A stretch of 64,000 nucleotides of DNA, taken from assembly GCA_965221165.1 (NCBI GenBank), contig CBDCRP010000003.1, positions 704,001 to 768,000 on the forward strand, written 5' to 3'. The position numbers were made by a program, and so were the translations under genes. The notes under the pieces are model-generated. The model had not been told where the DNA came from. It searched no databases and saw nothing but the letters and a program-made list of their open reading frames with translations. Below are positions 1 to 64,000 of this stretch, piece by piece (the first letter of the stretch is position 1; every line of letters starts with the position of its first letter). The stretch is from a bacterium (lineage in GTDB: Bacteria; UBA8248).

Positions 1-2360
1 CGCCCGGCGGCTCCGGCGCCACGTTCCCTCAGATAAGAGGCCGTCCATTCACCGGCTTTCGCGGCAAGATGCTTGTTTTTCGACTCGAAACGCAGTCTGG
101 CCAGGCGTCGATACGGCGGGTAGCCCATCCGCTCCCTCGCCAGGGCTTCTCTCTTGTAAAACCCGGCGTAATCATGCGTACGGGCGCACTGAACCGCGAA
201 ATGATCCGGCCTGAATGTCTGAATGAGGACCTCTCCCGGCAAATCGGCGCGGCCCGCCCGGCCGGCCACCTGCGTCAATAGCTGAAAAGTCCGCTCGCTC
301 GCCCTGAAATCCGGCAGATGAAGCCCGACGTCGGCCACCACGACGCCCACGAGCGTCAGTTTCGGGAAATCATGGCCCTTCGCCACCATTTGCGTCCCGA
401 TCAATACGTCGATTTCCCCGTTTCGCATGGCGCCGAATATCCGTTCGTACGCGCCCGCGCGACGGGTGGTGTCGCGATCCAGACGCTGCACGCGTGCTTC
501 GGGGAATCGCGCCCTCACGGCCTCCTCCACGCGCTCCGTCCCCACGCCGAAATAACCCACGCGCTCGCTACGGCACGAAGGGCACCTACTGGGTGGATGC
601 GCGCTGTAATCGCACCAATGGCACTGCACCCTTCCCCCGCCGTCACGGTGAAAAGTCAAGGGAATCGAACAATTGCGACACTGAAGCGCCTCGCCACAAT
701 CGCGGCACAGGATCACCGAGGAGAACCCGCGCCGATTCAGGAACAACAGCGTCTGCTCGCCTTTCGCCAGCCGCTCTTTTATGGCCGCCACCAAATCGCG
801 CGTCAAAAGCTCGGGCGTCTTGGGATCGGAGCCTGCCTCTTTTCTTAAATCCACCAATCGCACTTCCGGCAACGTTCCCCCCGTGGGTCGATGTGACAAC
901 GTGCGAAGGCGGTAGCGACCGCTTCTGGCGCTCGTATAGCTTTCAATCGATGGCGTCGCCGAACCCAGCACGACCGGAACCCCCAAGTTTCTGGCGCGCA
1001 CGATTCCGGTATCCCTCGCGTGGTAGCGGGGGGATTCCTCCTGCTTGTAGGAGCCGTCGTGCTCCTCGTCCACCGCGATCATTCCCAGGTTCGGAATCGG
1101 GGCGAAAACGGCGGACCTCGTGCCCACGACGATGGACGCATCCCCGCTCTTGATTCGCCGCCATTCGGATATGCGTTTTTTTTCCGAATAGGCGCTATGC
1201 AGACAAGCCACCAAATGACCAAAACGCTCGTGAAACCGCCCCAACAATTGGGGGGTCAGGCCGATTTCCGGCACGAGAATCAAAGCGCCCGACCCGTTAT
1301 CGAGAGCCTTTTGCGCCAGTTGAATATAGACTTCCGTTTTCCCGCTTCCCGTGACGCCGTGAAGAAGCGTCACCGAAAATTCCCTTTTTTGAATATCCCT
1401 ACTCACCAATTCGAGCGATTCTTTCTGCTCATCCGTAAGGTCCATAAAAGGCGCACCGGGGTTTGGACGCAGGTCGCGCACATCCTCCTCATCGGGCGCG
1501 AGGTCTTCCTCCATCTCGATCCATCCCTTTTTCTCCAAAGCCGCGCATGCAGTGCGCGCGCCTTTCGAGAGGATTTCCAGTTCCTGCACTCGCATCCGCC
1601 CACCATCCGCCTGGCCCAAGAGACGCAGGATTTCCGCTTGGCGTTTCGCGCGTTTTTCCAAATCCTTCAAATCATCCTCTCCGGGCTTCTCGCAAAGACG
1701 CGCGTACTTGGTCTTTCTGGGTCTTGAACCACCCACGGCATCGACAATTTTCTCCACGAAGCCCGCATCGAGAAGGCGCATGAGTTCCGGGCGCGTTCCG
1801 CGTCCGAACGAAGCCGTAAGGGAACCGATGGTTCTCGGAGCCTTGCGGAGCGCCACCAGAATTCCCGCCTTGTGGCTTCCCTTTCCCTCTGAGGGTTTCA
1901 GCCCGGGCAAGCCCAGGCCGCCTTCCGCGAACGCGGCCTCGCGCCTGCCCGATTCACTCAGCCGGTAACGCTCTACGGTTTTCTTCTCTTTGTGGGAAGG
2001 AAGCGCGAATTTAAGCGCCTCCCCCCAGCCGCAACAATAGTATTCCGCCACCCACTTGGTGAGTTCCAAAAGCTCCGGCGTGAGCAACGGCTCATCGTCT
2101 ATCATCTCCAGAACGGATTTTATCGAGGCAGGCTCCACCCCGGCCGGCGGACTCTCGCCCGGCGGGCCGACGACGTATCCCGTAACCTTCCTTTTTCCCA
2201 GCGGCACCAGTACGCGCAGCCCGGGCGCCAGCCTCTCCGCGAACTCATGACCCGCCCGGTAGGTGAGCGGCTTGAGCTGCGGGACGCTGAGCGCAACCTC
2301 GACATAAAGACTTCCCGGTTCTCGCGCTTTCGCGACCTCTTTTTTGATGGTGTATTTCAC
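1..2360 (-). CDS. priA: Primosomal protein N' (replication restart helicase), 3' end beyond window
   Basis: Absent from the ORF track because no stop lies in the window. Manual translation of selected segments from GTG at 2360 gives YVEVALSVPQLKPLTY...PGLRVLVPLGKRKVTG, Walker A LLHGVTGSGKTEVY (~1330-1370) and IAVDEEHDGSYKQ (~1045-1080). GTGA overlap with the upstream stop. Confidence 0.95.
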   Translation of the reverse strand, partial: MKYTIKKEVAKAREPGSLYVEVALSVPQLKPLTYRAGHEFAERLAPGLRVLVPLGKRKVTGYVVGPPGESPPAGVEPASIKSVLEMIDDEPLLTPELLELTKWVAEYYCCGWGEALKFALPSHKEKKTVERYRLSESGRREAAFAEGGLGLPGLKPSEGKGSHKAGILVALRKAPRTIGSLTASFGRGTRPELMRLLDAGFVEKIVDAVGGSRPRKTKYARLCEKPGEDDLKDLEKRAKRQAEILRLLGQADGGRMRVQELEILSKGARTACAALEKKGWIEMEEDLAPDEEDVRDLRPNPGAPFMDLTDEQKESLELVSRDIQKREFSVTLLHGVTGSGKTEVYIQLAQKALDNGSGALILVPEIGLTPQLLGRFHERFGHLVACLHSAYSEKKRISEWRRIKSGDASIVVGTRSAVFAPIPNLGMIAVDEEHDGSYKQEESPRYHARDTGIVRARNLGVPVVLGSATPSIESYTSARSGRYRLRTLSHRPTGGTLPEVRLVDLRKEAGSDPKTPELLTRDLVAAIKERLAKGEQTLLFLNRRGFSSVILCRDCGEALQCRNCSIPLTFHRDGGGRVQCHWCDYSAHPPSRCPSCRSERVGYFGVGTERVEEAVRARFPEARVQRLDRDTTRRAGAYERIFGAMRNGEIDVLIGTQMVAKGHDFPKLTLVGVVVADVGLHLPDFRASERTFQLLTQVAGRAGRADLPGEVLIQTFRPDHFAVQCARTHDYAGFYKREALARERMGYPPYRRLARLRFESKNKHLAAKAGEWTASYLRERGAGAAG

Positions 2361-3325
2361 GGACGAGGCGTCCCGCCGTTCATGATGGTCTGGAGGTGAT
2401 CCCGGGTGAGATTCCGCCCGCTCAGGATTCCGGCGACTCGTTTGCCCTTCAGGTCCATTTTCATCGCAGCCGCCGTCGCGGCGGCGCCCGCGCCCTCGGC
2501 GATGAGGTGCGTTTCCGAGACGAGCAGACGAATGGCGTCGCACAATTCCTCCTCGCTCACCATCACGATTTCATCCACATATCGCCTCATCATCGAGAAC
2601 GTCAGTTCAAAAGGCATCCTCGTGGCGAGACCATCCGCAAAGGTGTTCGCCGCCGGCTGGGGCAGCATTTCTCCTGCGTAAAAACTCTTGAAGAACGCCG
2701 GAGCGTTTTCCGCCTGAACCCCCACGACATGCACTTTTGCGTTGATGTGCTTGGCGACGAGGCCCGCGCCGCACACCCCGCTGCCCCCGCCGAGGGGAAC
2801 GATGATCACCTCGACATCCGGTTCGCGCTCCATGATTTCCAGCGTCTGGGTCGCCACGCCCGCGATGAGGTGCGGCTCGTTGGCCGAGTGAACATAGCGC
2901 ATACCCCGCGCTTCGCATTGCTCCTCACACCACACCCTGGCGTCATCGAAATCCTTGCCCACGAATGCGACTTCCGCCCCCAGTCTCTCGATGGCCGAGA
3001 TTTTATCCGGATTGGCTCCATTCGGCGCCGCCACCAACGCCTTTACACCGAAAATCCGCGCGGCATAGGCGATGGACTGCCCATGGTTGCCGGTCGACGC
3101 CGTGATGAGGCCCGATTTCTTCTCATCCGGCCCAAGCTGGGCGACGAGATTCACGCCGCCGCGCACCTTGAATGCGCCGATGGGCTGCATGGACTCGAAT
3201 TTCATGAAATACCTACACCCCATGCGCTCAGAGAGCACCGGCACCTCGTGAAAGGGCGTGGGCTGCAAATATGCGGCAATGCGTTTTTGCGCCGCCAAAA
3301 CATCGTCAAACGCAGGCTCGCTCAT
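2357..3325 (-). CDS. PLP-dependent threonine/serine dehydratase family protein
   Basis: KFESMQPIGAFKVRGG (PLP lysine), ASTGNHGQ, PLGGGSG motifs. ATG at 3325 follows GGAGGA. Confidence 0.9.
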   Translation of the reverse strand: MSEPAFDDVLAAQKRIAAYLQPTPFHEVPVLSERMGCRYFMKFESMQPIGAFKVRGGVNLVAQLGPDEKKSGLITASTGNHGQSIAYAARIFGVKALVAAPNGANPDKISAIERLGAEVAFVGKDFDDARVWCEEQCEARGMRYVHSANEPHLIAGVATQTLEIMEREPDVEVIIVPLGGGSGVCGAGLVAKHINAKVHVVGVQAENAPAFFKSFYAGEMLPQPAANTFADGLATRMPFELTFSMMRRYVDEIVMVSEEELCDAIRLLVSETHLIAEGAGAAATAAAMKMDLKGKRVAGILSGRNLTRDHLQTIMNGGTPRP

Positions 3326-3578
3326 GGTTCCTCCGGTGGTGGGCGTATCCCGTATTCTTATAGCAAAATTTACGCCGCCGGGAGCCACCACGAAACGAGA
3401 AAAAGACGGTTTTTTCTATCCATCTGAAATCTCGGGCATTACACCCCGCTACGTGCGTGATCGAGGAGGGGCCATCCCGGCCGGCTTTCGCCCGTAGATG
3501 CGGATGTTGACCCCCTTCGTCGCGCAACCTAGAATGCCTGCACGAACAAAAACGATTTCTTTGCCGTGGAGGTTTATT

Positions 3579-3908
3579 ATGAAAAGCGCTCTGGAAATAG
3601 CGATGGAGAAAACTTCCGCCATCGGGGAGAAAGCGCGCCAGGAACTGGAAAAACTCACCCCCGAGCAAAGGGACAAGATTGAGGAAATCAAAAAGGTATA
3701 CGCGGGGAAAATCGCTGAAAAAGACGTTCTCCACCAACAGGAATTGCTGAAAATGACGGGCGGCGCTCCCATCGAAGCCGTCGAGGCGCAACTCGAAACC
3801 GAGGCCAGAGAGGCGCTTGGCGCATTCCGCCAGAAATTCCGGGACGAGCGTGAGGCGCTCGAAGCCGAGCGTGACGAGAAAATAGAAGCCATCAAACAAG
3901 AAAGTTGA
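3579..3908 (+). CDS. Hypothetical coiled-coil protein (MKSALEIAMEKT N-terminus)
   Basis: GGAGG RBS, E/K-rich helical ORF, co-oriented with the next gene. Confidence 0.75.
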   Translation: MKSALEIAMEKTSAIGEKARQELEKLTPEQRDKIEEIKKVYAGKIAEKDVLHQQELLKMTGGAPIEAVEAQLETEAREALGAFRQKFRDEREALEAERDEKIEAIKQES

Positions 3909-3915
3909 CCCATCC

Positions 3916-4887
3916 ATGAGCCGTGTTGCGATTGTCCGTTGTCGAGATTATGAGAGAGAGCGCGTAAGCGACGCCGTCGCCCAAGCCTTCGAAGCCCTGG
4001 GTGGCGCAGCGCAATTCACCTCTAAAACCGATGAGATTCTCCTGAAACCCAATATCCTGAAAGGCGCGCCGCCGGAAAGCGCGTTGACCACCCACCCCGA
4101 AATACTCCGGGCGGTGGCGGAGCAAATTCAGAACTCGGCCTCCCCTCCCCGAATACTGTCCATGGGCGACAGCCCCGCCTGGGGAAGCCTCGCCAGTTGC
4201 GCCGAGCAAGCCGGTTTATTGGAAATATGCGAGGAACTCGGACTTCCGCTCACCCAATTCCGGCAAGGGGTAAAAATCCCCAATCCGGACGGGGTCGTTT
4301 ATGCGCACCTCACCATGGCGAAAGAGGCCATGGGCGTAGACGGAATCATCAACCTGCCGAAGCTCAAGACCCATTGCCAGCTTTATATGACGGGCGCGGT
4401 CAAGAATCTGTTCGGTTGCGTGGCGGGAAAAAGAAAGGCGTGGTGGCACTTCAAGGCGGGAACTTTCGAGGATTATTTTCCGCTCATGCTCATTGAAACG
4501 GCGCGATTGTTGAATACGAGGCTCTCCGTTCTGGACGCCGTCTACGCGATGGAAGGCCAGGGTCCCGCACAGGGAACCCCCCGCCGGGTGGGCGTCATCA
4601 TCGCGAGCGCAGACCCGGTGGCGCTCGACCGTGTCGCCTGCGAGGTATCAGGACTCGCGCCCGAAAAACTGAGAACCCTGGAAGCCGCCCGGCTGACGGG
4701 CTTCGGTGAGGCGGATTTGGACAAAATCGAAGTGGTGGGACTGCCCCTTCAGGAGGCGAAACTCTCCAGTCCCCTGGTCGAGCCCAGAATGATACCGATA
4801 GGCTTCAGCATCCCGCGCGTCGTCAAGAGCACGCTGAAACAACAGTGGCTCACGCGCGTGCGGGAACCTCTCCGGAAAATTTCATAG
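3916..4887 (+). CDS. DUF362 domain-containing protein
   Basis: ILLKPN, TTHP, GDSP, INLPKLKTH, TGAVKNLFG, MEGQGP and DPVALD motifs. Confidence 0.85.
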   Translation: MSRVAIVRCRDYERERVSDAVAQAFEALGGAAQFTSKTDEILLKPNILKGAPPESALTTHPEILRAVAEQIQNSASPPRILSMGDSPAWGSLASCAEQAGLLEICEELGLPLTQFRQGVKIPNPDGVVYAHLTMAKEAMGVDGIINLPKLKTHCQLYMTGAVKNLFGCVAGKRKAWWHFKAGTFEDYFPLMLIETARLLNTRLSVLDAVYAMEGQGPAQGTPRRVGVIIASADPVALDRVACEVSGLAPEKLRTLEAARLTGFGEADLDKIEVVGLPLQEAKLSSPLVEPRMIPIGFSIPRVVKSTLKQQWLTRVREPLRKIS

Positions 4888-4901
4888 ATTTTCTTGCTAA
4901 A

Positions 4902-5675
4902 TTAGATATTCGAGCGGCTTTGCGAGCCGTCCACGTTCCAGCAGGCCCCATGCACCAGGCTCGCTCTCGGGCTCACCATGAAGACGGCCACGGCGGAGAG
5001 TTCCTCGGGGCGACCGAACCGGCCCAGCGGCATTTCCGAGTCGATGAAGCCCTTCAATCCATCCACCGCCTCATTTGTCCTCCGCTCCCAGACCCCGCCC
5101 GGGAAAATGATGCTGCCGGGGGCGATTGAATTGACCCGAATGTTATCCTGCGCCGTCTGCTGTGCGAGGCCCTTGGAGAAGCTGATGAGCGCCGCCTTGG
5201 ATGCGTTGTACGTCATCGCGCCCTTCGATTCGCGGCCATAGATAGAGGCGACGTTCAGGATAGAGCCTCCGCCTCTTTTTTTCATCTCCGGTATCACGAG
5301 ACGCGAGAGCGTCACCGCATGATAGAGGTTGAAATCGAACCCTTCGCGCCATTCCGCGTCCGTGATGTCGAGAAACGCCTTGGGGTTGCTGCCGCCTACG
5401 TTGTTCACGAGAATATCGACGCCGCCGAACGCATCGAGCGCCTTGCGCAAAAAAGCATCGGGCACGCCCTCTTGCGTCACGTCGCCCACCAAACCCGCCG
5501 TGCGGCCGCCGCCCAGCGCGTTCAGTTCATCGACGGCCTCACGCAGGCGCTCCTCTCCCCGCGCGCTTATCGCCACGTGGCAGCCCTCGCCCACCAGATC
5601 CTTTGCGATATGAAAGCCGAGGCCCCGACTGCCGCCTGAGATCATCGCCACTTTATCGGTGAGCATCAAATCCAT
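4902..5675 (-). CDS. SDR family oxidoreductase
   Basis: SGGSRGLG, NNVG, YNASK, IRVNSIAPG. Confidence 0.9.
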   Translation of the reverse strand: MDLMLTDKVAMISGGSRGLGFHIAKDLVGEGCHVAISARGEERLREAVDELNALGGGRTAGLVGDVTQEGVPDAFLRKALDAFGGVDILVNNVGGSNPKAFLDITDAEWREGFDFNLYHAVTLSRLVIPEMKKRGGGSILNVASIYGRESKGAMTYNASKAALISFSKGLAQQTAQDNIRVNSIAPGSIIFPGGVWERRTNEAVDGLKGFIDSEMPLGRFGRPEELSAVAVFMVSPRASLVHGACWNVDGSQSRSNI

Positions 5676-5746
5676 TGTTTTTCCTCCCGAGCCGGAGAGT
5701 GCGGAGGCACGCGGCGAGCGGCCCCGAGAAGCATCACATGATGTCC

Positions 5747-6931
5747 CTAAGCGGGCTCGTCCAGCGTCTGCGCGGCGCGCAGCAGCGTCATCGAGTCCGT
5801 CCCGTCGCCGTGCAGGAAGGTGAGCAGGTCGCGCATCATCTTCTCCGTCGGCGTTTCCTTCATGATGCCGATGCCACCGAGAATATCCGTGGCGAAAGCG
5901 ATCGTCTTGAGCGCCACCTGATCGCTGAACACCTTTCCGTAGCGCGTGAAGCGCGTGTTGTAGCTCTCATCGTTCTCCACGCCCCAACTGATGCGCCACA
6001 TGAACTGCTCGGCCACCTCGATGTTCATGAGCATCTCGGCGAGTTGGTGCTGTATCGTCTGATGCTCGATGATGGGCTTGCCGCCCTGTATGCGCTCTTT
6101 CGCGTGCTGGAGACAGAAATTGTAAATACCGCGCGCAATGCCCGTATTACACGCCGGAAGCTCGGCGCTGCCCCGGAACACCGTGCCGAAGGTGTGAAAA
6201 CCCTTATTCACCCCGCCCAGGATGTCGTCCTTATGAACGCGCACGTTGTCGTAGTAGCTCTCGGCATTGGGATACAGCCTGTAGCCGAGCTTGTCGTGCA
6301 CGTTGCCGTAGGTAACGCCCTCCTGGTCCCCGTGTACGAGAAAGCAGCTAGTCCCCTGATGAAGCGGAACAGTGGGGTCCGTCCTCGCGAAGACCAGCAG
6401 GATTTTCGCCCAACTCGTGAGGGAGGTGAACCGTTTCGCACCGTTGATGACGTAGTAATCGCCATCCTCGACCGCCGAGGTTTTAAGGCCCAGACTGGGG
6501 TCGGACTGGCGGTAGATGTTGTCCGAACCGTAATCCGGCTCCGTTATCACGAACGAGCCCACGCAGTCGTGATCCTCGACGAACATCTTGCCCCATTTTT
6601 CGATCTGCGCCTCCGTGCCGCATTTGAAGAGCGCGTTCGATATCTTCCAGCACTGGCTCAGACACTTGATGACGCCGATCTCGATTTGCGCGCCCGTCCA
6701 GAGACAGAGAGCCTTCGTCGTCGTATCGGCCCCGATGCCTCCATGTTCCTCGGGAACCGCCATGGTGCGCAGGCCGAGCTGCGACGCCTTGTTGAGGAGC
6801 TCGCCCGGATAGCAATCCTTCGGGTCGGGCCGCCTGTCCATTTCCGCGGCGACGGGCGCGACATCGCGCTCCATGAAATCCCGGGTCAGATCCGCCAGCG
6901 CCAACTGCTCTTCAGTGAATGGATATTGCAT
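5747..6931 (-). CDS. Acyl-CoA dehydrogenase family protein
   Basis: ITEPDYGSD, YVINGAKRFTS, ERIQGGKPI, ILGGIG. Confidence 0.9.
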   Translation of the reverse strand: MQYPFTEEQLALADLTRDFMERDVAPVAAEMDRRPDPKDCYPGELLNKASQLGLRTMAVPEEHGGIGADTTTKALCLWTGAQIEIGVIKCLSQCWKISNALFKCGTEAQIEKWGKMFVEDHDCVGSFVITEPDYGSDNIYRQSDPSLGLKTSAVEDGDYYVINGAKRFTSLTSWAKILLVFARTDPTVPLHQGTSCFLVHGDQEGVTYGNVHDKLGYRLYPNAESYYDNVRVHKDDILGGVNKGFHTFGTVFRGSAELPACNTGIARGIYNFCLQHAKERIQGGKPIIEHQTIQHQLAEMLMNIEVAEQFMWRISWGVENDESYNTRFTRYGKVFSDQVALKTIAFATDILGGIGIMKETPTEKMMRDLLTFLHGDGTDSMTLLRAAQTLDEPA

Positions 6932-7040
6932 AACTCCTCCAAATCTTTGAGAAGAACTCTCATCAAAAGTAAGTGCGTATTCCTTGGTTATCCTCTCGCG
7001 CCCATGGTGTCAACATGAATCCGGCATACCACCCAGCGCC

Positions 7041-8726
7041 TCAAGCGCCCGCATGGCGCGCCGCCGCCTCACGCAACTCATCCCCTATCGGGACCCTCTG
7101 GTGCGCCGGGGCGTCATCAGGCCCCAACGATACATGGATGTTGGCCAGCCAGTTCTCATCATCGCGCTCGGGAGAATCAGACCTCGTATGCGCCCCCCGG
7201 CTTTCGGCGCGCATGGCCATCGAGCCCAGCATCGCCTCTGCGGTAAGGCACATGAGCCTCGACTGTGCATGGCGCGAGAGGAGCGAACCGGCGGACGTCA
7301 TTCCCGCTATTCTCTCTTTGTGAGCGGCTATCTTCGTGATGCCCTCTTGCAGCGCCGGCGCATCGCGCTCAATGCCGCCGGAGGAAAACATGATTTCGCG
7401 TATATTCTCTTCTATTTCATCCAGTTGGTCCTCATCCACCACGTCCACGCCCGCTGCGCCCACCTCACCTTTTTCAGGCGGCCCGCCCTCTCCCGCCACG
7501 TGGGCGGCGGCCCGGCCCGCCCGGTCACCCATCACCGCGCACACGGTGAGGCCCCCGCTCGCCAGGCGATTCGCTCCGTGCAAGCCGCCTCCGTTCTCAC
7601 CGGCGGCGAAAAGACCGTCCACGTCCGTTCGCCCGTTCGTGTCGATGAGGACGCCGCCCATGCACGAGTGCGCGGCGGGAGCGATTTCTATCGGCTCTTT
7701 CCGCACGTCGAGACCCGCCGCCTCGAAATCATCGATGATCTCGCCCATCACGTCTCTCAGCCCCTGGTAGGGCACCTGTGTCAAATCAAGATACACGCCG
7801 CCGTTTTCGCCTCCCCGCCCCTCTATGATTTCGCGGTGCATCGCGCGGGAGAGAACATCGCGCTTGGCGTGTTCCATATCGTCGGGCGCATAGCGGGTCA
7901 TGAACCGTTCATTCAGATTGTTCCTGATTCTCGCTTCGGGGAAGGAAAGGGCCATGCCCCCTGAGTTTCTGCCCCTGAGCTGCGGCGGATGGGCCAGCGC
8001 CGTGGGGGTGAACTGCACGAATTCCATGTCCCGCAATCGCGCCCCGGCGTCGAGCGCAGCCCCGTAGCCGACTCCCGCGACGCCCGGCGCATTCGTCGTT
8101 ACGGGATACATTCCCCCCAAACCGCCCATCGCCAGAATCGTGGCGCGCGCATACGCCCGAAGCAGATTCCCGTTTTCTTCCACCTGAAAATCGGCTCCCA
8201 CTACCCTCCCGCCGGCATCGCGCAGCAACCCGACGAAGGATAGCCCCTCCAGAACGCGCGCTCCGCTCTGCGCGAGTCTCGCGCCCAGAACCATCATCAT
8301 CCGGGGGCCGCCGCCTGGCACGCGCGCTCCCCGGGGGTAGGTATGCCCGGGAAGTTTCGTGGGCGTCATTCGACCGTTTTTCTCCAAAAAAGGAACCACA
8401 TGAGCGCGCAGACGCTCTATCGCGGCTCCCGATTCGGATGCGACCGTACGCACCAGGGCAGGGTCTGACATGAACCATCCGCTGCGGAAATTATCCGCCA
8501 CCATGGTTTCCACGGAATCATCCGGCAGGGAAAAACCCTCGAGTATCGTTGCGAAAACACCGCCCGCGCGCGCGGAATTTCCGCTCAAACCGGCCTCGCC
8601 CTTCATGGCGATGCAAACGTCCGCCCCTTCTTCGCGCGCCGCGAGAGCAGCCAGCGTTCCCGCCAGCCCTCCGCCGACGACCAATACATCCGTGCGTATT
8701 TCTTCCACGATTTCTCCGAACATCAC
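7041..8726 (-). CDS. FAD-dependent oxidoreductase, SdhA/FrdA/NadB family (divergent)
   Basis: [51 protein letters not shown]. Confidence 0.85.
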
Positions 8727-9412
8727 ATATCGGGATAAGGGAGCGGGTCCCGTTCACCGATTTCCTCGAACCCCTTTCGCCTCAGGATGCAAGCGTCGCA
8801 TGACCCGCAGGGCCGCCCCTCGTCCAGCGGATCGTAGCAGGTATGGGTGAGAGAAAAATCCACTCCCAACTCCAGACCTTTAAGCACGATGTCGGACTTT
8901 CGCATTGTGCTCAAAGGCGTATGGATCACAAGAGGCGCGCCCCCCACGCCCGATTTCGTGGCCAGGCGCGCCATGCGTTCATAGGCTTCGATGTATTCGG
9001 GGCGGCAATCCGGATAGCCGGAATAATCGAGCGCGTTCACCCCGATAAAAATATCACTCGCGCCCTTCACCTCGGCCAAGGCCAGCGCATAGCTCAGAAA
9101 AATGGTGTTTCGCGCGGGCACATAGGTAACGGGTATGCCCTCTCCGATGTCGGCGCGCTCCTTGGGCACCTCGATGTCGTCGGTGAGCGCGCTCCCGCCG
9201 ATGGCGCGCATGTCGATGGACAATACGGCATGGCCCGATGCGCCGATTTGTTTCGCCACTTTTTTCGCGGCTATAAGTTCACACCGGTGCCTTTGCCCGT
9301 AGTCGAAACTGAGCGCCTCGCAGGCGAAGCCTTGCCCGTTCGCTATCGCCAGAACGACGGCGGAATCCATGCCGCCGCTCAGGAGAACGACCGCCACTCT
9401 TTTCCCGTCCAC
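8723..9412 (-). CDS. queC: 7-cyano-7-deazaguanine synthase
   Basis: [35 protein letters not shown]-terminal CY...CGSCDAC. GTG start after AGGAG. Confidence 0.95.
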
Positions 9413-9530
9413 GTACGAACTCCTGCCTCTGCCGGTTGGATGAGCCTCTCTGCGAAAAAACGCATAATAGGGTATTCTAGCGCTTCGGCAAAGGTGAATG
9501 ACGTGTTTCTTCCACCTGGAGGAGAGGACG

Positions 9531-10331
9531 ATGCCCGTTGCGACGGTGAATGGAGTGAACCTCGCGTACGTCATGAAAGGCAGGGGAGCGCCCCTCGTCG
9601 CGATGCACGGATTCGCCAACTCCATATACACCTGGGAGCCGGTGATGGATGCGTTTTCCCGGCGTTTTCAGGCCTTCGCATACGATCATCGCGGCCACGG
9701 GGGGTCGAGCAAAAAACAAAACCCTTATGAGATTCAAACCCTCACCGATGATCTGCTGGGTCTCCTGAACTTCTGGGGACTCGACAGGGTCCACCTCATG
9801 GGACACAGCATGGGCGGGCGCGTCGCCCTGTTGTTCGCCTTACAACACCCCGAGAGACTCGAGAGCCTGATGCTCATCGGCGCCTCCGCAGCAGCACCCG
9901 AAGGAGAAGTGAGACGACGATTCGAACTTCTTCGAAAAATGGCGCTCGATGAAGGAATGGCGGCGGTTCTCAAGAGCGAGGATATGCGGGCAACCCTCCC
10001 CCGGGACTACATCGACGGCCCAAGTGCGGAGAAATTCAAAAGGCTATTCCTCAAAAACACACCCACCGACTACGCCGCGGCGGCAGACGCCATCCTCCAA
10101 ACGCCGGACATGACGGCGCGCCTGGGTGAAATCCAGGCTCCCGCCTGGGTTTGCACGGGCGAGGGAGACGCCGGGGCGATGGCATATGGGGAGATGTTCG
10201 AGGAGCGAATCCCGGGTTGCGTGAGAACGATTATCCCCGCCTGCGGGCATTTTCCGATGCAGGATGCGCCCGAGGCTTTTTGCGCCGCGTTCGATGACTT
10301 CGTCGAGGCGGCGATTGATTCGGACTCATAA
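9531..10331 (+). CDS. Alpha/beta hydrolase
   Basis: [17 protein letters not shown] nucleophile elbow, GH. Confidence 0.9.
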
Positions 10332-10342
10332 GGAGAACCTCC

Positions 10343-10744
10343 ATGACGCATGACGAGGCGGTGGCCTTCCTGAGCGAGCAGCACTACGGCGTCCTGAGCA
10401 CCCTGCTCGAGGACGGGAGATCGCACCCCACGCCCATCGTGTTCGACTACAAAGAAGGAGTCGCGGAGATTTCCATGACGTGGGACCGCGTGAAGGCCAA
10501 AAACCTGAAGCGCGACCCCAGGGCAACGCTTTGCGTGATGCCGCAAGACAGCTTCTATCCCTACCTCTGCGCGGAAGGCGAGGCAGAACTCATCGAAGAC
10601 CCGGACGGCACGAAAAACCTCGACCTCTACAGGCGCATCACCGGAAAGGACCCCGACGACCTCGATGAATACTTAGGAGCGATGAAAAACGAGAAACGAC
10701 TCGTGGCCAGACTGAGCGTCAAGAGGATGTATCCGATTGGGTGA
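10343..10744 (+). CDS. PPOX-class (pyridoxamine 5'-phosphate oxidase-like) oxidoreductase
   Basis: VLSTLLEDGRSH, KAKNLKRDPRATLCV. Confidence 0.85.
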   Translation: MTHDEAVAFLSEQHYGVLSTLLEDGRSHPTPIVFDYKEGVAEISMTWDRVKAKNLKRDPRATLCVMPQDSFYPYLCAEGEAELIEDPDGTKNLDLYRRITGKDPDDLDEYLGAMKNEKRLVARLSVKRMYPIG

Positions 10745-10802
10745 GCCGGCCCTCGTTTGTGTTATGATTCGAAGTGAACCCACCAAATAAGGAGGATGCT
10801 TC

Positions 10803-11117
10803 ATGGCCGTCACCGCAATCGTCCGTTTCCCGTTTCCTGAAGAAAAAAGCGAGGAGGAGCTGGTTGCTGGTTTCGAGAGTTCGTCGGCCCTCTACCGCGA
10901 TGTACCGGGCCTCTTGCGTAAATACTATCTGTTGTCCGAGGACCGGCGGACCGGGGGCGGGGTCTATATCTTCGAATCGCGCGCCGACGCCGAGCGCGTC
11001 CATGACGACGTATGGCGCGCCAGGCTGCGCGAGCGCATGGGAGTCGAGCCCGAGGTCCAATACTTCGACTCGCCCGTCATCGTCGACAACGAAGCCAAGG
11101 CCGCTTCCACCGCATAA
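10803..11117 (+). CDS. YdhR-like putative monooxygenase, copy 1
   Basis: YRDVPGLLRKYY...GGVYIFES...SPVIVDN. Confidence 0.8.
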   Translation: MAVTAIVRFPFPEEKSEEELVAGFESSSALYRDVPGLLRKYYLLSEDRRTGGGVYIFESRADAERVHDDVWRARLRERMGVEPEVQYFDSPVIVDNEAKAASTA

Positions 11118-11129
11118 GGAGGGTGCTCT

Positions 11130-11447
11130 ATGGCCGTCACCGCAATCGTCCGCTTCACGCTTCCCGAGGGGAAGACCCACGAGGAGATGGCCGCGGCCTT
11201 CGAGAGGTCGGCTCCTCTCTACCGCGACGTGCCGGGGCTGGTGCGCAAATACTACCTGGTGTCGGACGACGTGCGCACCGGCGGCGGGGTCTATCTGTTC
11301 GAGTCGCGCGCCGACGCCGAGCGCCTCTACGACGACGCCTGGCGCGCCGGGCTGCGCGAGCGCCTCGGAGTCGAGCCTACGATCGAATACTTCGAATCGC
11401 CCGTCATCGTCGACAACGAGGTCGGGGCGATCTCGACCGCGTCCTAG
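11130..11447 (+). CDS. YdhR-like putative monooxygenase, copy 2
   Basis: Closely similar tandem paralogue of the preceding gene. Confidence 0.8.
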   Translation: MAVTAIVRFTLPEGKTHEEMAAAFERSAPLYRDVPGLVRKYYLVSDDVRTGGGVYLFESRADAERLYDDAWRAGLRERLGVEPTIEYFESPVIVDNEVGAISTAS

Positions 11448-11552
11448 TTCGCGCGGAGGTTCTCTCCCTTTCGAGGATGTCTCCCGGGCGACTCGATGTA
11501 TCCGCTCGTTCGTGTCCAGCAGGACGGAATAGTTGAAAAGGCGGGGGGCCAT

Positions 11553-12173
11553 ATGTTCCGGGCCAACGCGCTGACGCTCTGCATCGTCTTCCTGGTATTG
11601 GGCGTAGGCGGAAGAATCGCGCTTCAGTATGGACTCACCGGCGACCACGGCATACGCCCGGTGCGGCGGAGCGCTTCCAAAACAGCCAAGTGCGCATGCG
11701 TTCTTCTGATTACATCGTTTATTGGGACGCTCGTTATTTCTCTGCTCGAAGCTACAGGAACGATTCGGCCGCAAATCCATCTCGGCGCGTCCGGGAACCT
11801 CATCGGCGCGGCAGCCTCTCTGGCCGGCATCACCACCATGATAATAGCTCAATGGCAAATGGGGACAGCATGGAGATTCGGCGTCGATGAAACCGAGCAA
11901 ACCGATCTGGTGACGAGGGGCTTGTACTCTCTCGTCAGAAACCCGATCTACAGCGGCGTGTTCCTGTTCGGCATCAGCTTGCTGGTATTGCTCCCACACG
12001 TATATATGCTGTTTTTTCTGATCCTGGCTTATCTGAGCATCGAGTTGCAGGTCCGCTTCGTGGAAGAGCCGCATCTTCATCGTCTACACGGCGCGGCTTA
12101 CGAAAAATACGCCAATCAAGCCGGTCGCTATTTTCCAAGATTTGTTACCGGCTCCGGATTATCGGGGAAATGA
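11553..12173 (+). CDS. Isoprenylcysteine carboxylmethyltransferase family membrane protein
   Basis: LVTRGLYSLVRNPIYSG, EE..L...HG..Y..Y, hydrophobic helices. Confidence 0.85.
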   Translation: MFRANALTLCIVFLVLGVGGRIALQYGLTGDHGIRPVRRSASKTAKCACVLLITSFIGTLVISLLEATGTIRPQIHLGASGNLIGAAASLAGITTMIIAQWQMGTAWRFGVDETEQTDLVTRGLYSLVRNPIYSGVFLFGISLLVLLPHVYMLFFLILAYLSIELQVRFVEEPHLHRLHGAAYEKYANQAGRYFPRFVTGSGLSGK

Positions 12174-12218
12174 CACACGCTCCCGGTTGAGGCGGGCATA
12201 CAGGGAACCGCGCTCGGC

Positions 12219-13034
12219 TCAGCCTACGAGCGCCTCCAGACGCGCGCGGATTTCTTCGGGGAGAGCGTCGCCGCCGGATGCCGCCGCGTTCTCGCTCATG
12301 CGGCCCGTCCTGCCGGTGGCGGGAATGATGGAGGAGACGCTCTCGTCCGCAAGAAGGTATTTCAATAGCGCCTGCCCCGGCGTTCCGTCATGGTGGGCCT
12401 TCAACTCCGGCATACGGGCGATGCTGCCTCCCGGGCCGAGCAGGCCACACTTTAAGTGACTGAAAGGCCGCATGACGATCACGCCCAAGTCCATCTCCCG
12501 GGCCAAAGGCAGAACCTCCTCGCGGCACTTCACCTCGCCCAGATAGTAGGGTATCTGGATAGTGTCGTATGCGCCCGTCTTCATGGCTTCGATGAGTTCG
12601 GGGAAATTCTCCGGCCTTCTGTCGGTGATGCCGAAATGCAGGATTCTCCCCTCTTTTTGAAACGCCTGCATGGCGGGCGTCACCTCGCGCCAGCCCGCCA
12701 TGTTGTGAATCTGCAACAGATCTATCACGTCCGTGCGGAGCCGTTTGAAGGAGCGCTCGATGCTCGCGCGGGCCGCAGAAGCGCTCGACTCCCACACCTT
12801 GGTCGCCAGAACGATTTTATCCCTGCTCCCGGCCAGAGCTTCGCCCAGCACCCGCTCCGATTCCCCGTATATGGGCGCGGTGTCGAAAAAATTGATCCCG
12901 CACGCCAGGCATTCGCGAACGATCTCGACGCACCGGGCGGGGTCGCTGCTCGCCATGTGCATGAAATTATGGGAAGTGCCCAGGCCAATCTCGCTCACGT
13001 GCAGCCCGGTCCTGCCGATACGGCGATGGTTCAT
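12219..13034 (-). CDS. Aldo/keto reductase
   Basis: VSEIGLGT, FFDTAPIYG, LATK, IDLLQIH. Confidence 0.9.
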   Translation of the reverse strand: MNHRRIGRTGLHVSEIGLGTSHNFMHMASSDPARCVEIVRECLACGINFFDTAPIYGESERVLGEALAGSRDKIVLATKVWESSASAARASIERSFKRLRTDVIDLLQIHNMAGWREVTPAMQAFQKEGRILHFGITDRRPENFPELIEAMKTGAYDTIQIPYYLGEVKCREEVLPLAREMDLGVIVMRPFSHLKCGLLGPGGSIARMPELKAHHDGTPGQALLKYLLADESVSSIIPATGRTGRMSENAAASGGDALPEEIRARLEALVG

Positions 13035-13070
13035 GGTCTTATTCCTGGTGATGAGTCAGACGTTCCCCCA

Positions 13071-13754
13071 TCATCCCGTCGCTCTCGTAAGAATCTCGCG
13101 GTAACCCTGGTACACCGCCTCCCCGTAGGCGGGCGGGGCGTGCACTTCGGTGAGCTTTCCGCCTTCTATCGTCTTATCCGACGCGTATGGGTTGAAGACG
13201 GCCTCTCCATCCGGGAAGATGAGGGTGGGACTCGTCATCGGCAGACCCTCCTCGTCCCTTAAGCGCATGGCTTCCCTGTAATCGTCCATTACCCCTTCTT
13301 CAAATACGCCCGATTCCAGGTCCGCGCCCACCCTGGAGCCATCGAGACCCGCCTCTTCTGCGATCTCGCAAAGAACCGAAACCTCATCCACGCGTCTGCC
13401 CTCATAAAAAAAACCGCGCCTGAGCTTCAAATCATAGACGCGCGCCTTTACCGGGTCTTGCGCGTATGCGCTCGCGTAGGCCTGAAAGGCAAGCATCGTG
13501 GTTCTCAGGTATTCTTCGTGCGGCCAGCTTCGACACGGCGAGAGCGGCTCCTGAACCGCCACCAGGGGCCATTCCTGATCCACGATGTAGCGAGGCGCAG
13601 GCCGGTCGTTGATGACTTCCAGCGGGAACGCGCGCCACTTGAGATGCAGTTTGCCCTCGAAATCCGGCATCACCCTGTCCAGCCGCGCCGCGGCCAGGTA
13701 TGCCCAGGGTCAATGGTATTCATGAAAAATCTCGACAACCGCCATGTTCGTCAT
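13071..13754 (-). CDS. DsbA/FrnE-like thioredoxin-fold selenoprotein (in-frame TGA at 13712-13710, U-P-W-A)
   Basis: Extending the track ORF 13071..13673 upstream in frame gives MTNMAVVEIFHEYH-TGA-PWAYLAAARL, matching the DsbA/FrnE D..CPWCY site. A hairpin follows the TGA, and a cis-Pro-like TSPT lies near the C-terminus. Confidence 0.8.
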
Positions 13755-13933
13755 CACATGCCCTCACTGAAAATAAGAATGCCCTATGAGCGAAAACAAC
13801 GAAGTGAAGCGTCCCCTCTCCCCGATGATGTACACCCCGGGTTCATCGAGGGCAAGTTGTTGCTCCACCCCGACCCCTCATACACCGGATACGAGGTATG
13901 GTATCATCCGGAAAAATGGAGGAGACCGCTGGA

Positions 13934-14350
13934 ATGAACCCTGAGAACGAAACGATCGCCTGCATTCTGTCTGCCGCCGAGACCATCGCCGTGGTGGGTC
14001 TTTCGGACGATCCCTCGCGCGCGAGCCACCGAATCGCCGCCTATCTCAAGGAAGCGGGCTACCGGGTCATTCCGGTAAACCCCAGAATCGAATCCGCCTT
14101 GGGAGAAAAAGCCTATCCGCGTCTGGGAGACGTCCAAGAGCACATAGACATCGTCAACGCCTTCAGGCGCTCCGAGCAAATCCCCTCCCTGGTGGATGAG
14201 GCTATCCAAAACCGCCCGCGCGCGTTCTGGATGCAAAGGGGCATCGCCCATCCCGCCTCCGCGCGCCGCCTGGAGGATGCGGGCATCACGGCGATTCAAG
14301 ACCTCTGCATCAAGACCGTCCACCGGGAACTCGCGCAAACCCCTCGATGA
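13934..14350 (+). CDS. CoA-binding protein (YccU-like)
   Basis: TIAVVGLSDDPSRAS, VIPVNP, IDIVNAFR, WMQRGI. Confidence 0.9.
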   Translation: MNPENETIACILSAAETIAVVGLSDDPSRASHRIAAYLKEAGYRVIPVNPRIESALGEKAYPRLGDVQEHIDIVNAFRRSEQIPSLVDEAIQNRPRAFWMQRGIAHPASARRLEDAGITAIQDLCIKTVHRELAQTPR

Positions 14351-14360
14351 GAACGGGCCG

Positions 14361-15194
14361 CTGGCATTCTCCCAAAAACTCCATCGCTACCTGCTCCTCG
14401 GCGCAGGTGTGCTGATAGTTATGGGGATCTTTGGCCTTTTGGAGAATTTCCTGCTCTATCATCCCTACCGGGAAATCGAGCAAACGCCCAAAACCTACGG
14501 CGTCGCTTACGAGAACGTCTCCTTCAGCGCCGCAGACGGCGTGCGCCTGCACGGCTGGTACGTCGCGCCGAAGACCCCGGACGGCCCGGTTCTCCTGTGG
14601 GCGCACGGCAACGCCGGCAACCTCTCCCACCGCGCGGAGAACATCGCGCTCATTCAAGTGCAGTTGGGGGCCGGCGTCTTCATCTTCGACTACCGGGGGT
14701 ACGGGAAAAGCGAGGGCAGGCCGAGCGAGGAGGGTCTCTACGCAGACGGCAGGGCCGCTTACGCCTGGCTCGTGAAACGCATACCTCACGAGCGCGTTTT
14801 TCTGTTCGGGCGCTCCCTGGGCGCGGCCGTGATGGTCAAGCTCGCCGTGGAGGGAAAAAAAGCGCGCGGCCTCATACTGGAGAGCCCCTTCGAGAGCACC
14901 CTCGCCATGGGGAAGAAGATGTTTCCCTTCCTGCCGGTGGGCTGGTTCATCTCCGCAAAATTCGACAGCGCGGCCATGCTCCCGGAAGTGGAGATGCCCT
15001 TGCTCGTTCTGCACGGCGATGTGGACGGCATAGTGCCCCACGCGCAGGGAAGGCGGCTCTACGAGGCGGCGCGCACGCCTTATAAACGCTTTTTCACCAT
15101 CAAGGGCGCGGGCCACAACGACACGTATTTCACGGGGGGCGCCGCCTACTGGGCGGCATGGCGGGATTTTCTGAAAGATCCTGAATCAAGATGA
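14361..15194 (+). CDS. Alpha/beta hydrolase (BEM46/ABHD13-like); start uncertain
   Basis: HGNAGN, DYRGYGKSEG, GRSLG, HGDVDGIVP, GAGHND. Confidence 0.85.
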   Translation: MAFSQKLHRYLLLGAGVLIVMGIFGLLENFLLYHPYREIEQTPKTYGVAYENVSFSAADGVRLHGWYVAPKTPDGPVLLWAHGNAGNLSHRAENIALIQVQLGAGVFIFDYRGYGKSEGRPSEEGLYADGRAAYAWLVKRIPHERVFLFGRSLGAAVMVKLAVEGKKARGLILESPFESTLAMGKKMFPFLPVGWFISAKFDSAAMLPEVEMPLLVLHGDVDGIVPHAQGRRLYEAARTPYKRFFTIKGAGHNDTYFTGGAAYWAAWRDFLKDPESR

Positions 15195-15992
15195 ACCGGA
15201 AGTCGGCTCCCTTCTCCTGCCCCGGCGTCTCGCGCGAAACTCCCGCAGCAGCCTCTCATGGTGTACGCTCGTGAAGAAACTCTCGACGAATGCGTTCACC
15301 GGGCGGTTGATGAGGTTCTCCGGCGTATCGACCTGAACAATTACGCCATCGCGCATCACGGCGATCCTGTCTGCGATTTGAAACGCATCCGTCAAATCAT
15401 GCGTCACCAGCAGGCTGATCGCCCCGATCTCATCATGCACCCTTCTCAACTCTTTGCGGACCTCGAGCCTGGCGACCGGATCGATATTCGCCAAAGGCTC
15501 ATCGAGAAGAAAAACGCGAGGCGGTATCGCGATGGCGCGGCCAATCGCGACTTTCTGCTGCTGGCCCGCGCTCAGGCTGTCCGGGCGGCGGCGGGACCAT
15601 TTTTTACTGATCCCCAGACGCCGCATCACATCCTGCGCTCGCTCGTTCAGGATGCCCGGCAGCCATCGGCGGATTTTGAGCGCGAAACTCAGGTTCGAGT
15701 ATTTTTTTTCATCGAAAACCTTCATGTGCGGCCACAGCGCGTAGCTCTGGAACACGAGTTGCACCCCGCGCCGGCCGGGCGGGATGCCGTTCAGTCGCAC
15801 GCCGTCCAAGTAGATATGGCCCGCATCCTCATCCTCCACGCCGGCTATCAAGCGCAACAGGGTCGATTTCCCGCAACCCGTGGGCCCGACGAGCACCATG
15901 AATTCCCCCTCTTCGAGCGCAAGGGAAAGATTATCGACCGCGCACACGTCGTCAAAATCTTTTTTGAGTCCCGTAATCGTCAGACGGCTCAT
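15186..15992 (-). CDS. ABC transporter ATP-binding protein (MalK-like)
   Basis: GPTGCGKST, VFQSYALWPH, LSAGQQQ, LLDEP, VTHD. Confidence 0.9.
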   Translation of the reverse strand: MSRLTITGLKKDFDDVCAVDNLSLALEEGEFMVLVGPTGCGKSTLLRLIAGVEDEDAGHIYLDGVRLNGIPPGRRGVQLVFQSYALWPHMKVFDEKKYSNLSFALKIRRWLPGILNERAQDVMRRLGISKKWSRRRPDSLSAGQQQKVAIGRAIAIPPRVFLLDEPLANIDPVARLEVRKELRRVHDEIGAISLLVTHDLTDAFQIADRIAVMRDGVIVQVDTPENLINRPVNAFVESFFTSVHHERLLREFRARRRGRRREPTSGSS

Positions 15993-16009
15993 GCTTCTCT
16001 CCGGCCCGT

Positions 16010-16366
16010 TCATTCCCCAGGCGCTAGTTCGTTCAGCGCCTCCATACCCGGCGTGAATATCTCCTCCAGAACGAGCGGCCCATCGCCCGCGTTGCTTGTG
16101 GCGTGCTCCTGGTTGGGCGGAAAAACCACGACGCCGCCCGGCCCGAGCACCACCTCCCGTCCGGCGCACCCGAACCTCGCGCGTCCTTCGAGAACAATCG
16201 TCATCTGCTCGTTGGGATGCGAATGGGGGTTGTATATGTCCACACCGGCGCGAATCGTCTGGCGAAGCACGGTAAGCTTCTCACCCGCCACCACGCGCTG
16301 AATCCTCTCTCCGGTATCGTGCGCTTCCATCTCCTCGAAATGGTAGTATTTCACTCTCTTCTCCAT
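16010..16366 (-). CDS. Cupin domain protein
   Basis: HSHPNEQ...EG...PPNQEH, EIFTP. Confidence 0.85.
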   Translation of the reverse strand: MEKRVKYYHFEEMEAHDTGERIQRVVAGEKLTVLRQTIRAGVDIYNPHSHPNEQMTIVLEGRARFGCAGREVVLGPGGVVVFPPNQEHATSNAGDGPLVLEEIFTPGMEALNELAPGE

Positions 16367-16500
16367 CTGAATGGATGAAACTTTACAGAAAAATTAAGTT
16401 CGGGCCGGAGAACCAACCGATTCATCGTATAGAAGTATTTGCATCCGCTCAATCGTTCTCCTAAAGTGTTTGCAGGCCGCTTAACCGTATGGAGACCGTC

Positions 16501-17022
16501 ATGAAGCGAACCCCTATTTACATCGCCGCCATCGTCTTTCTCGCCGTGTTCTGGACGTTTTATCAGGCAGGCGCATCGGGGCTCGGACCCGGCGCGCGCG
16601 CGCCCGAGCTCAAAGGCGGGCCCTGGCTGGGCGGCGAACCACTGAAACTCTCGGAATTACGCGGCAAGGTCGTGTTGCTCGACATGTGGACGTTCGCCTG
16701 AATCAATTGCGTGCGGGAGATCCCCACGCTGCGCTCGTGGCACGAGCGATATGAGGACAAGGGGCTGGTCGTCATCGGAAACCACGCGCCCGAGTTCAAC
16801 TTTGACAAGAAAAAAGCGAACGTGGAAGAAGCCATGGCCAAGCTCGGCATCAAATACCGCGTCGTGATGGATAATGAATTCACCAACTGGGACGCCTTTC
16901 AAAATCGCTTCTGGCCGACAAAATACCTGATCGACAAAAAAGGCGTCGTGCGCTTCAAGACGATTGGAGAGGGCAACCACGCGCGCACCGAGGCGATGAT
17001 CATGAAACTGCTCGCCGAATGA
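16501..17022 (+). CDS. Exported TlpA/redoxin-family selenoprotein (in-frame TGA 16699-16701, U-I-N-C)
   Basis: Track ORFs 16489..16701 and 16711..17022 are in one frame and join as LRGKVVLLDMWTFA-TGA-INCVREIP...HAPEF...WPTKYLIDKKG. N-terminal hydrophobic signal/anchor. Hairpin at 16709-16729. Confidence 0.88.
16709..16729 (+). promoter_or_regulatory. Candidate bacterial SECIS hairpin
   Basis: GCGTG-C-GGG-AGAT-CCC-CACGC stem-loop beginning 7 nt after the UGA. Confidence 0.6.
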
Positions 17023-18008
17023 TGGAAACCGAAGAAACGGCGCAACCGGCGAGCACCCCCGCCTATCCCTACTCGTCTCTCTTAAGGATCACCCACTGGC
17101 TGAACGTCCCCCTCCTGCTCCTCATGATGGCGAGCGGGTTTCAGATATGGTGGGCATACCCCGCGTTCGGGCCGGACAGGCCCAACCCGGAGGCCATCTT
17201 CGAATCACTGCGGGGCACGGAGGTACAGGCCGACCCGCGCGCCATCAACCTGGGCGCCGACTACAGGGTTTTCGTCCAAGGCCTCACGAAAACCTTCGGC
17301 ATCGGGGAATGGCTCGCGGGCGCGCTGCGCTGGCACTTCGCTCTCATGTGGCCCTACACCATCAACGGGCTGATTTTCCTTCTTCTCCTGCTCTTGACGG
17401 AGGAAGGGAGGCACTACCGAATAAGGCAGGGAGATTTCTCCGGCGCGAAGGAGATGCTCTTACACCCCATCAAAACCTTTCACCATCCTCCCGGAGAGGG
17501 AAAATTCAACCCGATACAAAAACTCGCGTACAACACCGTCATACTGGCCGGGGTGATGTCCGTCCTCACGGGTCTCGCCATCCTCAAACCCGTCCAGTTC
17601 AAGTGGCTGACCCGGCTTTTCGGGGGCTATCAGCCGAGCAGATTCCTGCATTTTCTCGTCATGTTGTTTCTCGTCATTTTCATGATCGGCCATTTTCTCA
17701 TGGTGATATCCCACGGATGGCGGCGAGGGCTTGCACCCATGATCGTCGGAATCAAGGCGGAGCGCGACGCTTTTCAGGCCAGACAAAGGCAATTCGCCAA
17801 AAATCTCGGCCGCGTAGCCGCCGAGGGAGCGATTCTGCTGGTTTCCTTTTGGCTCGGAACCCTCATCGCGGATATGATGAACGCAGCCTTGGGCGGCGAG
17901 GCATCGGGCGCGTGGTTCGGCGCGCTCGGCTACCTCTTCGTGCGGGCGGGCCTCATGCGAGGGGGGCGCATCGAAGGCTTTCGCTGGAAGCGAAGCCTCG
18001 GGAGTTGA
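17019..18008 (+). CDS. Cytochrome b/b6 domain protein (YdhU/PhsC-like, MsrQ analogue)
   Basis: RITHWLN, WHF, KFNPIQKLAY, SRFLHF...GH heme-ligand histidines. ATGA overlap with the upstream stop. Confidence 0.85.
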   Translation: MMETEETAQPASTPAYPYSSLLRITHWLNVPLLLLMMASGFQIWWAYPAFGPDRPNPEAIFESLRGTEVQADPRAINLGADYRVFVQGLTKTFGIGEWLAGALRWHFALMWPYTINGLIFLLLLLLTEEGRHYRIRQGDFSGAKEMLLHPIKTFHHPPGEGKFNPIQKLAYNTVILAGVMSVLTGLAILKPVQFKWLTRLFGGYQPSRFLHFLVMLFLVIFMIGHFLMVISHGWRRGLAPMIVGIKAERDAFQARQRQFAKNLGRVAAEGAILLVSFWLGTLIADMMNAALGGEASGAWFGALGYLFVRAGLMRGGRIEGFRWKRSLGS

Positions 18009-18012
18009 GCGA

Positions 18013-18303
18013 ATGAGCACGGAAGAACAAATGGAATTCATACTGCCGACCAAACTGGCGAAGCGTAGGCTTTTCGTGGGCAGGCTGGTTTTGAGCGTCG
18101 TTTGCATCAACGCGCTTCTCTCTCTCCTCGCCGCATATCTGCTGAGCGGGCCGATGACCTGGCTAACGCGGTTTGAGTTCGGGTTCCTGGCCTGGGCCTC
18201 CATCTTATTCCCGACTTCTCTCGTTCTGGCGGTCCCGATAATGGCGCCCATCATCATTAAAATACTGAAATCCCCGCCTGCGTCCTCTGAAGAGAGAAGA
18301 TGA
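18013..18303 (+). CDS. Small two-helix membrane protein
   Basis: Two hydrophobic segments. Fills the operon gap with an ATGA overlap. Confidence 0.6.
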   Translation: MSTEEQMEFILPTKLAKRRLFVGRLVLSVVCINALLSLLAAYLLSGPMTWLTRFEFGFLAWASILFPTSLVLAVPIMAPIIIKILKSPPASSEERR

Positions 18304-19112
18304 AAAAAGGCGAAAAGCGAAACCCAGGCGTTGGCGTGGACAAGTCTTCATCGTCCCGGCGCGGATTCATGAAAATGCTCCTTGGCCTCGCCTCCGTATT
18401 CATGGCCGGGTGTTCCCGCCTGAACGAAGAGCCCAAGGTGCAGGCCGTCCTCAGTTGGTTCGATCGCCTGAACCACAAGGTGGGCCTCATGACGGACAGC
18501 AACCACCGACTGGCGCGCACCTACCCCAGAAGCGCCGTTCAGCCCGAACAAATGCGGCCCAACGGCTCGGTGGTCTCGCCGAACTCCCAGCTCATCCAGA
18601 CGCCCCCCGAGAAGTGGCGCCTCGTCGTGGGGGAAGCCCATCTGCAAAAGGGCCGGATGATGAAAAGACACTGGGCCAGGGAATACACGCTTGCGCAGCT
18701 TCGCGAGATGCCCGTTCTCGAGCAGACGGTGGAGCACGTTTGCGTCGAGGGCTGGAGCGCCATCTGCCACTGGCAGGGAGTGCACCTCGCGCGCTTCATC
18801 GAGATGCACAAGCTCAGGCCCGAGAGCCGCTACGTGTTCTTCCTGTGCGACGACATGCTCGCCACCGCGAACGGGCACGAGCGCTACAGCGTGACGTTCG
18901 ACTTAAAGCAGGCGATGCACCCGCAGAACGTGCTGGCGTATGAATACAACGGCGAGACGCTGCCCGTGAACCACGGCGCTCCCATCCGCCTCGCCTCGCC
19001 CGCGAACGTGGGCTGGAAGAGCGCGAAATTCCTGCGCTACGTCTTTTTCACGAACGAGGACCTGGGCGGATTATGGGAGAAGCAGGGGTATCCGCGCTAT
19101 TATGGATTCTGA
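18300..19112 (+). CDS. Molybdopterin-dependent oxidoreductase, sulfite oxidase/MsrP family, with Tat lipoprotein signal
   Basis: SRRGFMK twin-arginine motif, MAGC lipobox, HVCVEGWS (Mo-ligand Cys), HGAPIRL, GWKSAK. Confidence 0.9.
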   Translation: MKKGEKRNPGVGVDKSSSSRRGFMKMLLGLASVFMAGCSRLNEEPKVQAVLSWFDRLNHKVGLMTDSNHRLARTYPRSAVQPEQMRPNGSVVSPNSQLIQTPPEKWRLVVGEAHLQKGRMMKRHWAREYTLAQLREMPVLEQTVEHVCVEGWSAICHWQGVHLARFIEMHKLRPESRYVFFLCDDMLATANGHERYSVTFDLKQAMHPQNVLAYEYNGETLPVNHGAPIRLASPANVGWKSAKFLRYVFFTNEDLGGLWEKQGYPRYYGF

Positions 19113-19126
19113 TGCCCCCGAAAGTC

Positions 19127-19156
19127 TTGACAAGCCCCCGCCCGCCTACATATAAA
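19127..19156 (+). promoter_or_regulatory. Sigma70-like promoter upstream of the tRNA
   Basis: TTGACA-N18-TATAAA. Confidence 0.5.
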
Positions 19157-19221
19157 CCCCTTACGCTTGGGAGCCGGCGCCGATTCCGGTAGAATGCCGA
19201 CTCAAGCGGAACGCCTCTCGA

Positions 19222-19296
19222 TCCGGCGTAGCTCAACGGCAGAGCAATCGGCTGTTAACCGATGGGTTGTAGGTTCGAATCCTACCGCCGGAGCCA
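19222..19296 (+). tRNA. tRNA-Asn (GTT)
   Basis: TCCGGCG acceptor, AGCTCAACGGCAGAGC D-arm, CTGTTAA anticodon loop, GTTCGAATC T-loop, encoded CCA. Confidence 0.97.
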
Positions 19297-19425
19297 GGAA
19301 ATACTATAAGTATTTGATTTTATTATCCTTAATAAATAGAAAGAAATGTCCGACCCACCATTCGGCCCACGAAGAATTACTGAATAATGGGCATCCGGCA
19401 CCAGTGAAAAGACGGAGAAGTGCAA

Positions 19426-20058
19426 ATGAGTGTGTTTCAGGCCAATTGTCCGTACTGCGGGACAAAAGCCGTTGCATTTAAGATCGTTACAAGCCGACGA
19501 GTGCAATCGAGGACAAATAATCGGTGGGACTCTCTCGCGACTTGTGGATTCTGCACCCGCGGGATACTCGCGACCTTCGAGACGCTACAAACCAATACCA
19601 TTCCAGAAAAACTACTGGATTCAAACAGGGATAACGAAGTGGAGCTAAAGACGATTTCTCCATCGCCGCCAAGTACGGGAGCCCCAGCAGACACGCCTCC
19701 CAGGGCTGCGAACTACTACAGGCAAGGAATGGAAAACCTACGAAACAACTACGACGCCCCCGGCAGCATGTTTAGGTCAGCACTAGAGGCCGGCCTAAAA
19801 GAGAAATTTCCGGACATCGACGGCTCGTTGTACGAACGGATCGAGAAAGCGGCGAACCAACAAGGTTTGACTCCTGACTTGGCTGATTGGGCACATCGGA
19901 TTCGGCTCGATGGCAACGACGCGGTACATGGCGACGAGGAATTCTTGAAGGAGGATGCGGAGCGTCTTCACGCCTTCACCGAACTGGTCTTTCTATATCT
20001 GTTCACCTTGCCCGGGATGTTGGAGAAGGCCCGGGACGAACAGACGGATGGCGGCTGA
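19426..20058 (+). CDS. DUF4145 (HEPN-like) protein with N-terminal Zn ribbon
   Basis: CPYC...CGFC, MFRSALE, LYERIE, RLDGNDAVH. Confidence 0.8.
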   Translation: MSVFQANCPYCGTKAVAFKIVTSRRVQSRTNNRWDSLATCGFCTRGILATFETLQTNTIPEKLLDSNRDNEVELKTISPSPPSTGAPADTPPRAANYYRQGMENLRNNYDAPGSMFRSALEAGLKEKFPDIDGSLYERIEKAANQQGLTPDLADWAHRIRLDGNDAVHGDEEFLKEDAERLHAFTELVFLYLFTLPGMLEKARDEQTDGG

Positions 20059-20084
20059 TCTGACGCAGCGCCTTGCGATTCCCC

Positions 20085-20942
20085 TCAAACGCCGTTTTTC
20101 GCTTTTTCGAGGGTGGCGACGTTCATCGGGTGCGCATTGCGGCGGCGTTTGTCGAAGCGGACGCCCAAACGCGCGGCCTCGGCGAGACTCAAGCCCGCTT
20201 CTCGCAATTCGTCTCGGCTGAACCCCTTGCCGGGCCTCCATTCTCCGCGCGCATCTCTCACGAGAGCGGAAAATCCATTTTGCGTGGCAAGCATTTCCGA
20301 TGGTTCATTCGGCTGCTCCCGAGGCGGGTCGGCGGCAACCTCGATGAGCGTCGAGAGCCCATCTTCCCCGGACGGTTCGGGCTCATCCGGCAATTCATCC
20401 GAGACCGCTGCCGCCAAGGGTTCCTCATGCGCAGGGGCGAGGTCGCCGGTAATTTCCGGTTCGCTTTCCTGAGGGATATCCGGCCCGGGTGCAGACGCCT
20501 TCACAACGCTTTCAGCCACAGCCGGGACGGCATCCTCATGCTCTTGCGGCGGCTCAGCCTCATCAGGCAAATCACTTGATTCCGGCGCAGACAAAACCTC
20601 GAAGTCGGCCCCATATCCTCGAGGTGGCTCGGGATCGTGAGAAGGCTCAAGTTCATTCGGCGACTCGTCTGCTCCCGACGCCGCCAGCAATTCAAAATCG
20701 GGGCCATAGTCTTTTTCCTGCATATCCATCCCGCTCCTCGAATCGGAGCGCGTTTGTTCACCGGAAGCCAATAAATCGAAGTCAGCGCCATATCCGCTTT
20801 CCTCCGCCCCAAGTGCGGAATCCGGGGATTTTCGCTTGACGGCAAAAGGCGGCGGGATTTCATACCCCTCTTCCCCCGGCCCGGGGGGTGCGGAGCGCTT
20901 GGAGCCGGCGATGCGGTTTAAGAGTTTCTTTCTGATTTGCAT
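20085..20942 (-). CDS. Acidic low-complexity protein with C-terminal ribosomal protein eL13 (L13e)-like domain
   Basis: C-terminus RPGKGFSRDELREAGLSLAEAARLGVRFDKRRRNAHPMNVATL. GAGGGGG RBS and upstream TTGACA-N18-TAGTTT (21067-21038). Confidence 0.75.
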   Translation of the reverse strand: MQIRKKLLNRIAGSKRSAPPGPGEEGYEIPPPFAVKRKSPDSALGAEESGYGADFDLLASGEQTRSDSRSGMDMQEKDYGPDFELLAASGADESPNELEPSHDPEPPRGYGADFEVLSAPESSDLPDEAEPPQEHEDAVPAVAESVVKASAPGPDIPQESEPEITGDLAPAHEEPLAAAVSDELPDEPEPSGEDGLSTLIEVAADPPREQPNEPSEMLATQNGFSALVRDARGEWRPGKGFSRDELREAGLSLAEAARLGVRFDKRRRNAHPMNVATLEKAKNGV

Positions 20943-21195
20943 GCCCCCTCTTTCAACTCAGAAATTCATTGCGTGGATAATCTCTCGTCGAGGTATTACA
21001 GGGGGGGCGGTAACAAAACTGGATAGGCTACGGGTTAAAACTAACGATTCCAGAGGCTCGCTGTCAAGGCGCTCGCTCCCGAGCGCGCGCATGCGCCGGG
21101 GATGATCATCGGCGCGGGACGTCCACGAGGACGGGCGAATGCGCCCTCCTCCGTCAGTCCGCTTTTATCCGCCCCCCCTTGGCGCCGGTTGTATT

Positions 21196-21513
21196 CTATC
21201 CATCCCCCTGATGGATGGTTCTCAGGTCTCGCTCGAGATCTTCAAGGTCGTATTGGGCCGGCGCTTTTCTCGCGCGGGCATAATCCGTCATCTCCCACAA
21301 GGACACCCCGGCATCGCGAGCGGCCCGCGCGAGCGTGAGCTTTCCATCCCCGTACAGCCGGACGTAGTGCTCCAGCTTCCATTGCCGGATCGCGCTCGAG
21401 AGCAGCCGGCGCACGGTGGTTGAACGATCGGACTGCTCCACATCCTCGATGAGTTCCAATTCGCGGACCAACTCCAGGGGGAGTCTGGCGCCCACCATCC
21501 GTTCTTTCTTCAT
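21196..21513 (-). CDS. UPF0175-family antitoxin (RHH plus HTH)
   Basis: VGARLP...DRSTTVRRLL, LYGDGKLTLARAARDAGVSLWEM. ATGA overlap with the PIN gene. Confidence 0.8.
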   Translation of the reverse strand: MKKERMVGARLPLELVRELELIEDVEQSDRSTTVRRLLSSAIRQWKLEHYVRLYGDGKLTLARAARDAGVSLWEMTDYARARKAPAQYDLEDLERDLRTIHQGDG

Positions 21514-22025
21514 CTCTTCGCCTCCCGTGCGAGTCTCAATACTTCCACCACGACGGCCGGGGAGAGCCATAATATCCGAGTGATATCCCGAATCGTGGCC
21601 TCGAATTCTCCCAAGTCAAGGTATCCTCGCAAGTACGCTTCCAACAATGCGCCGACGGCGCCCAAGTGTTCTACCCCGACCGCCGCGGCCACGCTTCGGG
21701 CTTCCTTGTCATCAGCGATCAGTCGCAGGCCCCGCAGGTCCGCGAGCGCGATGGACTCGGCCTCCCCCCGGTCCAGCCGGGAGCGCCCCATCAGCCGTTG
21801 CATCAGGTCTTGCTCCTCGGCGGTCAAGCGCACCGTCCGCAGCCAGCCGTCTTCCATAGCGGTCTCAAGTTGTTCCACGCCCAGGGCGCGAACAACCCTG
21901 CCGGTATCGATTGTCTCCTCCTTCACGACAGCCCCTATCAGCACCTCGCCGTAGAGTTCGTTCAAGAGTCCCAGACGCCCGAGCTTGGCGAGGACAATCA
22001 ACGAAGAGGCGTCGGCTACGATCAT
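21510..22025 (-). CDS. DUF3368-type PIN domain protein (VapC-like toxin)
   Basis: IVADASSLI, LDRGEAESIALA, LIADDKEAR. Confidence 0.85.
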   Translation of the reverse strand: MIVADASSLIVLAKLGRLGLLNELYGEVLIGAVVKEETIDTGRVVRALGVEQLETAMEDGWLRTVRLTAEEQDLMQRLMGRSRLDRGEAESIALADLRGLRLIADDKEARSVAAAVGVEHLGAVGALLEAYLRGYLDLGEFEATIRDITRILWLSPAVVVEVLRLAREAKR

Positions 22026-22062
22026 TCAATCTCCTTCAGAAATCTCACCACTACATTACCTG

Positions 22063-22093
22063 ATGATAACATATTTTACAATTGTTTACAATT
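22063..22093 (-). promoter_or_regulatory. Promoter of the TA operon with overlapping direct-repeat operator
   Basis: Minus strand TTGTAA-N17-TATCAT with TGn extension. TTTACAATT repeated at 22075-22083 and 22085-22093. Confidence 0.6.
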
Positions 22094-22152
22094 CGGGATT
22101 GACATGCTCTCCACCGCTGCTTGGCCACACCGGCTGGTGCACCCCTCCGCCG

Positions 22153-22914
22153 TCAGGCTCCTACCTCTTCCGCCAACTCCTCGGCGGTTTGTGCGATGAG
22201 CGCGATGTCCTGGGGTCTCGAGAGCCTGTGATCCCCATCCTTTACGAGCGTCAGGCGCACGTCGTCGCTTTTGAGGGCGCGCGCCAGGCGTAAACTCGTT
22301 TCCCACGGCACGCTCTCATCGCGCATCCCGTGGATGAGGCGAACGGGGCAAGCGAGCGGGATATCATCGCGCAGGAGCAGATGGTTCGCTCCCTCCTCGA
22401 GCAGTTTCCTGGTGATGGGGTATGGCGCCTCGTATTCCGATTCACGCATGAAGTACCCCTGCGCATCGAGTTCCCGCCGCGTGGCTTCGGCGAGCGCGCT
22501 GCGTATCAAATCCTCGGTGAAGTCGGGGGCCGCCGCCACTCCCACGATGCCCTCCACGCGCCCGGGCCGTGCCAGGGCGGCGAGCAGCATAATCCATCCG
22601 CCCATGCTCGATCCGACGAGCACCTGGGGACCCCGGGCGACGCGGTCCAGTATCGCGACGGCATCCTCCGCCCACTCCCCGATGGTTCCCTCCTCGAATT
22701 TTCCCGAAGATTCCCCGTGGCCGCCGTAATCGAAGCGGACGTAGGCGCGCCCCACCTCTCGGCAATGCGCCTCGAGCGCACTCGCCTTCGTCCCGCTCAT
22801 GTCCGAGTGAAAACCGCCCAGGAACATCAGGCCGGGAGATTTCCCCTCCAGCCGGAACCAGGCGAGCGAAGTCCCGCCCGGTCGAGAGAGGAAACTCGAA
22901 GCGGCGTCAGCCAT
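22153..22914 (-). CDS. Alpha/beta hydrolase (ABHD10-like)
   Basis: GGFHSDMSGTKA, FDYGGHGES, GSSMGGW, AAAPDF, DGDHRLS. Confidence 0.9.
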   Translation of the reverse strand: MADAASSFLSRPGGTSLAWFRLEGKSPGLMFLGGFHSDMSGTKASALEAHCREVGRAYVRFDYGGHGESSGKFEEGTIGEWAEDAVAILDRVARGPQVLVGSSMGGWIMLLAALARPGRVEGIVGVAAAPDFTEDLIRSALAEATRRELDAQGYFMRESEYEAPYPITRKLLEEGANHLLLRDDIPLACPVRLIHGMRDESVPWETSLRLARALKSDDVRLTLVKDGDHRLSRPQDIALIAQTAEELAEEVGA

Positions 22915-22922
22915 TTTTCGTT

Positions 22923-23456
22923 CTAGGATGATTTCTTGAGATGTTCGAGCAAACGAGCGGGGACGCCCCGGACCGCAGCTTCCGCCGCTTCGTCCAGGCA
23001 CCGCCCATCCTCGTCGAATACCTTATGGACGCTCCCGATGGAGGCCTGGCCGGGCAGAACTTCTCCGCCGATATGGGTGAGAATGTGTCTTAAGTGCGAT
23101 AGCGCGTTGTCCGCGCTCGGCCCCATCGCCACACCCAGGATGGCGATGGTCTTGCCCTCGAACGTCGAGGGGTAGCCCAGGTTGTCTATAGCCAGTTTGA
23201 GCGTGCTGCTGATGCTGCCGTGATACTCGGGCGTCGCGATGAGGATTCCCGCCGCCCCCGTCACCAAACCTTTCAGCATCTCGGGGTCTTTCGATTCGCT
23301 CGGCTCTCCGGGCAGGGGCAAATCCAGATCGCCCAGATGCACGCGGGTGATCTCGAAATCACCCTCCCCCAACTCGTCGAGCGCGAGCGCAAGCGCCTTG
23401 TCCGTATTGTTTTGCGGCCTGCGACTACCGCCGAACACGAGAATATAGGGGGGCAT
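22923..23456 (-). CDS. NADPH-dependent FMN reductase (SsuE-like)
   Basis: GSRR, TPEYHGSISSTLKLAID. Confidence 0.88.
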   Translation of the reverse strand: MPPYILVFGGSRRPQNNTDKALALALDELGEGDFEITRVHLGDLDLPLPGEPSESKDPEMLKGLVTGAAGILIATPEYHGSISSTLKLAIDNLGYPSTFEGKTIAILGVAMGPSADNALSHLRHILTHIGGEVLPGQASIGSVHKVFDEDGRCLDEAAEAAVRGVPARLLEHLKKSS

Positions 23457-23470
23457 TTCCGTCTTTTCGA

Positions 23471-24577
23471 TTAAGCAGCGACGCCCGCAGGCTCGGGAAG
23501 TACGATGGGCTCGGTATCCTTGAGAAGCGGCAGAACCTCCCTGCCGAAAATTTCCGCCTCTTCCTTGTGCGGCCATCCGTTCATGATGAAGTGGCGCACG
23601 CCCGCGTCGTAATACTCTCTAATGACGCCGGCGACCATCTCCGGCGTGCCGACGAACATGGTTCCAGCACCCCCACGCACCTTGTTCACCCCCATCCAAA
23701 TCGTATCGGTGAGCCAGAGACTCCCCCGGGAGCCCATCTCGTTGATGCGCATCTGGCCGGTGGATTCGGTGTTGTTCTTCATGTCGGCCCACGTACCCGT
23801 GTTCGAGATGTCGCTCCTGTCAATAAGCGCCTCGGCGGCGCGCACCGCCTCTTCCCTCGTCTCGCGCACGCAGACCAGATGGCGGATGCCGTAACTCAGC
23901 GGGCGCTCGCGGCCATATTCCTGCGACTTCTTCACGCCCTCCTCGATGTCCTTTCCGACGATTTCGGGTTCTGCGGCGTACATCACGTGCACATCCCCGT
24001 GCTCCCAGGCCACCCGCTTTCCCGGGTCCGAGCTGCCCGCCAGGAAGATCGGGGGGTTGGGCTTCGTCACCCTCTCGGGGAAGATGGCCGCATTTTCGAT
24101 TTCAAAGAATTTTCCCTTGTAGTCCAGCGGACCGTCCGAGTCCCACAGCTTGCGCACCACGTCGAGAAACTCCCCCGTGCGCGCATAGCGATCGTCATGC
24201 GGCATGAAATCCCCGTATCTTTTCTGATCGACGGGCGTGCTGCCCGTCACCACGTTCAGCGTACAGCGCCCGCCGGTCAGATAATCAAGGCTGTTCGCCT
24301 GCTGCGCCGCATAGACCGGGCCGGTGATTCCGGGCCTGAAAGCCACCAGAAACTTGATTTTTTTCGTTCGGCTCGATATCGCGCCAGCCGCCGTCCACGC
24401 ATCGATGCAGTGCGTGCCGCACGGCACCAGGATATTGGCGAAACCCGCCTCCTCGGCCGACCTCGTCACCTCGGCAAGATAGTCCAGGGTGGCGGGACGA
24501 TCAGGCGTCTTCTGGTTCACCTGCGTCCCGTCTCCCGCCCTGTGGGAGCAAAGCGCCCAGATATATTCGGTAGACAT
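23471..24577 (-). CDS. LLM-class flavin-dependent monooxygenase (SsuD-like)
   Basis: FLVAFRPG, GRCTLNVVTG, HDDRYARTGEF, VGTPEMVA, PHKEEA. Confidence 0.88.
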   Translation of the reverse strand: MSTEYIWALCSHRAGDGTQVNQKTPDRPATLDYLAEVTRSAEEAGFANILVPCGTHCIDAWTAAGAISSRTKKIKFLVAFRPGITGPVYAAQQANSLDYLTGGRCTLNVVTGSTPVDQKRYGDFMPHDDRYARTGEFLDVVRKLWDSDGPLDYKGKFFEIENAAIFPERVTKPNPPIFLAGSSDPGKRVAWEHGDVHVMYAAEPEIVGKDIEEGVKKSQEYGRERPLSYGIRHLVCVRETREEAVRAAEALIDRSDISNTGTWADMKNNTESTGQMRINEMGSRGSLWLTDTIWMGVNKVRGGAGTMFVGTPEMVAGVIREYYDAGVRHFIMNGWPHKEEAEIFGREVLPLLKDTEPIVLPEPAGVAA

Positions 24578-24860
24578 ATATGACCTCCTGGATGCGTCCC
24601 TGACCGGCGCGACGCACAGGCCGAAAAAGCGTCAACATCTCAACCGGGGTACGTCCACCAAGATAAAGCCATCGCCATCATGAATCAAGCCCATGCGTCG
24701 AGCAGCCCGAAGATGCGCAGCAGCTTGAGGCATCGAGAATGAACGTACCGGAATCAGGCGAATATCCCGATGAATGGATCACGCGGGCGCGATAGCCTGC
24801 ACAAAATCACGGGAACCCCGAAGCGGCCCGGTCGAGCCGAATACCGATCGAAGCGAACTT

Positions 24861-25448
24861 TTATGGCTTTTTATCCAGGACGACCATGTAGAGACGCTCC
24901 CGCTTGCGTTCTACGATGACGTTGCGGCGCTCCATCTCGTGCCCCGACAGCCGCAACCACATCGAATACTCGCCAGGGCCAAGACTCTTCACTTCGAGCG
25001 CCGGATCGGCTTTGCCGTAATACCGGCTGTCGATGAAGACTTCCGCACCCGGCGGGTCCGAGCGGACGACCATGCGCCCGGCTCCGTCTCTCGTGAGCGT
25101 CATCTCGATGGGCATCTTCTTCACGCGCAAATCGACTTCCAGAACCTGGCCGGCAAAACCCGGAAACTCCGCCCGTATCGAATGACGCCCATAGTCCACG
25201 CCCTTCACCTCGACGGGCCTTAGGGAATACGCGGCCCCGCGCGGATTGCCGTTAAAAATAATGGCGGCGCCCTCAGGCTTGCTCGTCACGATGACGTCGC
25301 CCTTGCCCCTCGGGGTTTCGGCGGGTTTCTGCCCCCGCAAACACCCCGCTCCCGACGCCAGAGCGCAAAGTGCGAACAAAACGAGAATTGAACGGATGGA
25401 GCGCTTCAGTGGCCACATTGAAGCCGAGAGTCTTTTATTCATGCTCAT
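24861..25448 (-). CDS. PEGA domain lipoprotein
   Basis: GAGC lipobox and two PEGA-like units (VTSKPEGAAI, VRSDPPGAEVFID). Confidence 0.8.
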   Translation of the reverse strand: MSMNKRLSASMWPLKRSIRSILVLFALCALASGAGCLRGQKPAETPRGKGDVIVTSKPEGAAIIFNGNPRGAAYSLRPVEVKGVDYGRHSIRAEFPGFAGQVLEVDLRVKKMPIEMTLTRDGAGRMVVRSDPPGAEVFIDSRYYGKADPALEVKSLGPGEYSMWLRLSGHEMERRNVIVERKRERLYMVVLDKKP

Positions 25449-25470
25449 CCCCCCCTGTCTTGCTGAGTCC

Positions 25471-25500
25471 TGAGCCTTCCTCAAATGAGCCTTCCTCAAA
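25471..25500. repeat. Perfect 15-bp tandem duplication
   Basis: TGAGCCTTCCTCAAA x2 in a divergent intergenic region. Confidence 0.9.
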
Positions 25501-25631
25501 TTTACCCTGTTTGGCGCATGAGTGAAAGTCGCCGCAACAGAGGAACCCGGAGTACGCTTGCCGATTCACCGCCCATGAGGAATGATGGGATGTATTCCAG
25601 AAAACCTACACCTACGGGAGAACATTTCAAG

Positions 25632-27326
25632 ATGCGAGGCCACCTGAGAGGACTGACGAACTACGGCGATCCGGGCTTCAGCGTTTTCGCAAGAGGCGCT
25701 TACGTGCGGGGCTTCGGCCTGACGAAAGAGGATTTGGAAAAACCCATCGTCGGCATCGCCCAGACCTGGAGCGAACTCAATCCGTGCCATCGCCACTTAA
25801 GGGAAATCGCCGAGGCCGTCAAACGCGGCGTCTGGCAGACGGGAGGACTGCCGCTGGAGTTTCCCACCATCTCTTTGGGGGAAATGTACTTAAACCCCAC
25901 GGCCATGTTCTTCAGGAATCTCCTCTCGATGGACACCGAGGAGATGATAAAGGGCCAGCCCATGGACGGCGTGGTGCTCCTCGGCGGCTGCGACAAGACC
26001 CTGCCTGCGCAGCTCATGGGCGCGGCGAGCGCAGGCATTCCCGCCATCTGCGTGACGGCGGGGCCGATGATCGGCGGACGCTTCGAGGACAAGGTGCTGG
26101 GCGCGTGTTCGGATTGTCGCGGAACGTGGGCCGAATACAGGGCGGGCAATTACGATGATGAGCGGCTCGAGGAGGTTCAGGGTTCGCTCTTCCCCTCCAC
26201 GGGCACCTGCATGGTGATGGGCACGGCCAGCACCATGGCGTCTCTCACCGAGGCGATGGGCATGATGCTCCCGGGCCTTGCGGCGGTTCCGGCGGTGAAC
26301 TCGCAACGCATCCGCCTGGCGGAGCAAAGCGGGCGGCGCATCACCGACCTGATCGAAAAAAACATAACGCCCGATAAGATCATCACACGAAAAGCATTCG
26401 AGAACGCCATTCGCGTGCTCATGGCCGTCGGCGGCTCGACGAACGCCGTCGTTCACCTGCCGGCCATCGCCGGACGCCTGGGTCTGGACCTCCCGCTCTC
26501 CCTATTCGATGAAATTTCCAGAACCACGCCCATGCTCGGCAACATCCGGCCATCGGGGGATAAATACCTGATGGAGGACCTGGCTGCCGCGGGCGGAATC
26601 CCGGTGGTGATGAAAGAACTGGAACCCCTGCTTCACGGGGACTGCCTGACGGTGACGGGAGAGACCGTGACGCAAAACCTCAGACAAGTCCAAAGGGCGC
26701 AGGATTGGCAGGACGTCATCTACACGCGGGAAAACCCAATTTCGGAAGAAGGCGGCCTCGTCATCGTCAAAGGCACGCTTGCGCCCGACGGCGCGGTCAT
26801 CAAGATTTCGGCGGCCACCTCCGATTTGTTGACGCACACGGGCCCGGCGGTCGTCTTCTCATCGCAGCAGGACCTGATCGAACGAATCGACGACCCCGAC
26901 CTCCCCGCGACGGCGGAGAGCGTTTTCGTCCTTCAGAACACCGGGCCCATCGGCGCGCCCGGCTTCCCGGAGGCCGGCTCCCTGCCCCTCCCCAAGAAGC
27001 TGCTCGAAGCGGGCGTGCGCGACGTCGTCCGCGTCTCGGACGCGCGAATGAGCGGAACGGCGTCCGGAACCATCGTGCTGCACGTGGCGCCGGAAGCGGC
27101 CGCGGGAGGCCCCCTCGCCCTGGTTCAAGACGGGGACATGATCACCCTGGACGTTCCCAACCGAAAGCTCGACCTGAACATGCCGGAGGAAGAACTGGAG
27201 CGCCGCCGCGCCGCCTGGGAGCCTGTGCCGCCCCATTACGACAGGGGCTACGGCAGGCTGTTCATCGAAAACGTGCTCCAGGCGCCCGATGGCTGTGATT
27301 TCGGTTTCCTGCAAAAAGTGGAGTAA
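25632..27326 (+). CDS. IlvD/Edd-family dehydratase (sugar-acid dehydratase-like)
   Basis: ELNPCH, GCDKT, GTCMVMGTASTM, GGSTNA, SDARMSGT, HVAPEAA. Confidence 0.92.
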   Translation: MRGHLRGLTNYGDPGFSVFARGAYVRGFGLTKEDLEKPIVGIAQTWSELNPCHRHLREIAEAVKRGVWQTGGLPLEFPTISLGEMYLNPTAMFFRNLLSMDTEEMIKGQPMDGVVLLGGCDKTLPAQLMGAASAGIPAICVTAGPMIGGRFEDKVLGACSDCRGTWAEYRAGNYDDERLEEVQGSLFPSTGTCMVMGTASTMASLTEAMGMMLPGLAAVPAVNSQRIRLAEQSGRRITDLIEKNITPDKIITRKAFENAIRVLMAVGGSTNAVVHLPAIAGRLGLDLPLSLFDEISRTTPMLGNIRPSGDKYLMEDLAAAGGIPVVMKELEPLLHGDCLTVTGETVTQNLRQVQRAQDWQDVIYTRENPISEEGGLVIVKGTLAPDGAVIKISAATSDLLTHTGPAVVFSSQQDLIERIDDPDLPATAESVFVLQNTGPIGAPGFPEAGSLPLPKKLLEAGVRDVVRVSDARMSGTASGTIVLHVAPEAAAGGPLALVQDGDMITLDVPNRKLDLNMPEEELERRRAAWEPVPPHYDRGYGRLFIENVLQAPDGCDFGFLQKVE

Positions 27327-27331
27327 AGCCC

Positions 27332-28378
27332 TTGCGCCGCGTTCGCGTCGTCACACGCTTGCTGCCCTGCATCCGGGCCTTGCGCGGCAGGCCCGTCTCG
27401 CCTGCGACCCAAGAACGCCTGGCCCGCGCGGTGGATGAGGAGAAAATAGAACTCATCATCGAACCCGAAGCCGAAAAGCGCATGGCGGCGATGGAAGAGG
27501 CGGATTTTTTCTTTTGCGAAAACGACCCGCTTCCCGGTGATTTTTATGCGCGCGCGAAAAAACTGAAACTCATCCAGGCGGGCGGCTATTTCTTTGAAAA
27601 ACTACAAATCGAGCGCGCCACGGGGGCGGGAGTGCCCGTGATGACCTTCCCGATGCCGATCACCGATTCGGTGGCGGATCACGTCATCATGCTCCTGCTC
27701 GCGCTGGCGAGAAACTTTGAAGTTGGAGTGCGCGCCGCCCGCGAGGGTTCCGAAAACCCCCCATCTCCCCAAAGGGCCGACGGCAGCGCGTACAACTGGA
27801 CGCAAACGCAAGGCATCGCTCCCCTTCGCGGGGTGCGCCTGGGCGTCCTGGGGATGGGCGACATCGGACGCGGCGTGGCGTTGCGCGCCCGCGCGTTCGG
27901 GATGGAGATTATCTACTGGAACAGAACGCCGCTGCCCGAATCCGTGGACGAGGCGCTGGGCGCGCGCCCCGTGGGGCGGGAGGAGTTGTTCCGAAACGCG
28001 GACGCGCTGCTGGTCGGCGTGGGCTTGAATGAGGAGACGCGCGGCATCGTCGGCGAAGAGGAAATCAGGGCGCTCCCCAAAGGGGCATACATCCTCAACA
28101 TCGGGCGCGGGGCCCTGATCGATCAGGAAGCCATGTATCACGCGCTCGCGGACGGCCACCTCGGCGGAGCGGGGCTGGACGTGTTCGATCCCGAACCGTT
28201 TCCGGCTGAACACCCCCTGCTGCGCCTGCCCAACGTCATCCCCACGCCGCACTGCGCGGGCGGAGACGATGAGAACATCATCACCGAAATCGAGCTTTTC
28301 TTCGCGAACGTCCACCGCGCCCTTGCCGGCGAAGCGCCCTCAGGGGTCGTGAACGGCGTCGCCTGGCGGGGTTTGTAG
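27332..28378 (+). CDS. D-2-hydroxyacid dehydrogenase family
   Basis: LGVLGMGDIG, NIGRGALID, LDVFDPEP, TPHCAG. Confidence 0.88.
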   Translation: MRRVRVVTRLLPCIRALRGRPVSPATQERLARAVDEEKIELIIEPEAEKRMAAMEEADFFFCENDPLPGDFYARAKKLKLIQAGGYFFEKLQIERATGAGVPVMTFPMPITDSVADHVIMLLLALARNFEVGVRAAREGSENPPSPQRADGSAYNWTQTQGIAPLRGVRLGVLGMGDIGRGVALRARAFGMEIIYWNRTPLPESVDEALGARPVGREELFRNADALLVGVGLNEETRGIVGEEEIRALPKGAYILNIGRGALIDQEAMYHALADGHLGGAGLDVFDPEPFPAEHPLLRLPNVIPTPHCAGGDDENIITEIELFFANVHRALAGEAPSGVVNGVAWRGL

Positions 28379-28381
28379 GCG

Positions 28382-29104
28382 ATGTGCGGGCGCTTCACCC
28401 TCACCAAACCCATTCCCTGGCTCGCGGAAATTCTGGGTGTCGGGAACCCCGAAAGCGTGGGCGAGGTTCCGCCGAGATACAACGTCTCACCGGGGACGGA
28501 CGTCCTCATCGTCCGATCCCGGGAGCGGGAGGCGCGCGAGTTGGGCATCACCCGCTGGGGCCTGGTGCCCTTCTGGGCGAAGGACCCCGATTTCGGGGCC
28601 AGAACGATCAACGCGCGCTCTGAAACAGCCGCCCAGAAACCCGCCTTCCGCGCCGCCTTTCGCTACAGGCGATGCCTCATCCCCGCGGATGGATTTTACG
28701 AATGGGCGGGGAGCGGGAGAAAAAAACAGCCCTGGTTCATTCACCTTCAAAACAGAAAACCCTTCGCGTTCGCGGGTCTGTGGGAGAGTTGGAGCGGGGC
28801 GGACGGGAGCGTTCTCGATACCTGCACGATCCTCACGACGGAAGCGAACGAGAAACTTGCCGAACTGCATCACAGAATGCCCGTCATCCTGCCCGAGGAT
28901 TCCTACGCGGAGTGGCTGGACCCGAGCGAGAACCGCGCGAAAGCCGTCCAGGAGCATCTACAGCCATATCCCTCAGACGCCTTTTCGTATTACCCCGTGA
29001 GCGAGCGTGTCAACAGCCCGAGAAACGATGACGCCGCCTGCCTAGAAAGACACGTAGAGCAAGAGAAGCCCCCACGGCTTCAGGGGTCGCTGTTCGGGGA
29101 TTGA
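28382..29104 (+). CDS. SOS response-associated peptidase (SRAP/YedK/HMCES)
   Basis: MCGRF N-terminus, RYNVSP, INARSET, GFYEW, HHRMPVIL. Confidence 0.95.
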   Translation: MCGRFTLTKPIPWLAEILGVGNPESVGEVPPRYNVSPGTDVLIVRSREREARELGITRWGLVPFWAKDPDFGARTINARSETAAQKPAFRAAFRYRRCLIPADGFYEWAGSGRKKQPWFIHLQNRKPFAFAGLWESWSGADGSVLDTCTILTTEANEKLAELHHRMPVILPEDSYAEWLDPSENRAKAVQEHLQPYPSDAFSYYPVSERVNSPRNDDAACLERHVEQEKPPRLQGSLFGD

Positions 29105-29116
29105 GGCTCCGGAACC

Positions 29117-29466
29117 CGTAGTGACACGGTTCCTCCCTCTTCGGTCGGAATCGACTCATCGGGGCTGTCCCACGGGCCCCTGTGCCCGCCCGCAGAACTG
29201 CGGCGCGCGCCGTCAAACCATGCGGGACGCATATATGCGTCCCCTACACCCATCTGTTCGGGTCATCACCCCTAGGGGCGGTTTGAAAGGAATATCCCTG
29301 GATTCGCAAGGCCATTCGCGTGAACGGCCCTACGTTCGTGAAGGGTGGGAAAACAAAAGGGCGGACACGCAGGTCCGCCCCTACGTCCAGATGCCGCAAC
29401 CTCCGTTTCCATCGCGGGGTGCGCGCGGCATGGGAAATCCGGGCGGACACATAGGTCCGCCCCTAC
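29117..29466. repeat. Cluster of GTAG-type REP-like palindromes
   Basis: GGGCGGACAC(G/A)(C/T)AGGTCCGCCCCTAC at 29359-29384 and 29441-29466, GGGACGCATATATGCGTCCCCTAC near 29225-29248, plus degenerate copies. Confidence 0.8.
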
Positions 29467-29522
29467 GGAAGAATATTCATATTACGGGATGCCAGTGTTA
29501 TCAATCTCTTACAAGCTGAATC

Positions 29523-30716
29523 TCAAGAGATGGATGAGCCCTCCGGTTGCTCTTCTATCGGCGCATCCGTGGTGAGGCGCTTTTTCGCGGTGGGCGCGTA
29601 GCCGCCGCCCGCCATCGTGGAGGCGATTTCGAGAATCTCGCGCATCGCTTCGGGCATCCCCGAGGGATAGGCATCGTCGGGACACTTGCTGTTCGTCATG
29701 TAGGCGCACGGCTTGCACTCGATGCAGCGGATGACCTCCCCATCCCGCGCGGAGAACGCCTTGTTCGCATAGTCCGGGTCGGTGAGCATCGCGCGCCCCA
29801 CACCGACGAAATCAGCGCCTGCGTCGAGATAGTCCTGAATCCGCGCAGGCTCGAAGGCGGCCCCGTTCGCAACGAGAGGAACGTCCACCACCGCACACAG
29901 CCGCGCGAACGCGGGGTTGTACAAATCGGGCATGACGGGCAGCCCCACGCGCGCGTTTCTCGAACAATGGAGAATGTCGACCCCCGCCTCCACGAGCGCG
30001 GGCGCCAGAGCAAGCATATCCTCCACCGTGAATCCGTTCTCGAAGGGCTCCAGAAGACCCAGGCGATAGCTTATGACCATAGCGTCGCCCCCGCCCTCGC
30101 GCACCGCCTGCGCCACCTCGAGCGGAAAGCGCATGCGGTTTTCGAGCGAGCCGCCGTAGCCGTCCGTCCGCTGGTTCGAGGCCGGGGAGAAGAACTGCTG
30201 GCACAGATACCAGGTGGCCCCGTGAATCTCGAGCATCCGGCCCCCCGCCTCGCGCACCCGCCGCGCCGCGTCTCCGTAAGCCTTAACGGCGGTTTTGATA
30301 TCCGCCTCGCTCATTTCGCGCGGCACCTCGTCCTCGGTGGGGTGCGGGACGGGAGAAGGCCCCACGGGCTCCATGCCCGTGATGGCGCTGAGCGCCGTTC
30401 TGCCCGCGTGATAAATCTGGACCGCGAGCGGAGCGCCCGCTTCTTCCACCGCCTGAATCAACTCGCGAAGAGCGGGTACGTGCGCATCCTCATGCGTGCC
30501 GAGCTGGTTGGGAAACCCCTTCCCCTCCTGGTTGACGTAGGTCGCCTCGGTGAAGCACACCGCAGCGCCCCCTCTGGCGCGGGCGGTGTAGTGCGCGTGC
30601 GACCAGGCGGAGGGCGCGCCGTCTTCTTCGGCGCGCGAGGTCGTCATCGCGGACATCAGAATCCGGTGCTTCACCCTCTGGCCGCGCACTTCGATGGGAT
30701 CCGTAAATTTCGCCAT
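29523..30716 (-). CDS. NADH:flavin oxidoreductase (Old Yellow Enzyme family)
   Basis: QIYHAGR, EIHGATWYL, SNQRTDGYGGSLENRMRF, C-terminal CIEC..C. Confidence 0.9.
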   Translation of the reverse strand: MAKFTDPIEVRGQRVKHRILMSAMTTSRAEEDGAPSAWSHAHYTARARGGAAVCFTEATYVNQEGKGFPNQLGTHEDAHVPALRELIQAVEEAGAPLAVQIYHAGRTALSAITGMEPVGPSPVPHPTEDEVPREMSEADIKTAVKAYGDAARRVREAGGRMLEIHGATWYLCQQFFSPASNQRTDGYGGSLENRMRFPLEVAQAVREGGGDAMVISYRLGLLEPFENGFTVEDMLALAPALVEAGVDILHCSRNARVGLPVMPDLYNPAFARLCAVVDVPLVANGAAFEPARIQDYLDAGADFVGVGRAMLTDPDYANKAFSARDGEVIRCIECKPCAYMTNSKCPDDAYPSGMPEAMREILEIASTMAGGGYAPTAKKRLTTDAPIEEQPEGSSIS

Positions 30717-30828
30717 GTAGAAAATACTCCCGAAAATCACCCTTGAGAATACCATCGCGGCGAGCACAGCCGCGCCCGCCGCGATGCGTTCTCCAATCAG
30801 GAAGCGGGGGCCACGCCCGCTCCCTCGT

Positions 30829-31623
30829 TTAATTTCGCGCCAGAAAATCCTCGATGTCCTTCAAGGATTCCTCAAAGCACTGGATGAGGAAGAAGTGGCT
30901 CGCCTCCTCGTAAATCTTGATCTCACAACCCGGTACGCGGTCGGCTATCTCACGCGAGGCGCTCGCCGCGCACAGCACGTCCTGCCCGCCCGCGAGCACC
31001 AGCGTCGGGCACTTGACTTCGTGCAAGCGGTCGAGCGCATCGTGCGTGAGGCAGGCATGGGTGGAATTGACGTAGCCGGGTATCGGGCGAGCCGGGTCCG
31101 CGAGTACCGTCTCGAAGGCGTCGAGTTGCTCCTGGTTTTCGTTGAAATAACGAGGCGGGAAGAAGAAAAGCGATTGATGCTTGGCCGCCGGGCCATAGCC
31201 CTGGGCCTTCACTACCTCGTTGATGTTGTAGAGGATTTGATAGCCGTAGCGATCCAGCTTGCCGAAAGAGGCGGTGATGAGCAGGCTCCGCACGCGGTCG
31301 GGATAGTCGAGCGCCATCATCTGGGCGATGGCTCCCCCCATCGAGCGGCCGATGACGTGCGCGGGCTCGGTGATGCCCACCGCATCCATGAGGCCGATGG
31401 TATCGGCCGCGAAATGGCTGGACGTGTAGGGATAATCGGGCGCGGAACTCCTGCCCGCTCCCCGGTTGTCGAAGGCCAGCACGCGGTAGTTCTTCTCCAG
31501 ACTCGCGATTTGCGGCTTCCACGCGCTGCAATCGCCCGCGAGACCATGGATGAGAACGACGGGCACGCCCTCCCCGTAATCCTCGTAATAAAGCTCTACA
31601 TCACCCACCTGAACCTTCGGCAT
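30829..31623 (-). CDS. Alpha/beta hydrolase (RutD/PcaD-like)
   Basis: DNRGAGRS, GRSMGG, SH. Confidence 0.88.
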   Translation of the reverse strand: MPKVQVGDVELYYEDYGEGVPVVLIHGLAGDCSAWKPQIASLEKNYRVLAFDNRGAGRSSAPDYPYTSSHFAADTIGLMDAVGITEPAHVIGRSMGGAIAQMMALDYPDRVRSLLITASFGKLDRYGYQILYNINEVVKAQGYGPAAKHQSLFFFPPRYFNENQEQLDAFETVLADPARPIPGYVNSTHACLTHDALDRLHEVKCPTLVLAGGQDVLCAASASREIADRVPGCEIKIYEEASHFFLIQCFEESLKDIEDFLARN

Positions 31624-31728
31624 CTCGAAAACCCTCTTCTGTTAGAAGTCAAAAACTTACCCTTGGCCGCATTTTGTCGATCGAGCCTTCTTACAAGGCC
31701 GGGGAATACTCTTTCTCAACAACCGAAA

Positions 31729-32463
31729 TCAGTTCTTCTTGCCCTCGGCGCCCTCGGCCACCTTCTCCATGAATTCCTCGTTGTCGAACACCCAGCCGAG
31801 GCACCGCATGACGTTCTGCATCCCGAAGACGTGCAAGTCGGGCCCGTACATGCTCGCCACGCAGTCGGAGAGCATTACCACGCGGTAATCGTAGTTGAAG
31901 GCGGTGAAGGCCGTGTTCAGAACGCAGGTGTTCGTGTTGATGCCCATGAGGCAGATGTTTTTGGTGTTCAAGGAATCGAGGAGCATCTGGAGGTCCGTTC
32001 CCATGAAGCAGTCGAGGCGCTTTTTGTTATCGATGACGTAATCGCCCTCTTCCACCAGGGAGGGAATCATCTCCGTCGTCACCTCGCCCATGATGTTGTG
32101 ATCGTTCACCGTGCTCTTACGCCCGAGGGTCAAGCGGTTCTTCTCGTCCTGAATGTCGTGGAGCGCCTTCCAGAAGTGGACCCTCATGCCCTCGCTTCCG
32201 AGGCCGGGAATTTTCCTGAAGATGAGCTTCACGTGGACGACGGGAATCTGGTGGCTTCTCGCGAAACCGAGGAGTTCCTCCGCGTGGCCGATGACGCTCT
32301 CGCAATCCTCGTCACTCGCCGGCATGGTGGCGACTTCGGGGTCCAAGTGGCCCCTGTGCATGTCGATGGTGACGATGGTGGTCTCCTTCGGGTCGAGCGA
32401 CACCATTTCCTTCAACTGATCCGTCATTTCCGAGCGATCGAGAATCTCTACTTGCGTGGCCAT
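31729..32463 (-). CDS. Isochorismatase-family cysteine hydrolase
   Basis: VTIDMH, KKR, GINTNTCV catalytic Cys. Confidence 0.9.
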   Translation of the reverse strand: MATQVEILDRSEMTDQLKEMVSLDPKETTIVTIDMHRGHLDPEVATMPASDEDCESVIGHAEELLGFARSHQIPVVHVKLIFRKIPGLGSEGMRVHFWKALHDIQDEKNRLTLGRKSTVNDHNIMGEVTTEMIPSLVEEGDYVIDNKKRLDCFMGTDLQMLLDSLNTKNICLMGINTNTCVLNTAFTAFNYDYRVVMLSDCVASMYGPDLHVFGMQNVMRCLGWVFDNEEFMEKVAEGAEGKKN

Positions 32464-32665
32464 GGCTTCACCCCTCTGCTTGAATGTAGATGTTCAGATT
32501 CCCACAGGATTTTTCCAGCATATTACATATCGCCCGGATTGAAAACAGGGGGTTTGGTCGAAATGGAGGGTGAGGCAGGTTCATATCCCGCCTTGGCGCC
32601 GGGAGCTGGGGATGCAGACAGGGCGCTTTACCTCATCGGTTACGAGTGAACACCGGCTTCATCCG

Positions 32666-32692
32666 AAAAAAAAGCTCCCCGCTCGGGGGAGC
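32666..32692 (-). terminator. Rho-independent terminator of the sdh operon
   Basis: GCTCCCC/GGGGAGC stem followed by a T run on the minus strand. Confidence 0.8.
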
Positions 32693-32720
32693 CTCCTCGC
32701 AACTGGCTGAAAGGTAAACC

Positions 32721-33466
32721 TTAATCACCTCGCACGGTCGCGCGGATGAACTCGCGGTTCATCTTGGCGATGTGGCTTATGCTGATGTCCTTGGGGCACA
32801 TGGCCTCGCACTCGGCGTGGTTGGTGCAGTTGCCAAAGCCCTCTTCATCCATCCGGGCGACCATGCCGAGCACCCTCTGCTCCCGCTCGGGCACCCCTTG
32901 CGGCAGATGCGCGAGGTGGGAGACTTTCGCCGCCACGAAGAGCATCGCCGAACCATTCGGGCACGACGCCGCGCAGGCGCCGCAGCCGATGCAGGCGGCC
33001 GCGTCCATGGCCGCATCCGCGTCGGGCTTGGGGATAGGAACCGCGTTCCCGTCCGGAGCGCCTCCCGTATTCGCGGAGATGAACCCGCCCGCCTGGATGA
33101 TGCGGTCGAACGAGGTGCGGTCGACCACCAGATCCTTGATGACGGGAAAAGCGCTCGCGCGCCAGGGCTCGATGGTAATCGTGTCGCCGTCCTTGAATTT
33201 TCTCATGTGAAGCTGGCAGGTGGTCGTCCCGTCAAAACCCCCGTGCGCCTTGCCGTTGATGACCAAAGAGCACATGCCGCAGATTCCCTCGCGGCAATCG
33301 TGATCGAAGGCGATAGGTTCTTTGCCCTCCATAATCAGGCGCTCGTTCGTCACGTCCAGCATTTCCAGAAAAGACATGTCCGGAATGATGTCGCTCACTT
33401 CGTAGGTTTCGAGACTTCCCGCCGCCCGCTCGTCCTTTTGCCGCCAAACCTTGAGGGTGAGGTTCA

Positions 33467-33467
<1 letters not shown>
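32721..33467 (-). CDS. sdhB: Succinate dehydrogenase/fumarate reductase iron-sulfur subunit
   Basis: [34 protein letters not shown]. Confidence 0.96.
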
Positions 33468-35392
<1,925 letters not shown>

Positions 35393-35416
35393 ACCCTTCT
35401 CCTCACTCAGGGAGAA

Positions 35417-36094
35417 CTATTTCAACACACCCGCCAGGACGGCCAATGGAATCGACATGAAACCAACCGCGACGAGGACGCCGCTCCAGGGGCCGAGCCG
35501 TTTGATGAAAGGGTTGTACGATGGATTGTTTATCCCCAGAGACTGGAACAGGCTCGTCACGCCGTGACTCAAATGGAGCCCGAGAAGAATCATCGAAACC
35601 AGATACGCTCCCGATACCGCGGCGCTCCCGAATCCCAGAATCACCATCCTGTAGACGTCGTGGCGGCCCTGCGCATCGTGTAACTGGGCGAACTCGGGGT
35701 TCGTGGCGAACAGCGTGAAATGAAGCAGATGATAGGCCGCGAAGGCCAGAACCAAGGCGCCCGTAAACACGATCGAGCGGCCCGCATAGGTGACCACGGT
35801 GGAATCGACCACGGCGTACTGGTGTGGCCGGGCCGCCTGATTCATCCGCCAAAGGCGCATGGCCGAGCCTATGTGGATCAAAAACACGACCAGCAGGCCG
35901 ACCCGCGCCACCCACAGTAAAGCGCCCAGATCCTTCAAGCCCTTCGCGTAGGCGTTCGTCGCCTCGGGGCCTGCGAACATCAGCAGATTGCCGAGCAAGT
36001 GGGCGATGATGAACAAGACCAGGAGAATCCCTGTGACGGCCATGGCTATCTTCGCGCCAATCGATGATTGCAAGACGTTCGCAAACCGGCCCAT
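35417..36094 (-). CDS. sdhC: Succinate dehydrogenase cytochrome b subunit
   Basis: SSIGAKIAMAVTG...HLLGNL, HLSHG. Five TM helices, first gene of the operon. Confidence 0.93.
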   Translation of the reverse strand: MGRFANVLQSSIGAKIAMAVTGILLVLFIIAHLLGNLLMFAGPEATNAYAKGLKDLGALLWVARVGLLVVFLIHIGSAMRLWRMNQAARPHQYAVVDSTVVTYAGRSIVFTGALVLAFAAYHLLHFTLFATNPEFAQLHDAQGRHDVYRMVILGFGSAAVSGAYLVSMILLGLHLSHGVTSLFQSLGINNPSYNPFIKRLGPWSGVLVAVGFMSIPLAVLAGVLK

Positions 36095-36317
36095 TGACTG
36101 CTCCCCACGAAACGAAGACTCTTGAAGTTGAGGGATCACCCTGCTCAATCGGGTGTGCAATGTATAGTTTCATGCGCACGTGGTCAACCGCATTTTGGAA
36201 AATCCTCCTTTTTCACCAGACCCCGTTTCAGCGCGTGGCCTATTCTCGATATTTGCGATATTTTAGTCTGGATATTGCCGAATTTTTTGACGATCAACCC
36301 TGGAGAGGGAGGCTCGC

Positions 36318-37340
36318 ATGCTCAACGGTGACGTCTTCGTATTCGACAACGTGGTGCACATGTACGACTTATCGGACGAGAATCTCGCGCGGCCGGACAG
36401 CGGGCTCGATCGCCTTTGGCACCTGCGAATCGCCAAAGGGAGACGACCCGAGGGCCAGGAAGACATATACGCGGGCGGAGACCCCATCGGCGGGTTCGCC
36501 AAGAAATGGACTTGTGGGGAGTTGGGGAAACTGGTCTTTGAAGATTCCGAGACCGACATGGCCATGGCGCAGGCCGTCGTGCTCTACGACGTCTACAAGG
36601 AGGGCTTCTCCCCCGTTCAGGCGCAATACGAATTCGCCAGGGCGCACCCGGAGCGCGTTCTTTTCTGCGGCGGGGTGGACCCCAAATATCCGAGCGTACA
36701 GGGCGCGCTCGAGGAACTCGAACGCCAGGTCGCAGAGATGGGCGCGCGCTCGATGAAATTCTACAACGCACACATCGACGGGAATTCCTGGCGATGCGAC
36801 GACCCCGAACTCGCCTATCCGATATACGAGAAAGGGCGCGACCTGGGGATCAACGTGTTTCAGTACCACAAGGGCTTTCCCATCACCCGCGCGCGCCTCG
36901 AAGACCTCACGCCGCTCGACATCCAGCAGGCGGCCATGGATTTCCCGGACCTCACCTTTGCGATTCATCACCTCGCGCTCCCCTATTTCGAGGAATGCGT
37001 CTACATCGCGGCGCGCTTCGAGAACGTGGCGCTCGTCCTTTCGGGCACGATGCACCTGCCCCTCGTCGCGCCCTGGCAGTTCAAGGAGTACATGGGCAGG
37101 CTCTTGCGCGACGTAGGCTCGGATAGAATCGTCTGGGGTTCGGAAGCGCCCCTGCTGGGGAATCCGCAACCCATGATCGAATGGTTCTGGGAGATGGAGA
37201 TCGACGAGGAACTCCAGGATCGATACGGGTATCCTCCCATCACGGAGGAGGACAAGCGAAAAATTCTGGGCGAGAACCAGGCCAGACTCTTTGGAATCGA
37301 CTTAGAAGCGAAGAAAAAAGAACTCAGACTTCTCGCCTGA
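36318..37340 (+). CDS. Amidohydrolase family protein (Amidohydro_2)
   Basis: DNVVH, HKG, DFPDLTFAIHH, WGSE, ILGENQARL. Confidence 0.88.
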   Translation: MLNGDVFVFDNVVHMYDLSDENLARPDSGLDRLWHLRIAKGRRPEGQEDIYAGGDPIGGFAKKWTCGELGKLVFEDSETDMAMAQAVVLYDVYKEGFSPVQAQYEFARAHPERVLFCGGVDPKYPSVQGALEELERQVAEMGARSMKFYNAHIDGNSWRCDDPELAYPIYEKGRDLGINVFQYHKGFPITRARLEDLTPLDIQQAAMDFPDLTFAIHHLALPYFEECVYIAARFENVALVLSGTMHLPLVAPWQFKEYMGRLLRDVGSDRIVWGSEAPLLGNPQPMIEWFWEMEIDEELQDRYGYPPITEEDKRKILGENQARLFGIDLEAKKKELRLLA

Positions 37341-37517
37341 GGCCGAGGCGCGGCTTCCATGAGGGTGCGGCCCTCGAAGCCTTGCAGGCTCATCGGCCGG
37401 CGGTTTCATTTCGCGCGGTTTCGGTTTGACCCCCGCCGCTTCCTGGGCGAGGATAAATCGAACAACAGACAATCATTTCAGAAATCTCTGGGCGAATAAG
37501 ATACGGAGGATTTTTCC

Positions 37518-38648
37518 ATGAAACCACCCTATGATGGGGAAAAACTAGACCGCCTCATGGAAGAAGCGGGGGTCGACGTCATTCTGGCCAGTACGCGGGA
37601 GAACGTCCGGTATCTCTGCGGCGGATACTATTTTCATTTTCACGAGAGATTCACGGCCATTGGACGCGGCCAGTACATGGCCCTTGCCGGAATCCCGCGC
37701 GGTGCCGCCGAAAAATCATTCCTGATCGGCGGGAGCGGAGAGTTCGGCCAGGCGCAGGACCAGAATCTCTGGATACCCGAACTCATCCCCTCGGGCAGGC
37801 ATCCGGCCGAAGCCGCCAAAGACGCCGCGTGGGCCATCTCGCAGCGCGGGCTGGGAGCGGGAACCATCGCCGTAGAGGGCAATTTCCTGCCCGCCGTCGC
37901 CAAGGAAACGCTCGCGGGTGAACTCCCGAACGCGACGTTCGTGGAGGCGCTGCCGATCCTGGAGGAGCTGCGCGCCATCAAGACGCCCGAGGAGATCGAA
38001 ATCTACCGCCGCATCTCCCAGGCGGATGCAGAAGCCATTCGCGACGCGTTCGAGACCGCAAAGCCCGGAGCGACCACCAGAGACGTCGCCCACGCCGTGG
38101 AGCGGGGCATGACGGACAGAGGGCTCCACTTCCTGTGGGTCTTCGCCGCGGCGGGGCCGGGCATGCTGCGCGCTCCGTCCGAGAAGGTGTGGGAAAAAGG
38201 AGAAGTGCTCCATCTCGACGCGGGCGGTTCCCAATCCGACTACCTGACCGACATCTGCCGCATGGGCGTGCGGGGCGAGCCGTCGCCCCTGGCGGATGAA
38301 CTCTACAAGGCGTGTCTGGGAACGCAGGATCGCGTGCGCGCAGAGATTCGCCCGGGCGCCGTCTGCGGCGACATCTACGAGAAGGGCCTGACGTATCTCC
38401 AAAACACCGAGCACGGCGAATACGGCAGCTTCATCATCCACGGCATCGGCATGGTCTCGCACGAACAGCCATATTTCGGCCCCGGCGTGGAGAGAAAACT
38501 CGAAGAGGGCATGGTGGTGTCGATTGAGACCGACATCCGCCACCCCGAGGTGGGCTTCGTGAAGGTGGAAGACGCCGTGGCGGTGACGGCGGACGGCTAC
38601 GAGCCCCTGGGCGACCTGGGACGCGAGGACTGGGTGGTGATCGACTGA
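37518..38648 (+). CDS. M24 Xaa-Pro peptidase/creatinase family, paralogue 1
   Basis: LRAIKTPEE, LDAGG...TDICR, HGIG..HEQP, ETD, KVED. Confidence 0.88.
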   Translation: MKPPYDGEKLDRLMEEAGVDVILASTRENVRYLCGGYYFHFHERFTAIGRGQYMALAGIPRGAAEKSFLIGGSGEFGQAQDQNLWIPELIPSGRHPAEAAKDAAWAISQRGLGAGTIAVEGNFLPAVAKETLAGELPNATFVEALPILEELRAIKTPEEIEIYRRISQADAEAIRDAFETAKPGATTRDVAHAVERGMTDRGLHFLWVFAAAGPGMLRAPSEKVWEKGEVLHLDAGGSQSDYLTDICRMGVRGEPSPLADELYKACLGTQDRVRAEIRPGAVCGDIYEKGLTYLQNTEHGEYGSFIIHGIGMVSHEQPYFGPGVERKLEEGMVVSIETDIRHPEVGFVKVEDAVAVTADGYEPLGDLGREDWVVID

Positions 38649-39784
38649 TGAAGCCGCTTTACGATCAAGAAAAACTCGATCGCCTGATGGAAGAAGCGGG
38701 CGTCGGCCTCGTGCTCGCGCACACGCCCCACAACCTCCGATACCTGACGGGAGGCTATTACTTTCATTTCCGCGAAAGAGTGACCGCCATCGGGCCCAGC
38801 CAGTACCTCCCCTTCGTGGGGATTCCGCGGAAAAACCCCGAAAACGCCTTTCAGGTGGCCTGGCGCGTCGAGGCGTCGCCCCGAAACGAGGTGGACACCT
38901 GGATACCCGAGGTCATCTACACGAAGGCGCGGGGAACCGTCGGCGCTGCGGAAACGGCCGCCGAGGCCATCAGGAAGCGCGGTCTCGGTGAGGGAACCAT
39001 CGCCGTCGAGCGCGGGTTCTTGCCCGTGGATGCGATGGAAACCCTCCAGAGCGAGTTGCACGGCGCGCGGTTCGTCGATTCCCTGGGCATTCTGGAAGAG
39101 CTTCGGGCCGTGAAGAGAGAGGATGAACTGGAGATATTCCGGCGCGCCGCGCTTGCGGATTCAGAAGCCATACAGGCCGGTTTTCAGGAGGGGGCGCGCG
39201 ACGTTACGACCCGTCGGGTGGAGCAAAGGGTGGAGGAGGAAATGGTGCGGCGCGGGCTTCATTTCCACTACGCCTTCACCGCGGCGGGACCCGGCATGAG
39301 GCGCGAGCCCTCCGGTAAAATCTGGGAGAAAGGAGAAATCCTACACATCGACGCGGGCGGCTCGGAGGCGGGCTACATGTCCGACATCTGCCGGATGGGG
39401 GTGCGGGGCGAACCCTCCGCTTTAGCCGAGGAGCTCGGAAAAGCGTGTCTCCACTCGGTCGACGCCTGCCGGGACGCCATACGGGCCGGCGCGAGTTGCG
39501 CTTCGGTTCAGGCGCAAGGACAGGAGGCGTTTCAGGATACCGGCTTTTCGGATTTGGGCGTCTTTGAAGTGCACGGAATCGGCATGGTGCAGCAGGAACT
39601 GCCGCGTTTCGGCCCCGAGGTGGAGCGAACGCTCGAGGCGGGAATGGTGGTATCCGTCGAGTGCGACATCCGCCACGCGGAAGTCGGCCACGTGAAGATT
39701 GAAGACGCCGTCGCCGTCACCGAAAGCGGCTGCGAGGGCCTGGGAGATTTGGGCAGGGATTCCTGGGCGTGCGTTGATTCATAA
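38648..39784 (+). CDS. M24 Xaa-Pro peptidase/creatinase family, paralogue 2
   Basis: Same motif set. TGATG overlap with paralogue 1. Confidence 0.88.
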   Translation: MKPLYDQEKLDRLMEEAGVGLVLAHTPHNLRYLTGGYYFHFRERVTAIGPSQYLPFVGIPRKNPENAFQVAWRVEASPRNEVDTWIPEVIYTKARGTVGAAETAAEAIRKRGLGEGTIAVERGFLPVDAMETLQSELHGARFVDSLGILEELRAVKREDELEIFRRAALADSEAIQAGFQEGARDVTTRRVEQRVEEEMVRRGLHFHYAFTAAGPGMRREPSGKIWEKGEILHIDAGGSEAGYMSDICRMGVRGEPSALAEELGKACLHSVDACRDAIRAGASCASVQAQGQEAFQDTGFSDLGVFEVHGIGMVQQELPRFGPEVERTLEAGMVVSVECDIRHAEVGHVKIEDAVAVTESGCEGLGDLGRDSWACVDS

Positions 39785-39802
39785 AAACTGAGGAGATTTT
39801 TC

Positions 39803-40387
39803 ATGCAAAGACCACCCGAGGGCTTGATGCGGCTTCAGCACGCCGCCATAAAAGTGCACGACATCGACGCGGCGAAGGATTTTTACGTGAACACGCTGGG
39901 CTTCTCCATATCGGAAATATATGAGCCGGGCACGGTGGGCGATTTTCCCTTCGGCCTGTGCTTCATGAGATGCACGGAGCTTCACCACGACATGAACCTC
40001 ATCTTCTGGCCGGAGGGAGAAGGCCCCGCCCCGCCCGAGGGACGCTCCTTCGACACCTTACAGACGGGCCTTCACCACATCGCGTTCGAGGTGGAAGACC
40101 GGACGCAACTCGAAGCCTGGGCTTCTTATCTCGAAGAGAAGGAGGTCGAGATTTTCTGGGGGCCGTCCATCCACAGCCCCACGCATCCCGAGGGGGACGG
40201 CTTCTGGGGGGAGAACCACGCGCTCTATATCTCGGACCCATCGGGCAACTGCATCGAAATTTTCTGCGATCTGGCCGTCATGGATTCCTACACGAACCGC
40301 GTGAACGAAGAGTGGTTCCGGGATCGGCTGTCCCGGGATGGGCACCCCCGTGACGCCGCCGATCCGCCTAAAGCCTGGCAGCCCTGA
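39803..40387 (+). CDS. VOC/glyoxalase family protein (catechol dioxygenase-like)
   Basis: LQHAAI, HHD, LHHIAFEV, DPSGNCIE. Confidence 0.88.
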   Translation: MQRPPEGLMRLQHAAIKVHDIDAAKDFYVNTLGFSISEIYEPGTVGDFPFGLCFMRCTELHHDMNLIFWPEGEGPAPPEGRSFDTLQTGLHHIAFEVEDRTQLEAWASYLEEKEVEIFWGPSIHSPTHPEGDGFWGENHALYISDPSGNCIEIFCDLAVMDSYTNRVNEEWFRDRLSRDGHPRDAADPPKAWQP

Positions 40388-40890
40388 ACGCCGGGCGAAG
40401 AGTTCGATTTCCTCCCCGATGGGATGAGAATGGCGAGCGTCTTGTCAGTGCGACTGAAAAGGGAATGACACAGAAAATTCACGCATCCGGATTGATGCCG
40501 TTTCTTGCTCCCTTCCCATCCTCGAATTAAGAGCATACCCCGGAGAAACGCTTCTCGTTTCATCCCTTACTTGACAATTCCATCTCCATATCCCACCTTG
40601 GTTCTCGGCATACAATCCATGCGCGGTTGATCCACGGACTACCCGCCGAATACGAGACGACCCTTCCCAGGGGTTGAAAGGGGCGGGAATCCGCTTTTCT
40701 TCCAAATCGTGGCTTGTGTGTCGAACGGCCCCGGACTGCGTCCGAGGGCTTCGAGGGCACTGTTTCGTGCGGTGATTCGGGAGGATCGCGCCTTCATCAT
40801 CACTTTCATCATATAACGTCAAATTCCCTCCCCGACTCTCGATCGAAATAGGCTGAAAATTCAAGGCGGCATTCATATAAGGAGGTACGT

Positions 40891-43632
40891 GTGCCCATGT
40901 TTGTTTGCGCTCCAGAAATGTGGCGTCATTTCATCTCCGGTCTCCTCGGTCCAACCAAGAGGCAAGGCATGAGCGCGCGGGCGCCGATGGGCGCACTCGC
41001 CCTGGCGCTGGCCGCCGCGCTCGTTCTCGGCGCGGGTGAAGCGCAGGCCCAGACACCCGTGTGCAGCAATGCTCCCGAACCCGGGGAGCGGATAGAATGT
41101 ACGGAGCCCGCCACTTCTATCGATGTTCCTATCAACATCAACGTTCAAGACCTCACCATCGAGACGATGGACGCTGGCGCACACGGCATTCATGGCAAAC
41201 ATGAGGGCGAAGGCGCCATCTACATCGATGTCACAGGAGGCGAGATCACGACGGAGAATTTGAATGCGCACGCCATCTATGGCTCGCATAGAGGCGCCGG
41301 CAACGTCGACATCTACGTGCAGGGCGCCGCCATCGAGACGATGGGCAGAACTGCCTACGGCATCCATGCCTATCATGCTGTCTCGCCAATCGTTGGCAAC
41401 GTCGACATCTACGTGGAGAACACCACCATCGAGACGATGGGCGCTAGCGCCTTTGGCGTCATCGGCTGGCACCAAGGCGACGGCAGAACCAACATCGACG
41501 TGAGGGACGCCACCATCACCACGGCGGGACGGAATGCCTTCGGCGTCTATGGCCTTCACCAAGGCGACGTCACAACCAACATCGACGTGAGGGACACCAC
41601 CATCACCGCGACGGGCGGGACAGCCCACGCGATCTTTGGCAGATCCCTAGGTACCGGCGACATCCACATCACAGCGAATGAGGTCGACATCACGACCGCT
41701 TCGAGCGGCGTCGTGGGCTTTGTTAATGACGACGGCGATATCACTATCGACGTTCTGGGCGGCTCCATCAAGACGACGGGTCGGCTTGGTTATGGCGTCT
41801 ATGGCATCCATGCCACCGCGGGGATCACCGTAAGGATCGGCGACATCGACATCGACGTACTACGGGGCGCCACCATTGCCACGATGGGCGATAATGCCTA
41901 CGGCATCTATGCCCATCATTATTTATTGCCAAGCGTTGGCGACATCGACATCAACGCTCGGGAGGGTAGCGCCATCACCACGACGGGCGCCGGCGCCCAC
42001 GGCATCTATGCAGAGCATGATTCCGGCACGGGAGAGATCAGGATCGCCGTTCTCAATGGGGGCTCGGTCCACGCCGACGGGGCGGGCGCGAGCGGCGTCC
42101 GGGTGGGCAGCCTCAGCGCCCAGGGCGCCGTAGAGCGCGCCGCCGGGATGGACGAGGAGGGCTATCGCAGGCAGACGGTCACGGTGAACGGCCGGGTATG
42201 GGGAGGCACGGGCGAGGCGGCGGGCGTTTATCTCGCAGGCGGCGGGCGGGTCGTCATCGGCCCCCAAGGAAGCGTCGGCGCGGAATCCGGCATCGCGATT
42301 CTCGCTACGGGAGATACGCCGGGCGCCACCGAGCAGGATCCGCCCATCAAACCCAAGCTGTATCTCGCCCTGAATCCCGGCGGCCGCCGGTTGGCGGAAG
42401 TCATCGGCGACGACTATATCCTGAACGACGGGGGCGAAACCACCATCGTTCTCAACAACGTGAAGCTGCACGACGGCGCAACGGGCGCCACCGGTCTCAC
42501 GGCCCCGAACGGGGCGTGGGACGTCACCATGCGGGCGGAGGGGAGCACGGTGGATCGCACGACGAACCCGGGGACGTTGACGCCGACCGAGCCGACCGCG
42601 GGGGTCATCGCCGATCGGGATTTCTCGGCAGGGGACCTCGACGAGAAATACACACCACGGCCCATCCCCGCTTCGTCCGCGCCACAACCAGAACCGGAAC
42701 CCGAGCCGCCGGTGGAACAGCTCACTTTCACCGAGGTCTACGCACCCCGCGCGGCTCTTTACGAGGCGCTTCCGGGGCTGCTGCTGCGGCTGAACGGAAG
42801 GGAACCGTTGGGGGGGAAACGTCTGGGGTTGCCCGGCCCGCCCGTTTGGGCGCGTCTCTCGGGAAGCAGGGGATCGTATGCGTCCGAGCGTTCGACTGTT
42901 GGTGCGGCGTATGACTTCAAACGCCTCATAGCGGAAGCGGGGCTGAACGTGTCGCTGGGCGAGAACCTCACCGGCTCGCTCTCGGCGCGCAGCGTTCAGA
43001 GTTCTGCGGACGTGGACTCACCAGTCGGCGGGGGGGAGATCGAGGCGAAGGGAATCGGTCTGGGGTTGGGGGTCTCCTGGCGCAGGGCGAGCGGTTATTA
43101 CGTCGATGGTCGCTTCTCGCTGACGGACTACGACGCGGAGGTTTCCTCCGACACGCGGGGGACTCTCGCGAGGGACGCCGACGCGCTCGCCCATTCGCTG
43201 GACGTCGAGGTGGGCAGGCGTTTCCAGATCAACGAGAAGATAAGTCTGACTCCCCGGGCGTGGCTGACGCGCTCGGCGATGGACGTCGATGCGTTCACCG
43301 ACGCGGTGGACGCAAGGGTCTCGCTCGCAAAGGCTGTGAGGTTCACCGGCGGCCTGGGGGTGGTCACGGAGACCTTGCGCGTCTGGGAGGGCGGGGCGCT
43401 CTCCCTGCGCGGTTCCCTGGACATCGAGCAGACGCTGGACGACGCGGAGACGCTCGCCGACGTGTCGGGAACGAAGCTCGAATCGAAAGCCGCAAAGACC
43501 AAGCTCCTGCTCGGGCTGGGAGGCGTCTATCGCCGGGGCCGCTTCTCGATAAGCGGCGAGGTCTCGATGGGCGGCCTGGGTTCGGATGAGGCGCAATACG
43601 CGGGGCAGGTGACCATCGGGATGAGGTTCTAG
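40891..43632 (+). CDS. Autotransporter outer-membrane protein
   Basis: AQA signal cleavage site, repetitive beta-helix-like passenger, PEPEPEPP linker, C-terminal barrel ending VTIGMRF. Confidence 0.88.
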   Translation: MPMFVCAPEMWRHFISGLLGPTKRQGMSARAPMGALALALAAALVLGAGEAQAQTPVCSNAPEPGERIECTEPATSIDVPININVQDLTIETMDAGAHGIHGKHEGEGAIYIDVTGGEITTENLNAHAIYGSHRGAGNVDIYVQGAAIETMGRTAYGIHAYHAVSPIVGNVDIYVENTTIETMGASAFGVIGWHQGDGRTNIDVRDATITTAGRNAFGVYGLHQGDVTTNIDVRDTTITATGGTAHAIFGRSLGTGDIHITANEVDITTASSGVVGFVNDDGDITIDVLGGSIKTTGRLGYGVYGIHATAGITVRIGDIDIDVLRGATIATMGDNAYGIYAHHYLLPSVGDIDINAREGSAITTTGAGAHGIYAEHDSGTGEIRIAVLNGGSVHADGAGASGVRVGSLSAQGAVERAAGMDEEGYRRQTVTVNGRVWGGTGEAAGVYLAGGGRVVIGPQGSVGAESGIAILATGDTPGATEQDPPIKPKLYLALNPGGRRLAEVIGDDYILNDGGETTIVLNNVKLHDGATGATGLTAPNGAWDVTMRAEGSTVDRTTNPGTLTPTEPTAGVIADRDFSAGDLDEKYTPRPIPASSAPQPEPEPEPPVEQLTFTEVYAPRAALYEALPGLLLRLNGREPLGGKRLGLPGPPVWARLSGSRGSYASERSTVGAAYDFKRLIAEAGLNVSLGENLTGSLSARSVQSSADVDSPVGGGEIEAKGIGLGLGVSWRRASGYYVDGRFSLTDYDAEVSSDTRGTLARDADALAHSLDVEVGRRFQINEKISLTPRAWLTRSAMDVDAFTDAVDARVSLAKAVRFTGGLGVVTETLRVWEGGALSLRGSLDIEQTLDDAETLADVSGTKLESKAAKTKLLLGLGGVYRRGRFSISGEVSMGGLGSDEAQYAGQVTIGMRF

Positions 43633-43647
43633 GGCGAACGGTTTGGC

Positions 43648-43911
43648 GGGGACAGGCCCTTCCCGGGGCCGTCCCACAGGTCGCGACATATCCCTGCCGC
43701 CGCTCCTATCGGGAGTCCGCGCATCACCAGGGAGAACACACGGGTTCTCTCCTACGAAACCATCGCAAACCCTCCCGCATTGGTCGCAATCCCTCCTCCC
43801 GTAGGGGACGGAACCCCTCCTCGGGGCCGTCCCACGCATACATGCGACCTGTGTTCTCCAGCGAAAGGCCGGGCCGCATATATGGGTGGCGGACATATAT
43901 GTCCGACCTAC
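43648..43911. repeat. Cluster of GTAG-type REP-like palindromes
   Basis: GTAGGGGACGG...CCGTCCC (~43801) and GCATATATGGGTGGCGGACATATATGTCCGACCTAC (~43876), both shared with the 61 kb cluster. Confidence 0.75.
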
Positions 43912-44173
43912 AGTTAGAATCCCTCCCCCCTCGGTCGCGCACAATTCCTCCCTTCCCGGTCGGGTGAATCCCTCCCGCTTTGGTCGGAATTGATCCGCAT
44001 TTGCGCGTATCGCGCACGGGTCGAGATTCTCTATACTTGCGCGCAAGGCGCGCCGCCGTGGCCGATCCTGCGCCTTGCGGGCGGGGGCGCTTTCAAGAGA
44101 GCATGAGAGTAGACGTGAGCGGGCGTCGCGAGGGGAATTGCGGGCGAATTCCGCGCGCTAAAAGGCTCTCGAT

Positions 44174-44279
44174 AATATGTGAAAAATGGTGAAAAAAGGT
44201 GAAAATATCTGAAAATTTATCTTATTGATATATATGGGGTTATGCGGAATTTTCCCCTTTATGGGTGTGAGGGGGGGGT
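44174..44279 (+). repeat. Left copy of inverted element (four 10-bp (G/C)TGAAAANNN units plus conserved AT-rich/G-rich tail)
   Basis: Aligns by eye to the reverse complement of 58211-58335. Confidence 0.85.
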
Positions 44280-45155
44280 CTACGCGTTGATGGAGCAAAG
44301 CAGCGCGTGGACCGCGGCGTTCAGAGGTGTGGGGATTCGGTGCCTGGCGCCCAGCCGAACGACCGCTCCCGTCATGACGTCCGCCTCGATGCGGCGCCCG
44401 GCTCTTCTGTCCACCAGCATGGAGGTGGTCGCTTCAGGGTCCGCATCCTGTAAGCGCTCGATTGTTCGCTCGGCGACGTCAACCGCCAGTTCCGCGCCCT
44501 CCGCCCTGCCTACAGAGGCGCATTCGCGCACGAGTCCCCGGCAAAGTTCGGCAACGTCCGGATCGAGCAACACGCCTCTGCCCTTATCGGTCAGCGCGGT
44601 GGCTGGCCCGGCGCCGATATTGTTGCACAATTTCGCCCAGGAGACGGTCGTAAAATCGGAAGTCGGCTTTACGGGCACGTCCGTGCCCTCGTAAAGGGAG
44701 GCGAGAAGCCGTCCACCCCGGCCCTCTTCGGGAACAAGCCCGGCGCCTCCTTGCTGCGCCACACGGCCGGGAGCCAGCCTGTCCGCCGGGCAGTTCACCA
44801 CGACAGGAACGACCTCAGCCCCTCTGGAGTATGGCTCCACCCGTTCTTTGTGCTCCACGCCATTTTGCAAAACGGCGATGATGGTGTCGTCTCCCACGAG
44901 AGCTTCCAGCCAATGTGCAACACCTTGCACCTGGTGCCCTTTCACCGCCAAGATGACGCAGTCGACGGGACCTGCTTCGGAGGGATCGGTGACGCACTCC
45001 ACTTGTGATTCGATAACGGAATCCTGCATTTCCACAACGAGCTTGTCGATAGGCTTTCGTACACAGAGCGTAACGTCGTGCTTATTCGATTGACACAACC
45101 GAACCCCGAACACCCCACCAATGGCGCCAACCCCCAACACGGCTACCCTACTCAT
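44280..45155 (-). CDS. 2-dehydropantoate 2-reductase family (PanE/ApbA-like)
   Basis: GVGAIGG, LAVK, LQNGV, WAKL, SMLVD...E. Confidence 0.88.
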   Translation of the reverse strand: MSRVAVLGVGAIGGVFGVRLCQSNKHDVTLCVRKPIDKLVVEMQDSVIESQVECVTDPSEAGPVDCVILAVKGHQVQGVAHWLEALVGDDTIIAVLQNGVEHKERVEPYSRGAEVVPVVVNCPADRLAPGRVAQQGGAGLVPEEGRGGRLLASLYEGTDVPVKPTSDFTTVSWAKLCNNIGAGPATALTDKGRGVLLDPDVAELCRGLVRECASVGRAEGAELAVDVAERTIERLQDADPEATTSMLVDRRAGRRIEADVMTGAVVRLGARHRIPTPLNAAVHALLCSINA

Positions 45156-45175
45156 CCATCACGCTCCAGGAAATT

Positions 45176-46120
45176 TCATACCAAAACACGATGGCCCTTC
45201 CATGAGGCCACAGATACGAAAACACACACGATGCCGGCCAGAGAATCCCAACCCGAGGTATGTCCTATTTTATCCAGCGCACGCAAAGCGGAATCCAAAC
45301 GTGCTTCATCCGCCATACCCATCGCCGAAATCATTTCATGCAAAGCCTGCGCACCCTGTCCCCTGGCCGCACACTCCAAATGCGCACAACTAATTTTATT
45401 CGTTCGCTCTGCGGCCTGATTCAATATGACGCTGGATACCTTCCTTAAAACATCGAAATATCCCAGTGCATACAACGCTATCATCACACCACACCAAAAA
45501 TCATCTCCGGATGGCGTGAGTCCCGGGCCGAGGCCAACGAGCTTGTGATTGATGGAAGAAAATTCCAGGCTCTTCTCCCCATTGAGAGTACCTGAGAGCC
45601 AATTTCTAAAATCGGCAATCTCCTTCCAGGAAGTTTCTTGAAAAAAATCCTCACCTGAGACTTCCTCGCCGCTCACAATGTACGGGATAAGCGGGGCCAG
45701 ACCCTCTCGAGGCCCTCTTTTTACTATCCTCTCAACGGGAACTGAGAGGCTACGCCGAACATACCCAAAATCCCAGGCAACGGGCAGTGGCTCCGGTTTC
45801 CATTCTTCCCGCTGGGAAGTATCGATTCCCATGCTCGGACCGAACTGGATAAAACCATTTTGGATTGTGGCTCTACCTTTGGCGGCTATTTTCTTTCTTA
45901 AATCCATACCATCCGGGAATTCACAAAGCGCATTCAACGGTCCGGGCCCAATGCTCCATGCCCCGATGCACGCGAACTGCCCCGATGTATTTTCAACATA
46001 CAAACTTCTGCGAAACACGCTGATTATTTTCGCTTCGCCCTGTAAGGCAAGAAATTCTTGAACAAATGCACCCACAAGAACCACTCGGAATGCATTCGGC
46101 ATTATATGGGCTGGCATCAT
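45176..46120 (-). CDS. DUF2877 (AllH/YahE-like) protein
   Basis: GLGPGLTPSGDD, TNKIS, IGHTSGWD. Confidence 0.8.
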   Translation of the reverse strand: MMPAHIMPNAFRVVLVGAFVQEFLALQGEAKIISVFRRSLYVENTSGQFACIGAWSIGPGPLNALCEFPDGMDLRKKIAAKGRATIQNGFIQFGPSMGIDTSQREEWKPEPLPVAWDFGYVRRSLSVPVERIVKRGPREGLAPLIPYIVSGEEVSGEDFFQETSWKEIADFRNWLSGTLNGEKSLEFSSINHKLVGLGPGLTPSGDDFWCGVMIALYALGYFDVLRKVSSVILNQAAERTNKISCAHLECAARGQGAQALHEMISAMGMADEARLDSALRALDKIGHTSGWDSLAGIVCVFVSVASWKGHRVLV

Positions 46121-46145
46121 AAAATGATCATTTCATCTCGCAAAG

Positions 46146-46183
46146 AAAATCCCCTCACCCTTTCGTGAGTGAGGGGATTTTTT
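46146..46183. terminator. Bidirectional rho-independent terminator
   Basis: AAAATCCCCTCAC...GTGAGGGGATTTT. Confidence 0.8.
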
Positions 46184-46195
46184 CATTCACGATAC

Positions 46196-46531
46196 TTATG
46201 CACATCCAGGTCCTCTAACCTCACTCGCAGCAGCACCAGATGGTACAAGCGTCTCGGCAAAGTTTGGATCGGCTTGTTGTTTCTCGACCAGTTGGCCTAT
46301 TTGCGAGAGTAACATCTCACGTTTCATCAATCCCAAACGATAGATGCCCATCGGATTTACAAGTTTCATATAGTAATGGTTTCCAGGGTCATACTCCGCA
46401 GAGCAAGCAGAGGGTTTTTGGGCGATAGAGAGGGCATAGCTAAAAACATCCGCAAATTGAGCCAGCACTTCCTCATCATGTAAGTCTTCGGGTATTTCGG
46501 GAAATCTGGCCAAGAGTTCCTGGACGTTCAT
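46196..46531 (-). CDS. Hypothetical protein with C-terminal GPGCA
   Basis: AAGGAG RBS and its own terminator. Confidence 0.75.
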   Translation of the reverse strand: MNVQELLARFPEIPEDLHDEEVLAQFADVFSYALSIAQKPSACSAEYDPGNHYYMKLVNPMGIYRLGLMKREMLLSQIGQLVEKQQADPNFAETLVPSGAAASEVRGPGCA

Positions 46532-46666
46532 CGTTAAAACTCCTTAAAGGGATGACTTATCTCAAGCGGAACGATTCATTAAGCTTATCATATATTGAAC
46601 TGACTAGCTCTTTACCTCCCTGCTTTTCCAAGGTCGAAAAGGATGAACCCAATAAAAGTGTGAGGA

Positions 46667-48640
46667 TTACATTTCTCTGATGAACCTCGCAGCATAGCTT
46701 CTAATATTTTTTCCGTTGAGAACATGAAAACGACGAACGCGGGCGATGGTTTCTCCAGAAAATCGACCAATGGGGATGTGAATTAAATGCTTTTTATATA
46801 AACGTGCGAACTGGCGCCAGCGTGTCTTGGGTGGGTGCGGGCTCACCAGAGCGATGAACCGTTCTTTCGAATGAAAACATGCTCCTGCAATCAATCGTTC
46901 GTCCAATGTCTGTGTGTAGTGAAATCGTGAATCCCGCCAGACATCCTCGATATATCGGGGAGGAAAAACAAAAAACGCCCCGCCATATTGTGATTCCGCG
47001 ATCCCCGGACCCACCAAATTATCCTCAAACGGGGTAGCATACATACAGAGCGTTGATTCTTCACTATGTTCCGCATACCACATCGTACGCCAAGAATACT
47101 TCTCGGCATCCGCGGGCGTATCGAACAAAAAAACGACAACCTCCAAATTCCCTCGTGCCGGGGGAATTTCTTTTACGTACAGGTCGCCCGTATGCCAGTT
47201 GCGGAGCGTTTTCCGCATATCAAGACCATCTTTTATCGATGTCGTGAATTTTTCAGTACGGGCCAAATCCTCTCCCAATAGTGCCTTGGCCTGCTCGCGC
47301 ACATGGGTATGAAAACTCTCTATCGCCTCATCTTCTGGCGGCCAGGAACACATACCGAAAGGATTCCACCTCTGGGCCCATTCCTGTCTTTCAAACGGAG
47401 TGGGTCTAGGTTTGAGGGAAATACGCCTCCAAATAGCGGCAGAGCCACCCAACCGACTCTTGATCGTTCCGACGCCTATATCAGGGAATACCGCACGGAT
47501 CATACCTACATGGACTAAATCACTTTCACTGGCTGAAGAGGTTTCACGCTGATACGGATATTTCCGCGCGGTCTCTAATAGTGCCAGAGCAAAAGCATCG
47601 CCTGCGGTCTGCTTAGCGGCAAGAGTGAGGGTAAACAAATCCGGCGTCAATCTTCTCGCTTGAAGCGTCAAATTCCGGACGTATTGCAAGAAAACCTGAA
47701 GCCTTTGAGGCGTCACCCAGTTTTGCACGGGTCGATGTTCTCTTAACCATGCCGTTCTCGCCTCCAATAGGAGTTCCTTGACACCGTCGATAGATAAATT
47801 GAAGTCACCAATGAATTCTTCGCGTTTTTTTTCGTATAAATAAGTCAGATAGGGAAACTCCCCCAAGAAAAAGGCCAAAGTACCTTCCGATACTCTATAC
47901 CTTTGGGGCCGGTTGAGGGATATGTCTAAACGGGGCCCAAACAATTTTTTGTCACCAGACGGACCTTCTCGACAGGCTGAGTGAATCCAGGGCCAATCCA
48001 TCGCAGAACACACGAAAACGATGCGCTTGTATCTCGCCTCGAGTTCGAGCAAGGCATCGGCCATCCAGCGGATTCTCGCAGCACGCTGTGATGAAGGAGG
48101 AGGCTTGGGTGCTACCGTCAAAAGAGACGCAGCAAAGGCTTCCATCGGTACTTTTTTGAGTACATAAGGATCTGGCAACACATGAACATCCTCATGAAAT
48201 CGTTCCACTTCTAAATCTACAAAAAATCTGGGGATACGTTCTCCCATTGCTACCCTGAGAGCTGAGATCACCGGCTGACAAGGATCAATCGGCACATAGT
48301 TATGGGAAGGCAAAACTGATTTATCCGCCATAAACTCTTCTTGAGCGTTCAAATCATCCTCTGACTGTGGGTATTCATCCCATGACTCATCAAATTCCGC
48401 TTCACCTCCTTCAAAATATGATTGGGCATCCTCATTCATCGACACCATGGAGACATATGGAAGGTTCTCAACACCTGCTTCTACCTCATCTTGAAAAGAT
48501 GGCGGCAGAGGAACCGCAACGCAGTCAGGTTCAAATTTCAAAATCCTATCCCGCACTTCGACGGCAAAGTCTCCCGACCCATGGATGACGGGAAGTACAC
48601 TGATCCGATTGGTGATGCCCAGAAAATCTTGCGCGGCCAT
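46667..48640 (-). CDS. Uncharacterised 657-aa MoxR partner protein
   Basis: Long ORF starting 2 nt after the AAA+ gene's stop. Confidence 0.8.
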   Translation of the reverse strand: MAAQDFLGITNRISVLPVIHGSGDFAVEVRDRILKFEPDCVAVPLPPSFQDEVEAGVENLPYVSMVSMNEDAQSYFEGGEAEFDESWDEYPQSEDDLNAQEEFMADKSVLPSHNYVPIDPCQPVISALRVAMGERIPRFFVDLEVERFHEDVHVLPDPYVLKKVPMEAFAASLLTVAPKPPPSSQRAARIRWMADALLELEARYKRIVFVCSAMDWPWIHSACREGPSGDKKLFGPRLDISLNRPQRYRVSEGTLAFFLGEFPYLTYLYEKKREEFIGDFNLSIDGVKELLLEARTAWLREHRPVQNWVTPQRLQVFLQYVRNLTLQARRLTPDLFTLTLAAKQTAGDAFALALLETARKYPYQRETSSASESDLVHVGMIRAVFPDIGVGTIKSRLGGSAAIWRRISLKPRPTPFERQEWAQRWNPFGMCSWPPEDEAIESFHTHVREQAKALLGEDLARTEKFTTSIKDGLDMRKTLRNWHTGDLYVKEIPPARGNLEVVVFLFDTPADAEKYSWRTMWYAEHSEESTLCMYATPFEDNLVGPGIAESQYGGAFFVFPPRYIEDVWRDSRFHYTQTLDERLIAGACFHSKERFIALVSPHPPKTRWRQFARLYKKHLIHIPIGRFSGETIARVRRFHVLNGKNIRSYAARFIREM

Positions 48641-48642
48641 AA

Positions 48643-49617
48643 CTAATCGTCTTGTTGGGGGTGCAATGGGCTATCGTCACCAAAGAAAAGATCGCCGAAA
48701 TCAAGTGGTGGTGGCTCATCGCCGAGGGCTTGTTGTCTTCTACGCGCCAGATCTTTCAAGTCCAACGCATCATCTCCTAAAACCTTGGTGAGCGACTCTC
48801 TCCACGCTTCGTCTTGAGCAAGTGGATGATCTGAGTCCTGCGCGAGACGTTTAAGCGCGAATTGAAGGATATGGATTCCATCCCGAGGGGAATATTCAAG
48901 GTCCAGTTCATGGGCTTCCTGTAAAAACTCCACTGTCAGGGCCAACATCTCATTGGGAGCAAACGGCAAGTGATACTTGAGGATAGCCAGTTCATCATTT
49001 TTGTTTGGAAATTCAAGCCCTAAAGTGGGTTGCAGTCTCGAGAGAATATAATCGGGCACCTCGTACGTTGAAGCATCTTCGTTCATGGTCACGCAACAGC
49101 GAAAATCTGGGTGTGCCTTCACCGTTGCACCCGCTACGATGGACTCCACATAACGGCGATGATCGAGCAATGGTGCCAGTGAGGCCCAACTTTTTTCGCT
49201 CATCCGATTTCCTTCATCCAGCACACAGACCCCTCCCCTTATCATCGCTGTAACAAGAGGCGATGCGTGATAGATAATTTTTCCTGATTCCGCCAACACG
49301 GGTGTGATCAAGAGATCCTCAGGACGCGTATCAGAAGTGCACTGAAAAATATAAAGCTCTTGGTTTCTCTCCCGCGCCGCCGCCATCGCCAGTGTTGTTT
49401 TCCCGATTCCCGGAGGACCAATAATTCGCGGAGAGAGAGAAAAATCCTCTTCCGCGACAACCAGCCAGCAGGCGTGAAGCTGGCGCAGAACCTCTATCTG
49501 GCCGATCCATTCCTGATCAGCATCGATGTGTCTGCTCAGGTGTAGGAATACCCCTTCAATTTCCACCAACCCCACCCCTAATTTTTCATTGACTGATGTC
49601 TTCTCATGCACAATCAA
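48643..49617 (-). CDS. MoxR-family AAA+ ATPase
   Basis: [21 protein letters not shown]...TMN, SRL. Confidence 0.9.
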
Positions 49618-49685
49618 CTCCTACGTCCAAAATCCCACCGTAAAAGATAATGACATCTCGCTCTTATCATTCGGGAATATCTTCT

Positions 49686-50432
49686 TTAATCGGTAAAATA
49701 CCCTCCGTTTACATCCAGTGCTTCACCAGTGATATGCGCAGCGTCCTCACTAGCGAGAAATAGAGTGGCTGGAACCAATTCCGAGGCCATAGCAAACCTT
49801 CCCATTGGATGTTTCGCCAGTGCTTTGTTGTATAAATCCGGGCCGAATTCCCGCATTAAAGGCCCATCAATCGGCCCGGGAACTAAGCAGTTCACGGTCA
49901 CTTTCGTTTTCGCTAATTCGCGAGCGAGGTTGAACGTCATGGCTAAAATACCACCTTTTGAAGCCGCATATGTGAGATTATAGCCCAGCCCCCCTGATTT
50001 CCCAGCCCCAGAACCATATAGAATAATTCGCCCCGCCGGAGAATTCATGAGTGCGGGCATCGCCCCTTGAATGCAAAAATAAGGCGCTAAGAGATTCACG
50101 CGAAGCGCGCGCTTCCAATCAGACGCATCAAGCGAGAGCGGGGCTTTCACCAACATGTTCGCCGCTGTGTGAATGAAGACATCACATCCACCAAGCCATG
50201 CGATTGCTTCTTTGGTCATGGTCTTCACCTCATCAAAATTTTCCAAATCACAGGGTATCTTTTTCATCATCTCACGGGATCCTGAGATGAGGTGCAACTT
50301 TTCTGAATTTCGACCCGTGGCGACGAGTTTCGCCCCCGTATTCAGAAATCCCTCAACAAGCGCTTTGCCTACATCTCCCGTGGCCCCGGTCAGAATTACC
50401 CTTTTGCCCTGAAAATCAAAACGAAGCGCCAT
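49686..50432 (-). CDS. SDR family oxidoreductase
   Basis: TGATGDVG, YAASK, ITGEALDVNGG. Confidence 0.9.
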   Translation of the reverse strand: MALRFDFQGKRVILTGATGDVGKALVEGFLNTGAKLVATGRNSEKLHLISGSREMMKKIPCDLENFDEVKTMTKEAIAWLGGCDVFIHTAANMLVKAPLSLDASDWKRALRVNLLAPYFCIQGAMPALMNSPAGRIILYGSGAGKSGGLGYNLTYAASKGGILAMTFNLARELAKTKVTVNCLVPGPIDGPLMREFGPDLYNKALAKHPMGRFAMASELVPATLFLASEDAAHITGEALDVNGGYFTD

Positions 50433-50587
50433 CCCGCTTCCCTCGAAAACCGGTGACCCAACTTTCAGCAAGCCCCCTGCCCTGATATATATCGAATAAG
50501 ATACAATATCGACTGAAGAATAACATTCTTATAGGGAATCACCTTGTAGCCGCTTCATATGCAACAGGAACACTGTGGAGAGTACTC

Positions 50588-51853
50588 ATGAATTTGTTTG
50601 ATGAACTTAAAATCCGCGGCTTAGTCCGTGATCACACGGATCAAGCGGAAATGCTTAGTGCTTTTGAAAAAGGCGGTATGAGCCTCTATAGCGGCTTTGA
50701 CCCTACGTCCGACAGTTTGCACGTCGGGAATTTGGTTCCCATTACAGGACTCATGCGTTTTCAACGCGCGGGCCACCGGCCGATTGCGCTCATCGGCGGT
50801 GGAACCGGGATGATAGGAGACCCATCGGGAAAATCAGAAGAACGAAACCTTCTAAAGGCAGAAGTTTTAGAACACAACCTCAGAGGAATCAGGGCCCAGT
50901 TCGAGAGGTTCCTGGATTTTGATGCAAGTCCCAATGCCGCTCGGATGGTGAACAACGCAGAATGGCTGAACGAGATTCACCTCATCGATTTTTTGCGCGA
51001 TGTAGGCAAACATTTTTCTATCGGCTACATGATGGCGAAAGAATCCATTAAGTCACGCATCGCCAACGCGGGAATATCATACACCGAGTTCAGTTATATG
51101 GCGCTTCAGGCGTATGATTTTTTGCACCTGTTCGAAAAAGAAAATTGCACCTTACAAATCGGCGGCTCTGATCAATGGGGTAACATCACAGCAGGCATCG
51201 AGTTGATTCGGCGGGTTCATGGAAAACCCGCATACGGAATGACTTTCCCGCTCATCACGACTTCCGATGGCAGGAAATTCGGTAAAACAGAAAAAGGCAA
51301 TATCTGGTTGGACCCAAAGCGAACCAGTCCATACCGATTCTCGCAATACTGGATTCAGACAGACGACAGGGATGTCGGCAGGTTTTTAAGATATTTCACT
51401 TTTTTATCGATTGACGAGATCGATGAAATTGAAAAAGAACACCTCAAGTCTCCGGAGAAACGAGAAGGACAACGTCGCCTCGCAAAGGAGCTGACGACGC
51501 TCGTACATGGCAAAGCCGCAGCGCGGAGCGCGGAGCGCGCCGCCAAAATTCTTTTTGGAGTTCAACTCGATGGCATTGAGGAAAACGATTTACTCTCGGC
51601 GGCAGAGGAAATGCCAAGAACCCTGCGATCAGGAGCACCACCATATCCGCTAATAGATACCCTGGTGGAAACCGGACTTTGCAAGTCGAAATCCTTGGCG
51701 CGAAAAGACTTAAAAGGCGGTGGCATCTATGTGAACAATCGCCGTATTACGGGAGAGGGCAGTATGTTATCTGTCGATGATATATTGTTTGGTCGGTACA
51801 TTCTCCTTCGGAAGGGAAAAAAGAACTACCATCTGATAGAATGTCATCCATAA
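50588..51853 (+). CDS. tyrS: Tyrosine--tRNA ligase
   Basis: GFDPTSDSLHVGN, QIGGSDQWGNI, KFGKT, S4-like C-terminus. Confidence 0.97.
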   Translation: MNLFDELKIRGLVRDHTDQAEMLSAFEKGGMSLYSGFDPTSDSLHVGNLVPITGLMRFQRAGHRPIALIGGGTGMIGDPSGKSEERNLLKAEVLEHNLRGIRAQFERFLDFDASPNAARMVNNAEWLNEIHLIDFLRDVGKHFSIGYMMAKESIKSRIANAGISYTEFSYMALQAYDFLHLFEKENCTLQIGGSDQWGNITAGIELIRRVHGKPAYGMTFPLITTSDGRKFGKTEKGNIWLDPKRTSPYRFSQYWIQTDDRDVGRFLRYFTFLSIDEIDEIEKEHLKSPEKREGQRRLAKELTTLVHGKAAARSAERAAKILFGVQLDGIEENDLLSAAEEMPRTLRSGAPPYPLIDTLVETGLCKSKSLARKDLKGGGIYVNNRRITGEGSMLSVDDILFGRYILLRKGKKNYHLIECHP

Positions 51854-51994
51854 GCAGATACAAGAATCGTCATTCGCCGCATTTTGCAGGAGAGATGAGT
51901 GAATCTTCTTGAAAATCCCAAATCACCAGAAGATGGTGAAGATGAATTTGCTTCTCGGCCTGCGTTTAGGATTTCCTGAAACAACCCTTCAAGT

Positions 51995-53272
51995 ATGAAC
52001 GAGCGAAGAAGTCCTATCCAGGTCGAATATCATGACCTGCCGCCTGAGTTCCACCAGTGGAAATGGCGTGTTCTCATCGCCTTTTGCGGCTTCTATGCTT
52101 TCAACTATCTGGGCAGATTCAACTTCAGTCTGGTGCAATACGCCGTCATCCAAGATATGGGCATCACGCGAGTCGATACCGGATGGATCAACTCATGGAT
52201 GTTTTGGGGCTTTGCGTTCGGCGATTTGATTTTTGGACGAATCGCGGAAAGAATAGGCTATCGAAACACCATTCTTTTCGCCGCAATCGCCACGTCTGTA
52301 TTCAACTTCATCGCGAGTTTTGGAAACTCCATCACCACGCTCGCCATACCCTGGGCGGTAGTCGGTTTTGTGAATGCGGCGACATGGGGGCCGGGGCTTG
52401 GCCTGGTGGCGCAATGGTGGCCCAGACGCGAGCGGGGGCAAGCGATTGGCCTCGTGGGAACAGCCGCCGGAATCGCGCTCCTCATCGTTTGGGCGATCGT
52501 TCCCTGGGTGGCGGCGCAATATGGCTGGCGAGCCGCGATTCGCTACCCCCCCATGATTATTGCCGTCATGGGAATCATTTTTTATTTTATCGCCAAAGAC
52601 AAGCCTTCAGAACTGAATCTCCCTGAATATAAGGAGTCGGATGACGTATCCCGCGAAGCAGAAGCAGCAGGAAGCGATAGTGAACATGGCCTAAAGGCGT
52701 ATCTTCACCTGATGACAAATCTGCGCTTTTTCTTGGCGTGCCATGTCAAAGGACTGGACAATGTGGTTCGCTACGGCGTCGTCTCATGGGCGCCTTTGTA
52801 TTACGCCCAGGTGGGTGGGTTCAACCTCAAACAGATGGGTTTGCTCACCTTCGCCTATCCTTTGGGATATTTGTTCGGGCCCATATTCGGCGGAATCATT
52901 TCTGATCGATTCTTCAAGAGCAACCGCTCCATCGTCATCATGCTTGCCGCCTTTCTGAGCGCTGCTGCGATGATGGGAATCGCCTATGCGCCGGCCGATA
53001 ACATTCCGCTCGCCGTCGTTTTGCTCATCGTCGGTGGATTTTGCGTCAACATGTCTACCGTACAGGCGCTGGGGGTAGATCTGGCCGGGAGACGGCTGGC
53101 CGGAACAGCGGCAGGTGTATTGGATGCCCATGGGTATATTTACGGCGCGCTTCAAGCCATATTCTTTGGGTGGCTATCTCTCGCCATTGCAAATGGATGG
53201 TTTTGGGTGTTCACAGCCATGGCGGCCAGCCGACTCATTGCCGTAGCCCTCGTCTGGAGGGTGCGAGCGTAA
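51995..53272 (+). CDS. MFS transporter (GlpT/OPA-like)
   Basis: YLGRFNFS, WWPRRERG, GIISDRFF, AGTAAG, about 12 TM helices. Confidence 0.9.
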   Translation: MNERRSPIQVEYHDLPPEFHQWKWRVLIAFCGFYAFNYLGRFNFSLVQYAVIQDMGITRVDTGWINSWMFWGFAFGDLIFGRIAERIGYRNTILFAAIATSVFNFIASFGNSITTLAIPWAVVGFVNAATWGPGLGLVAQWWPRRERGQAIGLVGTAAGIALLIVWAIVPWVAAQYGWRAAIRYPPMIIAVMGIIFYFIAKDKPSELNLPEYKESDDVSREAEAAGSDSEHGLKAYLHLMTNLRFFLACHVKGLDNVVRYGVVSWAPLYYAQVGGFNLKQMGLLTFAYPLGYLFGPIFGGIISDRFFKSNRSIVIMLAAFLSAAAMMGIAYAPADNIPLAVVLLIVGGFCVNMSTVQALGVDLAGRRLAGTAAGVLDAHGYIYGALQAIFFGWLSLAIANGWFWVFTAMAASRLIAVALVWRVRA

Positions 53273-53322
53273 ACGGACGATTTTCCTCAGGAAAGCCAAG
53301 TAGCCCACGCCATCAGACGAAG

Positions 53323-54723
53323 TCAACATTTTTCATTTTCCCGTTTCATCCCTTTCAATATCTCTAACCGAATCCTGTCTTCATCACCTTCAAGTTTTTC
53401 CGCTAGGAAAGAAAGCAGGCGTTGAACCCAAATCGCTCGCTGTTCGTGTGGCATCACTAAATAAAAAGAGGTACCGAAACGCCAAATATTATCCATCCCT
53501 CGAATGATGATGTCGAATCGAACATCATCCTGAGCCGTCAAATATAGCGCTGCCAAAAGGTCTTTCCCATTATTCAGATGGAATGGAAATGATTTTTCCG
53601 TTCCATCTCCAAAGCGAACACTCAGTCCAAGGGTATTCAAATCCGTCCGCTCCGGTAAACCCAAAACAACCGAAACCAATTCAGGCGAAGCCGACTCATC
53701 AATACCAGCAACGATATAAGTTTCTCCGCCAACGATGAATCGTCCTGATGAGAGAACTCTATCCTCTTCATTTGTTTCTCTCAAAAAATCCTTCAACCAA
53801 TCGGGCAACCTCTCCCGCCCAGGACATGCTGTAGGCGTTTCGCCTTCATTCAACAATTGGAGTTTGTTTGCCCATGTAAGCAAAGAAATTAACAATGGTG
53901 GCGCGGGATGCAAAATTTCCGACTCCCAGGGCGTAATGCCGTCTATGGCGCCTTCAAGGCTTTTCATCAATCCAGCCCGCATATTCTCCCACGACTTTGT
54001 TCGGTCAATATCTTCTGTAGCTTCAATCGAAATCCCCAAGCCCTCTATCACCGCCAATCGATGAACCATTTCAAATAGATGATGATTTTCCTCTACGTTC
54101 CTATACATTTCCCGAGCTTCGCCGACATAGTCGGTTAAACCGTTGCTCTCAAGCCATGAATCCAAATCCATCGGCAGAGGCGTCAACCCGAGATATGAAT
54201 CGCCATAGCGTCGCCAAAGGCCACGAGCGCCTTCTAATGTGGCGCTTGTGGCCGGTTCTGAATGAATCTCCCAAACATCGGAAAGTTCTTTTCGTATGGC
54301 GTCTTCACCCATGCCATCGTCGAGCATATTCGCCAAACGACGGAGCAGTAAGCTGAAAAACGCTGATTGCGCCTTCACCATAGACGACAATTTTCCGGGT
54401 CTCGACGTCAGAGCCGTCAGCATCAGATACAAAGCACCGATTGACGGCTTTGCTCCCTGAACACCAAAAAGCGTTGTCATCTTCTCCAGGTACTGAAGCA
54501 CAAAACTCAACTCCTCACCGGCCAACAACTTCAAGTGTATAAAAGAAATCGGAAGGGCTTGCTCAGGCAAGGTAGGTTCCGCCTGGGGAGGAAAAAGCAT
54601 TTGGGTGAAATTTTGTCTAATTTGTTCGCCTACGTCACCAAAACTCTCACGGAAGTAGTGGTTACAAGACGACTCCCACCAGTCGTAAAGCAAACTTTGC
54701 CGTCCAGTTGGAGACACCCTCAT
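53323..54723 (-). CDS. Hypothetical protein (466 aa)
   Basis: Long ORF with an ATGA overlap to the upstream gene. No motif recognised. Confidence 0.7.
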   Translation of the reverse strand: MRVSPTGRQSLLYDWWESSCNHYFRESFGDVGEQIRQNFTQMLFPPQAEPTLPEQALPISFIHLKLLAGEELSFVLQYLEKMTTLFGVQGAKPSIGALYLMLTALTSRPGKLSSMVKAQSAFFSLLLRRLANMLDDGMGEDAIRKELSDVWEIHSEPATSATLEGARGLWRRYGDSYLGLTPLPMDLDSWLESNGLTDYVGEAREMYRNVEENHHLFEMVHRLAVIEGLGISIEATEDIDRTKSWENMRAGLMKSLEGAIDGITPWESEILHPAPPLLISLLTWANKLQLLNEGETPTACPGRERLPDWLKDFLRETNEEDRVLSSGRFIVGGETYIVAGIDESASPELVSVVLGLPERTDLNTLGLSVRFGDGTEKSFPFHLNNGKDLLAALYLTAQDDVRFDIIIRGMDNIWRFGTSFYLVMPHEQRAIWVQRLLSFLAEKLEGDEDRIRLEILKGMKRENEKC

Positions 54724-54935
54724 TCGCTCTCGGATACAGATGAGCGATCGCGCTCAGCGATTGATGGAACATGCGCTTTTTTTTGAATCAACCGCCCAAG
54801 AGAAAATAGAATGACTGCAGAACCTAAAATGACGAGTTGGAGCGCATAGGCCGAAGGGTTCAAAATTCCGATGAGCAGCGCAATGCCGCAATCCACCATG
54901 GCAAGAATTTGAAGGGCTCGTCCCAAGCCATACAT
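54720..54935 (-). CDS. Small two-helix membrane protein
   Basis: Overlaps both neighbours (TAATG, ATGA). Confidence 0.65.
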   Translation of the reverse strand: MYGLGRALQILAMVDCGIALLIGILNPSAYALQLVILGSAVILFSLGRLIQKKAHVPSIAERDRSSVSESE

Positions 54936-56131
54936 TAACCAAGTTGTCCCAAAGCCGCTCTGATTCGCTCAATCCCTTCTTTTACGTTTTCCAGGGTAGT
55001 CGCGTAGGAGAAACGCACGTAATCGTCGGCGCCGAATCCTGCTCCGGGCACGCCGGCGCATTGGGCGTGTTCGAGGAGATACAGCCCCACATCCATTGAA
55101 TTTTTTAATACTCCATTCGGCCCTTGACGCCCGAATACACCGCTCACCCGCGGAAAAGCGTAAAAGGCGCCCTTGGGGTTCACAACGCTTAAACCTTCTA
55201 TTCCGTTGAATCCCTCGACAATCGCCTTTCTTCTCGCGTCGTACTGCGCCAGCCATTCGTTAAGGAACTCATGCGATCCCCTGAGGGCTGCAATCCCCCC
55301 ATATTGAGCGAAGGAAGTGGCGTTGCTCGTGCTCTGGCCCTGCAGCGTGTCCATGGCAGAGATGATTTCAGGTCTTGCGAGCGTATACCCCATCCGCCAA
55401 CCCGTCATCGCATACGTTTTCGAAAAACCGTCCAAAACAAGCGTGCGCGCCTTCATCTCGGAAGAGAAGCAGGCGATCGACACATGCTCCTCACCGTCAT
55501 AGGTGATTTTCCCGTAAATCTCATCGGACATGACCATCGCGTCGGTGGATAAAACGACTTCGGCAATCGCTTCTAATTCCTCGCGGCTATACACGCAGCC
55601 AGAAGGGTTGCACGGGCTGTTGAGCACCACGACTTTCGTGCGCGCAGACACGACTTCGCGCAATTCCTCGGCCGTCATTTTATGGCCGTTTTCCTCACTC
55701 GTCTTAACCAGAACCGGTTTCGCCCCGGTCAGGGTGGCGACGGGCTCGTACGCCACCCAGATGGGCGCGGGGATAACGACCTCATCGCCACCTTCGACGA
55801 GGACGTGCAGGGCGTTGAAGACCGATTGCTTTCCGCCCACGGTGACGATCACTTCCGTTATCGGGTCATATCGAAGGCCCTTGTGTTCTTCGGCCCAATC
55901 GCTAATCGCCTCTCTCAAGGAGGGCACGCCCCGAACCGCCGTGTATTTCGTAGCGCCGTCACGGAGACCCTGGATGGCTCCTTCCTTGATGTGCTCGGGG
56001 GTATCGAAATCGGGCTCTCCTGCAGCGAACGAGATGACGTCGAAGCCTTGCGCCTTCATTTCCGCCGCTTTGGTATTCATCGCCAGGGTCGGAATGGGAG
56101 GCAGCTTGCTCATTCGGGATGCAAAACGCAT
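54935..56131 (-). CDS. aspC: Pyridoxal phosphate-dependent aspartate aminotransferase (class I/II)
   Basis: GEPDFDTP, NSPCNPSG, SDEIY, SKTYAMTGWRMG, RFSYA. Confidence 0.9.
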   Translation of the reverse strand: MRFASRMSKLPPIPTLAMNTKAAEMKAQGFDVISFAAGEPDFDTPEHIKEGAIQGLRDGATKYTAVRGVPSLREAISDWAEEHKGLRYDPITEVIVTVGGKQSVFNALHVLVEGGDEVVIPAPIWVAYEPVATLTGAKPVLVKTSEENGHKMTAEELREVVSARTKVVVLNSPCNPSGCVYSREELEAIAEVVLSTDAMVMSDEIYGKITYDGEEHVSIACFSSEMKARTLVLDGFSKTYAMTGWRMGYTLARPEIISAMDTLQGQSTSNATSFAQYGGIAALRGSHEFLNEWLAQYDARRKAIVEGFNGIEGLSVVNPKGAFYAFPRVSGVFGRQGPNGVLKNSMDVGLYLLEHAQCAGVPGAGFGADDYVRFSYATTLENVKEGIERIRAALGQLG

Positions 56132-56159
56132 GAAGAACTCCAGGGTTAGAAAATAAATG

Positions 56160-56645
56160 TTATTTGCGGAATCGTTCGCCAAGCGCCTCACGCACGGATA
56201 AAGACACGTGTTCGCTCACGTCTCCGCCGAGTGAAGCGACTTCCTTTACAAGACTGGAGCTGAGGAAGCTATATTGTTCACTAGGCATGAGAAAAATCGT
56301 TTCGATCTCCTCGTTCAACCTTCTGTTCATGAGCGTCATCTGCATTTCATAATCAAAATCGCTCACGGCGCGAAGACCGCGAATGATGGCTTGGGCATTT
56401 ACATTGAGGGCGAAATCCACGAGCAACTCACGCTCGAAGCTCGTGACTTCGAGTTGCTCCGAGCCCTCGAATTCTTCGAGGAAAAAATTTCTCCTCTCCT
56501 CGAAACTGAACAAAGGCTCTTTCGAGGGGTGAGCGGAAATAGCTACGGTGACCTTCGAGAAAAGTTTCTGGCTCCTGCGGACGACATCGAAATGCCCTTT
56601 TGTCGGCGGATCGAAGGTTCCCGGGTATACCGCGTGACTTTCCAT
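56160..56645 (-). CDS. coaD: Pantetheine-phosphate adenylyltransferase
   Basis: YPGTFDPPTKGH, RGLRAVSDFDYE, SSSLVKEVA. Confidence 0.96.
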   Translation of the reverse strand: MESHAVYPGTFDPPTKGHFDVVRRSQKLFSKVTVAISAHPSKEPLFSFEERRNFFLEEFEGSEQLEVTSFERELLVDFALNVNAQAIIRGLRAVSDFDYEMQMTLMNRRLNEEIETIFLMPSEQYSFLSSSLVKEVASLGGDVSEHVSLSVREALGERFRK

Positions 56646-56899
56646 GAAAATAAACCTCATCAGGAGCGAAAGGTCTTCCCCTTTCAAGGGAAAGGGGCTT
56701 ATCCCCTGTGCGAAATCCGCGTTAAACCTAGTCTTTTTGGATATCTCGTGTCAACTTGACGGATGAAAACGCCGCGAGGAGAACCAAGCGGGGTTTGTCC
56801 CCCATTTCGCCCGCATTTATGGCAGGATCCCGAGCTCTATTCGGCATTTTCCCGTGTCGCCGGGAGCCGATTGGCACCCTGAATCGATGACGGAATACC

Positions 56900-57460
56900 C
56901 TATGGTTTCAAGACCTCTCGCACCATGTGGCTGATTTCGGGAAGAATGATTTTTTCCATTCCCGTGCGGCAGGCGTTCCCCGAGCCGGGAAGCGTCATGA
57001 TGATGGTGTCCCGGCAAGTCCCCGCCGTTGCCCGGGTCAACATGGCGGCCGTGCCGACATCCTCGAAACTCACGTGACGAAACAGCTCGCCGAAGCCGGG
57101 CATCTCCTTCTCCAGGATGGAAACGACGACATCGTATGTCGTATCCCGTTTGGTGATGCCCGTGCCCCCGTTCGATATCACCACCTGGATATCGGGATTT
57201 GCGCACGCCTCGAACAGGGACTCGCGAATTTGGACCGGTTCATCCTTCACGATGCGGTAAAAGGGCACTTTATGGCCCCTGTCGCTCAGCATGTTCATGA
57301 TCAATTTGCCGCTCGTGTCTGTTTCTTCCGTGCGCGTATCGCTTACGGTGAGCACGCCGCACGTTACGGCGTCCGGCCCCTCGGCGCGGTGCACTTCAAA
57401 AGTTTTCAGATCGGCCGCCTGCTCGACTTCCCAGCGGGATGGACCCTCACTCTGGCTCAT
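56900..57460 (-). CDS. moaB: Molybdenum cofactor biosynthesis protein B (MogA/MoaB)
   Basis: LTVSDTRT..TDTSG, NGGTGITKRDTT, PGFGELFR, LPGS. Confidence 0.9.
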   Translation of the reverse strand: MSQSEGPSRWEVEQAADLKTFEVHRAEGPDAVTCGVLTVSDTRTEETDTSGKLIMNMLSDRGHKVPFYRIVKDEPVQIRESLFEACANPDIQVVISNGGTGITKRDTTYDVVVSILEKEMPGFGELFRHVSFEDVGTAAMLTRATAGTCRDTIIMTLPGSGNACRTGMEKIILPEISHMVREVLKP

Positions 57461-57521
57461 TCTTATCTCCTGCTCTTCGGTTTTCATCGATATCCGTTTT
57501 TATGCACTCGCGCCGGAGAAT

Positions 57522-57555
57522 AAAAGAACCGGAGAATGAATTCTCCGGCTCTTTT
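57522..57555. terminator. Rho-independent terminator-like hairpin
   Basis: AAAAGAACCGGAGAA-TGAA-TTCTCCGGCTCTTTT. Confidence 0.65.
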
Positions 57556-57640
57556 GTTGGCTTACTCGGCAATTACGGAGAACGCCGACCGGGAGTCTGC
57601 GCCATCCCTCCGGCTGGGTCATCGCTCACAATTTCAAAGT

Positions 57641-57919
57641 TTATTTCTTTTTGAAGCCCTTGGCCATCATGCAAGAATCGAACTTGCTCTGCGCATACGT
57701 GGTTTCGGAACTGATCGCGGTAGGGCCGCCTTTGGCTTTCGAATCGAATATGAACTCCTCGCGATCCGAACAACCCTTCAGGTCTTTCACCGCCTGGTCC
57801 ATTTTCACGCCTACGCCGCGCTTCACCCAAACCTGATGTTTGGGCGGCGTACATCCCGCAACCACAAAAACCATTGCACCCGCTAGAACAATACCGGCCA
57901 TTTTTCGCATGAGTCGCAT
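57641..57919 (-). CDS. Small lipoprotein
   Basis: VAGC lipobox, W...G....DLKGC...CMMAKGF pattern. Confidence 0.75.
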   Translation of the reverse strand: MRLMRKMAGIVLAGAMVFVVAGCTPPKHQVWVKRGVGVKMDQAVKDLKGCSDREEFIFDSKAKGGPTAISSETTYAQSKFDSCMMAKGFKKK

Positions 57920-58210
57920 TCTCCCATAAAATCAACGCCTCGCTTATTTTCTGAAAACCACGAGGTCAAAACGCTCTCCAATCAAGGCGCTTCATAGCAA
58001 TCAAAATTTACCATTCTATTTCCCCATCGTCCAACACAAGATACACTAGCATCCCGTCCGGTCAAAATCGAGTCCTTCCGGCAGCAATTCGGATGCGCGG
58101 GATACGGCTGACTGCATTCAAAAATTCAATATATCTATTTTCCGTTTTACCCGTTGATTCATCCAGTTTTTCGCGTTTTTAAGAGCACGGGCCTGCGCGG
58201 CGAACGGCGC

Positions 58211-58335
58211 ACCCCCCTACCCCTCCCATAGGGGGAAAAATACGTATAACTCTTTATATATCAACAAGATAAATTTTCACTTATTTTCAGATATTTTCCC
58301 CTATTTTTCCCTTTTTTCCCCTGTTTTCACAAATT
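58211..58335 (-). repeat. Right copy of inverted element (six 10-bp units plus conserved tail)
   Basis: Reverse complement aligns with 44174-44279. Confidence 0.85.
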
Positions 58336-58470
58336 CCGCGCGCTCTCGACGCACCGGCTCGCCGCTAAAGCCTAACACGCCCGCACGCCCGCCCCATGAC
58401 GGCAAGTGCGGGCGCATGCGCGTCGGCACCTTGCCGGTCGTTTCCGGCCGAAGGGGGAGGGTGCGGTTTC

Positions 58471-58538
58471 GCAGGGGTCGTTCGTGAACGACCCGGCATT
58501 CGGTTCGTCGTTACGGGCCGTCCGCGAACCGCCCCTGC
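58471..58538. repeat. Degenerate inverted REP pair
   Basis: GCAGGGGTCGTTCGTGAACGACCC ... GGGCCGTCCGCGAACCGCCCCTGC. Confidence 0.55.
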
Positions 58539-58671
58539 GGGTGGATGAGCGGCCGCCGCCGCGAATCCACAAAAGCGCGCCTCGCGCAAGGCGGACCCCA
58601 ATCCCGCCCGGATATGCTATAAACAAGAAAAAATGCGACGCTCCGCACAGCCTGAAAAGGAGAAGAACAAG

Positions 58672-59478
58672 GTGAGGAAACCGGACTTGGCAGGGAGCTG
58701 GGCGCTCATCCTGGGAGCCAGCAGCGGCTTTGGAGAAGCGAATGCGCTCAAGCTCTCGAGCCTGGGGGTGAACATTTTCGGCGTTCACCTCGACAGAAAA
58801 GCCACGCTGCCGAACGTGGAGCGCATCCGTGAGGAAATTAAAAAAAACGGCGCCGAATCCCTCTATTTCAACGTGAACGCGGCGGGCCATGAAGAGCGCG
58901 CGAGCGTTCTGGATCAAATAGAGGAACACCTGGGCGGGAACGCGAAGGGCGCCGTGCGCATCCTGCTCCACAGTCTGGCTTTCGGCACGCTCAAGCCCTA
59001 CATCGCCGATGAGGAGAAAGACTCCATCTCCCCCAGGCAGCTCGAAATGACGCTGGACGTCATGGCGAACAGCCTGGTGTACTGGACCCAGGCGCTCGTG
59101 CGGAGCGGCCTCATGGGCTTCGGGGGCCGCATCTACGCCATGACGAGCGCGGGCGGCCACCGCATATGGAAAACATACGGCGCCGTATCGGCGGCCAAGG
59201 CCGCGCTCGAAAGCCACATCCGCCAACTCGCCGTCGAACTCGCGCCAAAGGGCATTACGGCGAACAGCATCCAGGCGGGCGTAACGGACACGCCGGCACT
59301 CCGCAAAATCCCCGGAAACGCCGAGATGATCCACAACACGAAAAAAATCAACCCGCACGGGGAACTGACGACGACGCAGAAAGTAGCCGACGCCATCGCG
59401 ACGCTGGCCGCCTCCGGCACACAGTGGATGACGGGCGATTTGATTCGGGTCGACGGAGGCGAGGACATCGCGGGTTGA
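58672..59478 (+). CDS. SDR, enoyl-ACP reductase FabL-like
   Basis: LGASSGFG, YGAVSAAKAALE, GVTDTPALRKIP. Confidence 0.85.
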   Translation: MRKPDLAGSWALILGASSGFGEANALKLSSLGVNIFGVHLDRKATLPNVERIREEIKKNGAESLYFNVNAAGHEERASVLDQIEEHLGGNAKGAVRILLHSLAFGTLKPYIADEEKDSISPRQLEMTLDVMANSLVYWTQALVRSGLMGFGGRIYAMTSAGGHRIWKTYGAVSAAKAALESHIRQLAVELAPKGITANSIQAGVTDTPALRKIPGNAEMIHNTKKINPHGELTTTQKVADAIATLAASGTQWMTGDLIRVDGGEDIAG

Positions 59479-59668
59479 AGCGCGTTTCCAAGGACCACGG
59501 ATCCATTCCCCGGGAGGAAACCCGCCCGGGCGCGAGATAGCCGGGAAACGCCTGGGCCGCGCGCTTCGGGAGAGGTTTTATATCCTCTCCCATATTCTCA
59601 TGCGCCCGGACGCCCATGCTTCCCACCGCGCTTCGAGATGAACGCCCCTCCTTTCCCTTAGGTATCAC

Positions 59669-60421
59669 ATGAGCGAGCCGGAAGTCGTTTTCGTCGTCTG
59701 CGTTCTCTTCTTGGGAGGATTCGCCAAGGGGTCGATCGGTTTCGGCACTCCGCTGGTGGCCGCGCCGCTTCTCGCGCTCTTTCTCGTCCCCCAAAACGTC
59801 GCCACCCTGCTTGCGTTCTCTCTCCTCGTCTCGAACGTCGTCGACGCCTACCGCCTCCGTTCGGAGTGGCGCGCCATCAGGGAAATTTCGCTCTATCTCC
59901 CGTTCGCCCTGGCATTCGTACCGGTCGGGGTGTGGTTTCTCAGATTCGGAGACCCCGATTCGATCCGCCTCATCATGGGCCTCATGGCGTATACATACCT
60001 GCTCGTGGAGCGCCGCCTCGGCTCCTTCAAGGAACTCGGCGCGGGGCTGCAAAAAATCGTGGCCGCCGTCATGGGCGCGACCCTCGGTTTCGTATACGGG
60101 ACGACGACCATCAGCGGCGTCATCAGCACGATTTACTTCAGCATGCTGAGACTGCCGAAAAACCCCTTCATCTTCTTGATGAACATCTTCAACGCGGCGG
60201 GCATGGCCGTCATGATCTTGAGCCTTTCACACCAGGGCATTTATACGAAGCCCCGCTTTATCGAAGGGCTGCTGGCGACCATCCCCGTGTGTATCGGATA
60301 TCTGGTGGGCATCCGGGTTCGCGAGCGCATCGACCAGGCGCTTTTCTTCAGGATCATCCGGATCGCCTTGTTCTTTATCGCCACGAGCCTGGTGGTCAAG
60401 TTCATCTTGGCGAAGATGTGA
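59669..60421 (+). CDS. Sulfite exporter TauE/SafE family protein
   Basis: GGFAKGSIGFG..LVAAP, multi-TM. Confidence 0.85.
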   Translation: MSEPEVVFVVCVLFLGGFAKGSIGFGTPLVAAPLLALFLVPQNVATLLAFSLLVSNVVDAYRLRSEWRAIREISLYLPFALAFVPVGVWFLRFGDPDSIRLIMGLMAYTYLLVERRLGSFKELGAGLQKIVAAVMGATLGFVYGTTTISGVISTIYFSMLRLPKNPFIFLMNIFNAAGMAVMILSLSHQGIYTKPRFIEGLLATIPVCIGYLVGIRVRERIDQALFFRIIRIALFFIATSLVVKFILAKM

Positions 60422-60611
60422 GGGTTCAGGGGCTTTTGTGAGGAAGGGGAAGGTCGTCGGGAAGATAAGCAAAGGCGAGGCTCACTCTCCCCTTGAGGGT
60501 CAGCCTCGACTGAGGAAGGAGAGGCTGCGCTTCCCGAGGGGGAAGCCCGACGCAGAAGCCGAGCGTTTTGAGCGAAGGCTGATGCGGTGGGGGGTCAAAC
60601 CCGACCGATGA

Positions 60612-60972
60612 GGGGTTGTTGAAAAACCCCTTCTCGGTCGGAATTGACCGCCGTCATTCCGGTGTCAGTCCCGACTGAGGAAGGAGGGGCTGCGGAATCC
60701 ATTGCCGAGCGGAATGACAATACTCCGGCTTTTCATCTCCCCCTCATTGGCGGGAATCAATCAGAAAATAAAAAACAAAGGCAAAACACATGGATTCCGG
60801 CATGCGCCGGAATGACGAACAAAACCGCACCGCCTCGTAGGGACAGTCCCTCCTCGGGGCTGTCCCACAGGTCGCGACCTCGGACAGGCAAAGGGGCCTG
60901 TCCGCTACGGACCCCCCTCCCCGGTTGGTTCCATACGCCAAATCACTAAATCAGGACTTTTTCAACAACCCC
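60612..60972. mobile_element. MITE with terminal inverted repeats and target-site duplication
   Basis: GGGGTTGTTGAAAAA ... TTTTTCAACAACCCC, flanked by GATGA on both sides. No transposase inside. Confidence 0.8.
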
Positions 60973-61262
60973 GATGAGGCAGAGTTTGCAACCTGGGAGG
61001 CGATGTCGTTATCGTAGGGGCGGACCTGTGTGTCCGCCCCTACCAGCAACTCTCGTTTGTAGACAGGTTTTCGTTCGTCATTTCATGCCCATGCCTTCCC
61101 CGTCTGTGCGGGCCGCATATATGCGTGACGGACATATATGTCCGACCTACAAAACCACCGCCGCCCAGGGTTTCGTCGTAGGTGGCTCTCCCTTCTTGGG
61201 AGCGCCACATACATGCGACCCGCCGTTTTTACGGGCGAGCACAGGGGCCAAGTCCCTACGGG
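60837..61262. repeat. Cluster of GTAG-type REP-like palindromes
   Basis: GTAGGGGCGGACCTGTGTGTCCGCCCCTAC (61014-61043), GCATATATGCGTGACGGACATATATGTCCGACCTAC (~61115-61150), GTAGGGACAGTCCC...GGGGCTGTCCC. Confidence 0.8.
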
Positions 61263-61361
61263 GCTCCGTCAATTACCCCTCCCCACTCGGGTTTGACCCC
61301 CCGCTGGCGCCCGGCTTTGCTCTCGCGATAGAATCGGCCCGAAGCCGCCGGGAGGGAGATC

Positions 61362-62525
61362 ATGAGAACTTTATGGAAGAATGCAATACCGGGACCACGA
61401 TTCAGGAACTATACGGCGGCCCTGCCCTGGCTCCTCGTTTTCTTGCTCCTGGCGTTCTGCGCCGCGCCGGGATGGGCGGCGCAGCGGCGGACGGCGACAG
61501 GCCCGGTTTCGGTCGAGGCGGTGGCATCGGGCCTCGATACGCCCTGGGGGCTGGCGTTCCTTCCGGGCGGAGCGTTTCTGGTCACCGAGCGCGACGGCGC
61601 GCTGTTCCACTTCGATTTCGCGGGCCGGAAGACCAAAGTCTCGGGCGTCCCGGAAGTCTATGCGTGGGGGCAGGGCGGGCTGATGGACGTCGTCGCCGCG
61701 CGGGATTTTCCATTAACCCGCGAGATTTTCCTCACCTACTCGAAACGATACCGGCGCGGGGGAGGCACTGCGCTCGCCGTCGCCGCCCTTTCATCCGACA
61801 ACCTGAAGTTAGAGAACCTGCGCGTCATTTTCGAAATGGCGTCTCCCTCCAGAGGGGGCCGGCATTTCGGCTCGCGGGTCGTGGAGGCGCCGGACGGAAC
61901 CCTGTTCCTGACGCTCGGCGAGAGGGGAGACCGTGATGCGGCGCAGGACCTTTCTCTCCACCACGGCAAGATCGTTCGCATCCGGCGCGACGGGAGCACC
62001 CCCCCGGACAACCCGCTCGTCGGGCGGGCGGGGGCGCGGCCTGAAATCTGGTCCCGGGGTCACAGGAACCCCCAGGGCGCTGCGCTCGACGCGAGCGGCG
62101 CGCTCTGGGTCGTCGAGCACGGCGCGCGGGGCGGAGACGAGATCAACCGGGTCAGGAAGGGCCGGAACTACGGATGGCCGGTCATCTCCTACGGCCGCCA
62201 CTATTCGGGCGCAAAAATCGGCGTAGGCGTCGCAAAAGAGGGCATGGAACAGCCGGATTTCTACTGGGACCCCTCGGTTGCGCCCTCGGGAATGGCCATC
62301 TATTCGGGGCGGCTTTGGCCGGAGTGGCGCGGGCAGTTTTTTGTCGGTTCCCTGAAATTCGACCATATCTCCCGGCTCGACCCCGCCGGCGGTTTTAGGG
62401 AAGTGGAGCGCCTGGCCTTCCCCGAGACCGGCCGCGTCCGCGACGTTCGCGAAGCGCCCGACGGCGCGCTCTGGTTCCTGTCCGAGGAGAGAGGAGCGGT
62501 TTACAGGATCAGGCCTTCTCAATAG
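61362..62525 (+). CDS. PQQ-dependent sugar dehydrogenase (YliI/Asd family)
   Basis: PWGLAFLPGG, GQGGLMDV, HFGSR, GHRNPQG, EHGARGGDEIN, NYGWP. Confidence 0.93.
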   Translation: MRTLWKNAIPGPRFRNYTAALPWLLVFLLLAFCAAPGWAAQRRTATGPVSVEAVASGLDTPWGLAFLPGGAFLVTERDGALFHFDFAGRKTKVSGVPEVYAWGQGGLMDVVAARDFPLTREIFLTYSKRYRRGGGTALAVAALSSDNLKLENLRVIFEMASPSRGGRHFGSRVVEAPDGTLFLTLGERGDRDAAQDLSLHHGKIVRIRRDGSTPPDNPLVGRAGARPEIWSRGHRNPQGAALDASGALWVVEHGARGGDEINRVRKGRNYGWPVISYGRHYSGAKIGVGVAKEGMEQPDFYWDPSVAPSGMAIYSGRLWPEWRGQFFVGSLKFDHISRLDPAGGFREVERLAFPETGRVRDVREAPDGALWFLSEERGAVYRIRPSQ

Positions 62526-62559
62526 CGGTCGCCCTCGCCCCGAGGTACGCACAAGAAAG

Positions 62560-62591
62560 AAACCCCGCCCGGGCGAACCCGGACGGGGTTT
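62560..62591. terminator. Bidirectional terminator between convergent genes
   Basis: AAACCCCGCCCGGG-CGAA-CCCGGACGGGGTTT. Confidence 0.75.
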
Positions 62592-62623
62592 GATGCTTTC
62601 AGGCGGGGTGCCGGGCTGTAAGG

Positions 62624-63793
62624 CTAGCTGCCCTGCTTCGCCATGATCGCGCGGGTAATGTCGCCCTCCGGCGTCGACCCCTCCGGCGAGCCGTTCATGC
62701 CGGGGAACTTGAGGTGGTTCTTCACCGGGTCGATGCCCGCCAGTCTCGCGAGCGTGCCGCCCAGGAAATCCGCCTTGTCTTGTTTTGTGATGGAGGGATA
62801 TCCCCACTTCTCCTGTAATTCCTCGTCGATGTGGAGCTTCAGGATCGCCTCGACCGACTGATAGGGGTCCGAAGCCGGCCAGTCGCTGCCCCAGACGAAA
62901 CGGCCGGGGCCTGCGATCTGCAGCGTCGTGCCGACCATGTGCGCGAACCGGTGCGGCGCGCGCATGAGCCAGGGCAGAAGAATCGAATAGCTCACGTAAA
63001 TGTTCGGGTGTTTCCAGAGCAGCATGACCAAGTCTTCCCAGTAGGGATAGCCACCGTGGTAGGCCACGATCTTGAGGTCGGGGAAGTCCGACGCCACCTC
63101 GTCCAGCAGAACCGGCAGGGTGTAGCGCGTGGGACCCAGCCGGATGGTGATGCCGGTGTGGAAGAAAGCGACGATGCCCTTGTCCTGGCACATCTCATAG
63201 GCGGGCCAGAGCCTGCGGTCGTTGATGGGGCAATCCTCCGGCTGATAGAACTTCGTGAACTTGAAGTTGTAGTTGTCGTGGAGGTATTCCATCTCCCAGA
63301 GGAAATCCTTGGTCTTGCGCTTGGAGAACGGCCCCACGTTCGAGACGCCGATGACGCGGTCGGGGTATTTCTCGATCGCGTCGATGACGTGCTGGTTCGT
63401 GGAGAACGGCGCGCTGTCTCCCGCCGTGTCGATGAAGGACTCACGCATGAGGGCTATCTGATCCACGCCCGAGCGATCCATGTCGCCGATGATCTTGTCG
63501 ATGTTCCAGTCCATACCCGGGTGGATGGCCGACTGCCTGTTGTTCCTGTGGTCGATCCACTGCCACTGGTTGCACATCTTGTGCGCGTACTCGAAGGTTT
63601 TGGTGCCCTCGAAATACTTGATGAAACGCCGGTAATCCTCAGGCATCACGTGCACTTCGCAATCGATGGTGTAATAGTCGTTCGCGTCCTCGCCCGTCTC
63701 GGGATTCGACGGCAAGGGCATCTTGGTGTCCCAGGTGGGGGGGACGAATTCGGCCTGTGCCGTTCCGTCCTGCGCTGTTGCGTCTGTAGTCAT
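62624..63793 (-). CDS. Amidohydrolase family protein (Amidohydro_2)
   Basis: IDCEVH, HTG, DFPDLKIVAYH, WGSDWP. Confidence 0.88.
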   Translation of the reverse strand: MTTDATAQDGTAQAEFVPPTWDTKMPLPSNPETGEDANDYYTIDCEVHVMPEDYRRFIKYFEGTKTFEYAHKMCNQWQWIDHRNNRQSAIHPGMDWNIDKIIGDMDRSGVDQIALMRESFIDTAGDSAPFSTNQHVIDAIEKYPDRVIGVSNVGPFSKRKTKDFLWEMEYLHDNYNFKFTKFYQPEDCPINDRRLWPAYEMCQDKGIVAFFHTGITIRLGPTRYTLPVLLDEVASDFPDLKIVAYHGGYPYWEDLVMLLWKHPNIYVSYSILLPWLMRAPHRFAHMVGTTLQIAGPGRFVWGSDWPASDPYQSVEAILKLHIDEELQEKWGYPSITKQDKADFLGGTLARLAGIDPVKNHLKFPGMNGSPEGSTPEGDITRAIMAKQGS

Positions 63794-64000
63794 TTTCTAT
63801 TACCTCCAGAAGGGTCAAATGTAGGTGAAGGCGATATCACGCGTTCCGCTCTATGATGACGAACACCATTTGCTCAGAAACAGAAGAAGCCCTATGTTAG
63901 AATGCTGAATAAATCGTGTAAAGCGGTGTCTCCACCGAAAACGACGAGAGAATGCGATGTCCGAAGCGCATAAGAAAACCTATACGCTCTGCTCCCCCCA

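Follow-up and report, generated by a model that had tools for sequence, protein, structure and literature searches.

The ribosomal protein L13e is encoded by Crenarchaeota, and to our knowledge eL13/L13e has been treated as a marker of eukaryotes and some archaea, with none in bacteria. Bacterial paralogues of archaeo-eukaryotic ribosomal proteins are represented by the L7Ae-family proteins of Bacillus, in which an RNA-binding fold is found outside of the canonical ribosomal role. In a table of Pfam counts from 2011, L13e stands with 0 bacterial entries (PMC3056875). A literature search identified no paper on bacterial proteins with an L13e domain. A further described system to which the present locus was compared is Druantia type III, where DruH is presented in recent papers as a large protein devoid of annotated domains, encoded just upstream of druE and overlapping with it (bioRxiv 10.64898/2026.05.13.724758; PMC13316683).

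In the window, i.e. the whole stretch of 64,000 nucleotides that was analysed, a gene was found for a short acidic protein with an L13e domain, hereafter named SA. The archaeal L13e is a free protein of 70–90 aa, whereas the corresponding module of SA is the C-terminal domain of an acidic bacterial protein of 285 aa. The L7Ae-family proteins of Bacillus differ from SA in their fold, and they are free-standing, whereas the SA module is fused to other sequence. The gene displays the following features.

20085..20942, minus strand: SA coding sequence, 285 aa, ATG start, stop codon counted in (from the open reading frame list)
20088..20285, minus strand: C-terminal archaeal-type L13e (eL13 core) domain, residues 220–285, 66 aa, pI 11.2
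20130..20240, minus strand: Pfam-matched core of the L13e domain, residues 235–271
20286..20366, minus strand: pre-domain segment, residues 193–219, with LIEVAADPP, alignable to the 'LTLIRVxADxxP' region of the wider family LFam (see below)
20286..20822, minus strand: acidic, proline-rich region predicted to be disordered, residues 41–219, pI 4.05
20592..20792, minus strand: three YGxDFxLL motifs within the acidic region
20769..20792, minus strand: first motif, YGADFDLL, residues 51–58
20685..20708, minus strand: second motif, YGPDFELL, residues 79–86
20592..20615, minus strand: third motif, YGADFEVL, residues 110–117
20823..20942, minus strand: basic N-terminal region, residues 1–40, pI 10.6, with a predicted helix at residues 4–11 and a conserved YEIPPP motif
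20944..20951, minus strand: Shine-Dalgarno-like AGAGGGGG, with GAGG 4 nt upstream of the ATG
21038..21067, minus strand: possible promoter, TTGACA at 21062–21067, 18-nt spacer, weak -10 box TAGTTT at 21038–21043

An earlier reading of this DNA, made from the sequence only, had described a fusion of the domain to acidic and proline-rich sequence, which is confirmed by the composition of residues 41–219 (179 aa, among them 48 D/E and 24 P). The good ribosome-binding site that it had noticed is borne out by the GAGG motif. From the promoter-like boxes also mentioned there, the perfect TTGACA stands; the -10 box is weak, and a consensus promoter scan upstream of SA reported none at its threshold. 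In an alignment of 32 sequences, residues Y110, G111, E115 and L117 were invariant. The acidic middle of the protein varies in length and in the number of repeats, with family members of 230–483 aa in which the motif, taken in a more relaxed form, occurs 0–4 times.

The L13e pattern that the sequence-only reading had recognised is present in residues 220–285, and the homology it implied was corroborated by family models, by a sequence search of the PDB and by the predicted fold. PF01294 (Ribosomal_L13e) was the sole Pfam family obtained for SA at E≤10, with 32.2 bits (gathering cut-off 24.9) and E=1.2e-7, residues 235–271 being aligned to profile positions 62–98 of 180. The NCBIfam model for archaeal L13e, NF008914, matched residues 232–280 with E=3.3e-14 and 52.3 bits, below its equivalog cut-off of 96 bits since only positions 25–73 out of 83 were matched. 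A search of PDB sequences with SA delivered 66 distinct chains at E≤1. Of these, 60 were listed, every one of them under the name eL13 or L13; the best matches were 6rm3_LL0 (E=7.7e-6) and, with an alignment over residues 234–280, 9e6q_AH (E=1.3e-5). In the AlphaFold2 model calculated from the 32-sequence alignment, the mean pLDDT of 10-residue blocks was 42–55 up to residue 220 and 78–94 from residue 221 onwards; before residue 220 the values were mostly below 50, with six short stretches staying at 50 or above. The Foldseek comparison of this model with the PDB pointed to an eL13-type fold, as 50 out of the 50 listed matches come from eukaryotic ribosomes or pre-60S particles, and those chains that were also returned by the PDB sequence search are named eL13. 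The compact alignments showed an rmsd of 2.3–3.4 Å over 61–70 columns. The signature G(K/R)GFS..EL..AG...A..L....D.RR(R/K) is common to SA and to the archaeal L13e/eL13 core. All these data confirm that SA ends in a complete archaeal-type L13e module. With respect to eL13/L13e itself, SA shares the match to the family model and the core fold; it stays under the equivalog cut-off and is not a free-standing small ribosomal protein of the archaeal or eukaryotic kind.

How such a module came into a bacterial gene was addressed by the sequence-only reading with a cross-domain transfer. In its direct form, this explanation says that an archaeal rpl13e gene was fused to an acidic region, giving a putative ribosome- or RNA-binding factor with no link to LFam. 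Several of the comparisons speak in its favour: SA displayed 57% identity over 49 residues in BLASTP to the 85-aa protein P0117, which itself passes the NCBIfam L13e cut-off (121 against 96 bits); in a joint alignment the C-terminal 66 aa of SA cover essentially the whole of short archaeal L13e; and the archaeal model NF008914 gave a higher score than PF01294, which is built mostly on eukaryotic proteins. In the ESM Atlas the best score (0.75) was obtained with an archaeal cluster of 75 aa, which is taken as a lead only. The evidence on the other side comes from LFam and is considered further below.

The host of the gene is bacterial, in agreement with the sequence-only reading. The SA host genome has a bacterial-type ribosome with bL12, a family which among the control genomes matches only the 10 bacterial ones, and SA is located in a variable slot next to a tRNA gene and not among ribosomal genes. 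No sign of a chimeric contig, which had been named as a possible objection, was detected, and the same gene order is found in four further genomes of the genus. Moreover, a contig of 1227 nt from public DNA runs (two runs from one sample, possibly the source sample) covers positions 20126–21352 with zero differences.

A word-based search delivered 84 relatives of SA with a length of 156–499 aa, 79 of which have a precomputed PF01294 match. One NCBI record among the 84 carries a name, 'ribosomal protein L13e', an automatic annotation which is misleading for SA-type proteins. The same type of search directed at short relatives gave 12 candidates with no archaeal protein among them, and a scan of genome contigs gave 2 loci. 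In whole-genome searches the SA family was found in the genome of the window (G000) and in 17 of the 22 other genomes of its genus, while 0 of the 28 other genomes of the phylum (51 phylum genomes in all) and 0 of 7 genomes of other phyla contained it. A sister phylum gave 0 out of 19 genomes in a search run with no positive control. PF01294 and NF008914 both gave 0 matches in 14 control genomes. As the L13e models were thus silent even in Sulfolobus acidocaldarius, which is one of these controls, the absence of SA outside the genus is weak evidence. Homologues of SA were also sought with tblastn in 50,697 phage records, as well as in PADLOC and PHROGs, and no match was obtained in any of them.

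An uninterrupted SA reading frame is present in each of 18 genomes, and six genomes contain 2–3 copies of the family. The C-terminal domain showed a mean column identity of 80% across 15 family sequences. Based on 6 genes and 14–15 pairs, the median NG86 dN/dS was 0.27 for the N-terminus, 0.43 for the acidic region and 0.25 for the L13e module. SA is thus a real gene under purifying selection. These data also bear on the proposal that SA is a functionless leftover of an LFam gene decaying after the loss of its helicase. The lack of the LFam core in SA would fit such a remnant, as would two extra copies in G010 that are apparently split into two reading frames. With the intact frames in 18 genomes, dN/dS values of 0.25–0.43, a near-invariant C-terminal domain and conserved N-terminal and YG..ELL motifs against it, we hold this proposal for highly improbable. 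A plain pseudogene was likewise considered as unlikely.

The surroundings of SA in the window, and the content of the corresponding slot in related genomes, are as follows.

19222..19296, plus strand: tRNA-Asn(GTT), one border of the slot (ARAGORN; Rfam 71.3 bits)
19420..20058, plus strand: DUF4145 gene, convergent with SA, phage-type cargo (Pfam DUF4145, 51.4 bits)
21196..22025, minus strand: UPF0175 gene and PIN-like gene, together a putative toxin-antitoxin pair, located between the hydrolase gene and SA (Pfam)
22153..23001, minus strand: gene for an alpha/beta hydrolase, which forms the second, conserved border of the slot (Pfam)
Slot of G000 (the window): SA, the low-GC DUF4145 gene and the UPF0175/PIN pair
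Slot of G019: empty
Slots of G008 and G001: other cargo
Slot of G006: a 660-aa LFam protein and a 1425-aa helicase, flanked by the tRNA-Asn and the hydrolase gene (81% identity) that also flank SA

SA lies between the tRNA-Asn(GTT) and the alpha/beta hydrolase gene in the window and in G005, G022, G007 and G014. The tRNA-Asn borders the slot in these four genomes and also in G006, G008, G019 and G001, and hydrolase orthologues with 77–83% identity adjoin it in the latter four and in others. The DUF4145 gene matched phrog_1305 ('DNA binding protein', 116 bits) and, weakly, PD-T7-4 in PADLOC, and its GC content is 0.49–0.53 compared to about 0.59 for the window. The UPF0175/PIN pair is present in some genomes only; among the compared loci, a UPF0175 match was obtained only in G014 (L033). 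No tRNA-derived direct repeats of an integrated element were found around SA, and the Rfam search near SA revealed the tRNA-Asn and no other RNA gene.

The wider use of the domain was revealed by a profile of the SA domain, with which 1.84 billion representative proteins were searched. At E≤1e-3, 987 proteins were obtained (161 at E≤1e-10), and the best 150 of the 987 are of three kinds, namely the SA family, the family named here LFam, and small proteins. LFam consists of unnamed proteins of about 600–970 aa with an L13e-like module at their extreme C-terminus. The small proteins have 55–160 aa with the domain in N-terminal position, and two of them pass the archaeal L13e cut-off. Ten of them were looked up, and all three clusters that carry a name are archaeal or labelled L13e, an observation which again favours a direct transfer from archaea. 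When the proteins from this and the earlier searches were pooled, 53 belonged to the long LFam type according to our own classification. In a Pfam scan of 30 LFam proteins (P0127 was set aside), PF01294 was the only family detected in 27 and nothing was detected in the remaining three; PADLOC gave no match for 17 of 18 LFam proteins. A profile of LFam itself retrieved 156 proteins at E≤1e-10, none of which is named, and 99 of the best 120 of these end in an L13e-like module. The family has a conserved core of about 450 aa with PRIWW and GRFFxRVY motifs. The L13e module is therefore the usual tail of LFam, and as LFam stands beside a phage-defence-type helicase, the module looks like a reused nucleic-acid-binding part and not like a stray ribosomal gene.

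The LFam gene of G006 runs into the start of the gene encoding the 1425-aa helicase, which matched PADLOC DruE with 514 bits. From 14 LFam loci fetched from metagenomes, 10 could be evaluated downstream, and in eight of these (L035 and L043 are the exceptions) a gene for a protein of 1395–1426 aa comes next with a small overlap. The eight encoded helicases are all 58–66% identical to the one of G006 over their full length, and the four that were tested gave PADLOC DruE scores of 492–526 bits. LFam is thus paired with a DruE-like helicase (similar to Druantia type III), its gene being located directly upstream and overlapping. This is the same gene position as that of DruH in Druantia type III of E. 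coli and M. smegmatis; by contrast, no DruH model of PADLOC matched LFam or SA. The term 'L13' is absent from the main texts of the papers on Druantia and YprA that were searched.

The relationship between SA and LFam was then assessed from their sequences. BLASTP aligned residues 193–283 of SA with the LFam protein P0103 (42% identity over 91 aa, E=2e-17), and hhalign aligned residues 200–285 with LFam (probability 99.6%, E=4.7e-24, 83 columns). Both alignments therefore take in the pre-core segment resembling LFam 'LTLIRVxADxxP', so that the homology reaches about 20–27 residues upstream of the L13e core. Conversely, the LFam profile matched SA genes at positions of about 643–737 with 70–87 bits. 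Outside of residues 200–285, N-termini included, hhalign detected no significant similarity; for this reason the N-terminal helix and the acidic low-complexity region that SA and LFam both display are a likeness in architecture and not shown homology. SA differs from LFam by the lack of the core of about 450 aa and of an adjoining helicase gene; it shares with this family the C-terminal module and the segment preceding it.

These results weigh against a direct transfer from archaea, as the similarity to LFam extends upstream of the domain, both SA and LFam carry the domain at the C-terminus, and LFam occupies the same slot in the congener G006. The SA-derived profile, SA itself left aside, ranked LFam proteins (95, 84 and 77 bits) above the small proteins (75 bits at most). 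A quick tree of 150 domains placed SA within a clade of 77 rows which is mostly made of LFam (SH-aLRT 88). In a careful tree with 68 rows, SA (100/97) was found beside and not inside the main LFam clade, which contains 26 of the 28 LFam rows (95/92). The AU tests rejected neither a grouping of SA with LFam (p=0.21) nor one with the small archaeal-type proteins (p=0.25), the second value being compatible with direct transfer, and by identity the archaeal L13e P0117 (57% over 49 aa) is as close to SA as are the LFam domains, represented by P0103 (42% over 91 aa). The cross-domain transfer of the sequence-only reading is partly supported, in the sense that the domain is of archaeal type; the module itself is part of a wider use in LFam. 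Altogether, a direct transfer with no connection to LFam appears unlikely, if still worth considering. We consider that there is about an even chance for the explanation preferred here, in which SA would be an offshoot of LFam without a helicase, or share a module with it, and would bind RNA, the ribosome or another nucleic acid via the L13e domain.

The slot suggests a further explanation, namely that SA belongs to a defence island, where it would act as a stand-alone sensor or decoy, or as a shortened mimic which, by competing via the shared terminal modules, would regulate DruE-like systems or block them. It is consistent with this proposal that SA shares the slot with a phage-type DUF4145 gene and the PIN/UPF0175 pair, and that the slot is empty, differently filled or occupied by the LFam-helicase pair in the other genomes listed above. 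No genome was found to contain both SA and the pair: the pair is present in none of the 18 SA genomes, and G006 and G008 have the pair and no SA. As these counts come from 23 related genomes of one genus, they are not independent. Another short form, the 160-aa P0151, which comprises a helix, a disordered region and an L13e-like domain, occurs elsewhere. On the other side, the PADLOC, PHROGs and phage searches with SA were negative, as was a search of the LFam protein P0113 in 72,556 plasmid records, and a DruE-like helicase on which SA could act was detected in none of the SA genomes (in G000, no match at E≤1e-20). A host function would explain at least equally well why SA is widely kept within the genus and is subject to purifying selection. 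Because of the island context and the mutual exclusion with the helicase pair, a defence role is a serious rival, which we nevertheless judge to be rather improbable.

Coming back to SA as a relative of LFam, the following mechanism is proposed. SA would be a functional, lineage-restricted protein combining a basic helix, an acidic disordered region with motifs, and an L13e module, carried as cargo of a variable slot linked to tRNA-Asn. From the shared slot and terminal similarity, we infer that it may have lost the central LFam core of about 450 aa and kept only the terminal parts. The basic L13e module (pI 11) would bind a conserved nucleic-acid ligand, most probably a structured RNA (rRNA or the ribosome) in the manner of eL13. 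In genomes where the search gave no helicase partner, the domain still hardly varies, which argues for a conserved ligand in the host. The acidic tail may mask the surface of the L13e module or recruit partners via its short hydrophobic motifs.

At the level of the module, bacteria reuse a complete archaeal-type L13e domain. In LFam, an uncharacterised family whose partner is a Druantia-type helicase, it forms the standard C-terminus, and it is also carried by SA, a genus-wide, helicase-less and apparently derived protein under purifying selection. The SA domain belongs to a broader and undescribed use of this module in bacteria which is tied to DruE-like helicases. A small basic domain of known fold offers a handle on the partner proteins of these helicases, and it raises the question of whether RNA or the ribosome is connected, by way of a ribosome-derived RNA-binding module, to defence directed at DNA or to an orphan acidic protein. 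In the most far-reaching version, LFam would carry an interchangeable C-terminal module from the translation apparatus, usually L13e; this Druantia-like branch would be coupled to the ribosome or rRNA, or would use look-alikes of ribosomal proteins as bait, and SA would be a free-standing offshoot whose L13e module anchors a multivalent acidic tail on the ribosome or rRNA of bacteria. Taken as a whole, this version seems quite unlikely. It relates to a few singletons, known from protein records, among the best 120 matches of the LFam profile: from the 21 that do not end in an L13e-like module, single proteins end in uS17 (105 bits) and in bS6 (30 bits), and P0297, one of the 99 others, displays NusB followed by the L13e-like stretch.

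The L13e-like domain was found in a two-gene module, in which the gene for an LFam protein (unnamed proteins of about 600-970 aa, with the L13e-like domain at the protein end) overlaps the start of a gene for a DruE-like helicase of about 1400 aa with the domains DEAD, Helicase_C and MZB. This gene pair was detected in G006, another genome of the same genus, and in eight of the ten evaluable metagenome loci (L036, L038-L042, L045 and L048). No match for the LFam partner was obtained with PADLOC. The individual genes discussed here are the following:

L024 (G006), 4959-6941 and 6925-11202: LFam gene and helicase gene, overlapping pair
L048, 5616-9611: gene of a 1331-aa protein, upstream of the DruE-like helicase gene
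L053 (G008, same genus), 1216-3606: LFam copy with an acidic tail and without the L13e-like end

Three LFam proteins are putative fusions, each with a C-terminal end seen in a single member: a complete ribosomal protein S17 domain in P0319 (104.9 bits), an S6 domain in P0329 (30.1 bits) and, in P0297, NusB with an L13e-like stretch after it. In further members the tail is basic and coiled, or resembles a zinc ribbon. Just downstream of the G008 copy, a weak L13e-like fragment was detected in another frame. The 1331-aa protein of L048 is MzaA-like in its N-terminal part (PADLOC, 218 bits) and LFam-like in its C-terminal part, with a degenerate L13e-like end.

The domain is N-terminal in three small proteins of 129-159 aa (P0114, P0125 and P0137), the C-terminal stretch of which weakly matches the C-terminal end of DNA topoisomerase I models. 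The same stretch also gave a weak match to the N-terminus of the RadA model in P0114 and P0137, and instead to a section from the middle of the DNA polymerase IV model in P0125.

Short forms are not restricted to the family of SA, the 285-aa acidic L13e-domain protein of the window. P0151 (160 aa), which lies outside this family, combines a helix at its N-terminus with a Ser/Asp-rich region and an L13e-like domain, which suggests more than one origin for such miniature versions. Two extra SA copies are present in G010, a further genome of the genus:

L025, 3440-4562: extra SA copy
L026, 3586-4859: extra SA copy

In each of them, the acidic N-terminal part and the L13e part apparently lie in separate reading frames that overlap or adjoin each other. 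A frameshift, or misassembly of the repetitive region, could be the cause.

Two other features were considered near SA in the window:

18482-18558, minus strand: tRNA-Pro(GGG) called by ARAGORN
19420-20058, plus strand: DUF4145 gene, directly after tRNA-Asn

The tRNA-Pro(GGG) call, which falls within a molybdopterin-oxidoreductase ORF (18300-19112), is probably false, since Rfam (E<=0.1) identified tRNA-Asn alone between 18000 and 23500. The DUF4145 gene is probably a mobile-element leftover. It has a low GC content (0.49-0.53), matches phrog_1305 'DNA binding protein' with 116 bits and shows a weak match to PD-T7-4 in PADLOC.

Follow-up and report, generated by a model that had tools for sequence, protein, structure and literature searches.

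The inward-facing pair of repeat elements around a 14-kb segment of the window (the whole 64,000-nucleotide stretch of DNA that was analysed) is one instance of a recurring arrangement, not the two ends of a transposon. Both copies belong to a dispersed intergenic repeat of about 130-150 bp, which is limited to a subclade of one genus, and the copies in this genome concentrate at the borders of low-GC3 domains, pointing inward. As a tentative explanation, the element may well be a DNA-level architectural repeat, intrinsically curved and bound by IHF/HU-type proteins, which would make it comparable to the E. coli BIME/RIP elements. A role of the element at domain borders is possible.

The preliminary description of this DNA implied that the pair was unique, but 55 copies, 39 of them full, were found in the genome by nhmmer. 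At E<=1e-8 the family was matched in 15 of 21 same-genus genomes and in none of 19 genomes of 8 other genera; strong matches numbered 9-37 per genome in the genus subclade. With the R1 model at E<=1e-3, 60-72 matches were obtained in each of four relatives and 0 in a fifth. No match to the element family was found in other genera, Rfam, plasmids or phages.

The left copy (whole nhmmer match 44160..44291, + strand; C3:748160-748291, score 109.5) and the right copy (58194..58348, - strand; C3:762348-762194, score 129.2, the top-scoring match in the genome) face inward and carry four and six A-tract units, respectively, at a 10-bp pitch. The pair was thus found where it had been described, with its phased A-tracts, near-IHF site and G-run. 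In the left copy, the array (44179..44219, +) consists of the 10-bp units GTGAAAAATG, GTGAAAAAAG, GTGAAAATAT and CTGAAAATTT, whose helically phased A-runs start 10 bp apart. It is followed by an IHF-type core (44218..44230, -) with one mismatch to WATCAANNNNTTR on the - strand, which contains the family's invariant TA..TTGA positions (TTGAT at 44225-44229, +), and then by a conserved GTTA(T) box (44239..44243, +), in which TTA is invariant and G is 90% conserved in the genus-wide alignment. A single inverted array unit, AATTTTCCCC (44248..44257, +), lies about 23 nt past the TTG and includes a C-run (44254-44257, +), and a G-run (44271..44278, +) terminates the element. Directly past this G-run is the stop codon (44280-44282, -) of panE, the ketopantoate reductase gene (44280..45155, -), whose 3' end adjoins the left copy. 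On the other side, the left copy is neighboured by an autotransporter gene (40891..43632, +) and, after it, by short dispersed repeats rich in GC (43650-44130). The gene does not belong to the element and was not observed at the corresponding position in the relatives G005 and G006. The right copy repeats the layout on the - strand, with a six-unit array of 10-bp units (58271..58331), an IHF-type core TATCAACAAGATA (58259..58271, +; one mismatch to the consensus) and a stretch (58212..58250) holding the GTTAT box (58250-58246), the inverted unit ATTTTTCCCCC and a G-run, with C/G runs at 58235-58212.

The same anatomy is found across the family. The array is built of 4-7 units, each about 10 bp long and with its own A-tract, so that the tracts lie on one helix face. 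After the array come the last unit TGAAAATTTA, five variable bases, and TTGAT with an A/T run in the register of the IHF site, and further downstream a GTTA box, after which many copies also have a single inverted unit and C/G runs. The phasing is far beyond chance: in the 39 full copies, 178 of 212 spacings from one A-run to the next fall at 9-11 bp, and 42 of the 44 phased arrays (four or more A4+ runs) in the genome fall within the element family. The invariant columns of the genus-wide alignment read TA-N5-TTGA. Of the 39 full copies, 10 have the exact IHF consensus and 26 come within one mismatch of it, always in a constant register and strand; the other 13 have two or more mismatches. 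Elements account for 10 of the genome's 111 exact IHF-consensus sites. One IHF-alpha-like, one IHF-beta-like and two HU-like proteins are encoded in the genome, the IHF-like proteins scoring 2-3 bits below the NCBIfam cut-offs. The 3' hairpin has no stability beyond that of shuffled sequence (mean z -0.31; z below -1.64 in 4/35 copies). We propose that the element is an intrinsically curved DNA site that may be bound by IHF/HU-type nucleoid proteins. The IHF-type bend, together with the phased A-tracts, would fold the DNA back on itself and so place the inverted unit beside the direct ones. At the edges of AT-rich domains, the element could then anchor the DNA structurally or form a barrier to supercoil diffusion, protein spreading or transcription.

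The bracketed interior itself is ordinary, vertically inherited core genome. It forms a low-GC domain (45001..58500; 50.4% GC against about 60% in the flanks), one of 30 such domains in the genome, and contains tyrS (50588..51853, +; the sole genomic copy) and a block of an aspC-type aminotransferase gene, coaD and a mog/moaB-type gene (54935..57487, -). Pfam confirmed that tyrS, coaD, the aspC-type gene and the mog/moaB-type gene are inside, and detected no transposase or recombinase between 44 and 58 kb. It had been suggested that the copies are the ends of an invertible segment; in this reading, or as transposon ends, they would be sites at which recombination flips or moves the 14 kb. The inverted orientation fits this, as does the 13-mer AATTCCGCGCGCT, which was correctly reported just outside both copies (44147..44159 and 58332..58344, both + strand, i.e. 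in direct orientation) and has only these two occurrences in the 3.69-Mb assembly. However, the left 13-mer belongs to a 100-bp upstream extension common to two other copies and lies 20 nt from its array, whereas the right one abuts the outermost unit of its array (0 nt). The two copies share 78% mean column identity over 188 alignment columns, but an identical run of at most 14 nt (by eye), and neither is the other's best match: in similarity the partner copy comes 12th in one ranking and 22nd in the other, out of about 50. Interior gene order and orientation relative to the visible flanks are kept in 8/8 relatives, and no strand-changing joint was present in the contigs of the two holder runs X1 and X2. 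Recombining ends are therefore very improbable here, and the syntenic core with single-copy tyrS, coaD and mog, the lack of a recombinase and the lack of an inversion joint largely refute them for this genome. A point in favour of inversion comes from G014, where an inverted repeat of 1,192 bp (96.6% identity) brackets this segment and is long enough for homologous inversion in that genome.

The low-GC domain at this locus is representative of where many copies lie. Domain borders hold 24/55 copies against 5.8 expected (p=3.5e-10), and 23 of these 24 point inward (p=3e-6); the remaining 31/55 are away from any border, and none lies deep inside a domain. GC content is lower downstream of 44/54 copies in this genome (p=2.4e-6) and of 17/22 in G034 (p=6e-4), but this polarity is absent in G014 (11/21), and since many sites are orthologous between species these replicates are not independent. 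The GC drop starts about 1 kb inside of the element, not at the element. The preliminary description had proposed polar sites organising a chromosomal domain, and had named many randomly placed and oriented copies as evidence against this. The polar modules, the low-GC domain and the inward border copies agree with the first proposal, and although the copies are indeed numerous, their orientation at borders is not random. The more specific suggestion of a fork trap or terminus boundary was not borne out, because copies are spread over the whole length of the two large contigs in either orientation, with no replichore pattern, and GC skew switches sign only near the ends of C3. The same applies to the other replication-related readings, a cluster of DnaA boxes or an MraZ operator. 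The outermost left unit does fit a relaxed DnaA box and the 10-bp pitch recalls MraZ-type arrays, but a relaxed box is present in only 4/55 copies, and the genome's mraZ leader has its own, different GTGGG-type repeats and no element. A replication-related array is scarcely credible as an explanation of the family.

Intergenic regions of all kinds host copies, with an excess between convergent genes (20/51 classifiable copies vs about 20% expected, p=0.0014). In 32/51 classifiable copies the downstream gene is convergent, so that the copy faces its 3' end, and its stop codon is often 0-80 nt from the element end; in 19/51 the downstream gene is co-directional, for example the tal-like and cyclase-like genes about 100-150 nt off. 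The co-directional cases would suit a promoter module firing inward, in which the A-tract array would play the part of a curved activator or extended UP element, with TTGATATATA as an extended -10 without a -35, giving mRNA if a gene follows and antisense or non-coding RNA if a convergent gene follows. In the same genome, the rRNA promoter P1 has phased A-tracts directly upstream of its -35 and P2 has TTGATATTCT as its -10, and the right window copy scores TTGATA-16-TATTTT. However, a standard sigma-70 promoter was recognised in only 4/39 copies and TGnTAnnnT in 3/39, the A/T run after TTG keeps no -11A/-7T register, and the tRNA, rRNA and mraZ promoters of this genome are canonical. The copies facing convergent 3' ends also speak against it, including the panE-border copy of G005, which is retained between convergent genes. 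Downstream of the right copy, the o92-mog-coaD-aspC operon has its own conserved promoter-like site (TTGACC-16-TATCTT, 58065-58038, -); together with an older degenerate A-tract array (about 58100-58180) it makes up a stretch (58038..58180, -) that is also present in relatives without the full right copy. A promoter module is thus unlikely.

The convergent copies could instead work at the RNA level. Rho is loaded on C/U-rich, G-poor, unstructured RNA, and the reverse-strand RNA of the array would be of this kind: averaged over the 39 full copies, forward-strand composition is 46% A, 27% T, 20% G and 7% C, which makes C about three times as frequent as G in the reverse RNA. A polar terminator or insulator would then stop transcripts leaving the domain, often right past the stop codon, and no intrinsic terminator was predicted at the left or right window copy. 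Against this, the CGATAAAT-type arrays that relatives have at orthologous sites are roughly G/C-balanced (by eye), there is nothing to terminate at 19/51 copies, and neither the 10-bp phasing nor the IHF-type core is given a role. This reading is decidedly unlikely.

Comparison with relatives revealed both retention and turnover. Between species, orthologous sites retain their copies even though the DNA around them has diverged; for example, the core at the panE border is preserved in G005, G034, G007 and G014. At orthologous sites the array units are of the GTGAAAA type in this genome (G000) and of the CGATAAAT type in four relatives, so core conservation could partly reflect gene conversion between copies rather than selection. 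The full right copy of G000 is missing at that site in G005, G012, G007, G002 and G014, and the right copy of G034 includes some 24 nt from the 3' end of panE, which indicates that it was copied from the left border. Such lineage-specific gains, the variable copy number, the swapped array type and a weak terminal inverted similarity between array unit and inverted unit would be expected of a selfish, MITE-like or gene-converting repeat without host function, for which low-GC borders are where insertions were tolerated or retained. However, a Y1/RAYT transposase was looked for in vain and no clear TIR or TSD was seen, insertion tolerance alone does not explain why 23/24 copies point inward at left and right borders, and the core is kept in five species despite diverging flanks. 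A purely selfish repeat is unlikely, and we retain the architectural repeat as the tentative reading.

Several known systems share features with the element. H-NS nucleation is not known to be polar. The high-affinity H-NS nucleation site is given as tCGATAAATT in Lang et al. 2007 (PMC2094087); array units of the relatives read TCGATAAATT or TCGATAAATA, and the extended AT-rich DNA flanked by the element fits the nucleation-and-spreading picture. In contrast, the units of G000 are GTGAAAA-type, and H-NS (PF00816) and Lsr2 (PF11774) domains were not found in this 96%-complete genome. Helitron minisatellites with 10-bp periodicity in C. elegans, proposed in a preprint as mechanical chromatin insulators, likewise derive helical-period repeats from repeated elements at domain boundaries, but they belong to eukaryotic chromatin and the analogy is conceptual only (bioRxiv 10.64898/2026.08.08.743475). 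UP elements and the curved DNA of strong sigma-70 promoters, including rRNA P1 of this genome, also have phased A-tracts on one helix face, whereas 35/39 copies have no properly spaced -35/-10 and many face gene 3' ends. The Neisseria Correia elements are MITEs with IHF sites. The element shares with them its small size, its dispersal over intergenic DNA, an IHF-type site and gains specific to lineages; unlike them it is made of tandem 10-bp units, and neither terminal inverted repeats nor target duplications are clear. Tn7 and Mu ends carry several subterminal binding sites, and the inverted pair, the unequal unit numbers and the IHF-type site recall them, but no transposase accompanies this pair, which encloses syntenic single-copy core, and the 55 copies are mostly unpaired. 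The E. coli RIP/RIB elements are dispersed extragenic repeats with an IHF site. The element differs from BIME-1/RIP (RIB) in having no flanking inverted REP palindrome pair, no sequence similarity and no RAYT transposase found here, in consisting mostly of a phased A-tract array, which is absent from BIMEs, and in its orientation bias toward low-GC domains. Both are nevertheless present in tens of copies, strictly intergenic, and frequent at 3' ends or between convergent genes. Both also have an IHF-type core, and BIMEs are discussed in PMC6907758 as candidate supercoil-domain barriers and nucleoid-structuring sites.

The two inward-facing elements of the window are members of a genus-restricted dispersed repeat that is built from phased A-tracts and an IHF-type core and is conserved at orthologous sites. 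In the genome to which the window belongs (G000), copies of this element occur more often than expected between convergent genes and show a polarity toward low-GC domains. Both sequences reported in the preliminary description were recovered from the window sequence as inward-pointing copies. The left copy, on the + strand, comprises four 10-bp units (44179-44219), TTGAT (44225-44229), GTTAT (44239-44243), a C-run (44254-44257) and a G-run (44271-44278), with the panE stop codon (44280-44282) directly beyond it. The right copy, on the - strand, has six units, from 58331 down to 58271, followed by a core and tail like those of the left copy, down to about 58212. The mean column identity of the two copies was 78% across 188 aligned columns, the longest run identical in both was 14 nt (counted by eye), and their mutual similarity ranked only 12th and 22nd among about 50 copies. 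The assembly (3.69 Mb) has just two occurrences of the 13-mer AATTCCGCGCGCT, at window positions 44147 and 58332, both on the + strand and thus in direct orientation. Viewed as a candidate target-site duplication, the left one lies 20 nt from its array and inside a 100-bp upstream extension common to two other copies, and the right one lies 0 nt from its array. An Rfam search of 43000-59500 (E ≤ 1) returned nothing at either copy. A sub-threshold RsaJ match at 46080-46180 (+), in an AT-rich spacer away from the copies, is probably due to chance (32.9 bits vs the gathering score of 100, E = 1.4e-4).

The uniqueness implied for this pair did not hold, since a search with a profile made from the first matches (E ≤ 1e-3) found 55 copies in the genome, on all three contigs, 39 of which scored at least 60 bits and were regarded as full copies. 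The window itself spans 704001-768000 of contig C3. A full copy typically has 5-7 A-runs; successive runs were spaced 9-11 bp apart in 178 of 212 cases, exactly 10 bp in 129. Of the 44 phased arrays of at least four A4+ runs in the genome, 42 came from the element family. The array unit has the consensus nnnGAAAAnn (GTGAAAA-type) in G000, and 3' of the array the order is a near-invariant last unit TGAAAATTTA, five variable bases, TTGA(T) with an A/T run, two to three purines and GTTA. For about 20 of 35 copies, the sequence best matching the array in reverse complement was a single inverted unit 21-27 nt past the TTG, and roughly 15 copies have the C-run/G-run tail in common. Tail folding gave no extra stability over shuffled sequences (mean z of -0.31; z < -1.64 in 4 of 35 copies); a 3' hairpin acting as a structured RNA or terminator was ruled out by this shuffle-level folding and by the lack of any terminator-like site found. 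The copies are dispersed and extragenic, with their cores between genes; overlaps with ORFs, based on crude gene calls, touch only the outer parts of the element. The assembly is 96% complete with 8.5% estimated contamination, and the synteny with relatives argues against chimeric joins at the window locus.

The columns that are invariant genus-wide are TA, five variable bases and TTGA, and this register is that of WATCAANNNNTTR on the opposite strand. We take WATCAANNNNTTR to be the IHF consensus. Among the 39 full copies, the match to it was exact in 10, with one mismatch in 16, two in 9 and more in 4, always at the same place and on the same strand, so that a predicted IHF site with at most one mismatch is present in 26. 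The 10 exact sites inside elements are part of 111 exact sites genome-wide. Four HU/IHF-family proteins are encoded in G000; one best fits IHF-alpha (C3:800051-800320; 109.2 bits vs a cut-off of 111), one best fits IHF-beta (C3:472993-473259; 112.6 bits vs a cut-off of 115), and the remaining two best fit HU. No H-NS (PF00816), Lsr2 or Y1 transposase domain was found in this 96% complete assembly. The array units of the relatives match tCGATAAATT, given as the H-NS motif in the consulted part of Lang et al. 2007 (PMC2094087), a resemblance and no more. Table 2 of PMC6907758 prints WATCAANNNNTTR under H-NS and TCGATAAATT under IHF; judged against Lang et al. 2007 (PMC2094087), these rows look swapped.

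The family is confined to one genus in the genomes searched. Scanning one genome per prokaryote species for the exact pattern yielded single hits only, 49 in all, most of which are chance occurrences in AT-rich genomes, and three of which came from same-genus relatives (OZ241875.1, OZ244713.1 and CBDCMA010000008.1). The relatives share the same core, but their arrays often consist of CGATAAAT(A/T)(T/C) instead of GTGAAAA. A sequence-only genus model was made from 16 copies of 9 genomes. At E ≤ 1e-3 it gave 64 matches in G014, 60 in G007, 72 in G034 and 60 in G002, and none in G001, all of them same-genus relatives. At E ≤ 1e-8, 15 of 21 same-genus genomes had matches (9-37 per genome), and none was obtained in 19 genomes representing 8 other genera of the taxonomic family. 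A blastn search of the element against plasmids and phages matched nothing.

It had been suggested that the pair marks the ends of a transposon or of an invertible segment. The Pfam families found inside the pair are panE, tyrS, an MFS transporter, an aspC-type aminotransferase, coaD and a mog/moaB-type gene; tyrS, coaD and mog each have no second copy in the genome, and the scan of the ORFs at 44-58 kb found no transposase or recombinase family. Nor does the segment come and go among relatives: its gene order from panE to o92 is intact in all eight same-genus relatives fetched, with identical orientation. The left flank (w36318-w40387) is also conserved in G005 and G006, whose loci reach that far, and the right flank (fabI-like/TauE) in G007, G014, G001 and G006. 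No strand-changing joint was seen in the contigs of the sequence runs X1 and X2, which can miss rare variants, and the contigs of X1, X2, X3 and X8 over 43000-60000 break at repeats and contain no inversion joint; one 12.8-kb "skip" in X8 with a 21-nt side was disregarded. The single-copy core genes, the kept synteny, the missing joint, the low partner rank and the offset of the 13-mer led us to reject transposon ends and site-specific inversion for G000, and such a reading is very improbable. The 14-kb segment thought to be bracketed by special ends is ordinary core genome.

Several features in and around this segment were recorded besides. An AAA_5 (MoxR/McrB-like) ATPase gene and a gene for a 657-aa protein form a two-gene module at 46667-49617 (-), which is present in six relatives and missing from the 70%-GC relatives G001 and G006. 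The 657-aa protein has no Pfam or PADLOC match, and PADLOC gave no hit on five interior proteins. Directly outside the left copy, a 913-aa autotransporter gene (40891-43632) lies in a region of 68% GC; over the next 500 bp or so (to 44130) come short dispersed repeats rich in GC, which recur at dozens of other sites and have a contig depth about three times that of the flanks. The autotransporter and its repeats were not seen at the homologous place in G005 and G006, where the left-flank genes continue to panE. A linkage of the autotransporter to the copies was ruled out, as its beta-domain has only one paralog in the genome.

The replication-related readings were also examined. A fork trap or terminus boundary does not fit 55 copies distributed over the length of both large contigs, in either orientation and with no relation to GC skew, and replichore polarity of the copies was ruled out on the same grounds. 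The proposed DnaA boxes (TTWTNCACA) occur even in relaxed form in only 4 of 55 copies. As to MraZ-type arrays, the mraZ leader of G000 has its own GTGGG-type repeats of 10-bp pitch and no copy of the element, the units of which are nnnGAAAAnn. Taken as arrays for any of these replication-related roles, the copies are extremely improbable candidates. The mraZ leader itself (contig C2, about 568600-568700; locus L146, 1740-1830, -) has a canonical TTGACA/TATAAA promoter and then three GTGGG-type boxes, and is a textbook MraZ operator. The + strand GC skew is negative along nearly all of the large contigs C2 and C3; the exceptions, where it is positive, are 0-150 kb of C3 and some scattered 50-kb bins (two on C2; 1750-1850 and 2050 kb on C3). 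Each of these contigs probably corresponds to about one replichore, both having the same relative orientation.

A regulatory role was considered next to the gene context. The promoters of tRNA-Asn, rRNA P1, rRNA P2 and mraZ in G000 are of canonical TTGACA/TATAAT types, and rRNA P1 also carries phased A-tracts. By criteria fitting these promoters (-35 and -10 hexamers 16-18 bp apart, or an extended -10), a forward sigma-70-like site was found in only 4 of the 39 full copies, and TGnTAnnnT in 3. These counts speak against a sigma-70 promoter with the array as UP element, as does a co-directional downstream gene in only 19 of the 51 classifiable copies, against a convergent one in 32 (p = 0.09). 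Gene calls outside the window were crude and our own, and were Pfam-checked for the window and two other regions; with them, 20 copies lay between convergent genes, 12 in tandem with the next gene opposed, 10 between divergent genes and 9 in tandem with co-directional genes, the convergent intergenic sites being about twice the expectation (p = 0.0014). The copy at the panE border in G005 is between convergent genes and still conserved, and downstream of the right copy there is a conserved promoter belonging to the o92 operon itself. Because sigma-70 sites are few, convergent sites are common and o92 has its own promoter, the element is unlikely to act generally as a plain promoter. An unconventional promoter is doubtful. 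We consider it quite unlikely that the element, when read on the reverse strand, is a polar terminator of Rho type.

The copies were also related to base composition. The interior of the pair at 45-58 kb (low-GC domain 45001-58500) has about 50% GC vs about 60% outside. In oriented profiles of 54 copies (one copy was left out, too near a contig end), GC was about 0.60 on the upstream side and about 0.55 on the downstream side as far as 12 kb away, with the drop beginning about 1 kb beyond the element; GC was lower downstream in 44 of 54 (Wilcoxon p = 2.4e-6; sign test p = 3.4e-6). This test is independent of the parameters of the two-state segmentation, which were picked after seeing the data. 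The segmentation gave 30 low-GC domains of at least 4 kb (4-53 kb), 483 kb in total or 13% of the genome. Border windows held 24 of the 55 copies vs 5.8 expected (p = 3.5e-10), 23 of these 24 pointed inward (p = 3e-6), and no copy lay more than 2.5 kb inside a domain vs 5 expected (p = 0.005). Inward copies are present at both borders of four domains, or of five if two segments interrupted by an IS256-family transposase gene are merged; in one further domain, one border copy faces inward and the other outward. That IS256/Mutator-family gene (C2:125032-126405; locus L062, 12032-13405) has 66% GC inside a domain of 48% GC.

The domain genes are ordinary core genes, such as glnA, glnB, glnD, gltX, ispH, eno, obg, proB, nadD and nrdR, and the main contrast with genes elsewhere is at third codon positions (GC3 0.56 vs 0.75; GC1 0.57 vs 0.62). 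A highly expressed core as the cause of the domains was ruled out, as ribosomal protein L2 and rpoB lie outside them. The domain of the window has 46-55% vs 60-65% GC in six close relatives, and in two 70%-GC species lacking the element it is only mildly lower (63-68% vs 70-73%). The polarity was seen again in the relative G034, where GC was lower downstream in 17 of 22 copies (p = 6e-4), comprising the best 20 listed matches that reached the core and two tyrS-locus copies, with array-only matches excluded. A set picked in the same way for G014 showed no effect (11 of 21). Many sites are orthologous between species, so these polarity tests are not independent.

Comparison of the borders among relatives revealed both conservation and turnover. 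The core at the panE border is conserved in G005, G034, G007 and G014, with CGATAAAT-type units there and GTGAAAA-type units in G000. The full right copy of G000 is missing at that site in G005, G012, G007, G002 and G014, which have only an older degenerate array, retained also in G000 at about 58100-58180. In G034, the right-border element is a copy of the left-border one (an inverted pair of 189 bp with 82.5% identity; locus L094, 3135-3313 and 17141-17328) and contains about 24 nt from the 3' end of panE with its last codons and stop, which indicates copying between the two borders. In G014, a non-coding inverted repeat of 1,192 bp and 96.6% identity (locus L097, 2096-3286 and 17180-18354) stands on either side of the panE to o92 segment and is long enough for homologous inversion; an autotransporter beta-domain fragment lies on one outer side of it and an IS256-family transposase gene on the other. 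In G000, the border copies of a 42-kb domain on C3 are each other's best match (95% over 81 nt). Partner-specific similarity was found in 1 of 5 inward pairs tested in G000 and is not a rule; the sixth pair, with one outward copy, ranks 6th and 8th. The pairs of G034, G014 and the 42-kb domain indicate that inward pairs at the same borders arose or were homogenised more than once. Such copying would also be expected of a function-less mobile or gene-converting repeat, which we hold to be rather doubtful in view of the domain polarity.

It is decades since dispersed intergenic repeats carrying nucleoid-protein sites became known, and their function is still debated. For the present family, the phased arrays and the IHF-type core suggest, at somewhat less than an even chance, that the element acts as bent, nucleoid-protein-bound DNA and may serve as a structural anchor or barrier, comparable to the role proposed for BIME/RIP elements in the consulted part of PMC6907758. 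That the copies are true polar domain-boundary elements which maintain compositionally distinct chromosome domains is a bolder claim and an unlikely one. If so, stretches of 5-50 kb, with a GC content at third codon positions about 19 points below that of the rest of the genome, would be delimited by bent, protein-bound modules facing inward, and these modules would hold the two borders together or insulate them. A recombination, repair or silencing regime specific to the domain and set by its borders could then produce the lasting GC difference. Such a boundary role would explain the repeated homogenisation or re-creation of border pairs (189 bp in G034, 1.2 kb in G014 and the 95%-identical 42-kb pair in G000).

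The family is unusually readable, as it accounts for nearly every phased A-tract array of its genome and has a fixed IHF-type core, and there is a statistical link between its orientation and large compositional domains retained across species. If this link is functional, the element would offer a defined sequence for testing the partitioning of bacterial chromosomes, and also a way to ask how adjacent syntenic segments keep different base composition; if not, it would be one more lineage-specific repeat family.

Among known systems, MITEs were compared by their ends: the test for terminal inverted repeats gave an array-to-inverted-unit similarity spanning only 7-13 nt, and no target duplication was definable at one recent gain, the right copy. 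H-NS nucleation sites differ in their protein, as neither an H-NS family protein (PF00816) nor Lsr2 was found in G000, although analogues unrelated to these may be encoded. Unlike in BIME-1/RIP, two inverted REP palindromes do not surround the IHF site, which is flanked instead by an A-tract array and, on its opposite side, by a variable tail; like BIME-1/RIP, the element is dispersed, extragenic and multi-copy, with the IHF consensus at a fixed position.
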